Origin: Alphaproteobacteria bacterium
Lineage (GTDB): Bacteria; Pseudomonadota; Alphaproteobacteria; UBA828
Length of the DNA: 64,000 nucleotides
NCBI GenBank assembly: GCA_965214705.1
Contig: CBDCCI010000002.1
Span: 1,280,001-1,344,000 of the forward strand
Reading direction: 5' to 3'
Shown here: positions 1 through 64,000 of the stretch, piece by piece
Numbering within the stretch: position 1 is the stretch's first letter
Layout: each line of letters opens with the position of its first letter
Translations under genes and position numbers: made by a program
Notes under the pieces: generated by a model
Databases searched by the model: none
What the model saw: only the letters and a program-made list of their open reading frames with translations
Told to the model about the DNA's origin: nothing

Positions 1-246
1 GTGCAGCATGTTGGTCAGGCCCCACATCAGCGGCTCGCGCTCGTCGGCCATCTGAGTGCCGTCTACGGTGATGCCGTCGACGATGACGCGGATGGCTTCG
101 TTCAGCGCATCGATGGCGTCGTCCTCGTCCCAGACGACGCGGCTGTCGAGCTCGCCGCGCTCGGGGCTTGCGCCGTAGAGGGCCATGCTGTCGCAGACTG
201 CAGCGGTTGCTGACGCGGTCGGGGTAGCGTTTGTGGTGTCGATCAT
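1..246 (-). CDS. DUF2493/SLOG-like ICE protein, N-terminal part (runs off window)
   Basis: Not in ORF track. The minus-strand frame is open from ATG at 246 (GGGAGGT RBS at ~251-257) to the window edge: MIDTTNATPTASATAAVCDSMALYGASPERGELDSRVVWD...EPLMWGLTNMLH. It resembles the N-terminus of DUF2493 proteins found downstream of TOPRIM genes in alphaproteobacterial ICEs/plasmids. Confidence 0.6.
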   Translation of the reverse strand, partial: MIDTTNATPTASATAAVCDSMALYGASPERGELDSRVVWDEDDAIDALNEAIRVIVDGITVDGTQMADEREPLMWGLTNMLH

Positions 247-298
247 GTCGACCTCCCTTGTTTCATCCCTCTGGATGTTCATCCTCCGGGGCCCAGTG

Positions 299-696
299 CC
301 CCTTCGTGATGTCGTTTCTCTTCACGCGCGCGCAGTGGAAGCACCTGGCCCTAGATGGTCTTAGGCGGGAGTCGGTGCGGAACGTCGCCGATGTTGGTGC
401 GGAAGTTGGCGTTCTTCGATCCTGGGAGGCCCGGCGCGCCGCCTCGGTGACTGGCCGCGTTTCGAGTAGGCCTTCTCAAGAACTGCTAGCGCCGGGCCGA
501 CGCGCCGGCCCCGCGCAAGGGGCCGGTGCGCCACACACTCGGCGTTGGAGAGTTCTGGCAAGCCAACTTCACGGTCGGCGACGTTCACGGCCCGCCTTAG
601 AGCATCTTGGGCCAGGCCGCAGGGAGCGGAGCGACCGGAGGACCCGCAGGGTTGCTGGAATGAGCACGCGTGACATCCTGCGACATCACGACGGGG
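299..696. other. Long imperfect fold-back (nested inverted repeats), possible ssDNA promoter/ssi or structured leader
   Basis: 299-331 pairs with 664-696 (TCGTGATGTCG/CGACATCACGA). 344-410 pairs with 562-616 (CCTGGCCC..GAACGTCGCCGA..GAAGTTGGC). Internal hairpins lie at ~411-483 and 501-530. Confidence 0.65.
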
Positions 697-747
697 TGGC
701 TATTCTCTCCCCACGCACGGTCTCCGTTTCTGTTGTGCCTGCCGGCA

Positions 748-981
748 TCACGACCAGAGTGGGTGTGAGCGGATACGCTGCTCGGCCACCTCGCGAATGC
801 GCGAGCGGTCGTGCACACGCACCGGGCCGCGGGGATCTTCGTCAAGATGGATCACGAAGAAGGACGAACCCGGGTGAAGGATGTCGGGATGACGGAAGAG
901 GTCGCCGACGTGATCGCCGTCGGCGTCGAGGATGCGAGCCTCGTCGTCGCCGACGCGCGTGAAGGTGATGGTGCTGCTCAT
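748..981 (-). CDS. hypothetical protein (77 aa)
   Basis: MSSTITFTRVGDDEARILDADG... with AGGAG RBS; globular composition; co-oriented with neighbours. Confidence 0.6.
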   Translation of the reverse strand: MSSTITFTRVGDDEARILDADGDHVGDLFRHPDILHPGSSFFVIHLDEDPRGPVRVHDRSRIREVAEQRIRSHPLWS

Positions 982-1079
982 GCTGCGCTCCTGGCGTGAT
1001 GGCGGCGGGGAGAAACCTCTCTCCCTCTCTGCGCCGCTCGCCCGGCGCCTGCTCTTCTCCGTCTCTGGCCGGGCGATCG

Positions 1080-2069
1080 TCACCACCGGTCCCCGGCGCT
1101 GACCCGGCGGCAGAAGATCGGGGCGAGCCTGGCGCGAATCGCCGGCGCGCCGAGGGCGACGAGATCGCTGTTGAAGTCATCGCCCGCGGGCGCGACGACC
1201 AGTGCGGCGACCCTCGCGCGTGCGCAGCGCCGGGCGAGGCGCTCGGCTGCGCGCTCTCCCTCGGGGTCGTTGTCGCGCGCGATCACCAGCCGCGTGACGC
1301 CGGCAGGCGGCGCGAATGCGCCGAGGCTGCCGGCGGACAGCGCCGCGGCAGCAACGGTGTCGGGGATGGCGGTGACGATGGACAGCACGGTCTCGATCCC
1401 CTCGCCGACCAGCAGCGTGCCGGCGCCGGGAGCGCCGAAGCGGACGGCCAGTCCGTGGACGCGGCCGAGCGCCTTGCGCGGGCACGCCACGGGCGCCTTG
1501 GCCGGGCGCGAGGGATCGAGCCAGGTGCGGTGGACGCCGGTAACGGATCCGCCGGTGCCGGTCACGGCGGCGACCAGCGCCGGCAGGCGGCGCACGCCGC
1601 CGCCGTCGCGGTAGAAGAGCGCGGGGTGGAAGCGGAGCGCGGGGAAGCGGCAGCGATGGACATGCCTGGCGCGCAGATAGGCCTCGGCATGGGTGCCGTC
1701 GATGGCGCGGCAGCGCTGCCACAGGCGGCGTGCCGCCTCGGTGGCGTCGTAGGCGTCGCCCGGGCCCGCAGCCGGCACAGCCGGCCGGGCGAGGAAAGCG
1801 CGCGCCTCGTCGAGCGCCGCGCGAAGCGTCGGCGCGCAGGTGCGACGGCGGATGATGTCGAGCAGATCGCCATGCTCCCCCGTGGCTGCATCGGTGAACT
1901 TCCCCGGCGGACCTGGAGGCGCGAGGCGGACGAAGAGGGATCGCCCGCGCCCGCCGTCGAGGTCGCCCGCGACCCAGTACCGGCCCCGGCGGCGCCCGTA
2001 GGGCAGGTATCGGCGGCAGACCTCTTCGGCGCGCTCGGCGAGCGCTGCGGCGACGGAAGCCGCGTTCAT
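1080..2069 (-). CDS. TOPRIM-domain DNA primase-like protein (ICE/plasmid type)
   Basis: GKFTDAATGEHGDLLD N-terminal motif, GVHRTWL, and TOPRIM motifs LLVGEGIET and IARDND; likely start MNAASVAAAL. Confidence 0.85.
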   Translation of the reverse strand: MNAASVAAALAERAEEVCRRYLPYGRRRGRYWVAGDLDGGRGRSLFVRLAPPGPPGKFTDAATGEHGDLLDIIRRRTCAPTLRAALDEARAFLARPAVPAAGPGDAYDATEAARRLWQRCRAIDGTHAEAYLRARHVHRCRFPALRFHPALFYRDGGGVRRLPALVAAVTGTGGSVTGVHRTWLDPSRPAKAPVACPRKALGRVHGLAVRFGAPGAGTLLVGEGIETVLSIVTAIPDTVAAAALSAGSLGAFAPPAGVTRLVIARDNDPEGERAAERLARRCARARVAALVVAPAGDDFNSDLVALGAPAIRARLAPIFCRRVSAGDRW

Positions 2070-2274
2070 GGCGCACACTTCTGGATCAAGCGGGAATCGG
2101 CGAAGCCGGGACTGTCGGCGGTGATGGGGCGCATGAGAGACCTCTCCGGACGCTGCGTGGGACGCGCCCCGGTCCCGGCCTCGACCGGCCTCTCGCCGGC
2201 GCCGGAACGGCAGGCGCCGCGCGAAGCGCACGGCGCGCCATCCGGCCCGTGAGGGACTCGGATCGGGCTGCACG

Positions 2275-2313
2275 AAAAAGCCCGCCCCGCGCGGGAGGAA
2301 CGCGGGGCGGGCT
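2275..2313 (-). terminator. Rho-independent terminator after ssb
   Basis: 13-bp stem AGCCCGCCCCGCG/CGCGGGGCGGGCT followed by a T5 run on the minus strand. Confidence 0.7.
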
Positions 2314-2354
2314 CTGGGGCGAGCGGGCGGGGAAGGCCCGCTGCGGGGACAGGC

Positions 2355-2798
2355 TCAGAACGGGATCGAACTGCCCTGGTCTGCAGCCACGGCCGAACCG
2401 TTGGCCGGCTCCGCCGTGTCGGCCGCGCCGTTGCCGCTGGCCCCGGCAGGACGATCGAGGAACTGCACGCGGCCACCGGGCACGAGGAGGATCTCGGTCG
2501 AGAACCGGTCGCTGTCCTCACCGTCCTTGCGCCACTTCCTGGTCTGCAGCTTGCCCGCGACGTAGACCAACCGGCCCTTCTTCGCGTGCTTCTCCAGCAT
2601 GTCGATCAGCCCGCTCTGGAAGCTGACCACCCTGTGCCACTCGGTCCGATCCACCCGCTCGCCGGATTGCCTGTCGATATAGGATTCGTCGGTCGCCACC
2701 GACATATTGGCGACGCGCCCGCCGGAGGCGAGGTTGCTGATGGTCGCATCGGCGCCCAGCCGGCCGATGATCTGAGCGGAGTTGAGTCCGAACGCCAT
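2355..2798 (-). CDS. ssb: single-stranded DNA-binding protein
   Basis: LNSAQIIGRLGAD, RTEWHRVV, KKGRLVYVAGKLQTRKW, C-terminal IPF; start MAFGLN. Confidence 0.95.
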   Translation of the reverse strand: MAFGLNSAQIIGRLGADATISNLASGGRVANMSVATDESYIDRQSGERVDRTEWHRVVSFQSGLIDMLEKHAKKGRLVYVAGKLQTRKWRKDGEDSDRFSTEILLVPGGRVQFLDRPAGASGNGAADTAEPANGSAVAADQGSSIPF

Positions 2799-3041
2799 GA
2801 TCGTGTCTCCTTGCGATTCGAGTTGATGACGAAGGTTGACGAGCGGGCTGGAGCCTCTCCTCGGCCCCGCCCTGCTCACCTTCTCCAAGCCTCACTTCAC
2901 TCTCGCCTGCGGCCTGCTCCGAGGCCCGCCGGGTTTACGAGGCCTCGCGAATCGCACGGCCGGTGACTGCCGTGGCGCCGGTTCGGGATCGCGATTGACG
3001 GGAGCGGGCTCACCTTCGGAAGGCCCGCGGCGGGTCCGCGC

Positions 3042-3851
3042 TCATGACGGCGATAGAGCCATCAAGGGAATGTTGGAGCGGATCTCGACTTGCTCGGGGC
3101 GCAGGTGGGCGAAGGCGATGCAGGCGGCGGCCTCGGATTCGGTCTCGAAGACGCCCAGCTCGTCGCCCGTCTCCAATTCGATCACGGTGATCTGCGGCGG
3201 CCAGAGCGCCGCCAGGTGTCGCTCGGGCGCGCGGGAATTGGACCGATATGCGCAGCGCTCACAGCGGGCCGTGCCACCGGTGCGGACCCCACAATCCACA
3301 CACGCGCCCTGCGCGCGCCTCGCGGCATAGCGCTTCTTCCCGGCAGCGCTCGCTCGGTCGGGACAGACGCGCTCCTTCTCCAGTGCGAGGCAGCGGCCGC
3401 AGCGCGACAGGCCCCCGACCGTGGGCTGGTTGCAGCGCACGCAACTGTCGGCAGCGCGCCGCGCGTCATAGCGCCGGCGGTCGCGTGCGCGCCGCTCCTC
3501 GCGGCACGGCTCGCAGACGGAGCGGTTCTCGTCCGGCCGACGGAGGCCGCAGGACGTGCAGAGTCCCGCCTCCTGACGCGCCCGGCGGCGGCGCCTGTCG
3601 CCGGCGCGGTCGGCTCTGCGGCAGCGCTCCGGATCGCGGCCGCCATATTGCTGGCCCTCGCCGCGGGCCTTCGCCCGGCGGGCGCGCTCGGCGGCGCGGC
3701 GCTTCTCGGCACAGCCTGTACACACTTTGCGACCGGGCTCGGGAGGAAGCCGGCCGCAGCGAGTGCAACGGCCGCTGGCGGTGCGCGCGGCGTGGCGCTG
3801 GCGGAGGCGGCGATCCCGCGCCTTCTTCTTCACCGGGTCCTTGAGCGGCAT
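3042..3851 (-). CDS. hypothetical Arg-rich protein with four CxxC..CxxC (Zn-ribbon-like) repeats
   Basis: GRCTRC..VCTGC, GLCTSC..VCEPC, SCVRC..RCGRC, GACVDC..RCERC, separated by Arg-rich helices, plus a small C-terminal globular part. Confidence 0.7.
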   Translation of the reverse strand: MPLKDPVKKKARDRRLRQRHAARTASGRCTRCGRLPPEPGRKVCTGCAEKRRAAERARRAKARGEGQQYGGRDPERCRRADRAGDRRRRRARQEAGLCTSCGLRRPDENRSVCEPCREERRARDRRRYDARRAADSCVRCNQPTVGGLSRCGRCLALEKERVCPDRASAAGKKRYAARRAQGACVDCGVRTGGTARCERCAYRSNSRAPERHLAALWPPQITVIELETGDELGVFETESEAAACIAFAHLRPEQVEIRSNIPLMALSPS

Positions 3852-3866
3852 GACCGGCCACCCCGG

Positions 3867-4193
3867 TCAGCGCGCGTGGCGCATGGCGCTCAACCCGCTC
3901 GCGGAAATCCCCCAAATCTGCACGCCCGACGCCTTGAGATCGAGCGCGGTGCAGACGATGATCTCGTCGCGCTCGGGCCGCAACTTCCTGACGGCGCCTG
4001 CGCTCACGATCGTGCGGCGCGGCCTGCGTCCGCCCTTCTTTGCCTTCGGCTGCCCGGCCTCGACCGGGTGGATCTGCCCGTCGGGCCGGGAGCGGTACTT
4101 CTCTACCACGTAGCGCTCCCCGTCGAGCCCCCGCCCGAAGACGTGGACCAGGAACGTGTGCGCGTTGCGATACGACGGCCGGCGAATCTGCAT
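3867..4193 (-). CDS. hypothetical protein (108 aa)
   Basis: MQIRRPSYRNAHTFLVHVF... preceded by GGGGAGG RBS; directly upstream of and co-oriented with the Zn-repeat gene. Confidence 0.6.
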   Translation of the reverse strand: MQIRRPSYRNAHTFLVHVFGRGLDGERYVVEKYRSRPDGQIHPVEAGQPKAKKGGRRPRRTIVSAGAVRKLRPERDEIIVCTALDLKASGVQIWGISASGLSAMRHAR

Positions 4194-4540
4194 GGCCTGC
4201 CTCCCCTTCGTCTGATGTGCCGACGGCGGGGACCCGCTCCGCAGCGCCGCCCCCACCGCCCGCGTCACGGCCGGCCTCTCGCTCGCAGCGGCGCAGAAGC
4301 GTGTGGCGGCGGAAGGACGACGGGGAGGCGGCGGGGCGGAGGCGGGTGGGAGTGACGGACACCGCCGTTTCGTCATCCGGGGGACGGCCGGGGCCGCTTA
4401 CGAGGCGTCCGCCGGTCTGTCACCGCGGGCCGGCCGTGGCTATGATGACGGCCCTGCGGCGGAGACCATCCCGCCGCAGTCATTCGGGTTGCCCGGCGGC
4501 GGGTTGGCCCAGGCAAATCACACAAGGCAGGTCGTTCGGA

Positions 4541-5383
4541 ATGCTGGAAGGCGGTTCAGGATCGGCGCCCGGCGCCACAGTCGTTGCAACAGTGAAGTGG
4601 TTCAATCCGGTGAAGGGGTTCGGCTTCCTTACGCCCGTCGACGGTTCGCCCGACGTCTTCTGCCATGTCTCGGCGGTGTCGCGGGCGGGCTTTGACACTC
4701 TTCCCGAGGGCGCGAGCGTAACCTGTCAGGTCGAGCAGGGCCGTCAGGGTCCGCAGGTCTGGCAGATCCATGCCGTCGATACGTCGACCGTGACCGCGAG
4801 CCCGACGAGGGGCGGCGGGCCGCCGCGCGGCGATTACGGACATGGTCACGGCGAGCGGGGTCCTGCTTCCGGCCGCCGCGTCGTGGCTGCCGTGAAGTGG
4901 TTCAATCCGGCGAAGGGTTTCGGCTTTCTGGTTCCCGACGACGGCTCGCCCGATGTGTTCTGCCATGCCTCGGCGGTCCGGGACGCCGGGTACGACACGC
5001 TCCCGCAGGGCGCGACCGTGACCTGCGAGGTGACGGAAGGCCGGCAGGGTCCGATGGTTTCGTCCATCGTCGCCGTCGATGCCTCGACCGCCATGGCCCA
5101 ACATGCGGACCGCGACGAGCCGTACCGCGACCGGCGTGAACGAGGGTGGGACCGCGACCAGCCGGCCGGGCCGGTCGAGGAGCGTTCCGGCCTGGTCAAG
5201 TTCTACAACGCCGCCAAGGGATACGGCTTCGTGGTTCCGGACGACGGCGGGCCTGACGTGTTCCTGCACGGGAGCGTGCTCAACCGGGCCGGCCTGGGCG
5301 CGCTTGAGCCGGGCGAGCGGGTGAGCGTCATGGTGGAGCAGGGAACGCGCGGCGCGCAGGCGAGGGACATCGAGCTCATCTGA
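4541..5383 (+). CDS. cold-shock protein with three tandem CSDs
   Basis: Three copies of VKW/F(F/Y)N..KG(F/Y)GF..DVF.H.S (RNP1/RNP2); likely start MLEGGSG. Confidence 0.9.
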   Translation: MLEGGSGSAPGATVVATVKWFNPVKGFGFLTPVDGSPDVFCHVSAVSRAGFDTLPEGASVTCQVEQGRQGPQVWQIHAVDTSTVTASPTRGGGPPRGDYGHGHGERGPASGRRVVAAVKWFNPAKGFGFLVPDDGSPDVFCHASAVRDAGYDTLPQGATVTCEVTEGRQGPMVSSIVAVDASTAMAQHADRDEPYRDRRERGWDRDQPAGPVEERSGLVKFYNAAKGYGFVVPDDGGPDVFLHGSVLNRAGLGALEPGERVSVMVEQGTRGAQARDIELI

Positions 5384-5471
5384 GGCGGAACGGCCGCCGC
5401 GCGCCGGTACGTCTCACATGCCGGGATGTACGGCCGGAACGCGAGCGCCGATTCGGCAGGGTGGCGTGGAG

Positions 5472-5813
5472 CTATTCCACCATCCGCTTGAGGCCCGCCA
5501 GGACGCGGACCTTGACCGCCGTGGACGCTGGCTTTGCAGCCACCTGTATCTCCTCGCCGGTGCGCGGCGAGATCATCGTCCGCGCCTTGGTGGCAGGCTT
5601 GCGTACACGCATGACCCTGAGCAAGCCGGGAAGCGTGAAGGTGCCGACGGCGCGCTTCTTGATGTGGCGCTCGATGAGAATGCCCAGTTCGTCGAGCACC
5701 GCAGCGACGTCCTTCTTCGGAAGCCCGGTCGACTCCGAGAGCGAGGCCAGCAGCTGCGTCTTGGTCATCGCTTCCCTGAGCGCGGTGGCCTTGCGGTGAG
5801 TTGAAGTTGCCAT
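5472..5813 (-). CDS. HU-family DNA-binding protein (divergent type)
   Basis: MTKTQLLASLSESTGLPKKDV...FTLPGLL..KPATKARTMISPRTGEEIQVAAKPAS. Confidence 0.9.
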   Translation of the reverse strand: MATSTHRKATALREAMTKTQLLASLSESTGLPKKDVAAVLDELGILIERHIKKRAVGTFTLPGLLRVMRVRKPATKARTMISPRTGEEIQVAAKPASTAVKVRVLAGLKRMVE

Positions 5814-6298
5814 GTTTCGGGTCTCTGATGGTGGGGCTGGGGCGGCTGCATACTACGCCGGCGAGCGGGCGCCAAGGGACGCTGGTCCCTACCGGAGCCC
5901 CACCGGCGTCTTCCCGCTCCGGGAACCTCTTCTCGGCCGGCAGGTACACAACCAGGCCCGAGGGATCGCTGGCGGCAACCGGTCCCGCGTTGCCGCCGGC
6001 CGTCGCCGCCACGCCGCGGGCCGTGAGCGCGGGCGACCGCGTCGGTGAATTGCGAATCGGATGTTCGGCGGCCGAAGAGTGGGAGGGAGGCACAGGTGCG
6101 TCAGCGTCACGGTCTGCTCAATGGATGGGCGCGGGTAGTTTGCCGGGGATGCTGTGCAGGTGAGAGGCGGATTGCTCGCGGCGGACGCAGGCCACGGATG
6201 CCGGACTCTGCCCACGGTCCGATCCCGCCCGGAGATGCCGGTGCGGCGGCGCCGACGGTCCGAGTCCCCACCGCCCGGCCGCAGCCGCTGCGCGCTTC

Positions 6299-7891
6299 CT
6301 ACTCGGCGTCCGGCCAGGCGTCCTCGTCCGGAAGCCCTATCGCGAAACCGTATTCCTCCATCTGCCAGGCCGCGATGCTGGCGGAGAGGACGTGCTCCAT
6401 GATCGGCACCTTCTTCAGCGCCCAGCCGTCGAGCAGTGCGTCCGCCGTCGCTGCGAAGGACCGCCACTCCCCGCCCCTGCTGCCGGCCCTCAGGACATGC
6501 GCCGTCCTCAGCATGAGAAGCGCCCAGTAGTCGCGACGCTCCTCCAGGCGGGTCCACAGCGCCGCTTCCAGCTGCCGCGGGCCGGGCGCGTCATCCAGCG
6601 CCTCGTCCACCACAGCCGTGCCCTCGCTCCAGGTGGACACCAGCGCGTGGTCGAGCGGCCACTGCGCGCTGCGGCCGACCAGAACTCTCCGCTCGCGGGC
6701 CGAGAGCCCGGCGACCTCGCCGCCGGGATCGGCGAGGGCCGTCCATTCCGGCACGCCCATCGGCCGGGGCCGCAGATCGTCGATGCCGCACGCGCCTGCC
6801 ACGTCCAACAGTCCCGCGGCAGGCGGGCGCCCAGTGATCAGCCCGTCCGCCAGCGCAGCCGTCAAGACCGTCTCAAGCGCCGGCCAGGCCACCTCGAAGC
6901 CGCCGGACTCGGCGACGTGAGACGGCACGACGTCCTCGATACCGTTCCCCTGCGCCAGGAAGGCGTCCTTCACTCCCTCGCCTGTCTTGAGCAGCACCAG
7001 CGCCGCAGCGGGGCCGTTCCCGCCCTCGAGCGCCGCCGCGAAGGACTGGCCGCCCGTGCCGTCCGGCACCGTGCCGAACAGCTGCAACCGGCGCAGGCCA
7101 TGTTCCTCCAGCGGTCCCACCGGGCCGCGCCGCCGCGCCTCGCGCAGCGCCGTGTCGAGAAGCGGGCGCGTGCCGTCGGCGGGAAGCCAGCTCCGGATGA
7201 GGGGCAGCGCTGCCGCCGAACCGGGGTCGAGGGTGCCCCGCCGCGCCCGCTCGCCCAGCCCCCCGGCGGCGGCGAGACGGACCTCCGACGCCGTATGCAG
7301 AAGCCAGTACAGCGCCAGATGGCCGCACCACGGCTCGTCCCGGCCCGCGACACGGTGGACGAAGCCCGGCCGGAGCGGCGCAGGAAGCAGACCCAGCAGG
7401 TCTTCGAGCATCGCGTACAGGCGGTAGGTGTCGCCCTCCGCCTGCCGCCGCAGGTCGTCAAGCTCGGCGTCGAGGTCGCCGGGATAGCCGCGGCTCTCCG
7501 CCTCGTCCGCAATGGAGGCAAGGAGGAATGAGGCCAGGGCCTCGGGCGCGTCGATCTCGGCGCGGGCGTAGGCGCGAGCGAGCGACAGGGCGGTCTCAAG
7601 ATCGAGGCCCCCGGACGCGGCCAGCCCGTCGATCGTCCCCTGCGCCTCTGCCAGGAAGCGCTCGCCCAGGCGCCCCCCGCTCTCCCGGTCCAGCCGGGCG
7701 TGCTCGACCAGGGCCTCGAACAGGCGCATTCGCCGCTCCGGGTCCCACCGGGGGTCCAGAAGCAGCGCAGTTGTGATCCCCGGCGCTCCCAGGAGCGCCG
7801 GGGCGTGGTCCATCGCAGCGCGCATCGCGGCCTCGGCATCGTCGCCTGCGAGCTCGTCCAGCCAATCGGGGCCGGTATCGTCGTCCGGCAT
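6299..7891 (-). CDS. hypothetical protein (530 aa, largely helical)
   Basis: Long ORF with normal globular composition and typical high-GC codon pattern; no motif recognised. Confidence 0.75.
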   Translation of the reverse strand: MPDDDTGPDWLDELAGDDAEAAMRAAMDHAPALLGAPGITTALLLDPRWDPERRMRLFEALVEHARLDRESGGRLGERFLAEAQGTIDGLAASGGLDLETALSLARAYARAEIDAPEALASFLLASIADEAESRGYPGDLDAELDDLRRQAEGDTYRLYAMLEDLLGLLPAPLRPGFVHRVAGRDEPWCGHLALYWLLHTASEVRLAAAGGLGERARRGTLDPGSAAALPLIRSWLPADGTRPLLDTALREARRRGPVGPLEEHGLRRLQLFGTVPDGTGGQSFAAALEGGNGPAAALVLLKTGEGVKDAFLAQGNGIEDVVPSHVAESGGFEVAWPALETVLTAALADGLITGRPPAAGLLDVAGACGIDDLRPRPMGVPEWTALADPGGEVAGLSARERRVLVGRSAQWPLDHALVSTWSEGTAVVDEALDDAPGPRQLEAALWTRLEERRDYWALLMLRTAHVLRAGSRGGEWRSFAATADALLDGWALKKVPIMEHVLSASIAAWQMEEYGFAIGLPDEDAWPDAE

Positions 7892-8069
7892 GGGTCCGCT
7901 TTCCCGTCAGTCCCTGAAAGTGCCGCCGGCAACTTGCGAACACTGCGGCCGGAACGTGCACCGCCCGGTGCAGGGCAGCCGGAGACAGGAAGCCGCCCGG
8001 CGCCTCCGGGAACTGTGCCTGTTCGCCTTCCCGGGACTGGCGGTGCCGCAGGCGGCCGATAGTGGGGAA

Positions 8070-8459
8070 TCAGTCATCATCGCCGTCCGTTCTTCCGGGA
8101 GGCTTGAGAGGCACCATCAAGTCGGCGTCCAGCTTCGGCTCGTCCCACGCCCGGACGGAGGATTCCCAGAACCCCAGCATGGCCTGGAATTGCGGATCGT
8201 CGATCTTCGCATGGAACGTGTAGAGGCGGTCGACAACTTGCCGCATCAGATCGCGCATCGCGTCGTCGTCGAAATGGGACACGCGCGGCCACGGTATTCG
8301 CTGTCCGTCGGCGTCGACGACCGTCACGTCCGAGTAGTCGCCGGTGCGGGTGACCGGGACGATGCCGGCGTGGATGTCCTCGAGCTTCGTGTTGCGGACG
8401 CAGGTCAGGGCCATCAGCTTGGCTACGATCGACAAGGTCTGTCGCTCACTTTCGTTCAT
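8070..8459 (-). CDS. hypothetical protein (129 aa)
   Basis: MNESERQTLSIVAKLMALTCVRNTKLEDIHAG...IPWPRVSHFDDDAMRDLMRQVVDRLYTF; GGGAGG RBS upstream. Confidence 0.7.
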   Translation of the reverse strand: MNESERQTLSIVAKLMALTCVRNTKLEDIHAGIVPVTRTGDYSDVTVVDADGQRIPWPRVSHFDDDAMRDLMRQVVDRLYTFHAKIDDPQFQAMLGFWESSVRAWDEPKLDADLMVPLKPPGRTDGDDD

Positions 8460-8857
8460 GGCCCCCGCCTCCCGCGCCCGGGTCGTCCGCCGGGGAAGGT
8501 TACTGGAAAAGGGAGGGTGCGGCGACGTGGCGGAGGAGGTTCTGGCGGTCCTGCATCGGGCGGCGATGCATCCGCTGCTGCCTGGGCCTACCGGCATCGA
8601 AGGCGGAGCCTCGCCGCTTCGCAATCGAGAGGTCCGTGCTGAAGGCGGATCGGCTTGTCGCGGACGCGTGGCAGGCCCCTGCCGCGAGGTGGACGCCTCC
8701 TTGAATCGCACCGGACCCTTGCCTATAGCTTCGGGCGCCGGACGGGCGATTCGGAGGACGATCCGGGGCTGCGTGCGGGAGCGAACCCGTTACTTCGTTC
8801 AGTGCGGATGCCGGTCCGGTCGAGTGGCCTGTTCGCAGGCGGAGAGGTTCGATCCTC

Positions 8858-9726
8858 ATGGCCGATAGCCTCGATCCTATCGCAGGGCTCGACGAGAGCG
8901 CCCCCGCCAGGAAGCGCAAGCCCCAGCGCAAGGCTGCGCGGAAGGCGCCGCGCTCGCCCGGCCGGCGGTCGAAGGCGAGGGCGCCCGCGCCTCAGCCCGC
9001 GCCGCCCGGCAACGGCGACTACACTGCGCGCGACATCGAGATTCTGGAAGGGCTGGAGCCGGCGCGCCGCCGGCCCGGCACGTATGTGGGCGGCACCGAT
9101 CAGCGGGCGCTGCATCACCTGCTGGCCGAGCTCATCGACAACGCGATGGACGAGGCGATCGCCGGCCACGCGAGCCGGATCAAGATCGCGCTCTACGACG
9201 ACGGCTCGGCCTCGGTCAAGGACAACGGCCGTCGCATCCCCGTCGACCCGCATCCAGGTACGAGAACGTCTCGGCGCTGCAGGTGATCCTGACCACACTG
9301 CACTCGGGCGGGAAGTTCGGCGACAAGGTGTACGCGGCCTCGGGCGGCCTGCACGGGGTCGGCCTCTCCGTGGTCAACGCACTTTGGGAGCGGCTGACGG
9401 TGGAGGTCGCGCGCGACAGGCGGCTGTGGCGGCAGTGCTACGCGCAGGGCACGGCAGCCGGCCCGTTGGAGGACGCCGACCGCGACCGGCTGCTGGAGAG
9501 CGACTTCGCCGGCGCCGGCAAGGTCGAGATCAGCCGTTTCAAGGGGCTGGGCGAGATGCCGCCGGCCCAGCTCAAGGAGACCACCATTGACCCGGCGCGG
9601 CGCACGCTGCTGCGCGTCGAGGTTGCCGAAGACGCAGGCACGGCCACGGCGCACCGGGTCGAGGAACTGATGGGCCGCCGCCCGAATCCCGCCTTGCCTT
9701 CATTCAGAGCCACGCCGGCCAAGTGA
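8858..9726 (+). pseudogene. parE: DNA topoisomerase IV subunit B relic (frameshift plus large internal deletion)
   Basis: [29 protein letters not shown], frameshift ~9255, [17 protein letters not shown]. The sequence then jumps (~9480) to the C-terminal [18 protein letters not shown] motif. Confidence 0.85.
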
Positions 9727-9855
9727 GCGCGCTCGACCTGTGACACGGCCGGCTAACCGGGGCCTCGTTGGGCGTTGGGCCGCGCAGCGGAACGGAGATT
9801 TGACCCTTCCGTTGCCTTTCGTATCGTGATCCTGCAGGCGGAGGACTTATCGGCG

Positions 9856-10029
9856 ATGGGGACCTTGACGCGCGCGGATCTGGCGAGGGCCGTCAGCGAG
9901 GAGACGGGATGGACGCAGCGCAACGCGAGGAAGTTTGTCGACGCGGTATTCGAGGCGATCATGGCCCGCCTTGAGGCAGGGGAGACGGTGAAGCTCACCG
10001 GCTTCGGCAGCTTCAACCTGCGCGATTGA
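9856..10029 (+). pseudogene. ihfA: truncated first copy of IHF alpha
   Basis: MGTLTRADLARAV...VKLTGFGSFNLRD then a stop created at the duplication junction. Confidence 0.75.
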
Positions 10030-10186
10030 CGCGCGCGGATCTGGCGAGGGCCGTCAGCGAGGAGACGGGATGGACGCAGCGCAACGCGAGGAAGTTTGTC
10101 GACGCGGTATTCGAGGCGATCATGGCCCGCCTTGAGGCAGGGGAGACGGTGAAGCTCACCGGCTTCGGCAGCTTCAACCTGCGCGA
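9865..10186 (+). repeat. 161-bp direct tandem duplication inside ihfA
   Basis: 9865-10025 and 10026-10186 both run TTGACGCGCGCGGATC...CTTCAACCTGCGCGA. Confidence 0.9.
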
Positions 10187-10361
10187 CAAGAGCGAGCGTC
10201 TGGGCCGCAATCCCCATACCCTGGAGGCGGCGCCGATAGCGCCGCGCCGTGTGGTGATCTTCCGGGCTTCCCATGTGCTGAAGAAGCGAATCGCCAAAGG
10301 ACTGTCGGGCGGCCGGGACGGCATTTCGGCAGAGAGCCCCGCATCCGGAGTTGGATTATAG
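10026..10361 (+). CDS. ihfA: integration host factor subunit alpha-like (TTG start)
   Basis: TRADLA..VKLTGFGSF.LRDKSERLGRNP.T...I.PRRVV.FRAS.VLK. Confidence 0.8.
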   Translation: MTRADLARAVSEETGWTQRNARKFVDAVFEAIMARLEAGETVKLTGFGSFNLRDKSERLGRNPHTLEAAPIAPRRVVIFRASHVLKKRIAKGLSGGRDGISAESPASGVGL

Positions 10362-10372
10362 GGAGTGCCGGA

Positions 10373-11797
10373 ATGAGTCGGAGCCGTCTCGACGCTGAGC
10401 CTACCGTCTTGTCCGATTCCATAGACGAGGCTGTGTCCCCGCCGAGCCCGATTGCAACACTGGCGGAAGCATCGCGGGTTGCAAACGGTATCGAGGATCC
10501 CGCCAGTCGGGTCGAGGCGCTCGCTGCGATCTCCGAAGGGCTGCACAAGGCTGGCGATATCTCGCGCGTGGCCGACACCATGTTGGAGGCTCTCGCCGTG
10601 GCCGAGGCAATGACGGGAGACACCGCACGGGCGTCCGGGCTCGCCTCGATCGCGGAGGTGCAGGCGTCGACCGGCGACCTTCCGTCGGCGCGGGCGACCG
10701 TGGCGAAGGCATTGGAGACCGTGCCCGAGACCGGTAATGACGATGCGCGGGGGGACGTCCTCGCCTCCATCGCACGGGCTCAGGCGAAAGCAGGCGATGC
10801 CGCCGGCGCCCTGACAACGGCAGAGCGCCTGGCAACGGAGTTCCTCCGACAGCGCTCGCTGTCCGGCATCGCCATAGCTTTATCTTCGGCAGGCATGTTC
10901 CGTGCTGCGCTGTCTGTGTCGCAGGCAATCGCGTCACCTGATGCACGAGCCTATGCGTTGACTTCGATCGCCAGGGAACAAGTCCGCTGCGGCGACGTTT
11001 CGGGCGCGGAGCTTTCGATTGCGCGAGCGCTTGAAGCCGCCAGCGTATTCATGGACGTCGAGCGGGTCCTGTTGCTGGTCGAACTCTGCCGTGTTCAGAT
11101 CTCTATCGGAAGCAATTCGGGCGCTGCGGACTCGATGGCCGAAGCCCTGTTCGTTGCCGAATCGGCCTCCGAGGAGAGCGATCGCGTTTGGGCGTTCGCG
11201 CATATCGCCCGCAACCAGCCGAGGCTCGGCTATCCTTCACAGGCGCGGCACACGATCGCCAGGGCAATTACGGCCGCTGAAGGAATTGCGGCAGACCGCG
11301 ACCGTGCATCCGCTCTCTGCCAAATAGCGGAAGCACAGGCCAGGACCGGCGACCGGACCGGCGCGTTGAGTTCGATCGCCGAGGCAGTTGAAATCGTCAA
11401 TAGACCTGGGGATGCCTGGGACCGCGACTACATCCTGTCTCAAATCGCCGTGGCGGAGGCTACGGCAGGCGACGACCATGCGGCGCTCTCAACCGCTCGC
11501 CGCGTCAAGGAACTGCCCGGGCCCGATGCACTGCTGAGCGAAATCTGCGAAGTGCAGTGCTGGGAACACAATTTCCCGGAGGCCATTGCAACGGCCCGGG
11601 AGATTTCGGGGGCTCGTCTGCGGAGCGGGGCGTTTGCCGACATCGCGAGGTACAGTGCTCGAGACGGCAACACTTCGGGGGTTGGGCAGGCGGTAGTCCT
11701 GGCCCTGGAGGCTGCGGCGTCGATAGCGGATGACTTCGAGCACGCGATGATCCTGGTGGAGGTCGCCGCGGCTCAGCTCGACGCCGTCACGGATTGA
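10373..11797 (+). CDS. TPR-like helical repeat protein
   Basis: Recurrent ~35-40 aa units like AL..IA..QA..GD...A...A.AL..A..I across 474 aa. Confidence 0.75.
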   Translation: MSRSRLDAEPTVLSDSIDEAVSPPSPIATLAEASRVANGIEDPASRVEALAAISEGLHKAGDISRVADTMLEALAVAEAMTGDTARASGLASIAEVQASTGDLPSARATVAKALETVPETGNDDARGDVLASIARAQAKAGDAAGALTTAERLATEFLRQRSLSGIAIALSSAGMFRAALSVSQAIASPDARAYALTSIAREQVRCGDVSGAELSIARALEAASVFMDVERVLLLVELCRVQISIGSNSGAADSMAEALFVAESASEESDRVWAFAHIARNQPRLGYPSQARHTIARAITAAEGIAADRDRASALCQIAEAQARTGDRTGALSSIAEAVEIVNRPGDAWDRDYILSQIAVAEATAGDDHAALSTARRVKELPGPDALLSEICEVQCWEHNFPEAIATAREISGARLRSGAFADIARYSARDGNTSGVGQAVVLALEAAASIADDFEHAMILVEVAAAQLDAVTD

Positions 11798-11883
11798 CGT
11801 CCACTCCCGCCGGCATGACTCGGCTTCGCTTCGACGATGCCGGAGCGGACTGGAGCGGTACGTTGCAGAAGGAGCGTTTCATC

Positions 11884-11990
11884 GTAAGGCCGGTATCGAG
11901 GCCCCATGCTCCAACGAATCTGATTTCGCGGCCGACTCCGGGCGTTGACAAGGAGCCTGAGAGGAGGCATCGCGATGACGGGTTTGGAAA
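11884..11990 (+). mobile_element. IS66 left-end remnant
   Basis: GTAAGGCCGGTATCGAGGCCCCATG...ATCTGATTTCG...TTGAC...ATCGCGATGAC is colinear with the intact IS66 left end at 37803-37897. Confidence 0.7.
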
Positions 11991-12019
11991 TTCTGCCCGG
12001 CCACAAGATCGGCAGCATC

Positions 12020-12165
12020 TCGGTCGAGGCGTCAGTGCGCGGCGAGATCATCGTCTGCGCCTTGCGCGCGGGCTTGCTCACGCGCCTGATCTTCGGGAGG
12101 CCGGGCAGCGTGGAGGTGCCGACGGCGCGCTTTCCTTACGTGACGCTTGATCAGGGGTCCCAGTC
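12020..12165 (-). pseudogene. fragment of HU-family gene paralogous to 5472-5813
   Basis: Nucleotide similarity to ~5550-5690 (GTGCGCGGCGAGATCATCGTC, GTGCCGACGGCGCGC); encodes KPARKAQTMISPRT; frameshifted. Confidence 0.7.
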
Positions 12166-12721
12166 GGGCGCGGCTGCGACGCCACGGGCTCCGCCTCTCC
12201 CTGCGCCAAGCGTTCTGACCCGGTTCCCGCCGCGGCAAGGCCGATGGGAGGAAGCGCGCGCCGGCCATTGGGATCGCGGGCCTCCGAAATCAGAGCGTTC
12301 GGGACGCGCGGGCGGGCTCGGCATGTGCACCGCCGCTCCGAGGGCCTGAGCGGCCCGCGTCTTACCGCTGGCACCCGACGTCCGCGTCTGATTGGTGATC
12401 CCGCAAGAGCGCGAAGGACATCGGGGTAGCGATCGCGGATCAGGTTGAAGGGCATCACGGCTACTCGCCGTTGCTCGCGGCGGATGGAGAGTACCGCATG
12501 GGGATCTCGGGAACCGACAGGACATCCGTGTCCGCGAGATCCAGCCGTCGTGCCCGCGCAAGCTCCGCACGATGCCGGCAAGAAGATGGGGGGCCGGGCA
12601 TGACGTTGCCGGTTGCCTGCGGACGCCTCAGAATATCGGCCGGCTCGATTGGCTGCCGGTTCTCGAGCGTGGCGAGTCGGTCAACGCCTTGAGGCCTCAC
12701 CGGCGAGAAGGAACTCCAGGT

Positions 12722-13099
12722 ATGACCGAGCATCGCTGGCAGGACATCTGGATCGAGCAGTGCGAGGCAGCCGAGGACATCATGCACGGTTTTGGAGTCG
12801 AATCGGCCTTCGACTACATCGTCGGCGAGAAGCTTGTCACCTTCGCGCAGGCGGCTGCGGAACGTCCCGAGTTCGCGCAGGCGCTGCCCGGTTTCGTGTC
12901 GAGGCTGCGGAGCATGTTCACGCCCGAGGAAATGCAGGACAATTTCGCCCGGTTCGAGCAGTTGTTGCACGACATGGAAGAGGCCGCTGCGGAAGAGCCC
13001 GAACTGAGCATTTATGATCCGGAGGCGATCGCCGAGCATGCGCGGCAGCTGGGCCTGCTCAGGGAGTTGCTGTTCGCGCCCGCGCTCGGGACATCGTGA
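12722..13099 (+). CDS. hypothetical protein coupled to recD2
   Basis: MTEHRWQDIWIEQCEAAEDI...AFDYIVGEKL..FA.AA; its stop overlaps the recD2 start (GTGA). Confidence 0.75.
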   Translation: MTEHRWQDIWIEQCEAAEDIMHGFGVESAFDYIVGEKLVTFAQAAAERPEFAQALPGFVSRLRSMFTPEEMQDNFARFEQLLHDMEEAAAEEPELSIYDPEAIAEHARQLGLLRELLFAPALGTS

Positions 13100-15324
13100 A
13101 GCCGGGCGTCCGGCCGGCGCCGTCACCGGACCGCGAGGTTCTGGCGGGTCTGGTCGAGCGCGTCACCTTCCACAATCCCGAGAGCGGCTTCTGCGTGCTT
13201 CGGACCAAGGCGCGGGGCCACCGCGACCTCGTCACCGTGGTCGGTCACGCCGCCATGGTCGGGGCCGGGGAATGGATCACGGCCTCCGGCGAATGGGTCA
13301 ACGACCGCACCCACGGCCACCAGTTCAAGGCACGCTTCGTGCGCACCTCCACGCCGTCATCCGTGGAGGGCATCGAGAAGTACCTGGGCTCGGGCACGAT
13401 CCGGGGCATCGGCCCGGTCTACGCCGGCAAGCTGGTCCGGGCATTCGGCGAGAAGGTCTTCGACGTCATCGAGGCGGAGCCCGGCCGGCTGCGCGAGGTG
13501 ACGGGCATCGGGCCGATGCGCGCCGGACGTATCACCGACGCCTGGGCGGAGCAGAAGGCGGTGCGCGAGATCATGGTGTTTCTCCACGGCCACGGCGTGG
13601 GCACGGCGCGAGCGGTGCGCATATTCAAGACCTACGGCGCCGACGCGGTCGAGGTCATGACGGAGAACCCGTACCGGCTCGCCCGCGACATCCGCGGCAT
13701 CGGCTTCAAGACGGCCGACGCGATCGCGATGAAGCTCGGCATCGAGAAGACGGCGACGGTCCGGGTGCGCGCAGGCATCTCGTATGCGCTGACCGAGGCT
13801 ATGGACGAGGGGCATTGCGGGCTGCCGGCGGACGAGCTGGGACCGCTGGCATCCCGGCTTCTGGAAGTGTCCGACGACCTGATCCGCACCGCGCTCGATC
13901 TGGAGTTGGCCGAAGGCACCGTGGTCGCGGACACGGTGGAAGACACCCCCTGCATCTTTCTCGGCGGTCTCTACCGGGCAGAACAGGCGATCGCGGAGCG
14001 GTTGTCGAGCATCGCCGCGGGCAGGCTGCCCTGGCCCGGCATCGACGCGGAGAAGGCGCTGCCGTGGGTCGGGCGTAAGACGGGGCTCACGCTGGCGGCC
14101 GGCCAGGCCGAGGCAGTGCGTCTGGCGCTCACCTCCAAGGTCACTGTCGTCACCGGCGGCCCTGGCGTGGGCAAGACGACGATCGTCAACGCCATCCTGC
14201 GCATCCTGTCGGCCAAGGGCGTGGAGCTTCTGCTGTGCGCGCCGACCGGGCGCGCCGCGAAGCGGATGAGCGAGGCCACCGGCCTGGAGGCGAAAACCAT
14301 CCACCGCCTGCTCGAGGTCGACCCAAGGCATGGCGGGTTCAGGCGCGATGGGGACAACCCCCTCGACTGCAGTCTCCTGGTGATCGACGAGACGTCCATG
14401 GTGGACGTCATGCTGATGCGCTCGCTGCTGGCAGCGGTGCCCGACGAGGCCGCACTGCTGATCGTGGGCGACGTCGACCAGCTGCCCTCGGTGGGTCCCG
14501 GCCAGGTACTCGCGGACATCATCGCCTCCGGCGCGTTTCCGGTGGCGCGCTTGACTGAGGTCTTCCGTCAGGCGGCGCGGAGCCGGATCGTAACCACCGC
14601 CCACGGCATCAACCGGGGCGCCATCCCCGACCTGTCCCGGCCGGACGGCGAGAGCGACTTCTACTTCGTGCCAGCGGACGGCCCGGAAACCGCCGCCGCG
14701 AGGATCGTCGAGCTGGTGAAGACGCGCATCCCGAAGCGCTTCGGCCTCGACCCGGTCCGCGACATCCAGGTGCTGTGCCCGATGAACCGCGGTGGGGCGG
14801 GCGCGCGGTCGCTCAACATCGAGCTCCAGTCCGCCCTCAACCCTGCCGGCGAACGCAAGGTCGAGCGCTTCGGCTGGACCTTCGCGCCCGGCGACAAGGT
14901 GATGCAGATCGAGAACGACTACGACAAGGAGGTCTACAACGGCGACATTGGCCACGTCGTCGACGTGGACCCCGAAACGGGGGAACTCACCGCGCATTTC
15001 GAGGGAAGCGATCACGTCTACGGCTTCGGCGAGCTCGACACGCTGGTGCCGGCCTATGCCGCGACCGTGCACAAAAGCCAGGGCTCGGAGTACCCGGCGG
15101 TGATCGTGCCGGTGCTGACCCAGCACTACGCGATGCTGCGGCGGAATCTCCTTTACACAGGCGTCACGCGGGGCAAGCGGCTGGTGGTGCTGGTGGGCCA
15201 GAAGAAGGCGGTGGCCATTGCGGTGCGCAACGTCTCGGGACGGCGGCGCTGGTCGAAGCTCGACGAATGGCTGGGCCTCAACGGCTCCGATCGCGGAAGC
15301 CTTGAGAGTGCATCGCGGCGATAA
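13096..15324 (+). CDS. recD2: ATP-dependent RecD2-like SF1B DNA helicase
   Basis: N-terminal OB-like part (VERVTFHN), HhH repeats (GIGPVYA, GIGFKTAD), Walker A GGPGVGKT, IDETSM, GDVDQLPSVG, TVHKSQGSEY, LYTGVTRG. Confidence 0.95.
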   Translation: MKPGVRPAPSPDREVLAGLVERVTFHNPESGFCVLRTKARGHRDLVTVVGHAAMVGAGEWITASGEWVNDRTHGHQFKARFVRTSTPSSVEGIEKYLGSGTIRGIGPVYAGKLVRAFGEKVFDVIEAEPGRLREVTGIGPMRAGRITDAWAEQKAVREIMVFLHGHGVGTARAVRIFKTYGADAVEVMTENPYRLARDIRGIGFKTADAIAMKLGIEKTATVRVRAGISYALTEAMDEGHCGLPADELGPLASRLLEVSDDLIRTALDLELAEGTVVADTVEDTPCIFLGGLYRAEQAIAERLSSIAAGRLPWPGIDAEKALPWVGRKTGLTLAAGQAEAVRLALTSKVTVVTGGPGVGKTTIVNAILRILSAKGVELLLCAPTGRAAKRMSEATGLEAKTIHRLLEVDPRHGGFRRDGDNPLDCSLLVIDETSMVDVMLMRSLLAAVPDEAALLIVGDVDQLPSVGPGQVLADIIASGAFPVARLTEVFRQAARSRIVTTAHGINRGAIPDLSRPDGESDFYFVPADGPETAAARIVELVKTRIPKRFGLDPVRDIQVLCPMNRGGAGARSLNIELQSALNPAGERKVERFGWTFAPGDKVMQIENDYDKEVYNGDIGHVVDVDPETGELTAHFEGSDHVYGFGELDTLVPAYAATVHKSQGSEYPAVIVPVLTQHYAMLRRNLLYTGVTRGKRLVVLVGQKKAVAIAVRNVSGRRRWSKLDEWLGLNGSDRGSLESASRR

Positions 15325-15385
15325 CCGGTGGCGCCCGGCACGCGGTCGCGACGCCGCCCCGGCCGGATGGCGCGGGAGCGGCGGG

Positions 15386-15652
15386 TCAATGCCCGGTGCC
15401 CGGTCCGGTGGCGGGAGAGCGCAGACAGCGGGCAGCGAACGCGGTCCATGAGTCCCGGTCGTGGCCGAGCCGACGGTTCAGGACATCGCACATACGTAGC
15501 GCATCGTCGATACCGAGCGCGACCATTGCGGTGGGGATGCTGGCGCTCATTCCGTCGACGGCGATCGCGATGCGGTGGACCCCGTCCTCATCGGGCAGGT
15601 CCTCTGCGAAGAAGACGAAATCCACTTCGTCCGGCAGGGCATCGACGCTCAT
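15386..15652 (-). CDS. hypothetical protein (88 aa)
   Basis: MSVDALPDEVDFVFFAEDLP...; GGAG RBS; globular composition. Confidence 0.55.
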   Translation of the reverse strand: MSVDALPDEVDFVFFAEDLPDEDGVHRIAIAVDGMSASIPTAMVALGIDDALRMCDVLNRRLGHDRDSWTAFAARCLRSPATGPGTGH

Positions 15653-16119
15653 ATGCTGGCTCCGTTGGCGATTGTGCCGGTGCCCGCCGCCGGGCCGGCA
15701 TCCCTATTTGGCGCGGCGGCGGTTTGGCCGTCCACCGGCCGCACGGGTAGAAGAGGCCGACACCTGTCCCCGTCAACGCGTGCTCGCCATCGCCGCGGCG
15801 CCCGCGGCGATGGACGAACTGCTGACCGACATCACTCCGCAGCTACGAAGATGCTGAGACGCGCGGCTTCGAAATCGTCTTGCGCCAGGAAATGGAAACG
15901 CTCGTCGTTGTGAGTCTGGGCGACGCCGGAGCCGCAGACGGGCCTGGGCATTCGTTGAAGCAGAAGACGATGGGCGGTCTCGATTGCCTGTGCAGGGACG
16001 GATGCAGCCCCATGACGCTCACGAAGGGCAGCGCGGTCAAGGAAGGCTCATGACAAGTTGTCCACAGCAGCCGGGCGGGAACAGTCAGCGCTTGAGAGCG
16101 GGCGTTCCGCCATGTCCGT

Positions 16120-17533
16120 TTAGCGGGCGGAGCCCGCGAGGCCGCGTCCACCGCTCGCCAGCCACTCCTCGAATCTCTCGGTAAGCGCGACCTGGTGCGT
16201 GGCCCACCATTCGGCGTCGGTCTGCAGGGCGCGGGCGAGGTTGTCCGGCGCGGTGGGCAGGTGCGGCTTGGTCTCGTCGGAGACCAGCGCCATGGAGGAC
16301 ATCCTCGCCGGCCCGTAGGAAATGTATTTCGTCTGCTCCGCGAGCGGCCCCGTGCTGGTCGCGAAGCGGATGAAGTCCGTGGCCTTGTGCAGGTTGTCGC
16401 TCCCCTTGGGGATGCCCCAGGAGTCGATGTCCCAGATCTGGCCGTCCCACAGGATGGCGTAGGGCTTGCCGTCTTCGACGATCGGGCGATACATGCGCCC
16501 GTTCCACACCGAGGTCATGACGACCTCGTCCGAATTGAGCAGGCGTAGCGGGTCCGCACCCGCCTCCCACCACTCGATGTGGTTCTTGATCTCGTCCATG
16601 ACCGAGAACAGCGGCTGGTATCACGCTCGCTGGCGGGATGGACCATCCTGGCGACGATCAGCGCGCTGGCGATGCGCCCGTCGCGGCCCTTGATGTCGAG
16701 GCCGTGGAGGATTTCGGCGAAGCCGAGGGCGTCGAGGGCCTTGAGGCACAGGCGCTCGCAACCGTGCGCGGGTTCTCGTGCAGGGTATCGAGGTCGACGG
16801 TGGCGATGTCGGGCTTCGCGCCTCTTCCTGCATCGCCTCGGAACCCCCTGGCCCTGAGCTTGGCGACGATGTCCTCGGTGCGGCCCGCCCGGTCAAGCCC
16901 GTCCTCGGTCTCGAGCAGGGCGTAGACCTCCTCCGGTGCAGCGCCATCGGCGATCAGGGCCCATTCGAGGATCACGCGCGGATCGCGCCGAAGCCCGCGC
17001 TTGCCGGGGAACGCATCGACATCGAAGAAGTCGGCGAGGGTGGCGGGAGCGCTCTCGCCCACCGCTTCGGTATCGTAGCCCACCACCGTCGACCACACGG
17101 TCTGGCCGACGCCGCAGGGAGTGAACGCGCCGGGGATGAAGTCGTCGGCTGCCGACGTGCCGTCGTCGCCCGGCGGCAGCGTGCCGTGGTCGAATTCTTC
17201 CAGCAGGCCTTCGCGGCAGCCCCGGATCAGGTCCGAGAGCTCGAAGTCCACCACGTCCCAGGTCACGTTCTCGGTCTCGACCTGCTCGCGAATCTCATCG
17301 AGCCCGCCGTTGTAGGTCTCCATCGACACCCATTCGCCGCTCGAGATGCGGTAGGGCTTCACGTAGGCCAGCATCTGGCTCCGGGTGTAGGCGCCGCCCC
17401 AGGAGACGATGGTCAGCTCCTTCGTCGGTGCCGCAACCTGATGCTCCGGCGGCTCGTCCCCGGCAAACGCGGGCACCGAAACCGACAGTGCGACCGACAA
17501 GGCAAAGGCCCCAATCCCCCGACAAGATGCCAT
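16120..17533 (-). pseudogene. polyamine-type ABC substrate-binding protein, interrupted by a 277-bp insert
   Basis: Signal peptide, LTIVSWGGAY..SQ, FPGKRGLR, ..EDGLDRA | FSVMDEIK..WNGR..ERFEEWLA. The halves are 16886-17533 and 16120-16608. Confidence 0.85.
16609..16885 (-). mobile_element. internal fragment of an IS1634-family transposase
   Basis: Across a frameshift it reads DIATVDLDTL.HENPRTV..ERLCLKALDALGFAEIL..IASALIVARMVHPASERDT, similar to the IS1634 N-terminal region; no IS ends seen. Confidence 0.6.
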
Positions 17534-17582
17534 CTCCGCTCCCCCTCTAGTTCGAGCCTCGAGTAATCGCACGGCAGCGAAC

Positions 17583-19244
17583 TCAGCCTCGAAGGTCACC
17601 CTTCAAACTGGTGCCGTCGGGTGCCTTGTCGCCGCTCGGCATGGGCACGGCGCTCGGGTCCTCGTGCAGGGACTTGATGATGCCGTAGGTCATCATCAGC
17701 ATGATGACGCTGACCGGCAGGGCGGCGGCGATGGAGGCGGTTTGAAGCGCCTTCAGCCCGCCGGCCAGCAGCAGCACCGCAGCAACAAAACCCTCTCCCA
17801 GCCCCCAGAAGATGCGGAACTTCCTGGGCGGATTGTCGCTGCCCATGCTGAGCATGGTGGTGATGACGAGCGTGCCTGAATCCGAGGACGTGATGAACCA
17901 CGTCGCCAGCAGGAAGGTCGCCAGCGCCGCCATGATCCAGTTCAGCCACGTAATGCCCGTCACCAGGTCAATGGTGCCGTAGAGCGCGGCGGGCAGGTTC
18001 CAATCCCTGATCAGTTGGGCGACACCGGCAGTGCCGACGCCGCCGGCCGCCTCCAGCTCGGCGTACATGGCGTTGCCGCCGAAGATGCAGAGCCACAGGA
18101 AGGCGATGGTGGTGGGCACGAACATCACGCCGACCATGAACTCGCGGATCGTGCGGCCGCGGCTGATCCTCGCGATGAACATGCCGACGAAGGGAGCCCA
18201 GGAGATCCACCAGCCCCAGTAGAAGATCGTCCACCCGCCCTGCCATGCGGACGCGCCTTCGGTATTGAAGATCTGGAAGCCCATGGGGATGACGTTCCAT
18301 AGATAGTCGCCCACGGAGGTGACGAAGAGGCCGAGCAGCCACTTCGTCGGCCCGCCGAACAGGAAGAAGGCGACCAGCACGATGCTGAGCCAGATGTTCC
18401 ATTCCGAGATGATGCGGATGCCCTTGCCGACCCCGGAGACCGCAGAGAACGTGGCCACGATCGAGATGATCACGATCAGGATGACCTGCGTAATGATGCC
18501 GGGGTCGATCCCGAACAGGTGGTTGAGGCCGGTTGCCATCTGGCTGATGCCGAGCCCGAGGGAGGTCGCGACGCCGAACACGGTCCCGAACACGGCCAGC
18601 AGATCGACGGCGTGGCCGGCGGGGCCGTAGATCTTGTTGCCGATGATCGGGTAGAGCGCCGAACGCAGCGTCAGCGGCAGCTTCTTGCGGTACCCGAAAT
18701 AGGCCAGGCAAAGACCTACGATCACGTAGACCGCCCAGCCGTGGAAGCCCCAGTGGAAGTAGGTGACCCGCATGGCGAGGACCGCGCGGGCCTCGTTCAT
18801 CTCGTGGACGCCGGCCTAGTCGGCGAAGGGATTGTTGGGGTAGCCCCAGGGCATCGTGTTGTCGAAGTAGAACAACGGCTCGGCGATGCTGAAGAAGAGC
18901 AGCCCGATGCCGACGCCGGCCGAGAACAGCATCGCGAAACACGAGAAGGTGCTGAACTCGGGCTTGCTGTCGTCGTCGCCCAGCTTGATGCGCCCGAAGC
19001 GGCTGAACATCAGGTAGAAGCAGGCGAAGAGCATGACGACGAGCGCGCTCATGTAGTACCAGTTGAGCGCGTGCTCGATCCATCCGCGGATCGCCGAGTA
19101 GATGCCATCGGCGATGTCCACGAAGAGCGCCGTGAACAGGACGAACGCCGCGATCATGCCCTTGGACGCGATGCCGGGGTGCAGCCCCTTCCAGAGCCCC
19201 CGGTTCGCGACGTTCTTCGGCATGTTGTCCTGCACCGCTCTCAC
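17583..19244 (-). pseudogene. BCCT-family (betaine/choline/carnitine) transporter with one in-frame TAG
   Basis: KPEFS..S.FAMLFSAG.G.GL.F...AEP, HWGFHGWAVY, WTIFYWGWWISWAPFVGMFIARISRGRT. PFAD*AGVHEM has TAG at 18816-18818 in frame. Confidence 0.85.
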
Positions 19245-19527
19245 CCCTCTCGGTCAGCTCTCGTATGTATTCGATCCTGGCACTGTTTTGCCTCGGGCAG
19301 AGCCGCGAAGAGGGCGCCCCTCCGCCCAATGTGACCGGAGTCTGGCGCGCAGTCGCCGCCCGGCCACCCTTCGACCCCGATTGCTTTCAGGGAGTCCGAG
19401 TGTGTGCGACCAACGGCAACAAGATCGCTACAGGGGTGAAACCGTCATATCCATAGTGTGCGTGAGCCTCACGGTTTGCCTGAACGACGCAAGCGAGTAA
19501 CTTGAAGGGGAAACGAGTCCGCCAAGC

Positions 19528-20301
19528 ATGCCGGTAGCGGCAGACAACGTTCAGGCAACGGCGCGCATCGGCACTTGGAATGTTGAGTGGCCGGCGCCTG
19601 ATAGCGAGCGGGGCATTCGCATTGCCGCCGCCCTGAACGCGCCCGATTGCGACATCGTGTGCGTGACCGATGGGTGCGCGGATATCCTTCCCGCTGGCGG
19701 TCATACCATCGATGGCGGACCGGATTGCAGCTATAGCCACGAAGAAACGCGGCGCAACGTCCTGCTCTGGAGCAAGCAGCCCTGGGCCGCAGTGGACATC
19801 GGCGACTCCGGGGCGCTTCCGGGCAGGGGGCTGGTAGCGGGCATCACCCTGACCGCGCTGGGTCCGCTGACGGTGGTCGGTGTCTGCATTCCCTGGCGGG
19901 ATGCGCACGTGCGCTCGGGCCGCAAGGACCGCAGCCAGTGGCAGGAGCACGAGGCATGGCTGGCGGGGTTCGAGAGTCTGCCGTACCGGCATGCGAAGAG
20001 GCGCACCGTCGTTCTCGGCGACTTCAATCAGCGTGTTCCGCGACGGTCGCAGCCGAAGGGGGTGCATGCGGCGCTGCTGCATGCGTTCGAGGGTTTCAGC
20101 TTCGCGACTGCCGGGGACCTGGAGGGTGCGCCGGGCAGGGCGCTCGATCACATCGCCCATACGCCGGACATGGCGCCGGCCGGCGGCATCGGATTGTGGC
20201 CCCGGGAAGACTGTCACGACAATCGCCTGTCCAGCCACTTCGGGGTATGGGGCGACTTCGCCTTCGGCACGACCGGCATGCGGCCCGCAAGATGGGCTTG
20301 A
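19528..20301 (+). CDS. endonuclease/exonuclease/phosphatase (EEP) family protein, possibly degenerate
   Basis: RIGTWNV, DIVCVTD, VVLGDFN, LDHI, LSSH. Confidence 0.8.
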   Translation: MPVAADNVQATARIGTWNVEWPAPDSERGIRIAAALNAPDCDIVCVTDGCADILPAGGHTIDGGPDCSYSHEETRRNVLLWSKQPWAAVDIGDSGALPGRGLVAGITLTALGPLTVVGVCIPWRDAHVRSGRKDRSQWQEHEAWLAGFESLPYRHAKRRTVVLGDFNQRVPRRSQPKGVHAALLHAFEGFSFATAGDLEGAPGRALDHIAHTPDMAPAGGIGLWPREDCHDNRLSSHFGVWGDFAFGTTGMRPARWA

Positions 20302-20599
20302 GGATCGTCGCGTCATTGCCGGAGGGAGTGTGCCGGACCGGCACGTCCGGTGGCGGCCGTTCCCGGATCGATGATCACCGGGCGGAATGGCGGAATACCC
20401 GGAGGAGTAACCGGCGGCTTTGCGTTGACGCGGCCGGTCCGTGCGAGACTGTCTTGCCCGGGACTTGGTCTTCCTGCCGGGCTTGAACGCGGTCCGGAAT
20501 CTTCCCATCCTGAGGCTGGATGGTTCCATCGTCGTCGGTCCGCGTCGAGCAGCGCATGCTCGCCGGCAGGCGACTACAATTTCGCACGGAGGAAAGGTC

Positions 20600-21161
20600 G
20601 ATTTTGGTGCAACCCTGGAGAAGGGCGTGCCCTACGAGTTCGACCCCGTGATTCCGCAGTCCGACGAGCAGAAGGCGGTGCAGCCCTGGGGGTCAGTGCT
20701 GGCCATGTCCCACGGCGACGTGCGCATGTACGAATCGATGGCGATGCGCAACTACATCGACCATGCGTTCGACGGCCTGCCCCTGCAGCCGGCCGATGCG
20801 CTCGCCAACGCCCGCTGCTGGCTATGGACTTCGGTCTTCATCCAGTACCTCTACCGGCCGGCGATCGACATTGTCCTGCAGCGCCTGATCGTGCCCGCGC
20901 GGGGCGGCGAGCGCGACGAGGCCCTGGTCGCGAGCAGCGTGCCCAGAGCCGACAAGGCGCCCGGCATTCTCGACGGGGGGCTCGAAGGGCAGGCGCACTT
21001 CGCCGGCGACGACGCGTTACATGTTGCTGCGCATGTTGCACTACCTGAAGATGACGCCGGAGGGCGCGGACCTGCTCGCGCCCCGCGCCTGCATCGCCCG
21101 CTGGCAGGCCGCCATCGACCAGCGCGAGAACGCCGTCGCGACGGGCCCCGATTTCGGCTGA
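20600..21161 (+). pseudogene. glutathione S-transferase relic
   Basis: EKGVPYE, QPWG.V, MYESMAMRNYID..F.G..LQP.D; frameshift near 21015; no intact start. Confidence 0.7.
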
Positions 21162-21269
21162 TCGTTTGGGCTGTCAGAATCCAGTTCACTCGGCGAGGGC
21201 GTAGCCTGCCGCGCGCACGGTCCGGATCGTGTCGTCCTCGCCCTCCACGTTGGCCAGCGGCCGAACGAG

Positions 21270-21574
21270 CGGTCTCCACACTCGGGCGGGCTGCCCGGCC
21301 TGCGCTCCGGCGGGCGTGCAACCTCGTCGAAGGGATCGTCGCTGAAAGACTGCGCCCGCCCAGGTGCGCCGGTCTCGCCGTTGCCCATGAGGACGACGCG
21401 GAGGCCCGAACTGCCGATAATGCGCAGGTTCTCGAAGTCCATGATCACCGTGCGGTCCCCGTCCTCGAGCGCGGTCCTGACCGTCTGCTCGAAGTCGCTG
21501 GCGTTGCCCGCGTCGATTCGCCCGCTCTCGTGAACCGACAAGTCGCGGTCCTGCCGCTCAGTGGTTATTTCCAT
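21270..21574 (-). pseudogene. STAS-domain anti-sigma factor antagonist relic
   Basis: MEITTER..GRIDAGNASDFE..VIMDFENLRIIGSSGLRVVL, then similarity is lost; end approximate. Confidence 0.65.
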
Positions 21575-21645
21575 GGCCGTGATCAGCTCACGGATGGCAT
21601 CATCGGGAGTGTCGATGCGGGCGAACGTGGGAGGCGCGCTTCCCG

Positions 21646-21675
21646 TTGATAATGATTATATTTAGGTAATATCCT
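21646..21675 (+). promoter_or_regulatory. possible sigma70-type promoter/operator upstream of S24 repressor
   Basis: Very AT-rich patch in GC-rich DNA: TTGATA-N18-TATCCT. Confidence 0.3.
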
Positions 21676-21705
21676 GCATTCTCGGCATACGCGCCAGGAG
21701 ATGAC

Positions 21706-22380
21706 ATGAGCCCCGATCCACCGCGAGACAGCCTGCGCCAGGCGCTATGGAAGAACGGAATGTCCCTCTCCGAGGCCTCCCTTGCCATCGGTCGCAACAA
21801 GGCCTACCTTCACCAGTACTTCTCTCGCCGCATGCCCCGGGTGCTCTCGCATCAGGACAGCGAAGCGCTCGGCAAGCTCCTCGGCTCGGATCCCGCTGAC
21901 TTCCGCCACGACGAGCTGCCCGCGCCCAAGCCCTGGACAGGCAAGCGGAAAAAGACCCCCGCACCCGCGCTCGCCACCGTCATGGAGGTCGAGGTCGAGG
22001 CCTCCGCCGGGCCCGGCGCCTTCGCCGAGGAGTTCGTTCAGGAGAGAGCGCGCTGGCGCCTGCCGGAGGTCATGGTCCGCCACGAGGGCCACGCCGACCC
22101 CGATGCGCTCCGCATTCTCCGCGCACGCGGCAACTCGATGGAGCCCGAGTTGCGCGACGGCGACCGCGTCGTCGTCGACACCGCAAGGCGCATCCCCGTC
22201 ACGGGCGAGCTGTTCGTGCTCTGGGACGGCACCGGCCTCGTCGTCAAGCGCGTCGCCGGCCTCTCGGCCGACGGCATGCTCAGCCTGCTCTCCGCCAATC
22301 CCGACTATCCGGCCTACGAGTGCCGCGCCGAAGAGGCCCACATCTTCGGACAGGTGGCCTGGAAGTTCACAAGGGCATGA
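21706..22380 (+). CDS. HTH + S24 peptidase (CI/LexA-like) repressor
   Basis: N-terminal SLSEASLAIGRNKAYLHQY; catalytic GNSMEP and VVKRV. Confidence 0.85.
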   Translation: MSPDPPRDSLRQALWKNGMSLSEASLAIGRNKAYLHQYFSRRMPRVLSHQDSEALGKLLGSDPADFRHDELPAPKPWTGKRKKTPAPALATVMEVEVEASAGPGAFAEEFVQERARWRLPEVMVRHEGHADPDALRILRARGNSMEPELRDGDRVVVDTARRIPVTGELFVLWDGTGLVVKRVAGLSADGMLSLLSANPDYPAYECRAEEAHIFGQVAWKFTRA

Positions 22381-22461
22381 AACCGCCGCTCAGCGCCTGT
22401 GGCTTCCTCGCCGGAGCGAACGCGCGTGTCCGACGAATCCCCGGTGTAGCCCGTTGTAGCA

Positions 22462-24777
22462 CTACAGCCATCCCCGCTCGCGGAATGCGTCGAGATCCAC
22501 GCCGGGCGGCGCGTACCAGCCATCCGTCCCGTATCGGGCGCCCATGCTGAAAGCCACCTTCTTGTTCCCGTACGGAATCCGAAGCGGCGTCGGCGAGTTT
22601 GCCTTCGCCTGAGGCGCACCGGCCGAAAGTTCGGTCCGGACACGCTTCGACCCGGACGCCAGACGCGATCCCGTCGCTTTCGGCCTCTCCGTGCCCCGCT
22701 TGGCGCTCCCCGCCTTGCGCGGCTTCTCCTCCCGTGACGCGACGCGGCCAATCCCGCCGCCCGAATTCGCTTCCTCCCTCTGCCCGGCGTTTCGCTTGGG
22801 CGCATGTTCGTCGAGGAACGCCCGGCAGAGCGCCGCCGACTTCGTGTACCCGGTCGGCGGCTTGATCCCCTTGCTCTTCGCGATCGACGCCGCGAACTTC
22901 CGCATCTTCGCCGTTGGCGGACGGTCGCTGCCGCCGTCGGCTTCGCCGAGAAACACGCCCTCTGCATCGGCGCCGCGCTCCCCGAGCCGGCCGATGATGC
23001 GCCGGGCCGAATCGCACACCGCGTCGATCGCCCCCGCCATCTCCTGCCGGCCGGTCAGCACATCGTCGAGCAGGCACTCCAGCTCCGCCGTCACGCCCGG
23101 ATCCACCAGCGCGGGATCGGCGCGCTTCAGCACGCCGAACAGCGCGAGGCCCCGCTCGGTGGGCATGACGTTCTTTCCCTGCGCCGTCAGGAACCCCTGC
23201 TTCTTCAGGCCCGAGATGATCTCCGCCCGCGTCGCCGGCGTGCCGATCCCCTTGGCCTCCTTCAGACGCTCTCGCAGCGCCTCGTCCTCGACGAAGCGCC
23301 AGGCGTTCTGCATCGCCTCGATCAGCGTGCCCTCCCGGTAGCGCGGCGGAGGGCGCGTCTCCTTGTCCTCGATCCCGGGATCGCGGAGACGTGCTGCCTC
23401 CCCGTCCCGCAGGGGCGGCAGTGCCTGTGCCGCCTCGCCCTTCTCCTCGTCGGGCCGCCAGTCCGGAAAGGCGCCGCGCCAGCCGGCTTCGATGGGCTGG
23501 CGCCCCGTCGCCCGGAACTCGAATCCCCGCACGTCCATCGTCACCGTGGTCTGCCGGTAGCGGTAGTCCGGCATGACCGAGGCCAGGTAGGACCGCGCGA
23601 CCGCGTCGAACAGTTTCTTCTCGTCTGCCGTGAGTCGCGGCCAGACCTCGCGCAGGTCGCCGATCCTGTTCACGTTGGGGACGATCGCGTGATGGCTCGC
23701 GCCCTCCAGCCCCTTGTCGTGGAAGGCGCCGTTCCGGCCCTTGCGGATCACTGGCGGCGACGGCACCGGAATGTCCGCATAAGCCCGGCCCGCGCGCAGA
23801 CCCGCAACGATCCTCGGCACGTCCGCGGCAGCGCTCTCCGGCAGGTAGCGCACCTCGGCGCGGGGGTAGGTCAGGATCTTCTTGCCTTCCCCGTCGTAGA
23901 GCTCCTGCGCCACCTCCAGCGTCTTCGACGCCGTCCAGCCGAAGCGCGAGCTGCACAGCTTCTGAAGCGAGGGCAGGTCGTGCAGACGCGGCGGACGCTG
24001 GCGCTTGTCCTCGACGCGGACGCCAAGCGGCCCTTCGAATTCCCGCGCCGCCTCGGCGACCGCCTCCGCCTTCGCGCGCTCGACGATGCGCTCCTTCGGC
24101 GCGTGCCGCATCCTGAACGCGCCGCCTTCGGCGTGTGCCGTCGCCACCACCTCGAAATACCCCACCGGCACGAAGTCCCGGATCTCCAGCTCCCGCCGGC
24201 AGGCGATCGCCAGCGTCGGCGTCTTGACCCGGCCGATCCCGATCACACCCCGCGAGCCTCGGCCCAGCGTCACCGTCGCGGTGCGGGTGAGCGACAGGTT
24301 GTAGATCTGATCCGCCTGCCGGCGTGCCACCGCCGCCTCGTAAAGCCGCGCGTGCTCGCCGTTCGGGCGGGCGCGCCGGAACGCCGCGCGGATGGTCTCC
24401 GCGTCCTGCGCCGTGAACAGCACCCTCAGCACCTCGCCCCGGTAGCGGCAGTGCTCCAGGATTTCCTGGCCGATCAGCTGCCCCTCGCGGTCGCAGTCCG
24501 TTGCGAGCCACACCCGGCCGGCCGTCTTCAGCGCGGCCCGGATGGCCTTCAGCTTCGCCGCCTTGTTGCCGCCGGTGGCGGGCTTGGTGCCGTAGAGCCC
24601 GTCCGGTTTCAGCAATGCCGTCGACCAGCGCTTCCAGGCCGGGTTCACGTCCTCCGGCTCGCACAGGTCCAGCAGGTGGCCCTCCGCCGCGAGAACCGTG
24701 CCGTAGCGCGAGCCCACGGCGGCCCGCACGTCCTTCGCCTGGCTCGCCTTCTCGGTGATGACGATCTGGCGCGTCAC
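22462..24777 (-). CDS. topB: type IA DNA topoisomerase (Topo III-like) with small C-terminal domain
   Basis: IVITEKASQA, EGHL, ATDCDREG, GRVKTPTL, QELY..ILTYPR (catalytic Tyr), GIGTPATRA. The C-terminus LRIPYGNK..GARY..GWY.PPG is DUF5710-like. Confidence 0.9.
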   Translation of the reverse strand: MTRQIVITEKASQAKDVRAAVGSRYGTVLAAEGHLLDLCEPEDVNPAWKRWSTALLKPDGLYGTKPATGGNKAAKLKAIRAALKTAGRVWLATDCDREGQLIGQEILEHCRYRGEVLRVLFTAQDAETIRAAFRRARPNGEHARLYEAAVARRQADQIYNLSLTRTATVTLGRGSRGVIGIGRVKTPTLAIACRRELEIRDFVPVGYFEVVATAHAEGGAFRMRHAPKERIVERAKAEAVAEAAREFEGPLGVRVEDKRQRPPRLHDLPSLQKLCSSRFGWTASKTLEVAQELYDGEGKKILTYPRAEVRYLPESAAADVPRIVAGLRAGRAYADIPVPSPPVIRKGRNGAFHDKGLEGASHHAIVPNVNRIGDLREVWPRLTADEKKLFDAVARSYLASVMPDYRYRQTTVTMDVRGFEFRATGRQPIEAGWRGAFPDWRPDEEKGEAAQALPPLRDGEAARLRDPGIEDKETRPPPRYREGTLIEAMQNAWRFVEDEALRERLKEAKGIGTPATRAEIISGLKKQGFLTAQGKNVMPTERGLALFGVLKRADPALVDPGVTAELECLLDDVLTGRQEMAGAIDAVCDSARRIIGRLGERGADAEGVFLGEADGGSDRPPTAKMRKFAASIAKSKGIKPPTGYTKSAALCRAFLDEHAPKRNAGQREEANSGGGIGRVASREEKPRKAGSAKRGTERPKATGSRLASGSKRVRTELSAGAPQAKANSPTPLRIPYGNKKVAFSMGARYGTDGWYAPPGVDLDAFRERGWL

Positions 24778-26630
24778 GGCGGGCCCTCATGCGTGCCTCC
24801 GCCTCCGTCGCCCTCTGCCGGCGCGGCCGCGATGGCGGCCAGGAACGGCACGGCGAACTCCTTCAGCTTGGCCGCGCCCACGCCGTTGACCTCGGCGAAC
24901 TCCGCCTCGGTGCGCGGCCGGCGGCGCACCATGTCGATCAGCGTCCGGTCCGGGAACACGATATAGGCCGGCACGCTCCGCTCCCGCGCGATCTCCAGGC
25001 GCAGCGCCTTCAGAGTGCCCAGCAGCGCCGTGTCCTCGCCGCCCAGGGCAGGCTCCCCGGCATCGCCGCGGGCCGCGCCGGAGTCCCGGGCCTTCGCGGG
25101 CGTGCGCGCGATGACCGTGTCCTCGCGGTAGAGGAACTCGCCGTCGCCGCGCAGCAGGCCGAGCCCCTTCTCCGTGATCCCGATCCCGCCGTAGCCCCCG
25201 ATGTCGATCCGCAGGAACCCCGTCGCCACCATCTGGCGGATCAGCGAGCGCCACTCGTTCTTGCCGCGCTCCGCGCCCACCCCGAAGGTCGGTATCCGGT
25301 CGTGGCCGAAGCGCGCGATCTTGTCCGTTCCGGTCCCCCGCAGGATGTCGATCAGGTGCGCGGCCCCGAAACGCTGGCCCGACCGGTAGGCCGCCGAGAG
25401 GATCTTCCGCGCGTCCTCGGTCCCGTCGACGCGCTCCGACGGATCGAGGCAGACGTCGCAGTTGCCGCACGGCTCGATCCGCTCCCCGAAATACTCCAGC
25501 AGCGCCACACGCCGGCAGGCCGGCGCCTCGCAATAGCCCAGCAGGGCATCGAGGCGCTTGTGCTCCCGGCGCTTGCGCTCCGGCCCGGCGTCCTCGTCCT
25601 CGATGAACTGCCGTCGCATCCTGATGTCGTCGAGGCCGTAGAGCATGTGCGCCTCGGCCGGAGCGCCGTCGCGGCCCGCCCGGCCGATCTCCTGGTAGTA
25701 GGCCTCGACGCTGCCCGGCAGATCGGTGTGGAAGACGTAGCGCACGTCCGCCTTGTCGATCCCCATGCCGAAGGCGATGGTGGCGACGATCGCCACGCCC
25801 GGCTCTGTCATGAATATGTTCTGGTGGGCTTCCCGATCTTCCTTCTCCATGCCGGCGTGGTAGGGGAGCGCGCGCACCCCCTCCGCCGCCAGCATGGCGG
25901 CCGTCTCCTCGGTCTTGCGCCGCGACAGGCAGTAGACGATGCCGCTTTCACCCTCGTGGCGGGAGATGAAGCTGCCGAGCTGGCGCTTCCAGTCGCGCTT
26001 CATCTCCACTGCAAGCTTGATATTTGGACGGTCGAAGCCGAGCACGAACTGCTCGGCCCGTCCGCCGAACAGCTTGTCCACGATGTCGTTCCGGGTCACC
26101 TCGTCGGCGGTCGCCGTCAGCGCCGCGATGGGGACGCCGGGGAAGAGCTCGCGCAGCCGGCGGAGGTCCTCGTATTCGGGCCTGAAGGCCGGGCCCCACT
26201 GCGAGATGCAGTGGGCCTCGTCGATGGCGAAGAGCCTGACCGGAAGGCGGGCGAGCGCCGCCAGCATGCGCTCGGTCATCAGCCGCTCGGGCGCCATGTA
26301 GAGAAGCCGCGTCCGCCCCTCCGCCGCCCGGCGCCAGGCCGCGACGTTGGCGCCCCGGTCGTTCGCGGAGTTGATGCAGTCGGCCGCGACGCCCGCCAGC
26401 CGGAGCGCGGACACCTGGTCCTGCATCAGGGCGATCAGGGGGGACACCACCACCGTGAGCCCGTCCATGACCAGGGCGGGGATCTGGAAGCAGAGCGACT
26501 TGCCCGAGCCCGTCGGCATCACGGTGAGCGCATGGCGGCCGTCGAGGAGCGCTTCGATCACGGACTCCTGGCCGGGGCGGAACGCCTGGAAGCCGAAGAC
26601 CTTCCGCAGCGACCCGTGTGCCGCTTTCAA
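24774..26630 (-). CDS. recQ: ATP-dependent DNA helicase RecQ
   Basis: FRPGQE, MPTGSGKS, DEAHCISQWG, LTATA, QEIGRAGRDG, Zn-binding CRR..CGNCDVC, RQC and HRDC (PAYIVFPD.TL). Start uncertain (TTG 26630; ORF open to 26858). Confidence 0.95.
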   Translation of the reverse strand: MKAAHGSLRKVFGFQAFRPGQESVIEALLDGRHALTVMPTGSGKSLCFQIPALVMDGLTVVVSPLIALMQDQVSALRLAGVAADCINSANDRGANVAAWRRAAEGRTRLLYMAPERLMTERMLAALARLPVRLFAIDEAHCISQWGPAFRPEYEDLRRLRELFPGVPIAALTATADEVTRNDIVDKLFGGRAEQFVLGFDRPNIKLAVEMKRDWKRQLGSFISRHEGESGIVYCLSRRKTEETAAMLAAEGVRALPYHAGMEKEDREAHQNIFMTEPGVAIVATIAFGMGIDKADVRYVFHTDLPGSVEAYYQEIGRAGRDGAPAEAHMLYGLDDIRMRRQFIEDEDAGPERKRREHKRLDALLGYCEAPACRRVALLEYFGERIEPCGNCDVCLDPSERVDGTEDARKILSAAYRSGQRFGAAHLIDILRGTGTDKIARFGHDRIPTFGVGAERGKNEWRSLIRQMVATGFLRIDIGGYGGIGITEKGLGLLRGDGEFLYREDTVIARTPAKARDSGAARGDAGEPALGGEDTALLGTLKALRLEIARERSVPAYIVFPDRTLIDMVRRRPRTEAEFAEVNGVGAAKLKEFAVPFLAAIAAAPAEGDGGGGTHEGPP

Positions 26631-27166
26631 CGCACTGCCTGCCGCGCCCGGCCACTGCGCGGCTTCCCCCGATGGCGCTTCCGTCGAGTGACTCGACCGC
26701 CCCGGCGGTTGGCTTCCTTCGAGCGCTTCAAACCGCCGGTACGCCCGCTCCATCAGGCGAGGACCCAACGCCATCCCGGCACATCGTCCCCGCCAGACTG
26801 CCCTGCAGTCCGCCGTCCCGCAGCACTTCGCCGCCCATCCCGAGTTGTCGAACCCCAACCCGCACGATCGTCCGGTTGATGAAGAAATCCGCTATCCGCG
26901 ACCCGGCGAGTCATGGAGGACTCGTACCACGAATCGGCCCGCTCGAACGACTACCGAGAAACCCCGCCGCGGCGAGTCGCTGACGAGTTGCGGGGCACCC
27001 CCCGAGCCGGAATCGACCGGCATCGGGATCGCGCGCAAACCCTCAGTTGCCGCGCGCCGCAGGGGCGCGCCAGCAATCTTTGTGCGAAGTGCGGCGCCTG
27101 GCCGGGCGCCGCCGCGGCTTCAGTCCGGACCAGGAAATGGTGCTGGCCGGCGGCGCCCGAGAGCGC

Positions 27167-28854
<1,688 letters not shown>

Positions 28855-30705
28855 CAGGACTATCCCACGCTCCCCAAATGCGGACGATCTGGGCCGCGTT
28901 CGGGCGATTTCGGGTGTTGCGGCTCCCGCGCGATAGCCCGATTCGCAGGCTCACGGCTCTCGGTTCGGGCGAGACGTTGGCTTGGCCGCAATGAACGTCA
29001 GTGCTGACAGCTGAGCGGTGACGAGGTTGCACACCGCCATTGTCTGCCGTCCGGATCGGACGGCGTGGTGGCGCTCAGGGGGAAAGGATCGCGGCGAAGG
29101 CGTCCTCGCGCTGGAGCGCGAAGTGGCGGGTTGCCGAGGCGACGCTGTCGAAGTCGGTTTTGTGGATGATGAGCGCGATCGCGATGTTGGTGCAGAGCGC
29201 GTTGTTCTCGGGCGCGAAGCCGGTGCGCGCGAGGCACGCGTCCTCGTCGAAGAGCTTGTCCCTGACGTGGTGGTTGACCTCGACCGACCAGTGGCCGCGG
29301 TTCCAGGCGAGAAGGTCCTTTGGCGAGGCGCGCTCTGCCGGCACCGAGGTGATGCCGTAGGCGTGCTCGATGCTGGTCTCGCCTGTGCCGTTGCGCCGTG
29401 CGTCGGTGCGCTTGCGGGTGACACGGAAGATCTGCGCGACATGAGGATAGTTGATCAGGCCTGGAAGCGGGGTCAGGGTCTCGATGCGGCGTTGTTCGAT
29501 GCGGCCATGGGCCTTGGCGACATCTTCCTCGAAGTGTCCGCTCGCGTCGCGCTCCCAGTCGATGGAGGCGAGGGTCTCGCAGGTCTCGGGCGCGTTTTCC
29601 TTGACCGTCATGAGATAGTCGGCGCCGTGGGTTTCCTTGATGGTGCGCGCGGTGTCGCGGGTGGTGTCGCGGGTGGTGTCGCGGGTGGTGTCGCGGGTGG
29701 TGTCGCGGGTGGTGTCGCGGGTGGTGTCGCGGGTGGTGTCGCGGGTGGTGTCGCGGGTGGTGTGAAGCGCGTCGATGGTGATCACGCGGCCTTCGACGGG
29801 AACCTCGTCGAGCAGCGCGCACACGGCCGCGATCTCGCCGCCTGAGTCGTTGAAGGCGAGGCTTGCGAGCGGCGCGCCGGTTGCGTGGTCGACCAGGGTC
29901 GCGGTCTCGTGGTGGCCCTCGCCGTTGCGGTTGGCGCCGCGAATGCGCTTGCCGTCGAGCGCGATCGCACGGCCAAGGTTAAGTCTCGGCATCGAGAAGC
30001 GTTGCAGCGCCGCCTCGATCTGCTCGGGGTCGAGGGAGGCGATGACCCGGTGCAGGGTCGACTTCGAGACCGGCACGTAGAGGCCGGTCTTCGGGTTCTT
30101 CCAGGCGCCGAGCGCTTCCAGTTCCCGCTGCGCCAGCTTGCTCGCATACTCGGCGGCGGCGACGGGACCGCGCATGTTGGCGAGCCTTGCGAGGATATAG
30201 ACCGCGAGCGTGGTTGCGACGCTGTGCTTGCGCCCCTGGCCGCGCCGGAAGTCCTCGATCCCGTCGAGTTCCTGGTAGAGCGAGCGCAGTTCGCTCGGCG
30301 CCCTGCCGGCGTGGCCCTTGGGCTCCCAGCTTGCGGGCAGCGGGCGGGGCGCGCTGAGCCGCCGGCGGGCATCGCGGCGCAGGGGATAGACATAGAGCCG
30401 CTTGGGCTCGCCGTGGGGGTCGGTGTAGCGGCCGTTGTGGCGGGCAAAGCCCCTGGTGTCGCCGAGATAATGCCAGTTGGCGGCCTCGTAGATCGTGCCC
30501 TCGAAGAGCGCCGGGTTCACGAAGGTCTCCGCGATCAGAATCGGATGCCCATAACAGGACTGCCAGTCGTCGCCGAGGCGGCGCAGCATCGCGGCGATCG
30601 CGAACGAGGCAAGACACGGAAAGACGCGCTTCGCGCCGAGGATGACGAAGCGGGTGTTGTTCGCGATCAGATGCAGGCGCTGGAACTGCTGCGCCGCCGA
30701 CCACC
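28855..30705 (-). mobile_element. ISAs1-family element, left copy (5'-truncated; transposase with DUF4338/DruA-like N-terminal part)
   Basis: End CAGGACTATCCC at 28855. Transposase 29075-30705 has IALDGK.IRG, ITIDALH, VKEN, RGHWSVEVNHHVRD..F.ED; the upstream part has NNTRF.IL, ETFV, GTIYEAANW..LG.TRG. Confidence 0.85.
29651..29762. repeat. 12-bp tandem repeat x9 (GGTGTCGCGGGT), encodes (TTRD)9
   Basis: Visible directly; the right ISAs1 copy has a single unit. Confidence 0.95.
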
Positions 30706-32022
30706 CGACGGGATCGAGGACTTCCGGCGCGGCCAGGGGCGCAAGCACAGCGTCGCAACCACGCTCGCGGTCTATATCCTCGCAAGGCTCGCCAACATGC
30801 GCGGTCCCGTCGCCGCCGCCGAGTATGCGAGCAAGCTGGCGCAGCGGGAACTGGAAGCGCTCGGCGCCTGGAAGAACCCGAAGACCGGCCTCTACGTGCC
30901 GGTCTCGAAGTCGACCCTGCACCGGGTCATCGCCTCCCTCGACCCCGAGCAGATCGAGGCGGCGCTGCAACGCTTCTCGATGCCGAGACTGAACCTTGGC
31001 CGTGCGATCGCGCTCGACGGCAAGCGCATTCGCGGCGCCAACCGCAACGGCGAGGGCCACCACGAGACCGCGACCCTGGTCGACCACGCAACCGGCGCGC
31101 CGCTCGCAAGCCTCGCCTTCAACGACTCAGGCGGCGAGATCGCGGCCGTGTGCGCGCTGCTCGACGAGGTTCCCGTCGAAGGCCGCGTGATCACCATCGA
31201 CGCGCTTCACACCACCCGCGACACCGCGCGCACCATCAAGGAAACCCACGGCGCCGACTATCTCATTGACGGTCAAGGAAAACGCGCCCGAGACCTGCGA
31301 GACCCTCGCCTCCATCGACTGGGAGCGCGACGCGAGCGGACACTTCGAGGAAGATGTCGCCAAGGCCCATGGCCGCATCGAGCAACGCCGCATCGAGACC
31401 CTGACCCCGCTTCCAGGCCTGATCAACTATCCTCATGTCGCGCAGATCTTCCGTGTCACCCGCAAGCGCACCGACGCACGGCGCAACGGCACAGGCGAGA
31501 CCAGCATCGAGCACGCCTACGGCATCACCTCGGTGCCGGCAGAGCGCGCCTCGCCAAAGGACCTTCTCGCCTGGAACCGCGGCCACTGGTCGGTCGAGGT
31601 CAACCACCACGTCAGGGACAAGCTCTTCGACGAGGACGCGTGCCTCGCGCGCACCGGCTTCGCGCCCGAGAACAACGCGCTCTGCACCAACATCGCGATC
31701 GCGCTCATCATCCACAAGACCGACTTCGACAGCGTCGCCTCGGCAACCCGCCACTTCGCGCTCCAGCGCGAGGACGCCTTCGCCGCGATCCTTTCCCCCT
31801 GAGCGCCACCACGCCGTCCGATCCGGACGGCAGACAATGGCGGTGTGCAACCTCGTCACCGCTCAGCTGTCAGCACTGACGTTCATTGCGGCCAAGCCAA
31901 CGTCTCGCCCGAACCGAGAGCCGTGAGCCTGCGAATCGGGCTATCGCGCGGGAGCCGCAACACCCGAAATCGCCCGAACGCGGCCCAGATCGTCCGCATT
32001 TGGGGAGCGTGGGATAGTCCTG
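30706..32022 (+). mobile_element. ISAs1-family element, right copy (inverted, 5'-truncated, frameshifted)
   Basis: Near-identical reverse complement of 28855-30266; 1-bp insertion at ~31267 (CTCATTGAC); ends GGGATAGTCCTG at 32022. Confidence 0.85.
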
Positions 32023-32121
32023 ACACTGCGGATGCACGGGCTACCGCTAAGCCTACGTCGCGGATATGATCGCCTGCCGGCTCCCAGGGCTCCGGCTACC
32101 CTGACCATCGAGCAAGCGGGC

Positions 32122-34857
32122 ATGGCGTCGAGGAAGCACAGCCGCAAGGGGCGCAGGCGCAAGCGGCCTGGCAAGGTCACCGCCGTCCAGCAGCTGAATC
32201 AGGCCCGTCGGCGGCTGGCCAGCGGGGACGCCCGCGGCGCCCTCGATCTCCTGAAGCGGGTGCCGGACGGGGAGCACGACCCGGCGGGCAAGGCGTGCCT
32301 GCACTTCTGCGCCTTGACGCAGTGGGCCCGTCAACTGGCGCGGAGAGGTCAGAAGAAGGAGTCGGCCGCCATGCGCGCGCGGGCCGCCGAACAGCGGTCA
32401 TCCATCCCTGCCGGGGCGCTGGGGGAGGAGGATCTGGTGTGCTACCTCCGCCATCTTGATCCTGGCGAGGCGGTCGCAACCTACGCGGCATACCTGAAGG
32501 GGGGATCGCCGATCGCCGGGGCTGAGCGCCTGCTCGCCGACAGGCTGGTGACCCGGCGGTGCTGGGCGAGTCTGGACGCCCTCGATGCGAGCCATGCGCT
32601 TCGCCGCGACGCGGATCACGTCATGCGCGGCCTCGACGCGATGGACGCGGGAGAGTGGGAGCGTGCGGCGGATCTGCTGCGCGGGCTGCACCGGCGCTCG
32701 CCGTTCGCGGCCTGGCGCGTGTTCTGCAAGGCGATGGCGTGTTTCGGTGCCGGCGACGACGAGGGCCTGCGCCGGGCGGCGGACCTTCTGCCCGGGGAGT
32801 TCGCGCTTGCCGGCATCGTCGCCGAGTTGCGGCGGGCTGGCGGGGGCGGGGGCAAGGGCGGCTCGTCCAGGGTTCAGCGGGCCCTGGGGACGGACGGCAC
32901 GACGGTCTCGGAGCTGGGCGCGGAGTTGCGCCAGGCTCTTCGCAGGAACGAGCGCGAGCGGGTCATCGAGCGACTGATGAGCCGCCTGGCCGATGCACTC
33001 AGCCCCGACGATCCCCTGCCGGCGCTTGTCGATCTGGTGCAGATTGCGGGCTTGGCCACCGCGCGCAGCCACCTCTCCATGGGCGCAGTGGAGCGGCTGG
33101 CACAGCACCTTCTGCCGGCCAGGCGGGTTCCGGGCCTGATCGCCAGGATCGGGTTGGTTCTTCAGCAGGCCTCCCTGGGCGCATGGAACCCCGGGGCGGC
33201 GGGATCCCTGCTGGGCCGCCTTCGCGAGGAGTTCCCCCGGTCCGGGGATCATGCTCTGGTTCGGGGCCGCGTATACGAGGCGCTGGCGAGGATCGGACAT
33301 CGGAGCGTGCAGCCGGAGCTGCTGCCGACCCCGAAGGTGCGGGAGCTGATCCTGCTTCTCGATGGGCGGTCCTTCGAGGCCGGGACGGTGTTTGCCGATC
33401 TGATGCAGGAGAGCCTGCTGGCCGATCCCGGCAACCGCGACGGCTATCGCTTCCTGGCGGAGCTGTTGCGGGGCCGCAGGCAGGACAGGAACCGTCTGCG
33501 GCGGGTGCTGGAGGACACGGCGGCCCGATTTCCCGAGGATGCTGAGCCCTGGCTTGAGTTGACCGAGCTTCACTACGCCGGCAATGCGTACCGGCGGGCG
33601 GAGGAGGCTCTTGCCGAGGCCCGGCGGCGCGCTCCGCATGACGAGCGCATCGTTGGCCTGCAGGCCGTGGGCTTCCTCAAGTCATCGGACCAGAGCCGCA
33701 AGAGCGGACGGTTCGAGCTGGCGGCCCGGGATTTGCAGCGGGCCGAGGCGCTGGGGGGCTCCCGGCTGACAGACATCGTGCCGGTGAAGAGGCTTCTGCT
33801 GGACCTGGTGTCGTCGGGCGGGGATGCCGCCGCGGTCGTGGCTCCCCGTCTTTCCGCCCTGCCTCCTGCTGGGCAGATCAGGACTCTGGCGCTGTTGCTT
33901 CACGAGCTGGAAGCGAACAGCACCGTCAAGAACGTCACGCCCGAGATGACGCATGCCGTGCTAGGTCTTCTGGCTCTCAGGGCGCCCATGATCGATGACA
34001 TCGATGCGGAGGAGGCGGTCGGTCTTCTCGCTCCGCTTCCTGCGGATTTTGGGATCCTATACGGGCGTCTCCATGTCGCCCCGGTCCTGGCCGACTGGTG
34101 GAGCGCGATCATGCGCGGCCAGCGGGACGACGGCCTGCTGGATGTCTTCGACATCCTGATGGACTGCGGCGACCGGGCTGCTGTGCGGGCCGAGATCGGG
34201 CTTCGCCTGGCCGGAACGAGCAAGGCGGAGCGGGATCCGTTGCTGCTCCTGTACCTTGCGGCGATCCGCTACCAGGAAGGTGACGACGACGATTCCAGGC
34301 GCTTCGTTGAGGCGCTGCAATCGGCAGCCCCGACCGAGCGCGAGCGGCTCCGGGCGGGAGCCGGGCGGCTTGCCCGGGTCACCGCGGGCATCCTGCGCGA
34401 GGCGCTTCACACATTCGACTTCGGGCTTCTGGACCCGCCCGAGCCGCTGTTCGGCGGGGACGATCCGGGACCGCTCTCGAACCTGCTGGGCGATATGCTG
34501 GGACCCGAGGAAGAGCCGTCCGGCGAAGAGCCGTCTCTCGACGCGTTCCTGGATGCGCTGCGAGTCGGCCTGCAGGCGGGATTGCCGGGCCAGCCCTGCC
34601 AGACCTCGTTGTTCGACGACGACGAGGCGTCACGCGAGCTGGAGACGCTGGAAGGCTTGATCGACCGGCACTGGCTGCGCGGGGTTCCCTCTCCGCTGCT
34701 GAGGGAGGTGGCGGAGGTGGCCAGGGCGGAGCCTGAGATTCGGCACAACCTGGACCGCAGCGCCCGCACGTGCGAGGAGGCGGGGCTTCGCGGCGGGCTG
34801 AGCCGGGAGGCGCGCATCTTCCTCTTTCCCCGCAAGCAGGGTCGCCGGAGGGCGTAG
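32122..34857 (+). CDS. large helical/TPR-like hypothetical protein (first gene of Hsp70 cassette)
   Basis: Basic N-terminus MASRKHSRKGRRRK; TPR-like segments (RFPEDAEPWLELTELHYAGNAYRRAEEALAEARRRAPHD); acidic C-terminal linker. Confidence 0.8.
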   Translation: MASRKHSRKGRRRKRPGKVTAVQQLNQARRRLASGDARGALDLLKRVPDGEHDPAGKACLHFCALTQWARQLARRGQKKESAAMRARAAEQRSSIPAGALGEEDLVCYLRHLDPGEAVATYAAYLKGGSPIAGAERLLADRLVTRRCWASLDALDASHALRRDADHVMRGLDAMDAGEWERAADLLRGLHRRSPFAAWRVFCKAMACFGAGDDEGLRRAADLLPGEFALAGIVAELRRAGGGGGKGGSSRVQRALGTDGTTVSELGAELRQALRRNERERVIERLMSRLADALSPDDPLPALVDLVQIAGLATARSHLSMGAVERLAQHLLPARRVPGLIARIGLVLQQASLGAWNPGAAGSLLGRLREEFPRSGDHALVRGRVYEALARIGHRSVQPELLPTPKVRELILLLDGRSFEAGTVFADLMQESLLADPGNRDGYRFLAELLRGRRQDRNRLRRVLEDTAARFPEDAEPWLELTELHYAGNAYRRAEEALAEARRRAPHDERIVGLQAVGFLKSSDQSRKSGRFELAARDLQRAEALGGSRLTDIVPVKRLLLDLVSSGGDAAAVVAPRLSALPPAGQIRTLALLLHELEANSTVKNVTPEMTHAVLGLLALRAPMIDDIDAEEAVGLLAPLPADFGILYGRLHVAPVLADWWSAIMRGQRDDGLLDVFDILMDCGDRAAVRAEIGLRLAGTSKAERDPLLLLYLAAIRYQEGDDDDSRRFVEALQSAAPTERERLRAGAGRLARVTAGILREALHTFDFGLLDPPEPLFGGDDPGPLSNLLGDMLGPEEEPSGEEPSLDAFLDALRVGLQAGLPGQPCQTSLFDDDEASRELETLEGLIDRHWLRGVPSPLLREVAEVARAEPEIRHNLDRSARTCEEAGLRGGLSREARIFLFPRKQGRRRA

Positions 34858-34860
34858 GCG

Positions 34861-35166
34861 ATGCTGGCTCACTATCTTGCTCTGGGGCTTTCCTCCTCCG
34901 CCTCGCGGGAGGAGGTTCGCCGGCGCTACCTCGAGCTGATCCGGGCGCATCCGCCGAGCCGGGAGCCGGCGTACAGCGAGCGGATCGTGGCCGCCTACGA
35001 AGCCCTGAAGGACGATCGCTCGCGCGTGGAGACGGCGATGTTCGGGATGTCCCGGCACGGCGATTTCGAGCTGGCTCTGGACGCGCTGGTGCAGGCGCGG
35101 CCACGCGGGCGTGCCACCCCGGGCCTGCAGGCGCTGATTGCGGCGGAAGGCGCAGAGGATGAGTGA
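34861..35166 (+). CDS. J-domain-like protein (HPP variant)
   Basis: HYLALGL..SAS.EEVRRRY.ELIR.HPP....I.AAYE.L.D. Confidence 0.85.
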   Translation: MLAHYLALGLSSSASREEVRRRYLELIRAHPPSREPAYSERIVAAYEALKDDRSRVETAMFGMSRHGDFELALDALVQARPRGRATPGLQALIAAEGAEDE

Positions 35167-35826
35167 GCCTGACAACGACTGGAAGCGCCGCGCCCTGGAG
35201 GATTTCGGGCACTGGCTCGACGAACTGGAGGAGGAGGACAGCGGCGACGGCGGGACCGGTATAGCGCCGGAGCCAGATCTGCGCGAATTGTTCGCCGAGC
35301 TTGCGGCGCTGCGCCAGGAGGTCCGGCTGCAAAACCGCGAGCAGTCGAAGGCGGGCCGGGAGCTTGCCCAGGCGGCGGCACGCTACGACGGCGCTGCGGC
35401 GTTGATGAAGCGCCGCGAGGACGACCTGGCGGCATTCGAGACGCGGGTCTCGCGCGAGGCCGAGAACCGCTGCCTGCGCTCTGCTCTCGAGGTGCGCAAC
35501 GCCCTGGTCCGGGGCTTGGAGGCAGCGACGGTGCTGCGCGAACGCCCCGGCTTGTTCCGCCGCCCGCCGCGGGGTATCCGCGGCGTCGCCGAGGGCTACG
35601 AGATCGCACTCAGGCGTTTCGACCGGATGCTGTCCGGGTTCGGGGTCGAGCGCCTGCGGACCGCAGGCCAGCCGTTCGATGCGCGCACCATGCACGCGGC
35701 GGAGGTCCGCCGGGTCGCGGGGGTCGGGAGCGGCATGGTGGTCGAGGAGCTGCTCAGCGGCTACACCCGGGGCGGCGACATTCTGCGCCTCGCCGAGGTG
35801 GCCGTGAACCGCAACGAGAGGCAGGA

Positions 35827-35830
<4 letters not shown>
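35159..35830 (+). CDS. grpE: GrpE-family nucleotide exchange factor
   Basis: Coiled-coil N-terminus; G.PFD...MHA...G.VVEE...GY..G..ILRLAEVAV C-terminus. Confidence 0.85.
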
Positions 35831-37605
<1,775 letters not shown>

Positions 37606-37892
37606 GCCGGTGCTCAACTGCCCGACCTGCGGCGCCAGGGGGATCGAGGGCCCATCTTGCCACCGCTGCCGGACCGACCTGCGCCAGGTGCTGGCCGTCG
37701 AGCAGGCCGCTGCACAGTGCCGGCGCCGCGCGGCGGCCGCCCTCGCAAGCGGCTGCGTCGACCGGGCGCGCGCCCTTGCGGACAGGGCCTGCGCACTCCA
37801 CCGTAAGCGGTATCGGGCCCCCATACTTCCAGCGGATCTGATTTCGGGGCTGACTCTCCGCCTTGACCACGAGCCACACAGGAGAGATCGCG

Positions 37893-38318
37893 ATGACAGA
37901 TTCGATTTTGGCATCTGGCGACGGTGTCGCTGTTGCTTCGGTTGAGATCCCAGCTTCTGAGGGAGCCGCCCCGGCTCCGTCTGAGCCGGCCCCCATGCGA
38001 CGCTGGCCGGACGATGAGAAGGCGCGGATTGTCTCGGAGAGCTTTGAGCCGGGCTCTTCGGTTGCGGCGGTCGCGCGCCGCCATGGCGTCAGCGATACGA
38101 CCCTGACCAAGTGGCGGCGGCGCGCGCGGGAGGGAACTCTTCCGGGCGCTCGGATTGGTGGCTCTGCACCGCCATTTGTTCCCGTGGTGGTTGATAGCGT
38201 GACGTCCGAGCGGACGGTGGCGATCGAGGCGCTAGGCGTGGTCGTTCGCCTTCCGGTGGAGAGCGCGGTCGATCGGATTGTTGCGGTGGCCTCGGGCCTG
38301 GGCCGGGCGTCGTCATGA
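37893..38318 (+). CDS. tnpA: IS66 accessory protein TnpA
   Basis: RRWPDDEKARIVSES..PGSSVAAVARRHGV....L.KWRR. Confidence 0.9.
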   Translation: MTDSILASGDGVAVASVEIPASEGAAPAPSEPAPMRRWPDDEKARIVSESFEPGSSVAAVARRHGVSDTTLTKWRRRAREGTLPGARIGGSAPPFVPVVVDSVTSERTVAIEALGVVVRLPVESAVDRIVAVASGLGRASS

Positions 38319-38665
38319 TCGCGGCCCCCTCGCTTCGCATCGTGTTGGCGACGCGGCCGGTTGATTTTCGTCGCGGCCACGACGCGCTTGCGGCGACGGC
38401 GGCGGGGGAGCTGGACCTCGATATCTATTCCGGGGTGATCGTGATCTTCCGCTCGCGCCGCGGCGACAGGCTCAAGCTCCTTGCGTGGGACGGCAGCGGT
38501 CTGGTGATGACCTACAAGCGTCTGGAGCAGGGCCGCTTCGCCTGGCCTCGGATCGAGGATGGTGTGATGCGCCTTACGAAGGGCCAGTTCGAGGCCCTCT
38601 TCGAGGGTCTGGACTGGCGCCGGGTGAAGGCCCGCCCGGTTCGCCGCCCGCTGGCGGCGGAGTGA
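38315..38665 (+). CDS. tnpB: IS66 accessory protein TnpB
   Basis: PVDFRRGHD.L, FRSRRGDRLKLL.WDGSGL....KRLE.G.F.WP. Confidence 0.95.
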   Translation: MIAAPSLRIVLATRPVDFRRGHDALAATAAGELDLDIYSGVIVIFRSRRGDRLKLLAWDGSGLVMTYKRLEQGRFAWPRIEDGVMRLTKGQFEALFEGLDWRRVKARPVRRPLAAE

Positions 38666-38758
38666 GGCGGCACGCAGGCGGGGCCGCAGATTTCGGTCGC
38701 GGTCCCGCCTGCACTTTTCCCTGGTCATGCATTGGCGAATCGGATTAAGGGGTGGCCC

Positions 38759-40474
38759 ATGCCGAAGGTCACGCCCTCACCCCTCAGCAGCGCCGGTTCG
38801 CCGTCGCCTGCGGTGGTTTCGGCGGCGCTGGCGGCCCTGCATGCGGAGCTTGACGACGAGCGCGCGGCGCGCCGGGCGACGGAAGCAGCCCTATGCGAAG
38901 CGGAGCAGGCACGCGGCGCGGCGGAGGCGGCGAGGCAGACGGCGGAAGCGCGGGCGGCACGGCTGGAGGCCGAGAACGCGCAGAGCGCGGAGCAGATCAG
39001 CCGGCTTGAGCATCTCAACAAGGAGCTCAGGAAGGCGCTGTTCGGTCCGCGCTCCGAGAAGCTCGGCGAGGACGAGCGCCAGCTTACGTTCGAGGAGTTT
39101 TGGGCGGCGATCGCTGAAGCCGGCGGTCGGCCCGAGGCAGATGACCAGGAGCAGGACGAGGGGGCTGGCGGCAAGCGCCGGCGGCGCTCTTCCCGGGGGT
39201 CGCGCAGCGGGGTGCGCTTCGGGCCCCAGGTCGACCGGCGCGAGGAGGTGATCGAGCCGGACACGATCATGTGCCCCTGCGGCTGCGGCGAGATGACGAA
39301 GATCGGCGAGGACCGCAGCGAGCGGCTGGACTATGAGCCGGCGAAGTTCACCGTCATCGAGACCGTGCGCCCCCGCTACGCCTGCAACAAGTGCAAGGGG
39401 GGCGGGGTGGTGCAGTCGCCGGCGCCGGCCGCTCTGGTCGAGGGCGGCCTTCCCACCGAGGCTCTTCTGGCGCAGGTGCTGATCGCGAAGTACGGCGATC
39501 ATTGCCCGCTCTATCGCCAGTCGCAGATCTACGAGCGCTCGGGGATCGAGGTTCACCGTGCGACGCTGGCGACGTGGGTGGGCCAGGCGTCGTTTCACCT
39601 GCGCCCCGTGGTCGCTTGCCTGGAGGATGAGCTGAAGAAGTCGGATCACCTGGGTCTGGACGAGACCACGATCCGCGTTCTCGACCCGGGCCGGGGCAAG
39701 ACGAAGACGGGCTACATGTGGACCCTTGTGCGTGACGAGCGCCACTGGAGCGGCACGGACCCGCCGGGCGTCGTCTATCGCTATGCGCCCGGCCGCGGCG
39801 GCAAGTATGGCGCCGAGCTTATGGAGGGCTTTTCGGGGACGGTGCAGCTCGACGGCTACTCGGGCCACAACATCCTGGCGCGGCCGTACCGGGCGGAAGG
39901 CCCTGTGACGCGGGCCCTCTGTTGGGCGCATGTAAGACGGAAGCTGAAAGAGGTATACGACTCGAGCGCATCGCCGATCGCGCTGGCCGGTCTGAATCGG
40001 ATCGCGAAGCTCTATGCGATCGAGAAGAAGATCCGGGGCAAGCCGCCGGCGGAGCGCCGCGCGATCCGTTGGGAGGAGTCGGCGCCGATCGTGAACACCT
40101 TCGGTGTCTGGCTCGACGAGCAGCGCTCGCGCGTCTCACCGCGCTCGCGTCTCGGCGAGAAGCTGACCTATATCGCCAACCAGTGGGACGGGCTGCTGGA
40201 GTTCCTGCACGACGGTCGTGTCGAGATCGACTCGAACCTGGTGGAAAACCGAATCCGGCCGCTGAAGCTCACCGCCAAGAACGCGCTCTTCGCCGGCAAC
40301 GACGAGGGTGCGCAAGCCTGGGCCCGCATCGCCTCGCTGATCGAGACCTGCAAGATGAACGGCGTCGAGCCCTACGCCTGGATGCGGAGCACGCTCGAGA
40401 AGATCGCCAAGGGCCACCCGCAGTCGGGCATCCAGGAGCTTCTGCCGTGGAACTTCCAGCCCGAGGCAAAATGA
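38759..40474 (+). CDS. tnpC: IS66 DDE transposase TnpC
   Basis: LFGPRSEKL, CPCGC..IGED.SE.L, KYGDH.PLYRQ, DETT, DGYSG, CWAH.RRK, IDSN.VEN.IRP; start approximate. Confidence 0.95.
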   Translation: MPKVTPSPLSSAGSPSPAVVSAALAALHAELDDERAARRATEAALCEAEQARGAAEAARQTAEARAARLEAENAQSAEQISRLEHLNKELRKALFGPRSEKLGEDERQLTFEEFWAAIAEAGGRPEADDQEQDEGAGGKRRRRSSRGSRSGVRFGPQVDRREEVIEPDTIMCPCGCGEMTKIGEDRSERLDYEPAKFTVIETVRPRYACNKCKGGGVVQSPAPAALVEGGLPTEALLAQVLIAKYGDHCPLYRQSQIYERSGIEVHRATLATWVGQASFHLRPVVACLEDELKKSDHLGLDETTIRVLDPGRGKTKTGYMWTLVRDERHWSGTDPPGVVYRYAPGRGGKYGAELMEGFSGTVQLDGYSGHNILARPYRAEGPVTRALCWAHVRRKLKEVYDSSASPIALAGLNRIAKLYAIEKKIRGKPPAERRAIRWEESAPIVNTFGVWLDEQRSRVSPRSRLGEKLTYIANQWDGLLEFLHDGRVEIDSNLVENRIRPLKLTAKNALFAGNDEGAQAWARIASLIETCKMNGVEPYAWMRSTLEKIAKGHPQSGIQELLPWNFQPEAK

Positions 40475-41028
40475 CTCGCGCGCTCACGGCGCTCCTCAAG
40501 AAATCCCCGTCGTAGTCAAGCCAGATTCCGGTATGGGGTCTGCGTACCGCTTACACTCCACCGCTGCCATGCGTCCGTTTCCGTGCGCGCCGCGGTCGCG
40601 CTCGTCGATGGCGAGTTTGACCTGGCCCTCCGTCTGTGGCGGGAGGTCCGAAGCGGGCCGCCGGACAACCCCGCTCCGGCGAACGCACGCGCTTCTATCG
40701 CTCCCTCGCCCGCCGTTCCACGAAACTGAGTGCCGCGCAGGCGATGAGTCCGGAGCGGGATACCCCCTCCCGCAATGCGGCTTCGTCAATGATCGCAAGC
40801 AGGCGCGATGGCACCGAGAGCTGCCCAGCGCGTGGGACGGCTCACCGATCCCTTGCTCCGAAGGGCGTATACGAGAGGCGATCGTGCACTCGGCCGCGAG
40901 AGGGCATCCTCCCGGAGACCGGCGTCGCGGAGTTGGCCGGCGTGACCGGCAGGGCCGGACCACGACGACCCAGGATCGAGTTGCGAGGGAGAGCGCTGGG
41001 CGAAAACTAATTGCTTGCCGGCCGCGTC

Positions 41029-42318
41029 TCAGCCAGACCCGGCGCCGACTGAAATCCCATCCTGTTCGGCGGTGCCCTCCGGCGCTTGGCTCATCAGTGC
41101 CTCTATCCGATCGGCAACCCTTTGAGCCGGCTCTCGGAGCTGGGCGATCGTCCAGTCCGCAGCGTAACCCTCCGTCACGTCGTTGGGTCTGGCGTGGTTC
41201 ACAAGGCGCTTGGTCAACGGCGAGGGAAGCATCAAGTCCCGTTCGGCCACCGTGATGAAGCAGTTGCGGAACGCATGGAACCAGAACTTCGCACCGCCCG
41301 TCTTCGTGATGCGCGGGTAAAGATAGTGCGGGTCCTCGACATGCCCGGACTTGCTGGCCGGAGAAGGGAATACCCAGTCCCGCACGGTGACCGGCATCGC
41401 CGACCTCGCCGCCCGACGCCTCTCAAGGATAAGTTCCAGTTGTCGGGTGATCGGAAGCTCAAGAGGGACTCGGGTCTTGGTCTGCTCGACGCGGAAGGTG
41501 AGCGACGCCATGTCTACTCGCTCCCAGCGTAGTGTCAGGACTTCTCTCAGCCGCATGCCGGTGTAAAGCCCGAACCACAGCGCGTCACTCATGGCCGGCA
41601 TCTTGACCTCGGCCTCGATGCCGGTTCGCCAACAGGGCAGCACCTCGGCGGGCGTGGAGATCTTGCGTCGCGTCTTGCGATGGAACTTCCCGCCTGCGGC
41701 GAGCCAGAGGTCGACCGGGTTGCGCAGACCTTCGAGATCGACGCACGGACGGCGGAAGACGGAACGCAGCAGAGACATCGCGTGGTTGGCCGGTGACCAG
41801 CCGTGGTCCACGGTAATGCGGTTGAAGCGCGCCTCCACCTCGCGCCGTGTGATGGAATCGAGTGGGCGGATGAGCCAGTCACCGAGATAGCGCTCGGCCT
41901 CGTAGCGGTAGAGCTTGTTGGTGTTCTCGGAGCGGTTGGGATTGGCAGCCAGGTAGTCCTTGAGCGCATCCGCCAGGGTCGGCATCCCTCGCGCCTGCGA
42001 ACGTTCCTCAGCCGGGTCCTCGCCGCTGGCTACTTTGCCGAGGGTGGTCTGGGCAAGGCGCCTGGCCTGACCGGGCGCGATCTTGCCATATCGACCGAGC
42101 ACGACCTGCTTGTTCGGCGCCTTCCTGCCGCCGTCACCCGCACGGTAGTTGACGATGAAGGACTTGGCGCCGGTGGGGTGCACCCTGACGCCGAAGCCGG
42201 TGAGCCTGTCATCCCACGCGATCCAGGGCTTGTCGCCGGGCTTGAGGGCATCGACGGCACGCTTGTTGATGGTAATCTTGGTCTTGGCGACACGTTTTCC
42301 GGGCTTCGTCGTCTTCAT
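41029..42318 (-). CDS. tyrosine recombinase/integrase with N-terminal arm-binding domain
   Basis: WDDRLTGFGVRV..G.KSF arm domain; catalytic R (TGMR), K (TKT), HxxR (FHAFR), H (VNH), Y (VTEGY). Confidence 0.95.
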   Translation of the reverse strand: MKTTKPGKRVAKTKITINKRAVDALKPGDKPWIAWDDRLTGFGVRVHPTGAKSFIVNYRAGDGGRKAPNKQVVLGRYGKIAPGQARRLAQTTLGKVASGEDPAEERSQARGMPTLADALKDYLAANPNRSENTNKLYRYEAERYLGDWLIRPLDSITRREVEARFNRITVDHGWSPANHAMSLLRSVFRRPCVDLEGLRNPVDLWLAAGGKFHRKTRRKISTPAEVLPCWRTGIEAEVKMPAMSDALWFGLYTGMRLREVLTLRWERVDMASLTFRVEQTKTRVPLELPITRQLELILERRRAARSAMPVTVRDWVFPSPASKSGHVEDPHYLYPRITKTGGAKFWFHAFRNCFITVAERDLMLPSPLTKRLVNHARPNDVTEGYAADWTIAQLREPAQRVADRIEALMSQAPEGTAEQDGISVGAGSG

Positions 42319-42339
42319 GGGGACATTGGACCATAGGGC

Positions 42340-42510
42340 TGTCGAGCTGTCAACACACTGCCCAACACGTGAAAGGGACTGAAAGTCATCTCATGTCGCC
42401 TCGCAAAGGGAGAATGCTTCGCGCAATTCCAGCAAACCATTGCAAATATTCGTATAATGTCCTTCTATGTCCTCTCATGCGCGCTTAACGATACATATAC
42501 TCGTAAGTCT
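42340..42510. other. probable att junction of the integrative element
   Basis: AT-rich stretch upstream of the integrase with short direct repeats (CAACAC x2, ATGTCCT x2). GC content and gene content switch abruptly after ~42510. Confidence 0.45.
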
Positions 42511-42597
42511 ACGCGCCTTCGGCGCGGCGCGCGGTCGCGCGCTCCGGCCCGCTGCGCGGACCGGCCTCTCTCGCCCCCTGTCGTGGGAGGAGGTGCG

Positions 42598-43629
42598 TCA
42601 GGTGACGGGTTTCCAGTCCCCGGCCGGCTTGAGCTTCTTGGCTTCTGGGATGACCTCGGCGCCGAAGCGCTCGATCTGGTCGAGCTGCTCGGAAAGTTCG
42701 CCCGAAGGGCACTCCAGCATGCAGACCGCCATCGAGAAGCCGGCGTCGGCCAGCGCCGCGAGATCCTCGACGATCTGCTCGCCGGTGCCGGTACAGGTTT
42801 GGCGCGGATTGGCCTGAGAAGCCGGGTCGCTGGCATCGGTGATGCGCGCGGTCGCGGCGCACAGCATCAGGAAGTCGGACGGGCTGCGGCCTTGCGCCTC
42901 AAGCTCGCGGCGTACCTCGTCCTGGAGGCCGGTGTAGCGGTCGGCTTGTGTGTAAGAATCGAGGAAGAGCGGATAGAGGCCGTCGCAGAAGCGTGCGGCA
43001 CGCCGTGCGCCCCTGATCGTGTTGCCGCCGAAGACGATCGGCGGGTGCGGGTTCTGCTGGACAGGCTTCGGGTCCTGGGAAACGTCTTTGAAGCTGTAGT
43101 AGTTGCCTTCGAAGGTGGCGAGGTCGCCGGTCCACGAGGCCTTGTAGATCTGGATGCACTCCTCGGTGCGCCGGTTGCGCTCCTCGTAGTCGATGCCGAC
43201 CGCGTCGAACTCCTCGACCATCCAGCCGACCCCGACGCCCAGCATGAGCCGGCCGCCCGAGAGCTGGTCCACGGTCATAAACTGGCGCGCGTCCGAGAGG
43301 GGATGGCGATAGGGCGCGATGAGCACGCTGGTCGCGAGCTTGAGGGTCGTGGTCTGCACCGCGACAGCGCCCATGACGACGGCGGCGTCCAGCATGTTGT
43401 GGCGGCGCTGATAGGCGCGCTGACCGGAGACGTTCGCGGTGTGGTGGCTCTCGGAATCGTAGGGCATGCAGACATGGTCGGGATACCAGATCGAGTGGAT
43501 GCCCGCGCGCTCGGCGGTCTGAGCGACCCGGATCGGGTCCATCTGCTCCGCCGGCGTGTGGTGAAGGAACATGTTGACGTCGTCCCGATAGGACTGGCCG
43601 TGGGTGTTTCCGTAAAGCCCGACTTCCAT
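42598..43629 (-). CDS. LLM-class (luciferase-like, putative F420-dependent) oxidoreductase
   Basis: AERAGIHSIWYPDHV, KLATSVLIAPYRHP, DQLSGGRLMLGVGVGW..EEF, PKPVQ..HPPI.FGG. Confidence 0.9.
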   Translation of the reverse strand: MEVGLYGNTHGQSYRDDVNMFLHHTPAEQMDPIRVAQTAERAGIHSIWYPDHVCMPYDSESHHTANVSGQRAYQRRHNMLDAAVVMGAVAVQTTTLKLATSVLIAPYRHPLSDARQFMTVDQLSGGRLMLGVGVGWMVEEFDAVGIDYEERNRRTEECIQIYKASWTGDLATFEGNYYSFKDVSQDPKPVQQNPHPPIVFGGNTIRGARRAARFCDGLYPLFLDSYTQADRYTGLQDEVRRELEAQGRSPSDFLMLCAATARITDASDPASQANPRQTCTGTGEQIVEDLAALADAGFSMAVCMLECPSGELSEQLDQIERFGAEVIPEAKKLKPAGDWKPVT

Positions 43630-43737
43630 GATGCATTCCCTTTCGTTCGCCCGGTTGCTGGCGCGGCGCGATTATGCCGCTGTCATATCGCTCCCGCTAC
43701 CGCGCCGGGGCGGCGACAAAACACCGCTTGCTCGGGA

Positions 43738-44763
43738 TCAGGCCGGGGAGGTTTCGTCGGGAGAGTCTGCGCGAATGGGTGCTTCGCGGGTCAGGTCCAG
43801 CTTGCGCTTGATGTAAGCGCCAGACGTCGTGGCGCCGTAACGGGGCGGGTTGTCCGGCCCGTGGCATGACGGAATACACTCGATCCGCGCGTCATAGTTT
43901 GGCTGGTGGAAGAAGCAGAGCGAAATCCGCGCCTGATCCGCCTGCGCGCGCGGCGGGTTCACGACCCGATGGCTGGTGGAGACCCATCGGTCGTTGGTCC
44001 ACTCCGCCATCAGGTCGCCGAGATTAACCGTGAGTGCGCCGGGGACACGCGGCACGCGGAACCAGTCGCCGTCCCGGGTCAGCACCTCGATTCCGCCGAT
44101 GTCGGTATCGGAATAGATGATCGTGAGGCTGCCGAGGTCCGAATGAGCGCCGGCGCGCGCTTCGCCCGCGGCGGGCGTGCTCGGCTGCGGCGGGTAGTGG
44201 ATGACGCTCGAGTTGGTGATGTGGCGGTCGATGCGGTCGGCGAAATAGTGCTCCGGCTGCTCGAGCGCCAGCGCGAAGCTCTGCATAATGGCGGGCGCGA
44301 GCCGCTCCATGTGCCGGTAGTACTCCTCCCAGAGTTCGCGCCATGCGTTCGGGCGCGCGGGCCACATGTTGGGCGCGAAGAACGTGCCGGCGGCCGGCGC
44401 CTGATGATAGGCATCGTCGGCCATGTCGAAGGGGCCGATGCTGAATGATTCTTTGAGATCGGGCAGCGAGAGGCTGTCGTCATCCAGGCTCGCCGCCGCG
44501 TTATCGCCGCGCAACGGGATATAGCCGCGGTAGCGGTCGGGCGGCATGGTGAGGCGCCGCTTCTCGTCTTCGGGCAACGCGAAGTAGCGGTAGGAGACCG
44601 CGACCAGCTCGTTGATCAGGATCTGCGACACGCCGTGGCCGGTCAGCATGAAGAAGCCGATGTCCTCGCAGGCCCGCCCGATCACATCTGCCACGCGCCG
44701 CCGCTCGTCGGCACTACCGGCAAGAAACGGAGTGAAGTCGATCAGCGGAACCGGAGCGGCCAT
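43738..44763 (-). CDS. 2OG-Fe(II) oxygenase, isopenicillin N synthase family
   Basis: VPLIDF, ACEDIGFF.L.GHGV, HSD..H facial triad, RxS (RIS). Confidence 0.9.
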   Translation of the reverse strand: MAAPVPLIDFTPFLAGSADERRRVADVIGRACEDIGFFMLTGHGVSQILINELVAVSYRYFALPEDEKRRLTMPPDRYRGYIPLRGDNAAASLDDDSLSLPDLKESFSIGPFDMADDAYHQAPAAGTFFAPNMWPARPNAWRELWEEYYRHMERLAPAIMQSFALALEQPEHYFADRIDRHITNSSVIHYPPQPSTPAAGEARAGAHSDLGSLTIIYSDTDIGGIEVLTRDGDWFRVPRVPGALTVNLGDLMAEWTNDRWVSTSHRVVNPPRAQADQARISLCFFHQPNYDARIECIPSCHGPDNPPRYGATTSGAYIKRKLDLTREAPIRADSPDETSPA

Positions 44764-44847
44764 TGCGTACCTCCGTCGGGAAAAGCAATTGTAGCACGGG
44801 GAGCCGCACGGCTTGGGCGGACGAGGATAGACGGAGCGAGGGCGGTC

Positions 44848-46307
44848 ATGCGGGTTTTCATCGCCTGTCTCGGAACCGAGACCAACACCTTCTCGTCGCT
44901 GCCGACGGGCGAGCAGACCTATCGGGACACCGCCGTCTTCGACGGCGATGCGACCCGCCATTCGCCAATCCCTTCAGCCTGCCCCTGCACATCTGGCGCG
45001 AGCGCGCCGAGGCGGAGGGGCACGAGGTCATCGAGGGGCTCTGCGCCTTCGCCCAGCGGGGGGGGCGGACGATCCGCCGCGTCTACGAGGACTATCGCGA
45101 TCGCATACTAGGGCAGGCACAGGCCGCACTGCCGCTCGACCTGGTGCTGGTCAACATGCACGGCGCGATGGTGGCGGAGGGCTACGACGACTGCGAGGGC
45201 GACTTGCTGGCCCGGCTGCGCGCGGTGGTGGGCCCCGAGGCGGTGCTGGGCGGCGAGCTCGACCTGCACTGCCACATCACGCCGCTGATGCTGGAGGCCG
45301 CGACGGCGCTCGTCACCTACAAGGAATACCCCCACATCGACATCGGCGAGCGGGCGGAGGACTTGTTCGCGCTCTGCCACGACGCGGCCCGCGGGCGCAC
45401 CCGGCCCGTGATGGCCGCTCACGACTGCCGCATGATCAGCATGTGGCGCACCACGGCTGAGCCGATGCAGACCTTCGTCGCCGACATGAAGGCGCGCGAG
45501 GGGAGCGACGGAATTCTCGCCGTCTCCTTCGGCCACGGCTTTCCCTGGGGCGACGTGGCCGAAGTGGGCGCCAAGACCCTGGTGGTGGCCGATGGCGACG
45601 AGGGCAAGGCGGCGGCGCTGGCCGCCGATCTCGGCGCCCGGCTCTGGGCGATGCGCGAGGAGACGCGGCCCACCGCAATCGGTATCGACGAGGCTATCGA
45701 CCGGGCGCTCGCCGTCGATGGCGGGCCGGTGGTGCTGGCGGACGTCTCGGACAATGCCGGCGGCGGCGCACCGAGCGACTCCACCTTCATCCTGGAGCGC
45801 CTGATTGCGCGCGGTGTCGGCGATGCGGCGAGCGGCCTCTACTGGGACCCGGTGGCGGTGCGCTTCTGCATGGAGGCGGGGGAGGGGGCGTCGCTCCGGC
45901 TGCGTATCGGCGGCAAGTGCGGCCCGGATTCGGGCGATCCGGTGGACCTCGCAGTCACGGTCGAGCGGATCGTGACCGGCGCCGCGCAGACCTTCGGCGC
46001 CGCCCGCAACAGGATCGGCGATGCGGCGTGGGTGCGCGCGGAAGGCGGCCTCGACCTCGTGCTGAATACGGTGCGCACGCAGGTCTTCAATCCCGACGCG
46101 TTCGCCGCCGTGGGGCTCGATCCGGCGGACAAGAAGATCGTGGTGGTGAAATCCACCCAGCACTTCCATGCCGGCTTCGCGCCCATCGCGAAGGAAATTC
46201 TCTACGTTGCGGCGCCGGGCGCCATCGCGCCGGACTTCGCGGCGATCCCCTACACCAAACTGGCGAAGCCCTACTGGCCGCGGGTCGAGGACCCGTGGGC
46301 AGGATAG
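44848..46307 (+). pseudogene. M81-family (MlrC-like) metallopeptidase with a frameshift near 44962
   Basis: ETNTFS in the first frame; MHGAM..DDCEGD, LDLH, YPHID, DNAGGG, VVKS.QHF in the second frame. One base is missing (possibly a sequencing error). Confidence 0.8.
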
Positions 46308-46334
46308 AAGAGTCCCGGCAGCGTCCGCCGCCGC

Positions 46335-47228
46335 TTACTCCGCAGCCTCAGCCTCGGGGCGCGCCCAGCGGCGCTCGAAGGCCCAGACGTCCTCGAAGCC
46401 CATGAGCGCGTGCATCTCGGGCAGCGAGATCATCGGCGCATCGACATTGGCGGTGGAGCCGTCGCGAAGAAGGGACGCGAAGGCGCTGCGCATCGCGCCG
46501 GCCGCCGGCAGCATGCCGATAGCGGGATAGATAGCGATGTTGAAACCCAAGGCCGCGAGGCGCTCCGCCGGCACGATGGGGGTCTTGCCGCTGTCCACCA
46601 TGTTGGCGAGCAGCGGCTTGTCGAAGGTCTCGCCGATGCGCGCGATCTCGTCCTCGTTCTCCGGCGCCTCGATGAAGATCACGTCGGCGCCCGCGTCGGC
46701 GAAGGCCTGGCCCCGCGCGAGGGCCTCGTCGAGCCCGAGGCTCGTGCGCGCATCGGTGCGCGCGATGATCAGGAAGTTGGGGTCGCGGCGCGCCTCGGCG
46801 GCGACGCGGATCTTCTCCACCATGTCCTCGATGGGGACCACGCGGCGCCCCGGCGTGTGGCCGCACTTCTTGGGGATTTCCTGGTCCTCGAGCTGGATCG
46901 CGCTGCAGCCCGCGTCCTCGTAGCCCTGCACGGTGTGCTGCACGTTGAGCAGGCCGCCGAAGCCCGTGTCCGCATCGCAGATCAGGGGCGAGGCCGTGCC
47001 GCCCGCGATTGTGCGCACGCGGCTCACGACATCGGCGTAGCTCGCGATCCCGGCATCGGGCAGGCCGAGGTGCGAGGCCGCGACGCCGTAGCCGGTCATG
47101 TAGAGCGCGCGAAACCCCATGCCGTCGGCGACCTTGGCGGAGATCATGTCGTAGACGCCGGGCGCCACGACGAACTGGCCGTCCCTGATCGCGCCGGCGA
47201 GCGCGGCGCGCTTCTCGCTTGCGTTCAT
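46335..47228 (-). CDS. isocitrate lyase/PEP mutase family C-C lyase
   Basis: PGVYD..SA, LYMTGYG, DADTGFGG, EDQ..PKKCGH, IIARTDAR. Confidence 0.9.
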   Translation of the reverse strand: MNASEKRAALAGAIRDGQFVVAPGVYDMISAKVADGMGFRALYMTGYGVAASHLGLPDAGIASYADVVSRVRTIAGGTASPLICDADTGFGGLLNVQHTVQGYEDAGCSAIQLEDQEIPKKCGHTPGRRVVPIEDMVEKIRVAAEARRDPNFLIIARTDARTSLGLDEALARGQAFADAGADVIFIEAPENEDEIARIGETFDKPLLANMVDSGKTPIVPAERLAALGFNIAIYPAIGMLPAAGAMRSAFASLLRDGSTANVDAPMISLPEMHALMGFEDVWAFERRWARPEAEAAE

Positions 47229-47243
47229 CTCTCTTAACTCCGT

Positions 47244-48131
47244 CTAGCCGCGATGGGCGTCCAGAAAACCCAGCAGGGTCTCGAAATAGGGCTCCGGCTC
47301 CTCGTACATCGGCAGGTGGGACGAGTTGGGGAAGACCTTGATCCGGGAGTTGGGCAACGCTGCGTGGAGCTTCATCGAGCACGCGGGTGTCAGCTCGTCG
47401 TGCTGTCCGCAGAGCACCAGCGCCGGCTGGTGCACCCGATGCAGCTCCGGCAGCCAGTTCTTGTCCTTGATGCTGCCGGTGTAGCAGAACTCGTTGGGGC
47501 CCTGGATCGCCTCGTAGGGCCCCATGTTCCAGTCGCCGAGCGAGCGCATCACCGGCGCCGGCCACGTGTCCAGCCGGCAGACGTGGCGGTAGTTGAGGAT
47601 GGTGATCGCCGCCTGATAGGTGGGGTGGTCGATGGTGCCTTCCGCCTCGTGGCGCTGCATCATCGCCTCGGTCTCGTGCCCGAGCGCGTGGCGAAGCCGG
47701 TGCAGCTCGCTCACCAGGTGCGGAATGTCGCCCGCGCCGTTGGCGAGGGTGAAGGTCTTGAAGCTCTCGGGGTAGGCCAGCGCCCATTCCTGGCCGAGCC
47801 AGGTGCCCCAGGACTGCCCGTAGTAATGCACCGGCCCGAGCCCGAGCGCGGTGCGCACGGTTTCCGTCTCCTCGACGTAGCGCTCGATGGTCCAGAGCGC
47901 GGCGTCGTCCGGCCGGTCGGACTTGCCGGTGCCGAGCTGGTCGAAGGCCACCACCCGGTAGTCCTTGTCCGCGAGCCAGGAGTGCGCGTCCCGCACGTAG
48001 TCGCAGGGGAGCCCCGGCCCTCCGTTGACGCAGAACAACACCTCGTCGCCGGAGCCGAAGCTGTAGGCCACCACGTTGTAACCGTCGACGGTGACGTTGA
48101 TGGTCTCGTCCGGCGCGCGATCGTCCATCAT
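47244..48131 (-). CDS. proline iminopeptidase-family alpha/beta hydrolase
   Basis: NGGPG, FDQLG.GKS..P, GQSWG nucleophile, G..DE, SSH. Confidence 0.9.
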   Translation of the reverse strand: MMDDRAPDETINVTVDGYNVVAYSFGSGDEVLFCVNGGPGLPCDYVRDAHSWLADKDYRVVAFDQLGTGKSDRPDDAALWTIERYVEETETVRTALGLGPVHYYGQSWGTWLGQEWALAYPESFKTFTLANGAGDIPHLVSELHRLRHALGHETEAMMQRHEAEGTIDHPTYQAAITILNYRHVCRLDTWPAPVMRSLGDWNMGPYEAIQGPNEFCYTGSIKDKNWLPELHRVHQPALVLCGQHDELTPACSMKLHAALPNSRIKVFPNSSHLPMYEEPEPYFETLLGFLDAHRG

Positions 48132-48325
48132 GGCCTGCGTCTCCCCTCCGCGTGGCGCGCCGGAGTGTTCCACATTTGCCAACCGCCTCCAAGCGGGGCC
48201 GGCGGCAGCCAAGCGGTCCGTGCTAGGATGGCGGCACGACCGGCCGGCGCCCCAAGAACAAGCAACAACGGCGCCCGCAATCGCCGCGCCCCGGCGGCGG
48301 CGACGGAGGAGGGGAGGAGAGCGAG

Positions 48326-49600
48326 ATGGCGCGCATTCTCATCACCGATGTGACGATCTTCGACGGCTCGGGCCGCGAGCCCTTCGCGGGCGAGGTGCTG
48401 GTGCAGGGCAACCGCATCGTCAAGGTGGCGGCCGGCGGCTTCCCGAGCGGCACGGCGGCCGACCGGGTGATTGACGGCGGCGGCGCCACGCTGATGCCGG
48501 GCCTGGTCAACTGCCACGGCCACCCGACCTACCCCAACATGGGCGCGGACTTCTACAGCACCGGCGAGCTCCCGGTGGAGGAGCACGTCTACCGTACCAT
48601 GCACAACGTGAAGGCGATGCTGGATGCGGGCTTCACCGCCTCGGTCAACGGCTCCTCGGCCAAGACCCGGCTCGACATCGCGACCCGCAACGAGATCGAC
48701 GCCGGCGGCATCCCCGGCCCCCGGATGCGCGCGGCCACGCCCGAGATCACCGTCACCGGCGGCCTCGGCGACCTGCGCCAGTACCACATGCACCACGAGG
48801 GCTTCGCGGTGGTCTGCGACGGGCCCGAGGAGATCCGCAAGTTCTCCCGGCTGATGATCCGCGAGGGCGCGGACAGCCTCAAGCTGATGATCTCCGGCGA
48901 CTTCTTCGTCCACGACACCGCCACCGGCGACATGACCGTAATGCAGGAGGACGAGATCGTCGCCTGTACCAGCATCGCCCACATCCACAAGCGCCGCGTC
49001 ATCGCGCATGCGCGCACGGCGGAGGCGGTAAAGCGCTGCGTGAAGCACGGGATCGACCTGATCTACCACGCCAACTTCTGCGACGAGGAGGCGCTGGACC
49101 TGCTGGAGGCCAACAAGGACCGCTTCTTCGTCAACCCCGCCATCGGCCTCACCTACACCACCCTCTACGAGATGGCGGACTACGGCATGCCGCAGGAGAA
49201 GGCCGAGGAATGGGGCTTCAAGCGCGAGCTCGACGGCGCCATCGCGGTGACGAAGGAGCTGTACCGGCGCGGCGTGCGCGTGCTGCCCTTCGGCGATTAC
49301 GGCTTCGAGTGGAACCCGGTGGGCCGCGACGCCCGCGACCTGGAGCTCTGGCAGGAGCTCATGGGCTTCTCGTCCATCGACCTGCTCACCATGGCGACGC
49401 GCTACGGCGGCGAGTGTTTTGGGGACGCCGTGGGCCTGGTGGCGGAGGGCTATCTCGCCGACCTGATCATGGTGGACGGCGACCCGCTCGCGGACGTTCG
49501 GATCCTGCAGGACAACGACCGCATCGTCATGATCATGAAGGACGGCGCCGTCTACAAGGAACCGGGCGCCCGCCAGCGCCAGCAGGCCGCCGCCGAGTAG
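48326..49600 (+). CDS. metal-dependent amidohydrolase family protein
   Basis: DGGGATLMPGLVNCHGH, GAD.LK, AHA, DLIYHA, G..ADLIMVDGDPL.D. Confidence 0.9.
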   Translation: MARILITDVTIFDGSGREPFAGEVLVQGNRIVKVAAGGFPSGTAADRVIDGGGATLMPGLVNCHGHPTYPNMGADFYSTGELPVEEHVYRTMHNVKAMLDAGFTASVNGSSAKTRLDIATRNEIDAGGIPGPRMRAATPEITVTGGLGDLRQYHMHHEGFAVVCDGPEEIRKFSRLMIREGADSLKLMISGDFFVHDTATGDMTVMQEDEIVACTSIAHIHKRRVIAHARTAEAVKRCVKHGIDLIYHANFCDEEALDLLEANKDRFFVNPAIGLTYTTLYEMADYGMPQEKAEEWGFKRELDGAIAVTKELYRRGVRVLPFGDYGFEWNPVGRDARDLELWQELMGFSSIDLLTMATRYGGECFGDAVGLVAEGYLADLIMVDGDPLADVRILQDNDRIVMIMKDGAVYKEPGARQRQQAAAE

Positions 49601-49727
49601 ACGCGCACCTTCGCGGCCCACCTCCCTCGCGGTCAACTGCGGTCTTGAAGCACGCCCCGGTTGCTTCTATATCCGGCCCGCACGCCCGACGAGGGTGGGA
49701 ATTTGGAGACGTTATTGAGCGAGAGAG

Positions 49728-50282
49728 ATGAGCGAAGCCAAGAGCACCAAGAAGCCATCGAAAGCCAAGTCAGAGTCGGCGCCCAAGGCCAAGAGCGAGA
49801 GCACCGACACCAAGACCAAGCCGAAGGACGACACGGCAAGCACGTCCGACGCCTCATCCGATACCAAGTCGTCGGAGGGCGCCAAGGACGCCGGCAAGGA
49901 CTCGGCAACAGACGCCGGCAAGTCCGCGCGTGACTCGGCCGGCGGCAAGGCCGACGTTCACTACGGCTACTTCTCCAGCGTGAGGACGCCAGCCTACCGC
50001 AGCGGTTGGGACGAAATATGGGGCGGCAAGAACGGCGGGAACGGCGCGGACGAAGACGAGGCGCCGCGCCAGCGCCGGGCGGCGCGCGCGAGCCGGCCCG
50101 CGAAGGCGCGGAAGCGCCGCGACCCCATCACCGTCACCCTCGACCTCGACACGCTGCCGCCCGAGCTGAAGGACGGCCTGGTGGAGATCGCCAGCGCCGA
50201 GCTCAAGAAGTCCCGCGTGAGCTACGCGCGGCGCGACAAGGCCGGCGCCATCGACTGGCGTATCACCTGCCGCGTCGACTGA
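49728..50282 (+). CDS. hypothetical protein (low-complexity K/S/D N-terminus)
   Basis: 184-aa ORF with conserved-looking HYGYFSSVRTPAYRSGWDEIW. Confidence 0.7.
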   Translation: MSEAKSTKKPSKAKSESAPKAKSESTDTKTKPKDDTASTSDASSDTKSSEGAKDAGKDSATDAGKSARDSAGGKADVHYGYFSSVRTPAYRSGWDEIWGGKNGGNGADEDEAPRQRRAARASRPAKARKRRDPITVTLDLDTLPPELKDGLVEIASAELKKSRVSYARRDKAGAIDWRITCRVD

Positions 50283-50518
50283 GCGCGCTACCCGAGATCG
50301 CAGGACTTACGGCAAGGGGAGGACCGGGCCGATAGGCCCGGACGGCGCGACTGCGCCGCGCGCGAAGCGCGAAGCGTCGCGCGCCCACGCGCGCGGAGCG
50401 CACGATCGAGCGGAGCGAGCGCCCGGCGCCTGAGGGAAACGAACGAGTCGTCGATATTCGTTGCAAACGGGAACGCGTCGGTCCATCTGTAGGAGACGAC
50501 CTGCGGAGGGCTCGGGCC

Positions 50519-50929
50519 ATGCTGAGGATCGCGGTTTTCTGCATCATGCTGGTCGTTGGCGCCATGCCGCTTCATGCGGACGTCATCCAGGTGGACAGCG
50601 CCGGACTTGAGCGGCTGCGGGCGGAAGGAGTCGCCGTCATCGACGTCCGCCGGTCGGAGGAGTGGCGCGAGACCGGCGTCATCGAGGGCAGCCACTTGAT
50701 GACCTTCTTCGACAAGAAGGGACGCTACGACCTGGACCGGTGGCTGCCGGCCCTCGCTGCGATCACGGAATCCGACCAGCCCGTTGCGTTCATCTGCCGT
50801 AGCGGAAAGCGCAGCGGCAAGGTCGCCCGGATGCTGGACGAGCAGTTCGGATACCGGCACGTCTACACCGCGCGCGATGGCATCCTGGGATGGATCGAGG
50901 AGGGGCGCTCCACCGTGGATCGCCAATAG
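50519..50929 (+). CDS. rhodanese-like domain protein (signal peptide)
   Basis: VIDVRR.EEW.ETGVIEGS, ICRSGKRS, GI.GW. Confidence 0.85.
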   Translation: MLRIAVFCIMLVVGAMPLHADVIQVDSAGLERLRAEGVAVIDVRRSEEWRETGVIEGSHLMTFFDKKGRYDLDRWLPALAAITESDQPVAFICRSGKRSGKVARMLDEQFGYRHVYTARDGILGWIEEGRSTVDRQ

Positions 50930-51064
50930 CGGCCGCCGCCCGAGGGCTGCCAAATCCGCGGACCGCTGGGCATTTCTGGTAGCCACATGGGAAAAAGCCG
51001 CTATATGTAGCGGTTTAGTCACATTCGAGTCGCCAGAGGATAAAGACAGAGGGGACCTCCGACC

Positions 51065-51352
51065 ATGAGCAGAGCCGCATTCATCGAGAACGTCGCCAAG
51101 AAGGTCAAGATGAGCAAGGCCGAGGCCAAGCGCACCGTGGACCTGGTGCTGGGCGAGATCGAGGCCGGAATCAAGAAGTCGAAGAAGGAAGGCCGCTATA
51201 CCATCGGCAACTTCGGCACCTTCAGCATCGTCAAGCGCAAGGGGCGCAAGGGCCGCAACCCGCAGACCGGCGAGGCGATCCGCATCAGAGCCTCCAAGGC
51301 CCTCCGCTTCCGCCCCTCCGCCCAGCTCCGGAGAGCTGCCGGGGCGAAGTAG
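51065..51352 (+). CDS. HU-family DNA-binding protein
   Basis: IGNFGTFS...RK.R.GRNPQTGEAIRI.ASK..RFRPS. Confidence 0.9.
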   Translation: MSRAAFIENVAKKVKMSKAEAKRTVDLVLGEIEAGIKKSKKEGRYTIGNFGTFSIVKRKGRKGRNPQTGEAIRIRASKALRFRPSAQLRRAAGAK

Positions 51353-51819
51353 CGCCAGCCGCGCATGACTGGCTGACGAACTGCCCGCACCCCGCAGGTG
51401 CAGTGATCCCCTGACACCGGAAAGCCCACTACCAGCGCAGGCGGAGGCCTCTGTCGCTCGTTGAGCGACGAACGCCTCGAAGTGCAAATGGGCGATTTGG
51501 TAGTTAATACTTTTGGTTGATAGCGGAGGTCACGCTCCACCCCCGGCTCGTAGTACACCTTGACGGTAGAATACCATTGTCACTCAGTGGTTTATGCGGC
51601 GCCCATCACGGGCAAGGGGCCAAGCAATTGGATTTGGCGCTGATCCGTAGCAACCTTCACGATGTCGAAAGTTCTTGCGGTATATCGCGCTTTTAGAGAG
51701 AGTACATGCAATGGCTTGTAATGGCCCACCGGCTACGTGAGAGCGGAGCTGGGATGGGCACAAGCACGTGAGTAAAAGCTCGATTCCGTTAGCTAGAGAG
51801 CCAGTTATTTGTGGAAAAA

Positions 51820-51996
51820 ATGAAAACTGAGACGGGGAAGAGTCCAAGCACGGGATCAAGATCTGGTCCGGTTAAGAATCGCATACAGATCAAGAATCCT
51901 GTGACGGGTCGGTATGTAAAGATAGACACGAGAACTGGCCGAATTATTGACCACAAGAAATCAAAGGGCCCCTACAAGGGTATAAAGGAAAAGTAG
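51820..51996 (+). CDS. small basic hypothetical protein (58 aa)
   Basis: GPVKNRIQIKNPVTGRYVKIDTRTGRIIDHK..KGPYKGIKEK; 10 nt upstream of the next gene. Confidence 0.7.
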   Translation: MKTETGKSPSTGSRSGPVKNRIQIKNPVTGRYVKIDTRTGRIIDHKKSKGPYKGIKEK

Positions 51997-52006
51997 CTAT
52001 TGCATT

Positions 52007-52889
52007 ATGCCTTTAGTATTTTCACCGCTGTCGGAGGAGGTGCTGGATCCCGGGCCACGTAGCCTTATTCCGAAGTCTGTATTCATGATGCGACAACTCG
52101 GTGAGCCACCAGATATCGATCAACAGATAAGTGAAGTTTCTGCTGAGGAGTTTGATGCTGCAGGAATCTCGGTTGTTGATGCAAGCTCCTCAATAGGAGG
52201 AAAGGATTTTCTTGAACGCATATTAGGTTTGATTAGGGGTGTAGGCTTTGTAGCTGCACTTTTTAGTGACTCCACACGGCGAACAGCCTTCGCCAATATT
52301 TCTTTGGAGCTGGGTTTCGCTGCCATGTGTGGCAAACCGTTGGTAATTATCAAGTCCAAGGGTGCTCAAGCACCGTCCGACCTTACAAGGACGGACTATA
52401 TCGAGTATGATCCCGGAAATCTGACACTTTTCTCCGACAAACTGCGAATGGCGATAGATGAGGTTGGAGCGCTGGCTGACTTTGAGCGAGCTAAGCTGGA
52501 AGTGGCGCTGGAGGCAGATCAGATGGATTGTGCGATTGCTTTTGAACGAGCCAGAAAGGCTTTTCTCTTGACGGGCGAGCGCGCATACGTAGATCACGCA
52601 CAAACGATCCTCGACCGCCTTAACGCTGCGCGGGAAAACCAGGATGTCGATGATCTTAGGCGGGAGCGGGAGGAAATTCGATTGAAGGCTTATCCCTCTG
52701 GCTCCGGTTCCCCAACATGTTGTACCGGCCACCTCGGCGGCGGTATCCGACACGGTCGCAGTTCCTTCCGTGTCTCAATGGGTTGCCCGTAAAGTGCCCA
52801 GCGATCCGGCACCCCACATATGGAGAAGCCGGATGTAAGGGGATAAGCCTTTTCGATTGTTCATAAAGCAGGCAAAGAAATTGTGTTAA
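52007..52889 (+). CDS. nucleoside 2-deoxyribosyltransferase/TIR-like domain protein; 3' end interrupted by MITE
   Basis: KSVFMM.., I.GLIR..., ANISLELGFA..GKPLVII, PSDL...DYIEYD. The native C-terminus EIRLFIKQAKKLC* is restored after MITE removal (current ORF stops at 52792). Confidence 0.7.
52685..52851. mobile_element. 167-bp MITE, IS1595-family (ISSod11-like ends)
   Basis: TIRs AAGGCTTATCCC/GGGATAAGCCTT extend imperfectly to ~45 bp; 8-bp TSD TTCGATTG at 52677-52684 and 52852-52859. Confidence 0.85.
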
Positions 52890-53605
52890 GGGAACTCGCT
52901 GGCAAAGGCGAACAAATCCCTCCCCACCTCCTCCACACACCGCTCGTCGTCGTTCGCGGGTTTGTTGACCAGCGTGCTCACGGGGTGAAAGATCATCGCC
53001 TCCGCAGGGTAGGGGGCGAGGGGAACCGCTTCGCCCGCGAGCCAGAGGTCGTAAGCACCGGGCGGCAGGATCACGGGCATGCGGGGGTGGATTGGGGCCA
53101 GGGCGGCGTTGGCCTCGGTGGTGAGGATGGTGCAGGTCTCCAGCACGTCGCCGGGCGCGAGCTCGGATAGCGAGCCGGTGAGCGCGAGGCCCGCCGGCAC
53201 GATCCAGCTCTCCCACAGACCCGCGAAGACGAAGCCGCCGCCGTCCTTCATCCCGATCAAGTAGGGCTGCTTGGCCTTGCCCTCGCGCTTCCACTCGTAG
53301 AAGCCGTCGGCCGGGATCAGGCAACGGCGCGCTTTGAAGGCAGCGCGGAACGAGGGTTTCTGGTGCGCGGTCTCGGAGCGCGCGTTGATCAGCTTGTAGC
53401 CGATGCTGGGCTCCTTGGCCCACGCGGGAATAAGCCCCCAGCGCAGCATGGAGGGGCGGCGGCCGCCATCGGCCAGGCGCACCGCCGCGATGGACTGCCC
53501 CGGTGCCACGTTGTAGCGCGGCCGCAGGTTCTGGGGTGTACCGACGAGGTCGAGGAACTCTTGAAGCTCGCGCCAGGGGAGGCGCTGGGTGAAGCGTCCG
53601 CACAT
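52886..53605 (-). CDS. SRAP/YedK-family abasic-site protecting protein
   Basis: MCGRF N-terminus, RYNVAP, WGLIP.W, INARSET, RCLIPADGFYEW, H.RMPVIL. Confidence 0.95.
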   Translation of the reverse strand: MCGRFTQRLPWRELQEFLDLVGTPQNLRPRYNVAPGQSIAAVRLADGGRRPSMLRWGLIPAWAKEPSIGYKLINARSETAHQKPSFRAAFKARRCLIPADGFYEWKREGKAKQPYLIGMKDGGGFVFAGLWESWIVPAGLALTGSLSELAPGDVLETCTILTTEANAALAPIHPRMPVILPPGAYDLWLAGEAVPLAPYPAEAMIFHPVSTLVNKPANDDERCVEEVGRDLFAFASEFP

Positions 53606-53637
53606 GGTGGTCGTCTAGCGGCCGGCCGGCGCGCGGC

Positions 53638-54393
53638 CTACCAGGCGGTCCAGCCGAGGTCGATCATGAGGTGGGCGCCGTGCACCGCATCGGCCTCCGA
53701 CGAGACGAGGTAGGCCACGGCGCCCGAGACATCGTCGGCCTCCATCCAGTATCGGCCCATCGGCGCGATGGCCTCCATCCGCTCCTCCCTGCCGGGCTGG
53801 GCGCGGATCGCGGCGTTCATGTCGGTTCTCGTGGCACCGGGTCCCACCGCGTTGACGTTGATCCCGTGCGGCCCGAGCTCCAGGCCGAGCGCCTTGGTCA
53901 GCAGCATCTGGCCGCCCTTCGACGCGCAATAAGCCGCGCCGGCGCTCGAGCCGACGATGCCGAGCGTGGACGTGATGTTGACGATCTTGCCCGCGCCCTT
54001 CGCCTTCATCACCGGCGCCACCGCCTTGGCCATGAAGAAGCTGCCCTTGAGGTTGATGTCGATCTGGGCGTCCCAGAGCGCCTCGGTGGTCTCCTCCATG
54101 GGCAGCGGGTGGTAGACGCCGGCGTTGTTGATGAGAATGTCGATGGTGCCGAAGGCGTCGGCCACTTCCGCCGCCAGCCGCTCGCAGTCGGCGACCTTGG
54201 AAACGTCCGCTTGGAACGGCGCGGCGCGGCCGCCGGCGTCGGCGATCTCCTGCACCACGGCCTCCGCCTTGTCGCGCGCCGTGTGCGCGACCACCGCGAT
54301 TTGGGCGCCGTCCGCGCCCAAGCGCCGCGCGATACTGGCGCCGATCCCGCGCGAGCCCCCGGTGACGATCGCGACCTTGCCCTCAAGCCTCAT
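53638..54393 (-). CDS. short-chain dehydrogenase/reductase
   Basis: TGGSRGIG, NNAG, YCASK. Confidence 0.95.
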   Translation of the reverse strand: MRLEGKVAIVTGGSRGIGASIARRLGADGAQIAVVAHTARDKAEAVVQEIADAGGRAAPFQADVSKVADCERLAAEVADAFGTIDILINNAGVYHPLPMEETTEALWDAQIDINLKGSFFMAKAVAPVMKAKGAGKIVNITSTLGIVGSSAGAAYCASKGGQMLLTKALGLELGPHGINVNAVGPGATRTDMNAAIRAQPGREERMEAIAPMGRYWMEADDVSGAVAYLVSSEADAVHGAHLMIDLGWTAW

Positions 54394-54478
54394 GCCCTGC
54401 CTCCGCTCGTTTGGGGCGGGCACGATAGCATGCGAAGCCGGCCCCGCTCCCCGTGCGGCGCGTCCCCCACGCGACTGA

Positions 54479-54943
54479 CTACTGCGCCTCCTCCATCTCC
54501 ATCCCGCCGTGATCCATGTGGCCGCCGTGGTCCTTCATCTCCCCGTGCTCGTGCCCGGATTCGCCGGAGGCCCGGCCGAAATCCAGCTTCTTGACCACGC
54601 GGTCCCGCGTCGGGCCGCTGACGTCGAGGGTGAGCGCCCACTCGCCCAGCATCTCCAGCTCCAGCGTGGCGGTGTAGTGACCGGGCATCGAGCCTGCCAC
54701 CGCCTTCACCGGCCGCACGTTGTGCGCCAGCGGCATCGACGGCATGTCGGCCTTGACCACGACCTCGGCGCCCGCCACGGGTTCGCCGCTCTTCTTGCCC
54801 TTGAGCATGATCATGCAGTCGTAGGTCAGCTTTTCCGCCGTCGCCGTGCAGTTCACGTCGGCAGCAACGCGCTCGCCCGCCAGGACGGAGCCGCCCGCGA
54901 TCAGCATCGCCGACAGAGTCAGACCTGCGATGAAGACACGCAT
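54479..54943 (-). CDS. exported YtkA/FixH-like protein with His/Met-rich tail
   Basis: Signal peptide, ADMPSMP.AH, PG.Y...L...M.GEW, HEHGEMKDHGGHMDH. Confidence 0.7.
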   Translation of the reverse strand: MRVFIAGLTLSAMLIAGGSVLAGERVAADVNCTATAEKLTYDCMIMLKGKKSGEPVAGAEVVVKADMPSMPLAHNVRPVKAVAGSMPGHYTATLELEMLGEWALTLDVSGPTRDRVVKKLDFGRASGESGHEHGEMKDHGGHMDHGGMEMEEAQ

Positions 54944-54946
54944 CGT

Positions 54947-55663
54947 TCATTCTCCCCTCGTTAGACCCAGATAGGCGCTGACCAGAAGCTCGTGTTCGGC
55001 GAGTTCGGCTGCCTTGCCGTCCAGTATGATACGCCCGCTTTCCAGCACGTAGCCCCGGTCCGCGATCGCGAGCGCCTGGCGCACGTTCTGCTCGACCAGC
55101 AGGATCGTGACGCCTGCGTCCCTGAGCCGGGGGATCAGGGCGAAGACGTCCAGCGCGGCGATCGGGGCGAGGCCGAGGGAGGGCTCGTCGAGTATCAGGA
55201 GCTTCGGCCGCGCCATCAGCCCGCGCGCCAGCGCCAGCATCTGGGCCTGGCCGCCGCTGAGCGCCGCGCCCGGCTCGTCGAGCCGCTCCCGCAACATGGG
55301 GAACGAATCCAGCACGCGCTCGATGTCCGCCTCGGTCTTGGCGCGGCCTCCCACGTTGTGGGCCCCCAGCCGCAGGTTCTGCGCGACGGTTAGCCCGCCG
55401 AAGATCAGACGACCCTCCGGCACCTGCACGATGCCGCGGCGCATGATCCGGTGCGGCGGCAGGCGGGTGATCGCCTGGCCGAGAAAACGAATCTGCCCGC
55501 CGGACGGCCGCTCGATGCCGCACACTGCATGCATGGTCGAGCTCTTGCCGGCGCCGTTGGCGCCGATCAGGGCGACGATCTCGCCCTCCGCGACCTCCAG
55601 CGACACGCCCTGGACGGCGCGCACCTTGCCGTAGCTCAGGTGCAGGTCGCGGATTTCAAGCAT
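54947..55663 (-). CDS. livF: HAAT ABC transporter ATPase (LivF-like), set 2
   Basis: GANGAGKS, VPEGR, LSGGQ, LDEPSLGLAP, VEQN. Confidence 0.9.
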   Translation of the reverse strand: MLEIRDLHLSYGKVRAVQGVSLEVAEGEIVALIGANGAGKSSTMHAVCGIERPSGGQIRFLGQAITRLPPHRIMRRGIVQVPEGRLIFGGLTVAQNLRLGAHNVGGRAKTEADIERVLDSFPMLRERLDEPGAALSGGQAQMLALARGLMARPKLLILDEPSLGLAPIAALDVFALIPRLRDAGVTILLVEQNVRQALAIADRGYVLESGRIILDGKAAELAEHELLVSAYLGLTRGE

Positions 55664-56411
55664 CGGCTGCGCCCTGCCCGAGATAGGCTTCGAGCACCTC
55701 GGGATGCTCCAGGACCCGGTCCGGTTCGCCGTCCGCAATCTTGCGGCCGAAATTGAGAACGCAGAGGCGCTGGCACAGCGTCGAGATCAGGTCGAGCTTG
55801 TGCTCGATGACGATGCAGGTGCGGCCAGGCACCGCGAAATCCCGGATGAGGGCCGCCATCTCCGCAGTCTCGGCCGGGGTCATGCCGCCCGCCGGCTCGT
55901 CGAGCAGCAGTAGCGCCGGAGAGCGGACGAGCGCCCGGGCGAGCTCGAGCCGGCGCTGATCGGGGAGCGGCAGGCTGCCGGCCAGCACGTTCCGCCGGTC
56001 CGCGAGGCCCACCGCGTCGAGCAGGCGATCGACCTCCGCCTTCCGCGCCCGCTCGGCCGAGGACCGGTTCGACAGCAGCGCCAGCGGCCCGACATCGGGC
56101 AGGCTGTGCTGCGCCACCCAGATGTTCTCGCGCACGCTCATGCGCTGGAAGATGCGGAGATTCTGGAAGGTTCGGGCGATACCTTGGCGAACGATCCGGG
56201 CCGGCGTGCTCCTGGTGATCTCCTCGTCGCGCAGGAGGACGCGGCCGGTATCGGCCTGGTGAACGCCGGTGATCACGTTGAACAGCGTCGTCTTGCCCGA
56301 GCCGTTGGGGCCGATGAGGCCCACCACCTCGCCGTCCGCGACCGCGAGATCGAGCGCCTCCAGGGCGGCGACGCCCCCGAAGGACCGGCTCAGGCCCTCA
56401 ACTCTCAGCAC
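55656..56411 (-). CDS. livG: HAAT ABC transporter ATPase (LivG-like), set 2
   Basis: GPNGSGKT, ARTFQN, LDEPAGG, IEH, AYLG. Confidence 0.9.
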   Translation of the reverse strand: MLRVEGLSRSFGGVAALEALDLAVADGEVVGLIGPNGSGKTTLFNVITGVHQADTGRVLLRDEEITRSTPARIVRQGIARTFQNLRIFQRMSVRENIWVAQHSLPDVGPLALLSNRSSAERARKAEVDRLLDAVGLADRRNVLAGSLPLPDQRRLELARALVRSPALLLLDEPAGGMTPAETAEMAALIRDFAVPGRTCIVIEHKLDLISTLCQRLCVLNFGRKIADGEPDRVLEHPEVLEAYLGQGAADA

Positions 56412-57309
56412 GGATCAACCCTCGCCAGCGCCCACGCAGCCAGTGCATGGCGGCTTCGTCCAGCAGACCGCGCGGGCGCACGATGAGCAGCACGGCGACC
56501 AGGCCGCCGAAGACGATCATGCGGTAGCCGGAAATCGCGCGGATCGATTCCAGCAGGCCGATATCGATGGCGACGCCGATCAGCGGCCCGAACGCCGTGC
56601 CCAGCCCGCCGATCAGGCCGTATGCCAGCGCGTGCACGCCCAGCATCACATTGAATATCTTGGGCTCGACATAGGTCGCGAGGTGCGCGTAGAGGGCGCC
56701 GCCGATGCCTGCGACGATGCCGGCCATGACGACGGCAAGGATCTTGTACTTGGTGACGTTGAGCCCCTGCATTTCCGTCAGCATCGGGTCCTCGCCGATC
56801 ATCCGGAAGATGGCGCCGAGGCGCGAGCGCTCGAGGATCAGGAAACCGATGAGCACCACCGCCAGCAGCCCGTAGATGATCAGCATGTACTCGAAGGCCG
56901 AGACGTTGCTGTCGTAGACGGCGCGAATGTCGCGGAAGCCGTCGGAGCCATCGGGGCCGACCAGCTCGCCGTCGATCTCCACCTGGTAGGTGAAGATCTC
57001 GAAGATCAGCCGCACCATCTCGGCGAAGGCGAGGGTTGCCACCGAGAAGTAGAGCCCCCTGAGCCGCACCGTCGGGATCGCCACCACCAGCGCCGCCGCC
57101 CCGGCCACCAGCGCGCCCCACAGCAGGCCGAGCCAGATCGGCCAGCCCCACATCGCGGTCGCGATACCGGAGCCGTAGGCGCTGACGGCGAAGAAGGCCT
57201 GCTGACCGAACGAGATTTCGCCGACCACGAGCAACAGATAGGCCGAGAGCGCGATGAACGAGATCATGCCAATGTTGGAGAGGATCGTGATGAGATAGAT
57301 GTCGTCCAT
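56398..57309 (-). CDS. livM: HAAT ABC permease (LivM-like), set 2
   Basis: GEISFGQ.AF, LRGLYF..ATLAF.E, GGLGT.FGP, RPRGL. Confidence 0.9.
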   Translation of the reverse strand: MDDIYLITILSNIGMISFIALSAYLLLVVGEISFGQQAFFAVSAYGSGIATAMWGWPIWLGLLWGALVAGAAALVVAIPTVRLRGLYFSVATLAFAEMVRLIFEIFTYQVEIDGELVGPDGSDGFRDIRAVYDSNVSAFEYMLIIYGLLAVVLIGFLILERSRLGAIFRMIGEDPMLTEMQGLNVTKYKILAVVMAGIVAGIGGALYAHLATYVEPKIFNVMLGVHALAYGLIGGLGTAFGPLIGVAIDIGLLESIRAISGYRMIVFGGLVAVLLIVRPRGLLDEAAMHWLRGRWRGLIRAES

Positions 57310-57312
57310 GGC

Positions 57313-58212
57313 TCAGACGCGCCGCGTCGCCGCCAGTTCGCGCTCGACGGCAAGCTGGCCCATGAGGCCGCCGGGCCGGAAAACCAGGAACAGGAAGAGC
57401 AGGAAGTAGGCGGAGAGGTCGCGGTACTCGGTGCCGAGATACCAGATGCTCTGGGCCTCGACGACGCCGAGCAGCAGCCCGCCGAGGATGGCGCCGGGGA
57501 TCGAGCCCATGCCGCCCAGCATCATGGCGATCAGACCCTTGAACGTCGCCCAGAGCCCGAAGAGCGGCGTGATCTGGCCGTCGGCGCTGACGATGAGATA
57601 GGCGGCGACGCCGCCGAAGGCGGACGCGATGGCGAAGGCCAGGAACATGACCGCGCCGACGTTGATGCCCATGAAGAGCGCCGCGCGCGGGTTCTCCGAG
57701 ACGGCGCGGAGCGCCAGGCCAAATCGCGTGTACTGCAGCAGCCAGTGGAGCAGCACGGTCATGACGGCCGCAACGGCGAACATCACGATGTTCTCCACCT
57801 TGAAGAAGAACGGGCCCAGGTCGATCGGATCGGCGGTGACCATGGGCGGGAAGAAGTAGGTCCGGTCGGGGAAGACCACGGTCACGATCTCTTCGAGCTG
57901 CATCCATATGACGAAGCTCGAGACCATCGATGCCACCGCCGCGCCCCTGCGAATGGCCCGGAAGCACAGGCGCTCGACATAGATTCCGACGATCACCGCG
58001 CCGACCACGGTGGCCGCGGCGATCGCCACGGCATTGGCCTTGAATTCGAGATAGACCAGCGTGCCGACGAACGCGCCGACCATGATCGACGGCCCGTAGG
58101 AGAGGTTGAGCCGGCGCATGACGCCGAAGATCAGGGTGAACCCTATGGCGAGCAGCGCATAGGACGAGCCCAGCATGATGCCGTCGAGGCAGTTCTGGAT
58201 GAAATCAACCAC
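57313..58212 (-). CDS. livH: HAAT ABC permease (LivH-like), set 2
   Basis: GS.YALLAIGFTLIFGV...N, TRFG.A.RA, GGMGSIPGA, FRPGG. Confidence 0.9.
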   Translation of the reverse strand: MVDFIQNCLDGIMLGSSYALLAIGFTLIFGVMRRLNLSYGPSIMVGAFVGTLVYLEFKANAVAIAAATVVGAVIVGIYVERLCFRAIRRGAAVASMVSSFVIWMQLEEIVTVVFPDRTYFFPPMVTADPIDLGPFFFKVENIVMFAVAAVMTVLLHWLLQYTRFGLALRAVSENPRAALFMGINVGAVMFLAFAIASAFGGVAAYLIVSADGQITPLFGLWATFKGLIAMMLGGMGSIPGAILGGLLLGVVEAQSIWYLGTEYRDLSAYFLLFLFLVFRPGGLMGQLAVERELAATRRV

Positions 58213-58254
58213 CGACCTGTTCCCGCGTCGCTGTCGGAGGGTCGGCCATCGACC

Positions 58255-59031
58255 TCAACCGCTCGGGAGCGTCGTCCTGTCAGGCCGGTCCTGATCCGGC
58301 GCAGGCTGATTGCGCTGCGGGCCCTTTCCCAGGTAGGCGCGCTGGATCACCTCGTGCTCAGAGAGCTGGCCGGGCTTGCCGCTGAATGTCACCTGCCCCT
58401 GCTCCAGCAGGAAGAAGTGATCGGCCACCTGCAGCGCCATGTGCGCATTCTGCTCGACCAGGAAGATCGTGGTGCCGTCCGCGTTGAGATCGCTGATGAT
58501 TCGGAAGATCTCCTCGACGACGAGCGGCGCGAGGCCGAGCGACGGCTCGTCCATCATCAACAGCTTGGGCCGCGCCATCAGCGCGCGGGCGACGGCCAGC
58601 ATCTGCTGCTCGCCACCGGAGAGTGTGCCCGCCATCTGCTTCGAGCGCTCCTGCAACCTGGGAAAACGCTCGAACACGTGGTCGATGTCCTGCTGCACCT
58701 GCGACTTGCGCTTGCCGAGCCTGAGATAAGCGCCGGCGACGAGGTTCTCGTGCACGTTCATGTCGGGGAAGACGAGTCGGTTCTCCGGCACCAGCGCGAT
58801 TCCCCGCCGCACGACCCCGCTCGGCGTCATGCCGGTAATGTTCCGGTCGAGGAAGCTGATGGTGCCCCGTCTCGGCTTCAGAATGCCGGCGATAGTCATC
58901 ATCAGCGTGGTCTTGCCGGCGCCGTTCGGGCCCAGCAGGCAGGTGATGCCGCCCTCCTCGACCGAGAGATCGACACCGCGCAGGGCTTCGATGTTGCCGT
59001 AGGCGGCCGCGATGCCGTCGATCTCAAGCAT
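58255..59031 (-). CDS. livF: HAAT ABC transporter ATPase (LivF-like), set 1
   Basis: GPNGAGKT, LSGGEQQM, MDEPSLGLAP, VEQN. Confidence 0.9.
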   Translation of the reverse strand: MLEIDGIAAAYGNIEALRGVDLSVEEGGITCLLGPNGAGKTTLMMTIAGILKPRRGTISFLDRNITGMTPSGVVRRGIALVPENRLVFPDMNVHENLVAGAYLRLGKRKSQVQQDIDHVFERFPRLQERSKQMAGTLSGGEQQMLAVARALMARPKLLMMDEPSLGLAPLVVEEIFRIISDLNADGTTIFLVEQNAHMALQVADHFFLLEQGQVTFSGKPGQLSEHEVIQRAYLGKGPQRNQPAPDQDRPDRTTLPSG

Positions 59032-59791
59032 GCGCCGTCTCCACGCCGCCGCCGAGGTAGGCCTGCTGCACCGCCGGGTCCTCCTGGATCGCGGCCGGCA
59101 GGCCTTCGGCGATCTTGCGCCCGAAGTTGAGCACCGCGATGCGGTCGGTCACGCCCATGACCAACTCCATGACGTGCTCGACCAGCACGATCGTCATGCC
59201 CGCCTGCTGAAGCGCCCGTAATCGCCCGTCGAGCGCGTGCACCTCCTCCAGGTTCATGCCGGCGGCGGGCTCGTCGAGCAGCAGGAGCCGGGGCTTGGTG
59301 GCGAGCGCGCGGGCCAGTTCGAGCCGGCGCTGCTCACCGAAGGCCAGGTTGGCGGCGAGCTCGTTCCGCTTGCCGGCCAGTCCGGCGAATTCGAGCTGCT
59401 CGTCCACCGCATCGCGCGCCGCGCCCGAGCCGAAGAACCATCGCTTCGCGAAATTTTCGCTGCGGCGGTCTTCCACCGAATTCTGCGCCACCCACAGGTT
59501 CTGCCAGACCGTGAGGTGACCGAACAGGCGGATGTTCTGGAACGTGCGCGCGACGCCCGCCGCCAGCACCCGGTGCGGTGCGGAGCCGGTGATATCGCGC
59601 CCCTCGAAGGCGACCCGTCCGGCGGTGACCGACACGACGCCGCAGATCAGGTTGACCGTGGTGCTCTTGCCCGAGCCGTTGGGGCCGATCAGGCCGAAGA
59701 TTTCGCCTTCTTCCACCGCGAGGTCGAGCTCGTCGACGGCATGGACTCCGCCAAAGTGCTTGGTGAGAGATGTGAGCTCCAATATCGGCAT
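59024..59791 (-). CDS. livG: HAAT ABC transporter ATPase (LivG-like), set 1
   Basis: GPNGSGKS, ARTFQNIRLF, LDEPAAG, VEH. Confidence 0.9.
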   Translation of the reverse strand: MPILELTSLTKHFGGVHAVDELDLAVEEGEIFGLIGPNGSGKSTTVNLICGVVSVTAGRVAFEGRDITGSAPHRVLAAGVARTFQNIRLFGHLTVWQNLWVAQNSVEDRRSENFAKRWFFGSGAARDAVDEQLEFAGLAGKRNELAANLAFGEQRRLELARALATKPRLLLLDEPAAGMNLEEVHALDGRLRALQQAGMTIVLVEHVMELVMGVTDRIAVLNFGRKIAEGLPAAIQEDPAVQQAYLGGGVETAHA

Positions 59792-59795
59792 CGCG

Positions 59796-60698
59796 CTAGT
59801 TACGGGTGTCGCGGGTGAACAGCCCGCGGACGAGTTTCACGGAGCGCTCGTCGATCAGCCCGCGCGGCTGGATGTTCATGGCGAGCACGATCAGCGCCCC
59901 GAACAGCAGGTTTCGCCAATCGCCCATGAAGCGCAGGCCCTCGACGAGAAATCCCTGGATGAAGATCACCGCCACGAGGGTGCCGAAGACATTGCGGAGC
60001 CCGCCCAGGATCGGATAGGCGATGGCGAAGGTCGCCAGCATGACGCCGAAGTTGAGGTGCTCGATGTGCGTCGTGTAGTGGGCGTAGATCGCGCCGCCGA
60101 TGCCGGCGATGAAGCCGCCTGCGGCAAACGCGCCGACCTTCACAGCCGTCAGGTTGATGCCGACGCTCTGCGCCGCCAGCTCGTCCTCGCCCACCGCCCT
60201 GAGCACGGTGCCGGCGCGTGAGCGGTCGGTCCACCACAGCGCCAGCATGACGAGGGCGACGATCACCCAGATGAAGATCGCGACATCCAGGGTGCTCCAG
60301 CCGTTCTCGGGGAAGAAGCGGATCTGCTTGAATCCCTCGCCGCCCTGCGGCCCGACGACGATGCCCTTCTTCTCGATTTGGTAGTCGAAATTGAACCAGA
60401 AGAGTCGGATGAATTCCCCAAAGGCGATCGTCGCAACCACCAGCATCAGGCCTTTGATCCTGAGTGCCGGGAACCCGACGATGCCGGCCACGATGCCGGC
60501 GAGTGTGGCTGAGACCAGAAGCGCCGGAATGATGTGCCAGCCCGCTAGCACTGTGAGCATCGCCGAAACATAGGCGCCGATGGAGAAGAACCCCGCCTGT
60601 GCCAACGTGACCTGGCCGGTCTGCAGAACGACGTAGGCGGAGAGCCCGAGAAGCGTGTGGACGCCGATGATCTGGAGGAGCCCGAAGAAGAAGTCCAT
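59796..60698 (-). CDS. livM: HAAT ABC permease (LivM-like), set 1
   Basis: GQVTLAQAGF, T.AFGE, G..LRAV.EDE.AA, PRGL. Confidence 0.9.
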   Translation of the reverse strand: MDFFFGLLQIIGVHTLLGLSAYVVLQTGQVTLAQAGFFSIGAYVSAMLTVLAGWHIIPALLVSATLAGIVAGIVGFPALRIKGLMLVVATIAFGEFIRLFWFNFDYQIEKKGIVVGPQGGEGFKQIRFFPENGWSTLDVAIFIWVIVALVMLALWWTDRSRAGTVLRAVGEDELAAQSVGINLTAVKVGAFAAGGFIAGIGGAIYAHYTTHIEHLNFGVMLATFAIAYPILGGLRNVFGTLVAVIFIQGFLVEGLRFMGDWRNLLFGALIVLAMNIQPRGLIDERSVKLVRGLFTRDTRN

Positions 60699-60713
60699 CG
60701 CCTTCTCCCCCGC

Positions 60714-61595
60714 TCAGTCGCGCGCCACCGAGCGCGAGAAGATGCCGCCGGGCCGAAACACCAGGAACACGAACAGCAGCAGCATCACGTACATGTCCCG
60801 TTCGGTGACTCCCCGGAACGCCAGGAAGAAGTTCTCGAAGGCGCCGACCGCAAGGCCGGCAATGATCGCCCCCGGGATGCTACCGAGGCCGCCGATCACG
60901 CAAACGATGAGTCCCTTGACCGTGATCGGCACGACCAGCAGGGGCGAGAGCACACCGACCGAGGCGCCGATCATGGCGCCCGCGAGCCCGCCCAGAAGGC
61001 CGGTAATGACGAAGGTGAGCGCGTTCGTGCGGTCCAGGCTGATGCCGGCGAGCTGGGCTGCGACCGGCTGCTGCGCCACCGCGCGGGTCGCGATGCCGAG
61101 GCGCGTGCGGTAGAGCATGAACATGAGCACGACCATGGCGATCAGCGAGAGCACGAAGATGAAGATCAGATCGCCGCGCAGGCCGAAATCGCCCCACTCG
61201 ATATAGATGTCCGCAAACAGCGCCGGGTAAGGCTGGGGCATTCCGTCGGTCGCGTGGACCACGATCTCGTCGATCAGGATCAACATGCCGACGGTCGCCA
61301 TCAGCGTCGCCAGGGGGCTCGCGAGCGGAATGAAGCGGAAGTTGGCGAGGTAGATCAGGAACGCGATCCCGCCCGAGGCGATCGCAGCGATGAGGAAGGT
61401 GACCAGGGCCGGCAGCGGCACATAAGCGGCCACGGCGATGCTGACATAGGCGCCGGCGATGGAAGCTGCGCCATAGGCCAGATTGATCTTGTGCATCACC
61501 CCGAAAATGAGGGTGAAACCGATACCGATGAGCGCGTAGATGGAACCGAACAGCAGGCCGTCGGTGATCGACTGAAAGAAGTCGAGCCAGTCCAC
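60714..61595 (-). CDS. livH: HAAT ABC permease (LivH-like), set 1
   Basis: GSIYALIGIGFTLIFGV..IN.A.G, GGLGSIPGA, FRPGG. Confidence 0.9.
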   Translation of the reverse strand: MDWLDFFQSITDGLLFGSIYALIGIGFTLIFGVMHKINLAYGAASIAGAYVSIAVAAYVPLPALVTFLIAAIASGGIAFLIYLANFRFIPLASPLATLMATVGMLILIDEIVVHATDGMPQPYPALFADIYIEWGDFGLRGDLIFIFVLSLIAMVVLMFMLYRTRLGIATRAVAQQPVAAQLAGISLDRTNALTFVITGLLGGLAGAMIGASVGVLSPLLVVPITVKGLIVCVIGGLGSIPGAIIAGLAVGAFENFFLAFRGVTERDMYVMLLLFVFLVFRPGGIFSRSVARD

Positions 61596-61626
61596 CCGAT
61601 CATCCCCCGCTCAAGAGGCGTCGGCG

Positions 61627-61672
61627 AAAACGGGACGGGTGTGCGCCTGAGTGTGTGGCGCACACCCGCCCG
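61627..61672 (-). terminator. intercistronic stem-loop after the SBP gene
   Basis: Stem CGGGTGTGCGCC/GGCGCACACCCG followed by T4 on the minus strand. Confidence 0.6.
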
Positions 61673-61679
61673 AAAACGC

Positions 61680-62891
61680 TTACTGCGACGGGTCGTGGAG
61701 GATGGCCCACTCGCCGGCTTGGGCGTGCACGTAGAGGTAAGGCTTGACCGCCTCGCCCTCGTCCGTGCGCTGGATCTTGCCGAGGAGCCCGTCGGTCTCC
61801 TTCAGGTTAGCCAGTCCGTCGCGGATCTTGCGCCTGTCGGCATCCACCGAATCGCCGTCGGCCGCGATCCCCTGGGCTTCCATGACCTCCTTGAGGATCA
61901 TCACGATTTCCCAGGCGGCAGCGCTGTGCAGGTCCGCGCTCCCTTCGTGCTTCGCCGCCGCGTCGGCCGCAGCCTTCGCGGCCTCGGTGACCGGCGCGAA
62001 GCTGGTCGGGATGATGATGCCTTCGGCCTGCTCGGCGCAGCCCTGCAGCGTCTCCATGCTCGACGAGCTGGTGAGCCCGACCAGCAGGCTCGGCTTGACC
62101 CGCTGGCGCTTCATCTCTTTCAGCACGCCGCAGGTGGTGAAGGGATGCGCCGAGATCGCCACGATGTCGGCCTTGGCCTTCTTCATCTGGCGCACCTGGG
62201 TGGTGAAGTTGGTGTCATTCAGGAGCCACTTGGACTCGCCGAGCACCTCATAGCCGGCCTCGGGCGAGCGCTCCTTCATCACCTTGTGCCAGGTGAAGCG
62301 GGAATGGGCGAAATCCTCCTCAACGCCGCCATAGACGGTCTTGAGGTCTGGATGCTCCGTGGCGATCCACTGGAACAGCGCCCTGTACATCTCGCTCTCG
62401 TTGGGAACGTTGCGGAACGCCCACTGGGAAATCTTCGCCAGCCCGCCCTTGATGGCGGTATCGGTGAAGACCGGGATTTGCAGCCCGGAATCGCCCTCGT
62501 CGCCGACCGTCTTCTGCAGAATGCCGAACAGCGGTTCGGCAACGTTCGAGCAGGTCGGGCCGATGGCGACAACCGCATCGCTGCCGGCGATGCGGCGGAG
62601 CACCGAAATGCCCTCTTCCGCGTTGCAGCGGTCGTCGTAGAACGAAAGCTCCATCATCGCCATGGAGCCGTCGGCCAGCTTGACGCCGCCTGCTGCATTC
62701 ACGGCCTCGATCGCGCCGCTCAACACCGCTTCCGTGTTGATGCCGAACGAGCGAACGACGCCGGACTTGGCGCCGAAGCCGGCGATCTGCACCGTCTTTT
62801 CTGCCGAGAACGCCTCGCTCTGCGCCCCGAAGCTCGCGCCCACGGCGAGCGCGGCAACGGCGCCGAGCCTGACTAGCTTGTTATCCAACAT
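61680..62891 (-). CDS. HAAT (LivK-like) periplasmic substrate-binding protein
   Basis: Signal peptide, INA.GG-like VNAAGGV, YDDRC, IGPTCS, FRN.P, DTNF..QV. Confidence 0.9.
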   Translation of the reverse strand: MLDNKLVRLGAVAALAVGASFGAQSEAFSAEKTVQIAGFGAKSGVVRSFGINTEAVLSGAIEAVNAAGGVKLADGSMAMMELSFYDDRCNAEEGISVLRRIAGSDAVVAIGPTCSNVAEPLFGILQKTVGDEGDSGLQIPVFTDTAIKGGLAKISQWAFRNVPNESEMYRALFQWIATEHPDLKTVYGGVEEDFAHSRFTWHKVMKERSPEAGYEVLGESKWLLNDTNFTTQVRQMKKAKADIVAISAHPFTTCGVLKEMKRQRVKPSLLVGLTSSSSMETLQGCAEQAEGIIIPTSFAPVTEAAKAAADAAAKHEGSADLHSAAAWEIVMILKEVMEAQGIAADGDSVDADRRKIRDGLANLKETDGLLGKIQRTDEGEAVKPYLYVHAQAGEWAILHDPSQ

Positions 62892-63135
62892 CTGCCTCTC
62901 CCTCCTTCGATGAAACTCGAGTCTGATCCGACCGACTCCGTGCGGTTCGGAGTTCACGCCTTGGACCGCCACGAACAATCGGTCCGCCGCAGCCGCCGTG
63001 CCACCAACTCAATCCTATACCCGCCTCGTTGTCGGAGTCAGCGAATACTTTCCGGGTGGCGTATTCTTTTCCGGCGACGGCCACTGAAATGGGGGTGAGG
63101 GCCCGACAGAACGCCCCGCGGCGCGTCGGCTGGGA

Positions 63136-63564
63136 CTAGGACTGGCGCATCCTCGACGGCATGCCTTCGTCGTGGGTGAGGTCCGGGTGCAGGAGACACC
63201 AGGGCTGCGCGCTCGCCACGTAGATTTCTCGGCTCGGCTCGTATGAGCTCGGGTCGTCCAGGCTTCCCGCGTAGAGAGCCCGAATCCCCGTGTGACTGTT
63301 GTTGGTCAGAAACAGCGGCGAGCCGCACGCGGGGCAGAATGCGCGGCCCATGAGATTTCCACTATCGGCGGTTCTTTCGAACCAGCTCGGCTCGCCGCTG
63401 AGCAGGGTGAACTCGCTCTCCTTCACCACCACCACCGGCATGTAGGCACCGCCGGTCGCCTGCTGGCAGTCACGGCAATGGCAATTGCCCATGTAGCGCG
63501 GGGCCCCCGCACACTCGTAACGAATGGCACCGCATGCGCAGCGGCCGCCGAAGGGAACATCCAT
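63136..63564 (-). CDS. GFA (glutathione-dependent formaldehyde-activating) family protein
   Basis: GRCACGAIRY, CHCRDCQ, FCPACGSPL. Confidence 0.9.
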   Translation of the reverse strand: MDVPFGGRCACGAIRYECAGAPRYMGNCHCRDCQQATGGAYMPVVVVKESEFTLLSGEPSWFERTADSGNLMGRAFCPACGSPLFLTNNSHTGIRALYAGSLDDPSSYEPSREIYVASAQPWCLLHPDLTHDEGMPSRMRQS

Positions 63565-63671
63565 GGCCGAGTCTCCTCGTACTCTGCTGCCGGACTATAA
63601 CCGCCCCAGAGCCGCATGGTAGAGAAGGCCGGGACTATGGCTTCAGACCGCAGGTCGAACCGGGAGAAACC

Positions 63672-64000
63672 ATGAGCAACAAAGCCGCCGTCATCCACGA
63701 AAAGGGCACGCCCGACGTCTTCCGCTGGGAGGAGTGGCCGGTCGGCGATCCGGCACCGGGCGAGGCGCTGATCCGCCACGGCGCCATCGGAGTGAACTAC
63801 ATCGACACTTACAACCGGCGCGACATGCCGCATCCGTGGCCCGTGCCGCCGCTCCCCGTCGTCCTGGGGATCGAGGGCGCAGGCACGGTCGAAGCGGTGG
63901 GCGAGGGCGTGACCGAGTGCGCGGTCGGTGACCGGGTCACCTATGCCAGCCCGCCGCACGGCGCCTATGCGCAGCGCCGGGTGATGCCGGCCAGGCGGCT
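63672..64000 (+). CDS. qor: zeta-crystallin-type quinone oxidoreductase, N-terminal part
   Basis: Not in ORF track (no stop in window): MSNKAAVIHEKGTPDVFRWEE..AIGVNYIDTY..LGIEGAG.VEAVGEGV..VGDRV.Y. Confidence 0.85.
   Translation, partial: MSNKAAVIHEKGTPDVFRWEEWPVGDPAPGEALIRHGAIGVNYIDTYNRRDMPHPWPVPPLPVVLGIEGAGTVEAVGEGVTECAVGDRVTYASPPHGAYAQRRVMPARR

Follow-up and report, generated by a model that had tools for sequence, protein, structure and literature searches.

Within a 64-kb stretch of an alphaproteobacterial genome (the whole of which is called the window below), five co-oriented genes, referred to here as G1 to G5, encode an Hsp70, a GrpE-family protein, a J-fold protein and two proteins of no known chaperone family (Table 1). 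This locus raises the question of whether the five genes encode a private, specialised Hsp70 machine, or rather a mobile supplement to general proteostasis, an anti-phage module, or an accessory of DNA replication or of the element that carries them. The tight packing given in a preliminary description of this DNA was borne out by the gene coordinates, from which the intergenic gaps are 3, -8, -4 and +4 nt. The cassette measures 6.1 kb.

Table 1. Coordinates of the cassette genes, the interrupting insertion sequence and the adjoining elements in the window.
Feature	Coordinates	Strand	Basis
IS-like element abutting left end of repeated cassette segment	28855..32022	.	DDE_Tnp_1 ORF 29075-31087(-); local context only
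G1, 911-aa all-helical TPR solenoid (predicted)	32122..34857	+	ORF, TPR_19 match, AF2 model
G2, 101-aa J-fold protein	34861..35166	+	Sub-threshold Pfam DnaJ match, column counts
G3, GrpE-family nucleotide-exchange factor paralogue, 223 aa	35159..35830	+	Pfam GrpE
G4, 592-aa non-canonical Hsp70, GTG start	35827..37605	+	Pfam HSP70, alignments, trees
G5 5' part, predicted zinc ribbon (CPxC...CxxC) and start of helical part	37610..37802	+	ORF, invariant Cys
IS66-family insertion sequence within G5	37803..40554	+	Inverted ends, gene matches, target duplication
IS66 tnpA	37863-38318		
IS66 tnpB	38315-38665		
IS66 transposase	38732-40474		
G5 3' part, predicted TPR-like helical hairpin and variable tail	40563..40729	+	Join equals intact copy
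Tyrosine integrase adjoining cassette	41029..42318	-	Arm-DNA-bind_3, Phage_integrase; local context, outside conserved set

Components of the cassette

G4 matches the Pfam HSP70 model at 468.8 bits with its ATPase motifs intact, and the peptides quoted in the preliminary description (AVLVDITPYTFG, FFTVFAEQ and LDEILFYLE, the last of which ends the window protein) are all present in its translation. The same description had set this Hsp70 apart from canonical DnaK, and rightly so: G4 scores below the cut-offs of the NCBIfam DnaK equivalogs (498.4 bits vs. 648 for NF001413, and 492.8 vs. 822.55 for TIGR02350) and of the HscA equivalog TIGR01991 (397 bits, cut-off 708.55), and it is 41% identical to the DnaK of its own genome. 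Both a FastTree phylogeny (125 rows) and an IQ-TREE phylogeny (43 rows) split DnaK and HscA from G4 with a support of 100, a grouping of G4 with canonical DnaK being seen in neither, and G4 forms a clade of its own (SH-aLRT 87-89) separate from the clade that holds E. coli HscC. Alignment with the DnaK of its own genome and that of E. coli confirmed the absence of the subdomain-IB insert, in that G4, like E. coli HscC, lacks a block of 22 residues in the N-terminal lobe of its ATPase domain, and alignment to DnaK, HscA and HscC placed an 8-residue insertion in its beta-sandwich (SBD-beta), next to the insertion of HscC. An LFYLE-type C-terminal motif is present in 32 of the 37 library representatives of the G4 clade vs. 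1 of 46 on the DnaK/HscA/HscC side; it may be no more than the central part of the final lid helix.

The adjacent G3 covers positions 12-164 of the 165 in the Pfam GrpE profile (62.6 bits, cut-off 25.8) and stays far below all NCBIfam GrpE equivalog cut-offs (best 31.5 vs. 184). The J-domain motif HPD is held to be indispensable for triggering Hsp70. G2 scores 26.9 bits against Pfam DnaJ, below the gathering score of 27.8, and the corresponding region in the model of a read-through protein (P0053) contains four J-like helices; in the window copy H-P-P stands in place of the HPD, and a conserved tail of 40 aa follows. Among 70 sequences of the family, the first column of the motif is H in 62, the second P in 41 and R in 29, and the third P in 67, V in two and T in one, so that Asp occupies the HPD position in 0 of 70; the Planctomycete version reads F-P-P-D at this site. 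The earlier label of a J-like protein of 101 aa stands for the fold and is refined by the missing Asp in all 70 sequences. Neither the zinc-finger nor the C-terminal client-binding domain of DnaJ was found in G2 by Pfam.

The reading frame of G1 opens at 32032, and the ATG at 32122 was taken as its start, which gives an N-terminus (M-A-S-x-K...RKRKR) common to all 19 of the related loci compared. G1 has both marks of a TPR-repeat protein, namely a match to a TPR model (Pfam TPR_19, 34.2 bits at residues 461-515, cut-off 25) and a helical-hairpin solenoid fold, the latter in an AF2 model that consists of helices only (mean pLDDT 83.4). At E<=0.001, Foldseek returned 47 matches with TPR scaffolds at the top, the best being Ski3, Ctr9, Naa15 and IFT-A at TM values of only 0.1-0.2. 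As no enzymatic domain was found by Pfam, in the AF2 model or by Foldseek, G1 is, on its predicted structure, a pure TPR solenoid. It is bounded by a basic, disordered N-terminal tail and by a C-terminal invariant hydrophobic L-F motif (L901 in 46 of 46 sequences, F902 in 42 of 46) with a basic tail behind it. None of its 191 relatives at E<=1e-3 carries an informative name.

All 27 aligned G5 sequences keep the four Cys residues, and the family profile of G5 weakly matches TPR domains of solved structures (best SGT1, E 0.0056); judged from its sequence, G5 is predicted to be a four-Cys zinc ribbon joined to a TPR-like hairpin. The window copy is split by an IS66-family element with inverted ends at 37803-37826 and 40531-40554 and genes matching HTH_Tnp_1, TnpB_IS66 and DDE_Tnp_IS66, flanked by an 8-bp target duplication (ACTCCACC) at 37795-37802 and 40555-40562. 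Including this one, the genome holds 30 full-length copies of the element at >=99.6% identity. When the element and one repeat are removed, the joined parts encode exactly the same 119 aa as an intact G5 elsewhere in the genome (L006:9126-9485, minus strand), and the G5 of the window copy is predicted to be inactivated by the insertion.

Conservation and genomic context

Of 72 related loci, from Pseudomonadota, Acidobacteriota, Latescibacterota, Binatota, Spirochaetota and Planctomycetota, 61 keep all five genes in this order, with median intergenic gaps of 12, -8, -1 and 5 nt (57 loci). This order and the third-position G+C of 0.82-0.89 across the five frames of the window cassette argue that the set is more than a chance assembly. 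Of the other 11 loci, seven are cut by a contig end, two are distant Planctomycetota loci (which do show the set with Planctomycete queries), one is a fragment, and one (L057) is broken after G1. Gene order is also kept in five further Planctomycetota loci, where G4 is about 45% and G1 about 30% identical; in one of these (L098) G5 was not detected. In every complete locus, the GrpE-family gene overlaps the start of G4. The only two "fusions" found, of G1 with G2 (P0053) and of G4 with G5 (P0271), look like read-through or frameshift products rather than domain fusions. The neighbourhood comparison thus upholds the view of a self-contained unit, in which the partners flanking the Hsp70 (its own GrpE, J-like, TPR-like and zinc-ribbon proteins) are conserved together with it in other genomes. 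Beyond the unit itself, we found no flanking gene family conserved outside single lineages, the commonest neighbour being an ABC ATPase (12 loci) at varying distance. No published description of the five-gene cassette was found in the literature.

The genome that contains the window carries three copies of the cassette, two intact and the IS66-split one, and here the cassette is accessory cargo of an integrase- and IS-rich island. The three copies begin to align at 32022-32034, and what they share besides the cassette is limited to ~100 bp on its upstream side and at least 184 bp on its downstream side; a search at both ends of this repeated unit revealed no terminal inverted repeats. The integrase beside copy 1 is 100% identical to that beside copy 2, and has weak matches (25% identity) in only two of the 72 related loci. 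At least two other genomes are multi-copy: a Vicinamibacterales MAG has five full and two degraded copies that share only ~6.2 kb, and a Gammaproteobacteria MAG has two. Eight Vicinamibacterales loci occupy the same chromosomal site, each following a DegT aminotransferase gene, a sign of vertical inheritance, and the G1 tree tracks phyla almost perfectly (six label changes, the minimum being five). The assignment of the cassette to a mobile element holds for this genome, with its tyrosine integrase, IS elements and three copies, but mobility is a local matter, and across loci the G1 tree follows phyla. Searches of viral contigs and plasmids gave no relatives. Purifying selection acts on the paralogous copies (dN/dS 0.18-0.54).

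Contigs spanning the whole stretch at >=88% likeness came from two runs labelled as sponge metagenome and one labelled as coral metagenome, and G1 turned up in none of 400 further genomes of the class, three from the same family included. Together these give a hint that the role of the cassette is tied to a host-associated lifestyle.

A proposed Hsp70 machine and its alternatives

On balance, the five genes probably make up a single operon, whose product would be a private, specialised Hsp70 machine with the TPR scaffold at its centre. In such a machine, G4 would cycle ATP with G3 as a private nucleotide-exchange factor, which would allow the cassette to work in unrelated hosts. G2 might position or tether the Hsp70 rather than act as a classical ATPase trigger, or might trigger it through a non-canonical contact. 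The G1 solenoid would be a dedicated adaptor or client that touches the substrate-binding/lid half of G4, perhaps by way of its own C-terminal hydrophobic-L-F motif and basic tail, and G5 may be a small regulatory or capping subunit. IscU presents the peptide LPPVK to HscA, and the G1 motif would resemble this arrangement. Since the cassette contains no effector, it would have to act by using ATP to hold, assemble or take apart G1 or the proteins bound to G1.

A complex prediction for G1 (residues 248-911) with the substrate-binding half of G4 (residues 365-592) gave a score of 0.44 (runs of 0.44, 0.49 and 0.44; best of three controls 0.00) and the verdict 'weak support', with the runs agreeing in at least 21% of contacts and partner pLDDT of at least 66. 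In the tool's calibration, 116 of 157 solved complexes and 2 of 215 mismatched pairs attained the mark, but at scores up to 0.60 only 18 of the 157 solved complexes passed, along with both passing mismatches; on that calibration, a score of this size misleads more often than not for any pair that was not already likely, and no interface is given. The preliminary description had assigned an adaptor or client role to the TPR-like and/or Zn-ribbon protein; for the former, contact with the substrate-binding half of G4 is weakly favoured by this prediction.

A bolder scheme, which we consider unlikely, would make this a further Hsp70 system without an HPD J-domain in which G1 is an assembly platform on the ribosome, the nucleoid or another polyanionic structure. 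The basic tails at both ends would anchor the platform, and G2 would recruit the Hsp70 to the solenoid, where it might load, remodel or strip bound proteins. If true, the cassette would be a bacterial counterpart of the eukaryotic TPR/Hsp70 networks or of the uncoating of an alpha-solenoid coat by Hsc70/auxilin, and its spread among unrelated symbiont lineages would reflect a shared lifestyle need.

Mobile heat-resistance islands that carry extra chaperones are known, and by comparison the cassette could act as an additional, mobile supply of Hsp70 and GrpE that helps its host withstand heat, oxidants and further kinds of protein damage. It does provide a complete Hsp70 with an exchange factor, is accessory within its class and is multi-copy in several genomes, but we think this improbable: none of the 72 regions upstream of G1 contains a CIRCE-like site, sigma-32-like matches (in 6 of the 72) do not exceed those in shuffled sequence (mean 8.0), and no thermometer or other RNA family was found with Rfam. 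A J-fold protein without HPD and without the DnaJ client-binding domain, the strict co-conservation of two partners of no known chaperone family, and the insertion in the G4 beta-sandwich, which argues for an altered client range, also fit poorly with a general role. The preliminary description had raised the possibility of a stress or anti-phage sensor-effector module, in which an Hsp70/TPR machine would sense an invader protein and trigger a response. The setting among integrases and IS elements would suit such a module, as would the family-specific defence-type genes within 5 kb of 6 of 23 related loci, a count without background control: DarG (L016, L017), a Cas4-Cas1 fusion (L032), SNF2 helicases of the DpdE/ZorD kind (L019, L031) and an AbiL/AriA-like ATPase (L028). 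HSP70, GrpE and DnaJ- or TPR-fused proteins are also among the components of conflict systems named in the available part of Kaur et al. (2020; PMC7159879). The sensor-effector idea nevertheless did not hold up, and we rate an anti-phage function as quite improbable. None of the five proteins matches any of the 5027 models of PADLOC-DB 2.0 at E<=0.001 (the best E-values were 0.0013 and 0.026), and Pfam, AF2 and Foldseek revealed no effector domain, be it a nuclease, protease, NADase, pore or another type. The six loci are the extent of the proposed co-location with defence islands, no neighbouring family is conserved across loci, and the defining GTPase of the Kaur systems does not adjoin the cassette. 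Defence genes move fast, whereas the G1 tree follows phyla, and viral or plasmid relatives were not found.

We attach very little probability to two further possibilities. The beta sliding clamp is bound by pentapeptides of the consensus QL[SD]LF, and a hydrophobic-hydrophobic-L-F stretch close to the end of the G1 chain raises the prospect, read from sequence, of a chaperone linked to DNA replication whose G1 C-terminal peptide docks on the clamp. One of 46 sequences (L010) does read Q-I-L-L-F, similar to the consensus, but the leading Gln is absent from the other 45, which have R, H, Y, A, E or N at that position, and no replication gene is conserved beside the cassette. Just as doubtful is a service to the replication, integration or transposition of its own island, for which one could invoke the narrow shared segments of the source-genome and Vicinamibacterales copies and the common integrase of copies 1 and 2; the integrase, however, is not conserved with the cassette, the repeated unit is without terminal inverted repeats, the eight Vicinamibacterales loci share one chromosomal position, and neither viral nor plasmid relatives were found.

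The private Hsp70 machine that we favour would extend a bacterial Hsp70 biology that rests on DnaK, HscA and, barely, HscC. The cassette is a well-defined set of five proteins in fixed order, from Planctomycetota to Pseudomonadota; with a private exchange factor and a J-fold partner lacking the HPD, it offers a natural test of whether an Hsp70 can run without that motif, and of the way in which a TPR scaffold could determine the clients of a bacterial Hsp70. Being small and self-contained, with an IS-free copy in the same genome, it makes heterologous reconstitution practical.

Comparison with known Hsp70 systems

The three folds of DnaK-DnaJ-GrpE are all present in the cassette, and the ATPase motifs of G4 are intact; the cassette differs from that system in that no heat-shock control sites were found, G2 is without HPD, and two extra partners are obligatory. 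Hop, CHIP and SGT1/SGTA likewise pair Hsp70 with TPR proteins. The fold of G1 is like that of long eukaryotic TPR scaffolds and the G5 profile fits best on the TPR of SGT1, likenesses that are generic for TPR folds, whereas G4 does not have the EEVD tail of the eukaryotic Hsp70/Hsp90 TPR systems; its C-terminus is LFYLE, possibly a piece of the lid. An Hsp70 and a GrpE linked to proteins with DnaJ or TPR modules outside the housekeeping operon are shared with the systems of Kaur, Burroughs, Iyer and Aravind (2020, eLife; PMC7159879), which, in the part of that paper available, have a GAP1-N2 GTPase and an FNIII-repeat protein as their defining components. A GAP1-N2 GTPase-centric system was rejected, as neither the GTPase nor the FNIII protein is present among the five proteins, the window neighbours or the 25 recurrent flank families.

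The logic proposed for the cassette is like that of HscA-HscB-IscU, where a dedicated Hsp70 and a dedicated J protein serve a single client that presents a short motif. HscB keeps its HPD. G4, however, falls well short of the HscA cut-off (397 bits vs. 708.55), no isc genes are adjacent, and HscA is thought to need no exchange factor according to the available part of Mayer (2021; PMC8215388).

The HscC system of E. coli (ybeT-ybeU-djlC-hscC, with DjlB/DjlC) has no counterpart of the 911-aa solenoid or of the zinc-ribbon protein. In the part of Mayer (2021; PMC8215388) available, HscC is inferred from its sequence, where the GrpE signature is absent, not to interact with GrpE, whereas the cassette always carries a GrpE paralogue, and DjlB and DjlC are presented as J proteins with a tail anchor, of which DjlC has been shown to insert into the membrane; G2, by contrast, has 101 aa and no HPD. 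The placement of HscC differs between our trees, FastTree joining it with DnaK and HscA, and IQ-TREE placing the HscC-type rows on the cassette side of the support-100 branch in a separate subclade, with the G4 clade apart in both. The same source gives as features of HscC the deletion of the block at DnaK 76-101 and an insertion of 4-8 residues in beta-sandwich loop L1,2, and G4 has both, with its 22-residue gap in the same place and its 8-residue insertion. Both HscC and G4 are specialised, non-housekeeping Hsp70s with dedicated J-type partners encoded nearby, and the E. coli locus also includes a TPR-like (Sel1) gene.

Conservation and copies of the five-gene cassette

In a scan of one genome per species across 185,579 species, we found 72 loci related to the cassette, in MAGs of Pseudomonadota, Acidobacteriota (Vicinamibacterales), Latescibacterota, Binatota, Spirochaetota, and Planctomycetota. 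The same order of all five genes, encoding a TPR solenoid (G1), a J-fold protein (G2), a GrpE-family protein (G3), an Hsp70 (G4), and a zinc-ribbon/TPR-like protein (G5), is present in 61 of these loci, so the partner genes are conserved with the Hsp70 in other genomes, as their preliminary description as a self-contained set supposed. Of the other 11, seven end at contig ends (L008, L015, L022, L051, L060, L068, and L070), L073 is a fragment, L057 departs from its twin L056 shortly before the end of G1, and two distant Planctomycetota loci (L078 and L079) show the full set by direct reading or with Planctomycete queries. A G1-like match occurs in 8 of 301 Planctomycetota genomes, five of which were examined for the cassette: L099, L100, and L101 contain all five genes, L102 contains G2 to G5 plus the G1 match, and L098 contains G1 to G4, with G5 not detected. 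The median intergenic gaps in 57 loci are 12, -8, -1, and 5 nt.

The distribution of the cassette is very patchy, and a search of 400 further genomes from the window's class, three of them from its family, found no G1. Three runs from three studies, two labelled sponge metagenome and one coral metagenome, contain contigs at 88% likeness or more for every one of the stretch's 30 bins.

Coordinates of the cassette and neighboring features (window positions unless a locus is named)
Feature	Position	Strand	Size
BCCT transporter ORF	17583-18800	-	
Island-type genes	21706-29032		
IS-like element	28855-32022		
IS-like element, left end	28855-29667		~814 bp
IS-like element, right end	31209-32022		~814 bp
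Cassette, five same-strand genes	32122-40729	+	
G1	32122-34857	+	911 aa
G2	34861-35166	+	101 aa
G3	35159-35830	+	223 aa
G4	35827-37605	+	592 aa
G5, in two pieces	37610-37802 joined to 40563-40729	+	119 aa
Target duplication, left copy	37795-37802		8 bp
IS66-family element	37803-40554		2752 bp
Target duplication, right copy	40555-40562		8 bp
3' remnant of NikA-like ORF	40730-40913		184 bp
NikA-like ORF, whole (behind copy 3)	L007:12818-13282	-	154 aa

The gene coordinates give intergenic gaps of 3, -8, -4, and +4 nt, the values already reported in the preliminary description. G5 is interrupted by an IS66-family element with inverted ends and the three usual genes, bordered by the target duplication ACTCCACC. 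This element is massively expanded in the genome carrying the window, with 33 full-length copies and 24 partial matches; 30 of the 33, the window's copy counted, are at least 99.6% identical.

The same genome (7.92 Mb, three contigs) contains two further cassette copies, both with all five genes at full length. Copy 2 is 99.97% identical to the window's, free of the IS, and adjoins the same integrase, and the window's two G5 pieces, joined without the IS, are identical to its intact G5. Copy 3 is 96.9% identical to the window's copy, with a dN/dS between the two of 0.18-0.54 for G1 to G4. The genome is large (7.9 Mb vs. 3.3-4.1 Mb in the three same-family genomes searched), and its contamination estimate is 8.72%, a value for which duplicated DNA may account.

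The Hsp70 and its partner proteins

G4 matches the Pfam HSP70 family at 468.8 bits, scores below the curated cut-offs for HscA and for the two DnaK equivalogs, and shares 41% identity with the DnaK of its own genome. Aligned to the latter and to E. coli DnaK, HscA, and HscC, it retains the phosphate-binding and adenosine motifs; a block of 22 residues in the ATPase lobe is missing as in HscC, and an 8-residue insertion in the beta-sandwich adjoins an insertion of HscC. The protein ends in LDEILFYLE; across 46 sequences, L588 and F589 do not vary, and conservation is 90% or higher at E586, I587, Y590, L591, and E592.

Among 1.84 billion cluster representatives, 11,625 proteins matched at E<=1e-30. 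In a FastTree phylogeny of 125 rows (the full-length ones of the best 150 hits, the cassette Hsp70s, and E. coli DnaK, HscA, HscC, and the genome's own DnaK as references), G4 belongs to a group of 75 rows, which a branch with support 100 divides from the other 50, the latter containing DnaK, HscA, and HscC. An IQ-TREE analysis of 43 rows under a site-heterogeneous model again separated DnaK and HscA with support 100, but placed HscC-type rows on the cassette's side, in a separate subclade. As G4 is below the cut-offs and both trees split it from DnaK and HscA, it is neither of these; the earlier view of it as other than housekeeping DnaK thus stands. The two trees disagree on HscC. The smallest clade uniting the window's G4 with Planctomycete G4 comprises 48 rows. 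An LFYLE-type C-terminal motif occurs in 32 of the 37 library representatives in this clade; the corresponding counts are 1 of 46 for the DnaK/HscA/HscC side and 7 of 27 for the remaining rows. SglK/GrpS of Myxococcus xanthus was considered as a possible relative and set aside: SglK is a PRK00290-type (DnaK type) protein according to PMC8265645, and G4 is under the cut-off of NF001413, the NCBIfam model named PRK00290.1.

Among the partners, G3 matches GrpE at 62.6 bits, and G2 scores 26.9 bits against DnaJ, slightly below the cut-off of 27.8. At the positions of the His-Pro-Asp (HPD) motif of J-domains, 70 J-fold sequences have His (62/70), then Pro (41) or Arg (29), then Pro (67/70), and Asp at the third position in none; the Planctomycete form reads F-P-P-D. 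The textbook mode of action would not be possible for this protein. G5 has no firm Pfam match, but its four zinc-ribbon Cys residues are invariant in 27 of 27 sequences, and its helical half gives weak matches to TPR domains (best SGT1, E 0.0056).

In Pfam, G1 matches TPR_19 at residues 461-515, and its predicted fold is an all-helical solenoid (mean pLDDT 83.4) in which both ends, which are basic, and an acidic linker at ~773-832 are disordered. The top Foldseek matches are the long eukaryotic TPR scaffolds Ski3, Ctr9, Naa15, and IFT-A, with low TM values of 0.12-0.22, and the likeness of the model to them is generic. The N-terminus carries a basic stretch (M-A-S-G-K..R-K-R-K-R), and the C-terminus reads [ST]-[PR]-E-x-x-hydrophobic-hydrophobic-L-F-[PA]-[RH] followed by a Lys/Arg tail, with L901 conserved in 46, E896 in 44, and F902 in 42 of 46 sequences. 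The protein collection contains 191 relatives of G1 at E<=1e-3, none with an informative name; those listed (120) share 48-100% identity with G1 across almost its whole length. In the ESM Atlas, G1 and G5 are placed in unnamed or TPR clusters only. Four relatives of 989-1001 aa (P0095, P0101, P0113, and P0118) have an additional Gly/Arg-rich low-complexity insert within the disordered acidic linker, before the C-terminal domain.

Genomic setting and alternative readings

The window's cassette has an IS-like element on its left and a tyrosine integrase on its right. The ends of the IS-like element are mutually inverted copies around a 670-aa ORF that matches DDE_Tnp_1 and is weakly DruA-like in its N-terminal part, and the element occurs in several copies in the genome. 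The upstream island-type genes encode an S24 peptidase, a Topo III-like protein, a RecQ-like helicase, and a full-length RpoD-like sigma-70. Two further places in the genome also carry the Topo III/RecQ pair (89-93% identity). The BCCT transporter ORF matches profile positions 117-485 of 485 only and is probably truncated at its N-terminus. Outside the cassette itself, the three copies have in common only ~100 bp on the upstream side and 184 bp or more on the downstream side, and no convincing terminal repeats were found at the ends of the repeated unit. Those 184 bp correspond to the remaining 3' part of a convergent ORF that weakly resembles NikA (E 2.4e-4); the ORF is whole behind copy 3, with an IS4-like transposase after it. 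One Vicinamibacterales MAG contains five full copies, 94-99.8% identical over ~6.2 kb, as well as one degraded copy and one fragment. In a degraded cassette, L069 (same MAG as L027), ~1.9 kb of foreign DNA lies within G1, and G3 and G4 are split into several frames.

These flanks support the mobile-element setting first described for the window, and would suit a role of the cassette in maintaining such an element; across the 72 loci, however, the integrase is not conserved with the cassette, and mobility is not its general state. In eight Vicinamibacterales loci the cassette occupies the same chromosomal position, behind a DegT aminotransferase, and the G1 tree has 6 phylum-label changes against a minimum of 5, with Binatota within Gammaproteobacteria as the one clear cross-phylum placement. 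Among 546 clustered flank ORFs from loci holding both G1 and G5, there is no conserved neighbor: the commonest family occurs in 12 loci at varying distance, and the Pfam families hit by 25 cluster representatives point to ordinary metabolic, transport, or mobile genes. A viral or plasmid origin was rejected, as no G1 relative was confirmed among 57 pattern matches in IMG/VR viral contigs or found among 72,556 plasmids. The reading of the G1 tail as clamp-docking fails, because the leading Gln is missing in 45 of 46 sequences.

The suggestion that the cassette is an anti-phage sensor-effector module fared poorly. None of the five proteins matches a PADLOC model, and among 132 flank ORFs within 5 kb at 23 loci, family-specific defence-type matches were found at six (DarG twice, Cas4-Cas1, SNF2 helicases twice, and an AbiL/AriA-like ATPase), a count without a background rate; other such matches are generic methyltransferases or ABC-ATPases. 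In a Vicinamibacterales MAG (L032:16107-18438), one copy of the cassette is followed after 281 bp by a Cas4-Cas1 fusion gene, the next ORF being Cas2-like by eye only, and in two Rhodobacterales MAG loci (one of them L016:16478-17539) the cassette lies ~600 bp before a DarG gene. A general stress role would agree with the Hsp70 and GrpE families present, but upstream of the cassette no CIRCE-like site was found and sigma-32-like matches are not commoner than in shuffled sequence. The interval 31800-32200 gave neither a sigma-70-like promoter nor a terminator, and the cassette has no match to an Rfam family. Contigs of the RNA-seq library X20 cover 23 of 30 bins of the stretch at 88-99% likeness (the seven others carry no meaning); they were set aside as transcription evidence, because such libraries can hold DNA and the contigs have neither strand nor level. 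Each of these four alternatives (defence, general stress, clamp docking, and element maintenance) is weaker than the reading as a private Hsp70 machine.

A proposed private Hsp70 machine and known systems

The evidence fits a private Hsp70 machine. That such a machine would have its own nucleotide exchange factor, as the preliminary description proposed, agrees with the GrpE-family gene encoded beside the Hsp70: G4 would be served by its own exchange factor, and two partners of no known chaperone family do not part from it. As the cassette is without an effector, its product would have to be ATP-driven remodelling of G1 or of G1-bound partners. The candidate contact is the hydrophobic L-F motif and basic tail at the flexible G1 end; the Hsp70 groove, judging from DnaK binding motifs, binds hydrophobic segments with basic residues, like this end.

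A two-chain fold of G1 248-911 with the substrate-binding/lid half of G4 (365-592), using 46-row alignments in matched order, lends weak support to the predicted G1-G4 contact. It scored 0.44 (runs 0.44, 0.49, and 0.44) vs. 0.00 for the best of three controls, in a test that 116 of the 157 solved complexes and 2 of the 215 mismatches passed; scores of 0.60 or under account for only 18 of the passing complexes and for both passing mismatches. The runs share at least 21% of contacts at a partner pLDDT of at least 66, with no interface output. Two apparent fusions, each from one cluster, were rejected as Rosetta-stone binding evidence, since both look like frameshift or read-through products: in P0053 (G1-G2) the G1 stop is lost behind an altered tail, and in P0271 (G4-G5) out-of-frame residues replace the LFYLE end. 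Folded with a mixed alignment, P0053 has a pLDDT of 27-50 in the G1 C-terminal part and linker, and the model is uninformative, with no readable docking of the J-fold part.

We found no description of the five-gene cassette in the full-text literature consulted; the G4 clade may already be classified in the broad Hsp70/J-protein phylogeny of Barriot et al. 2020 (J Mol Biol), cited in Mayer 2021 (PMC8215388). In published comparative genomics, the nearest theme is the HSP70/GrpE variant of the GAP1-N2 GTPase systems (PMC7159879); the components that define this theme are absent from the cassette. The closest studied systems are HscC/DjlB/DjlC and HscA/HscB/IscU.
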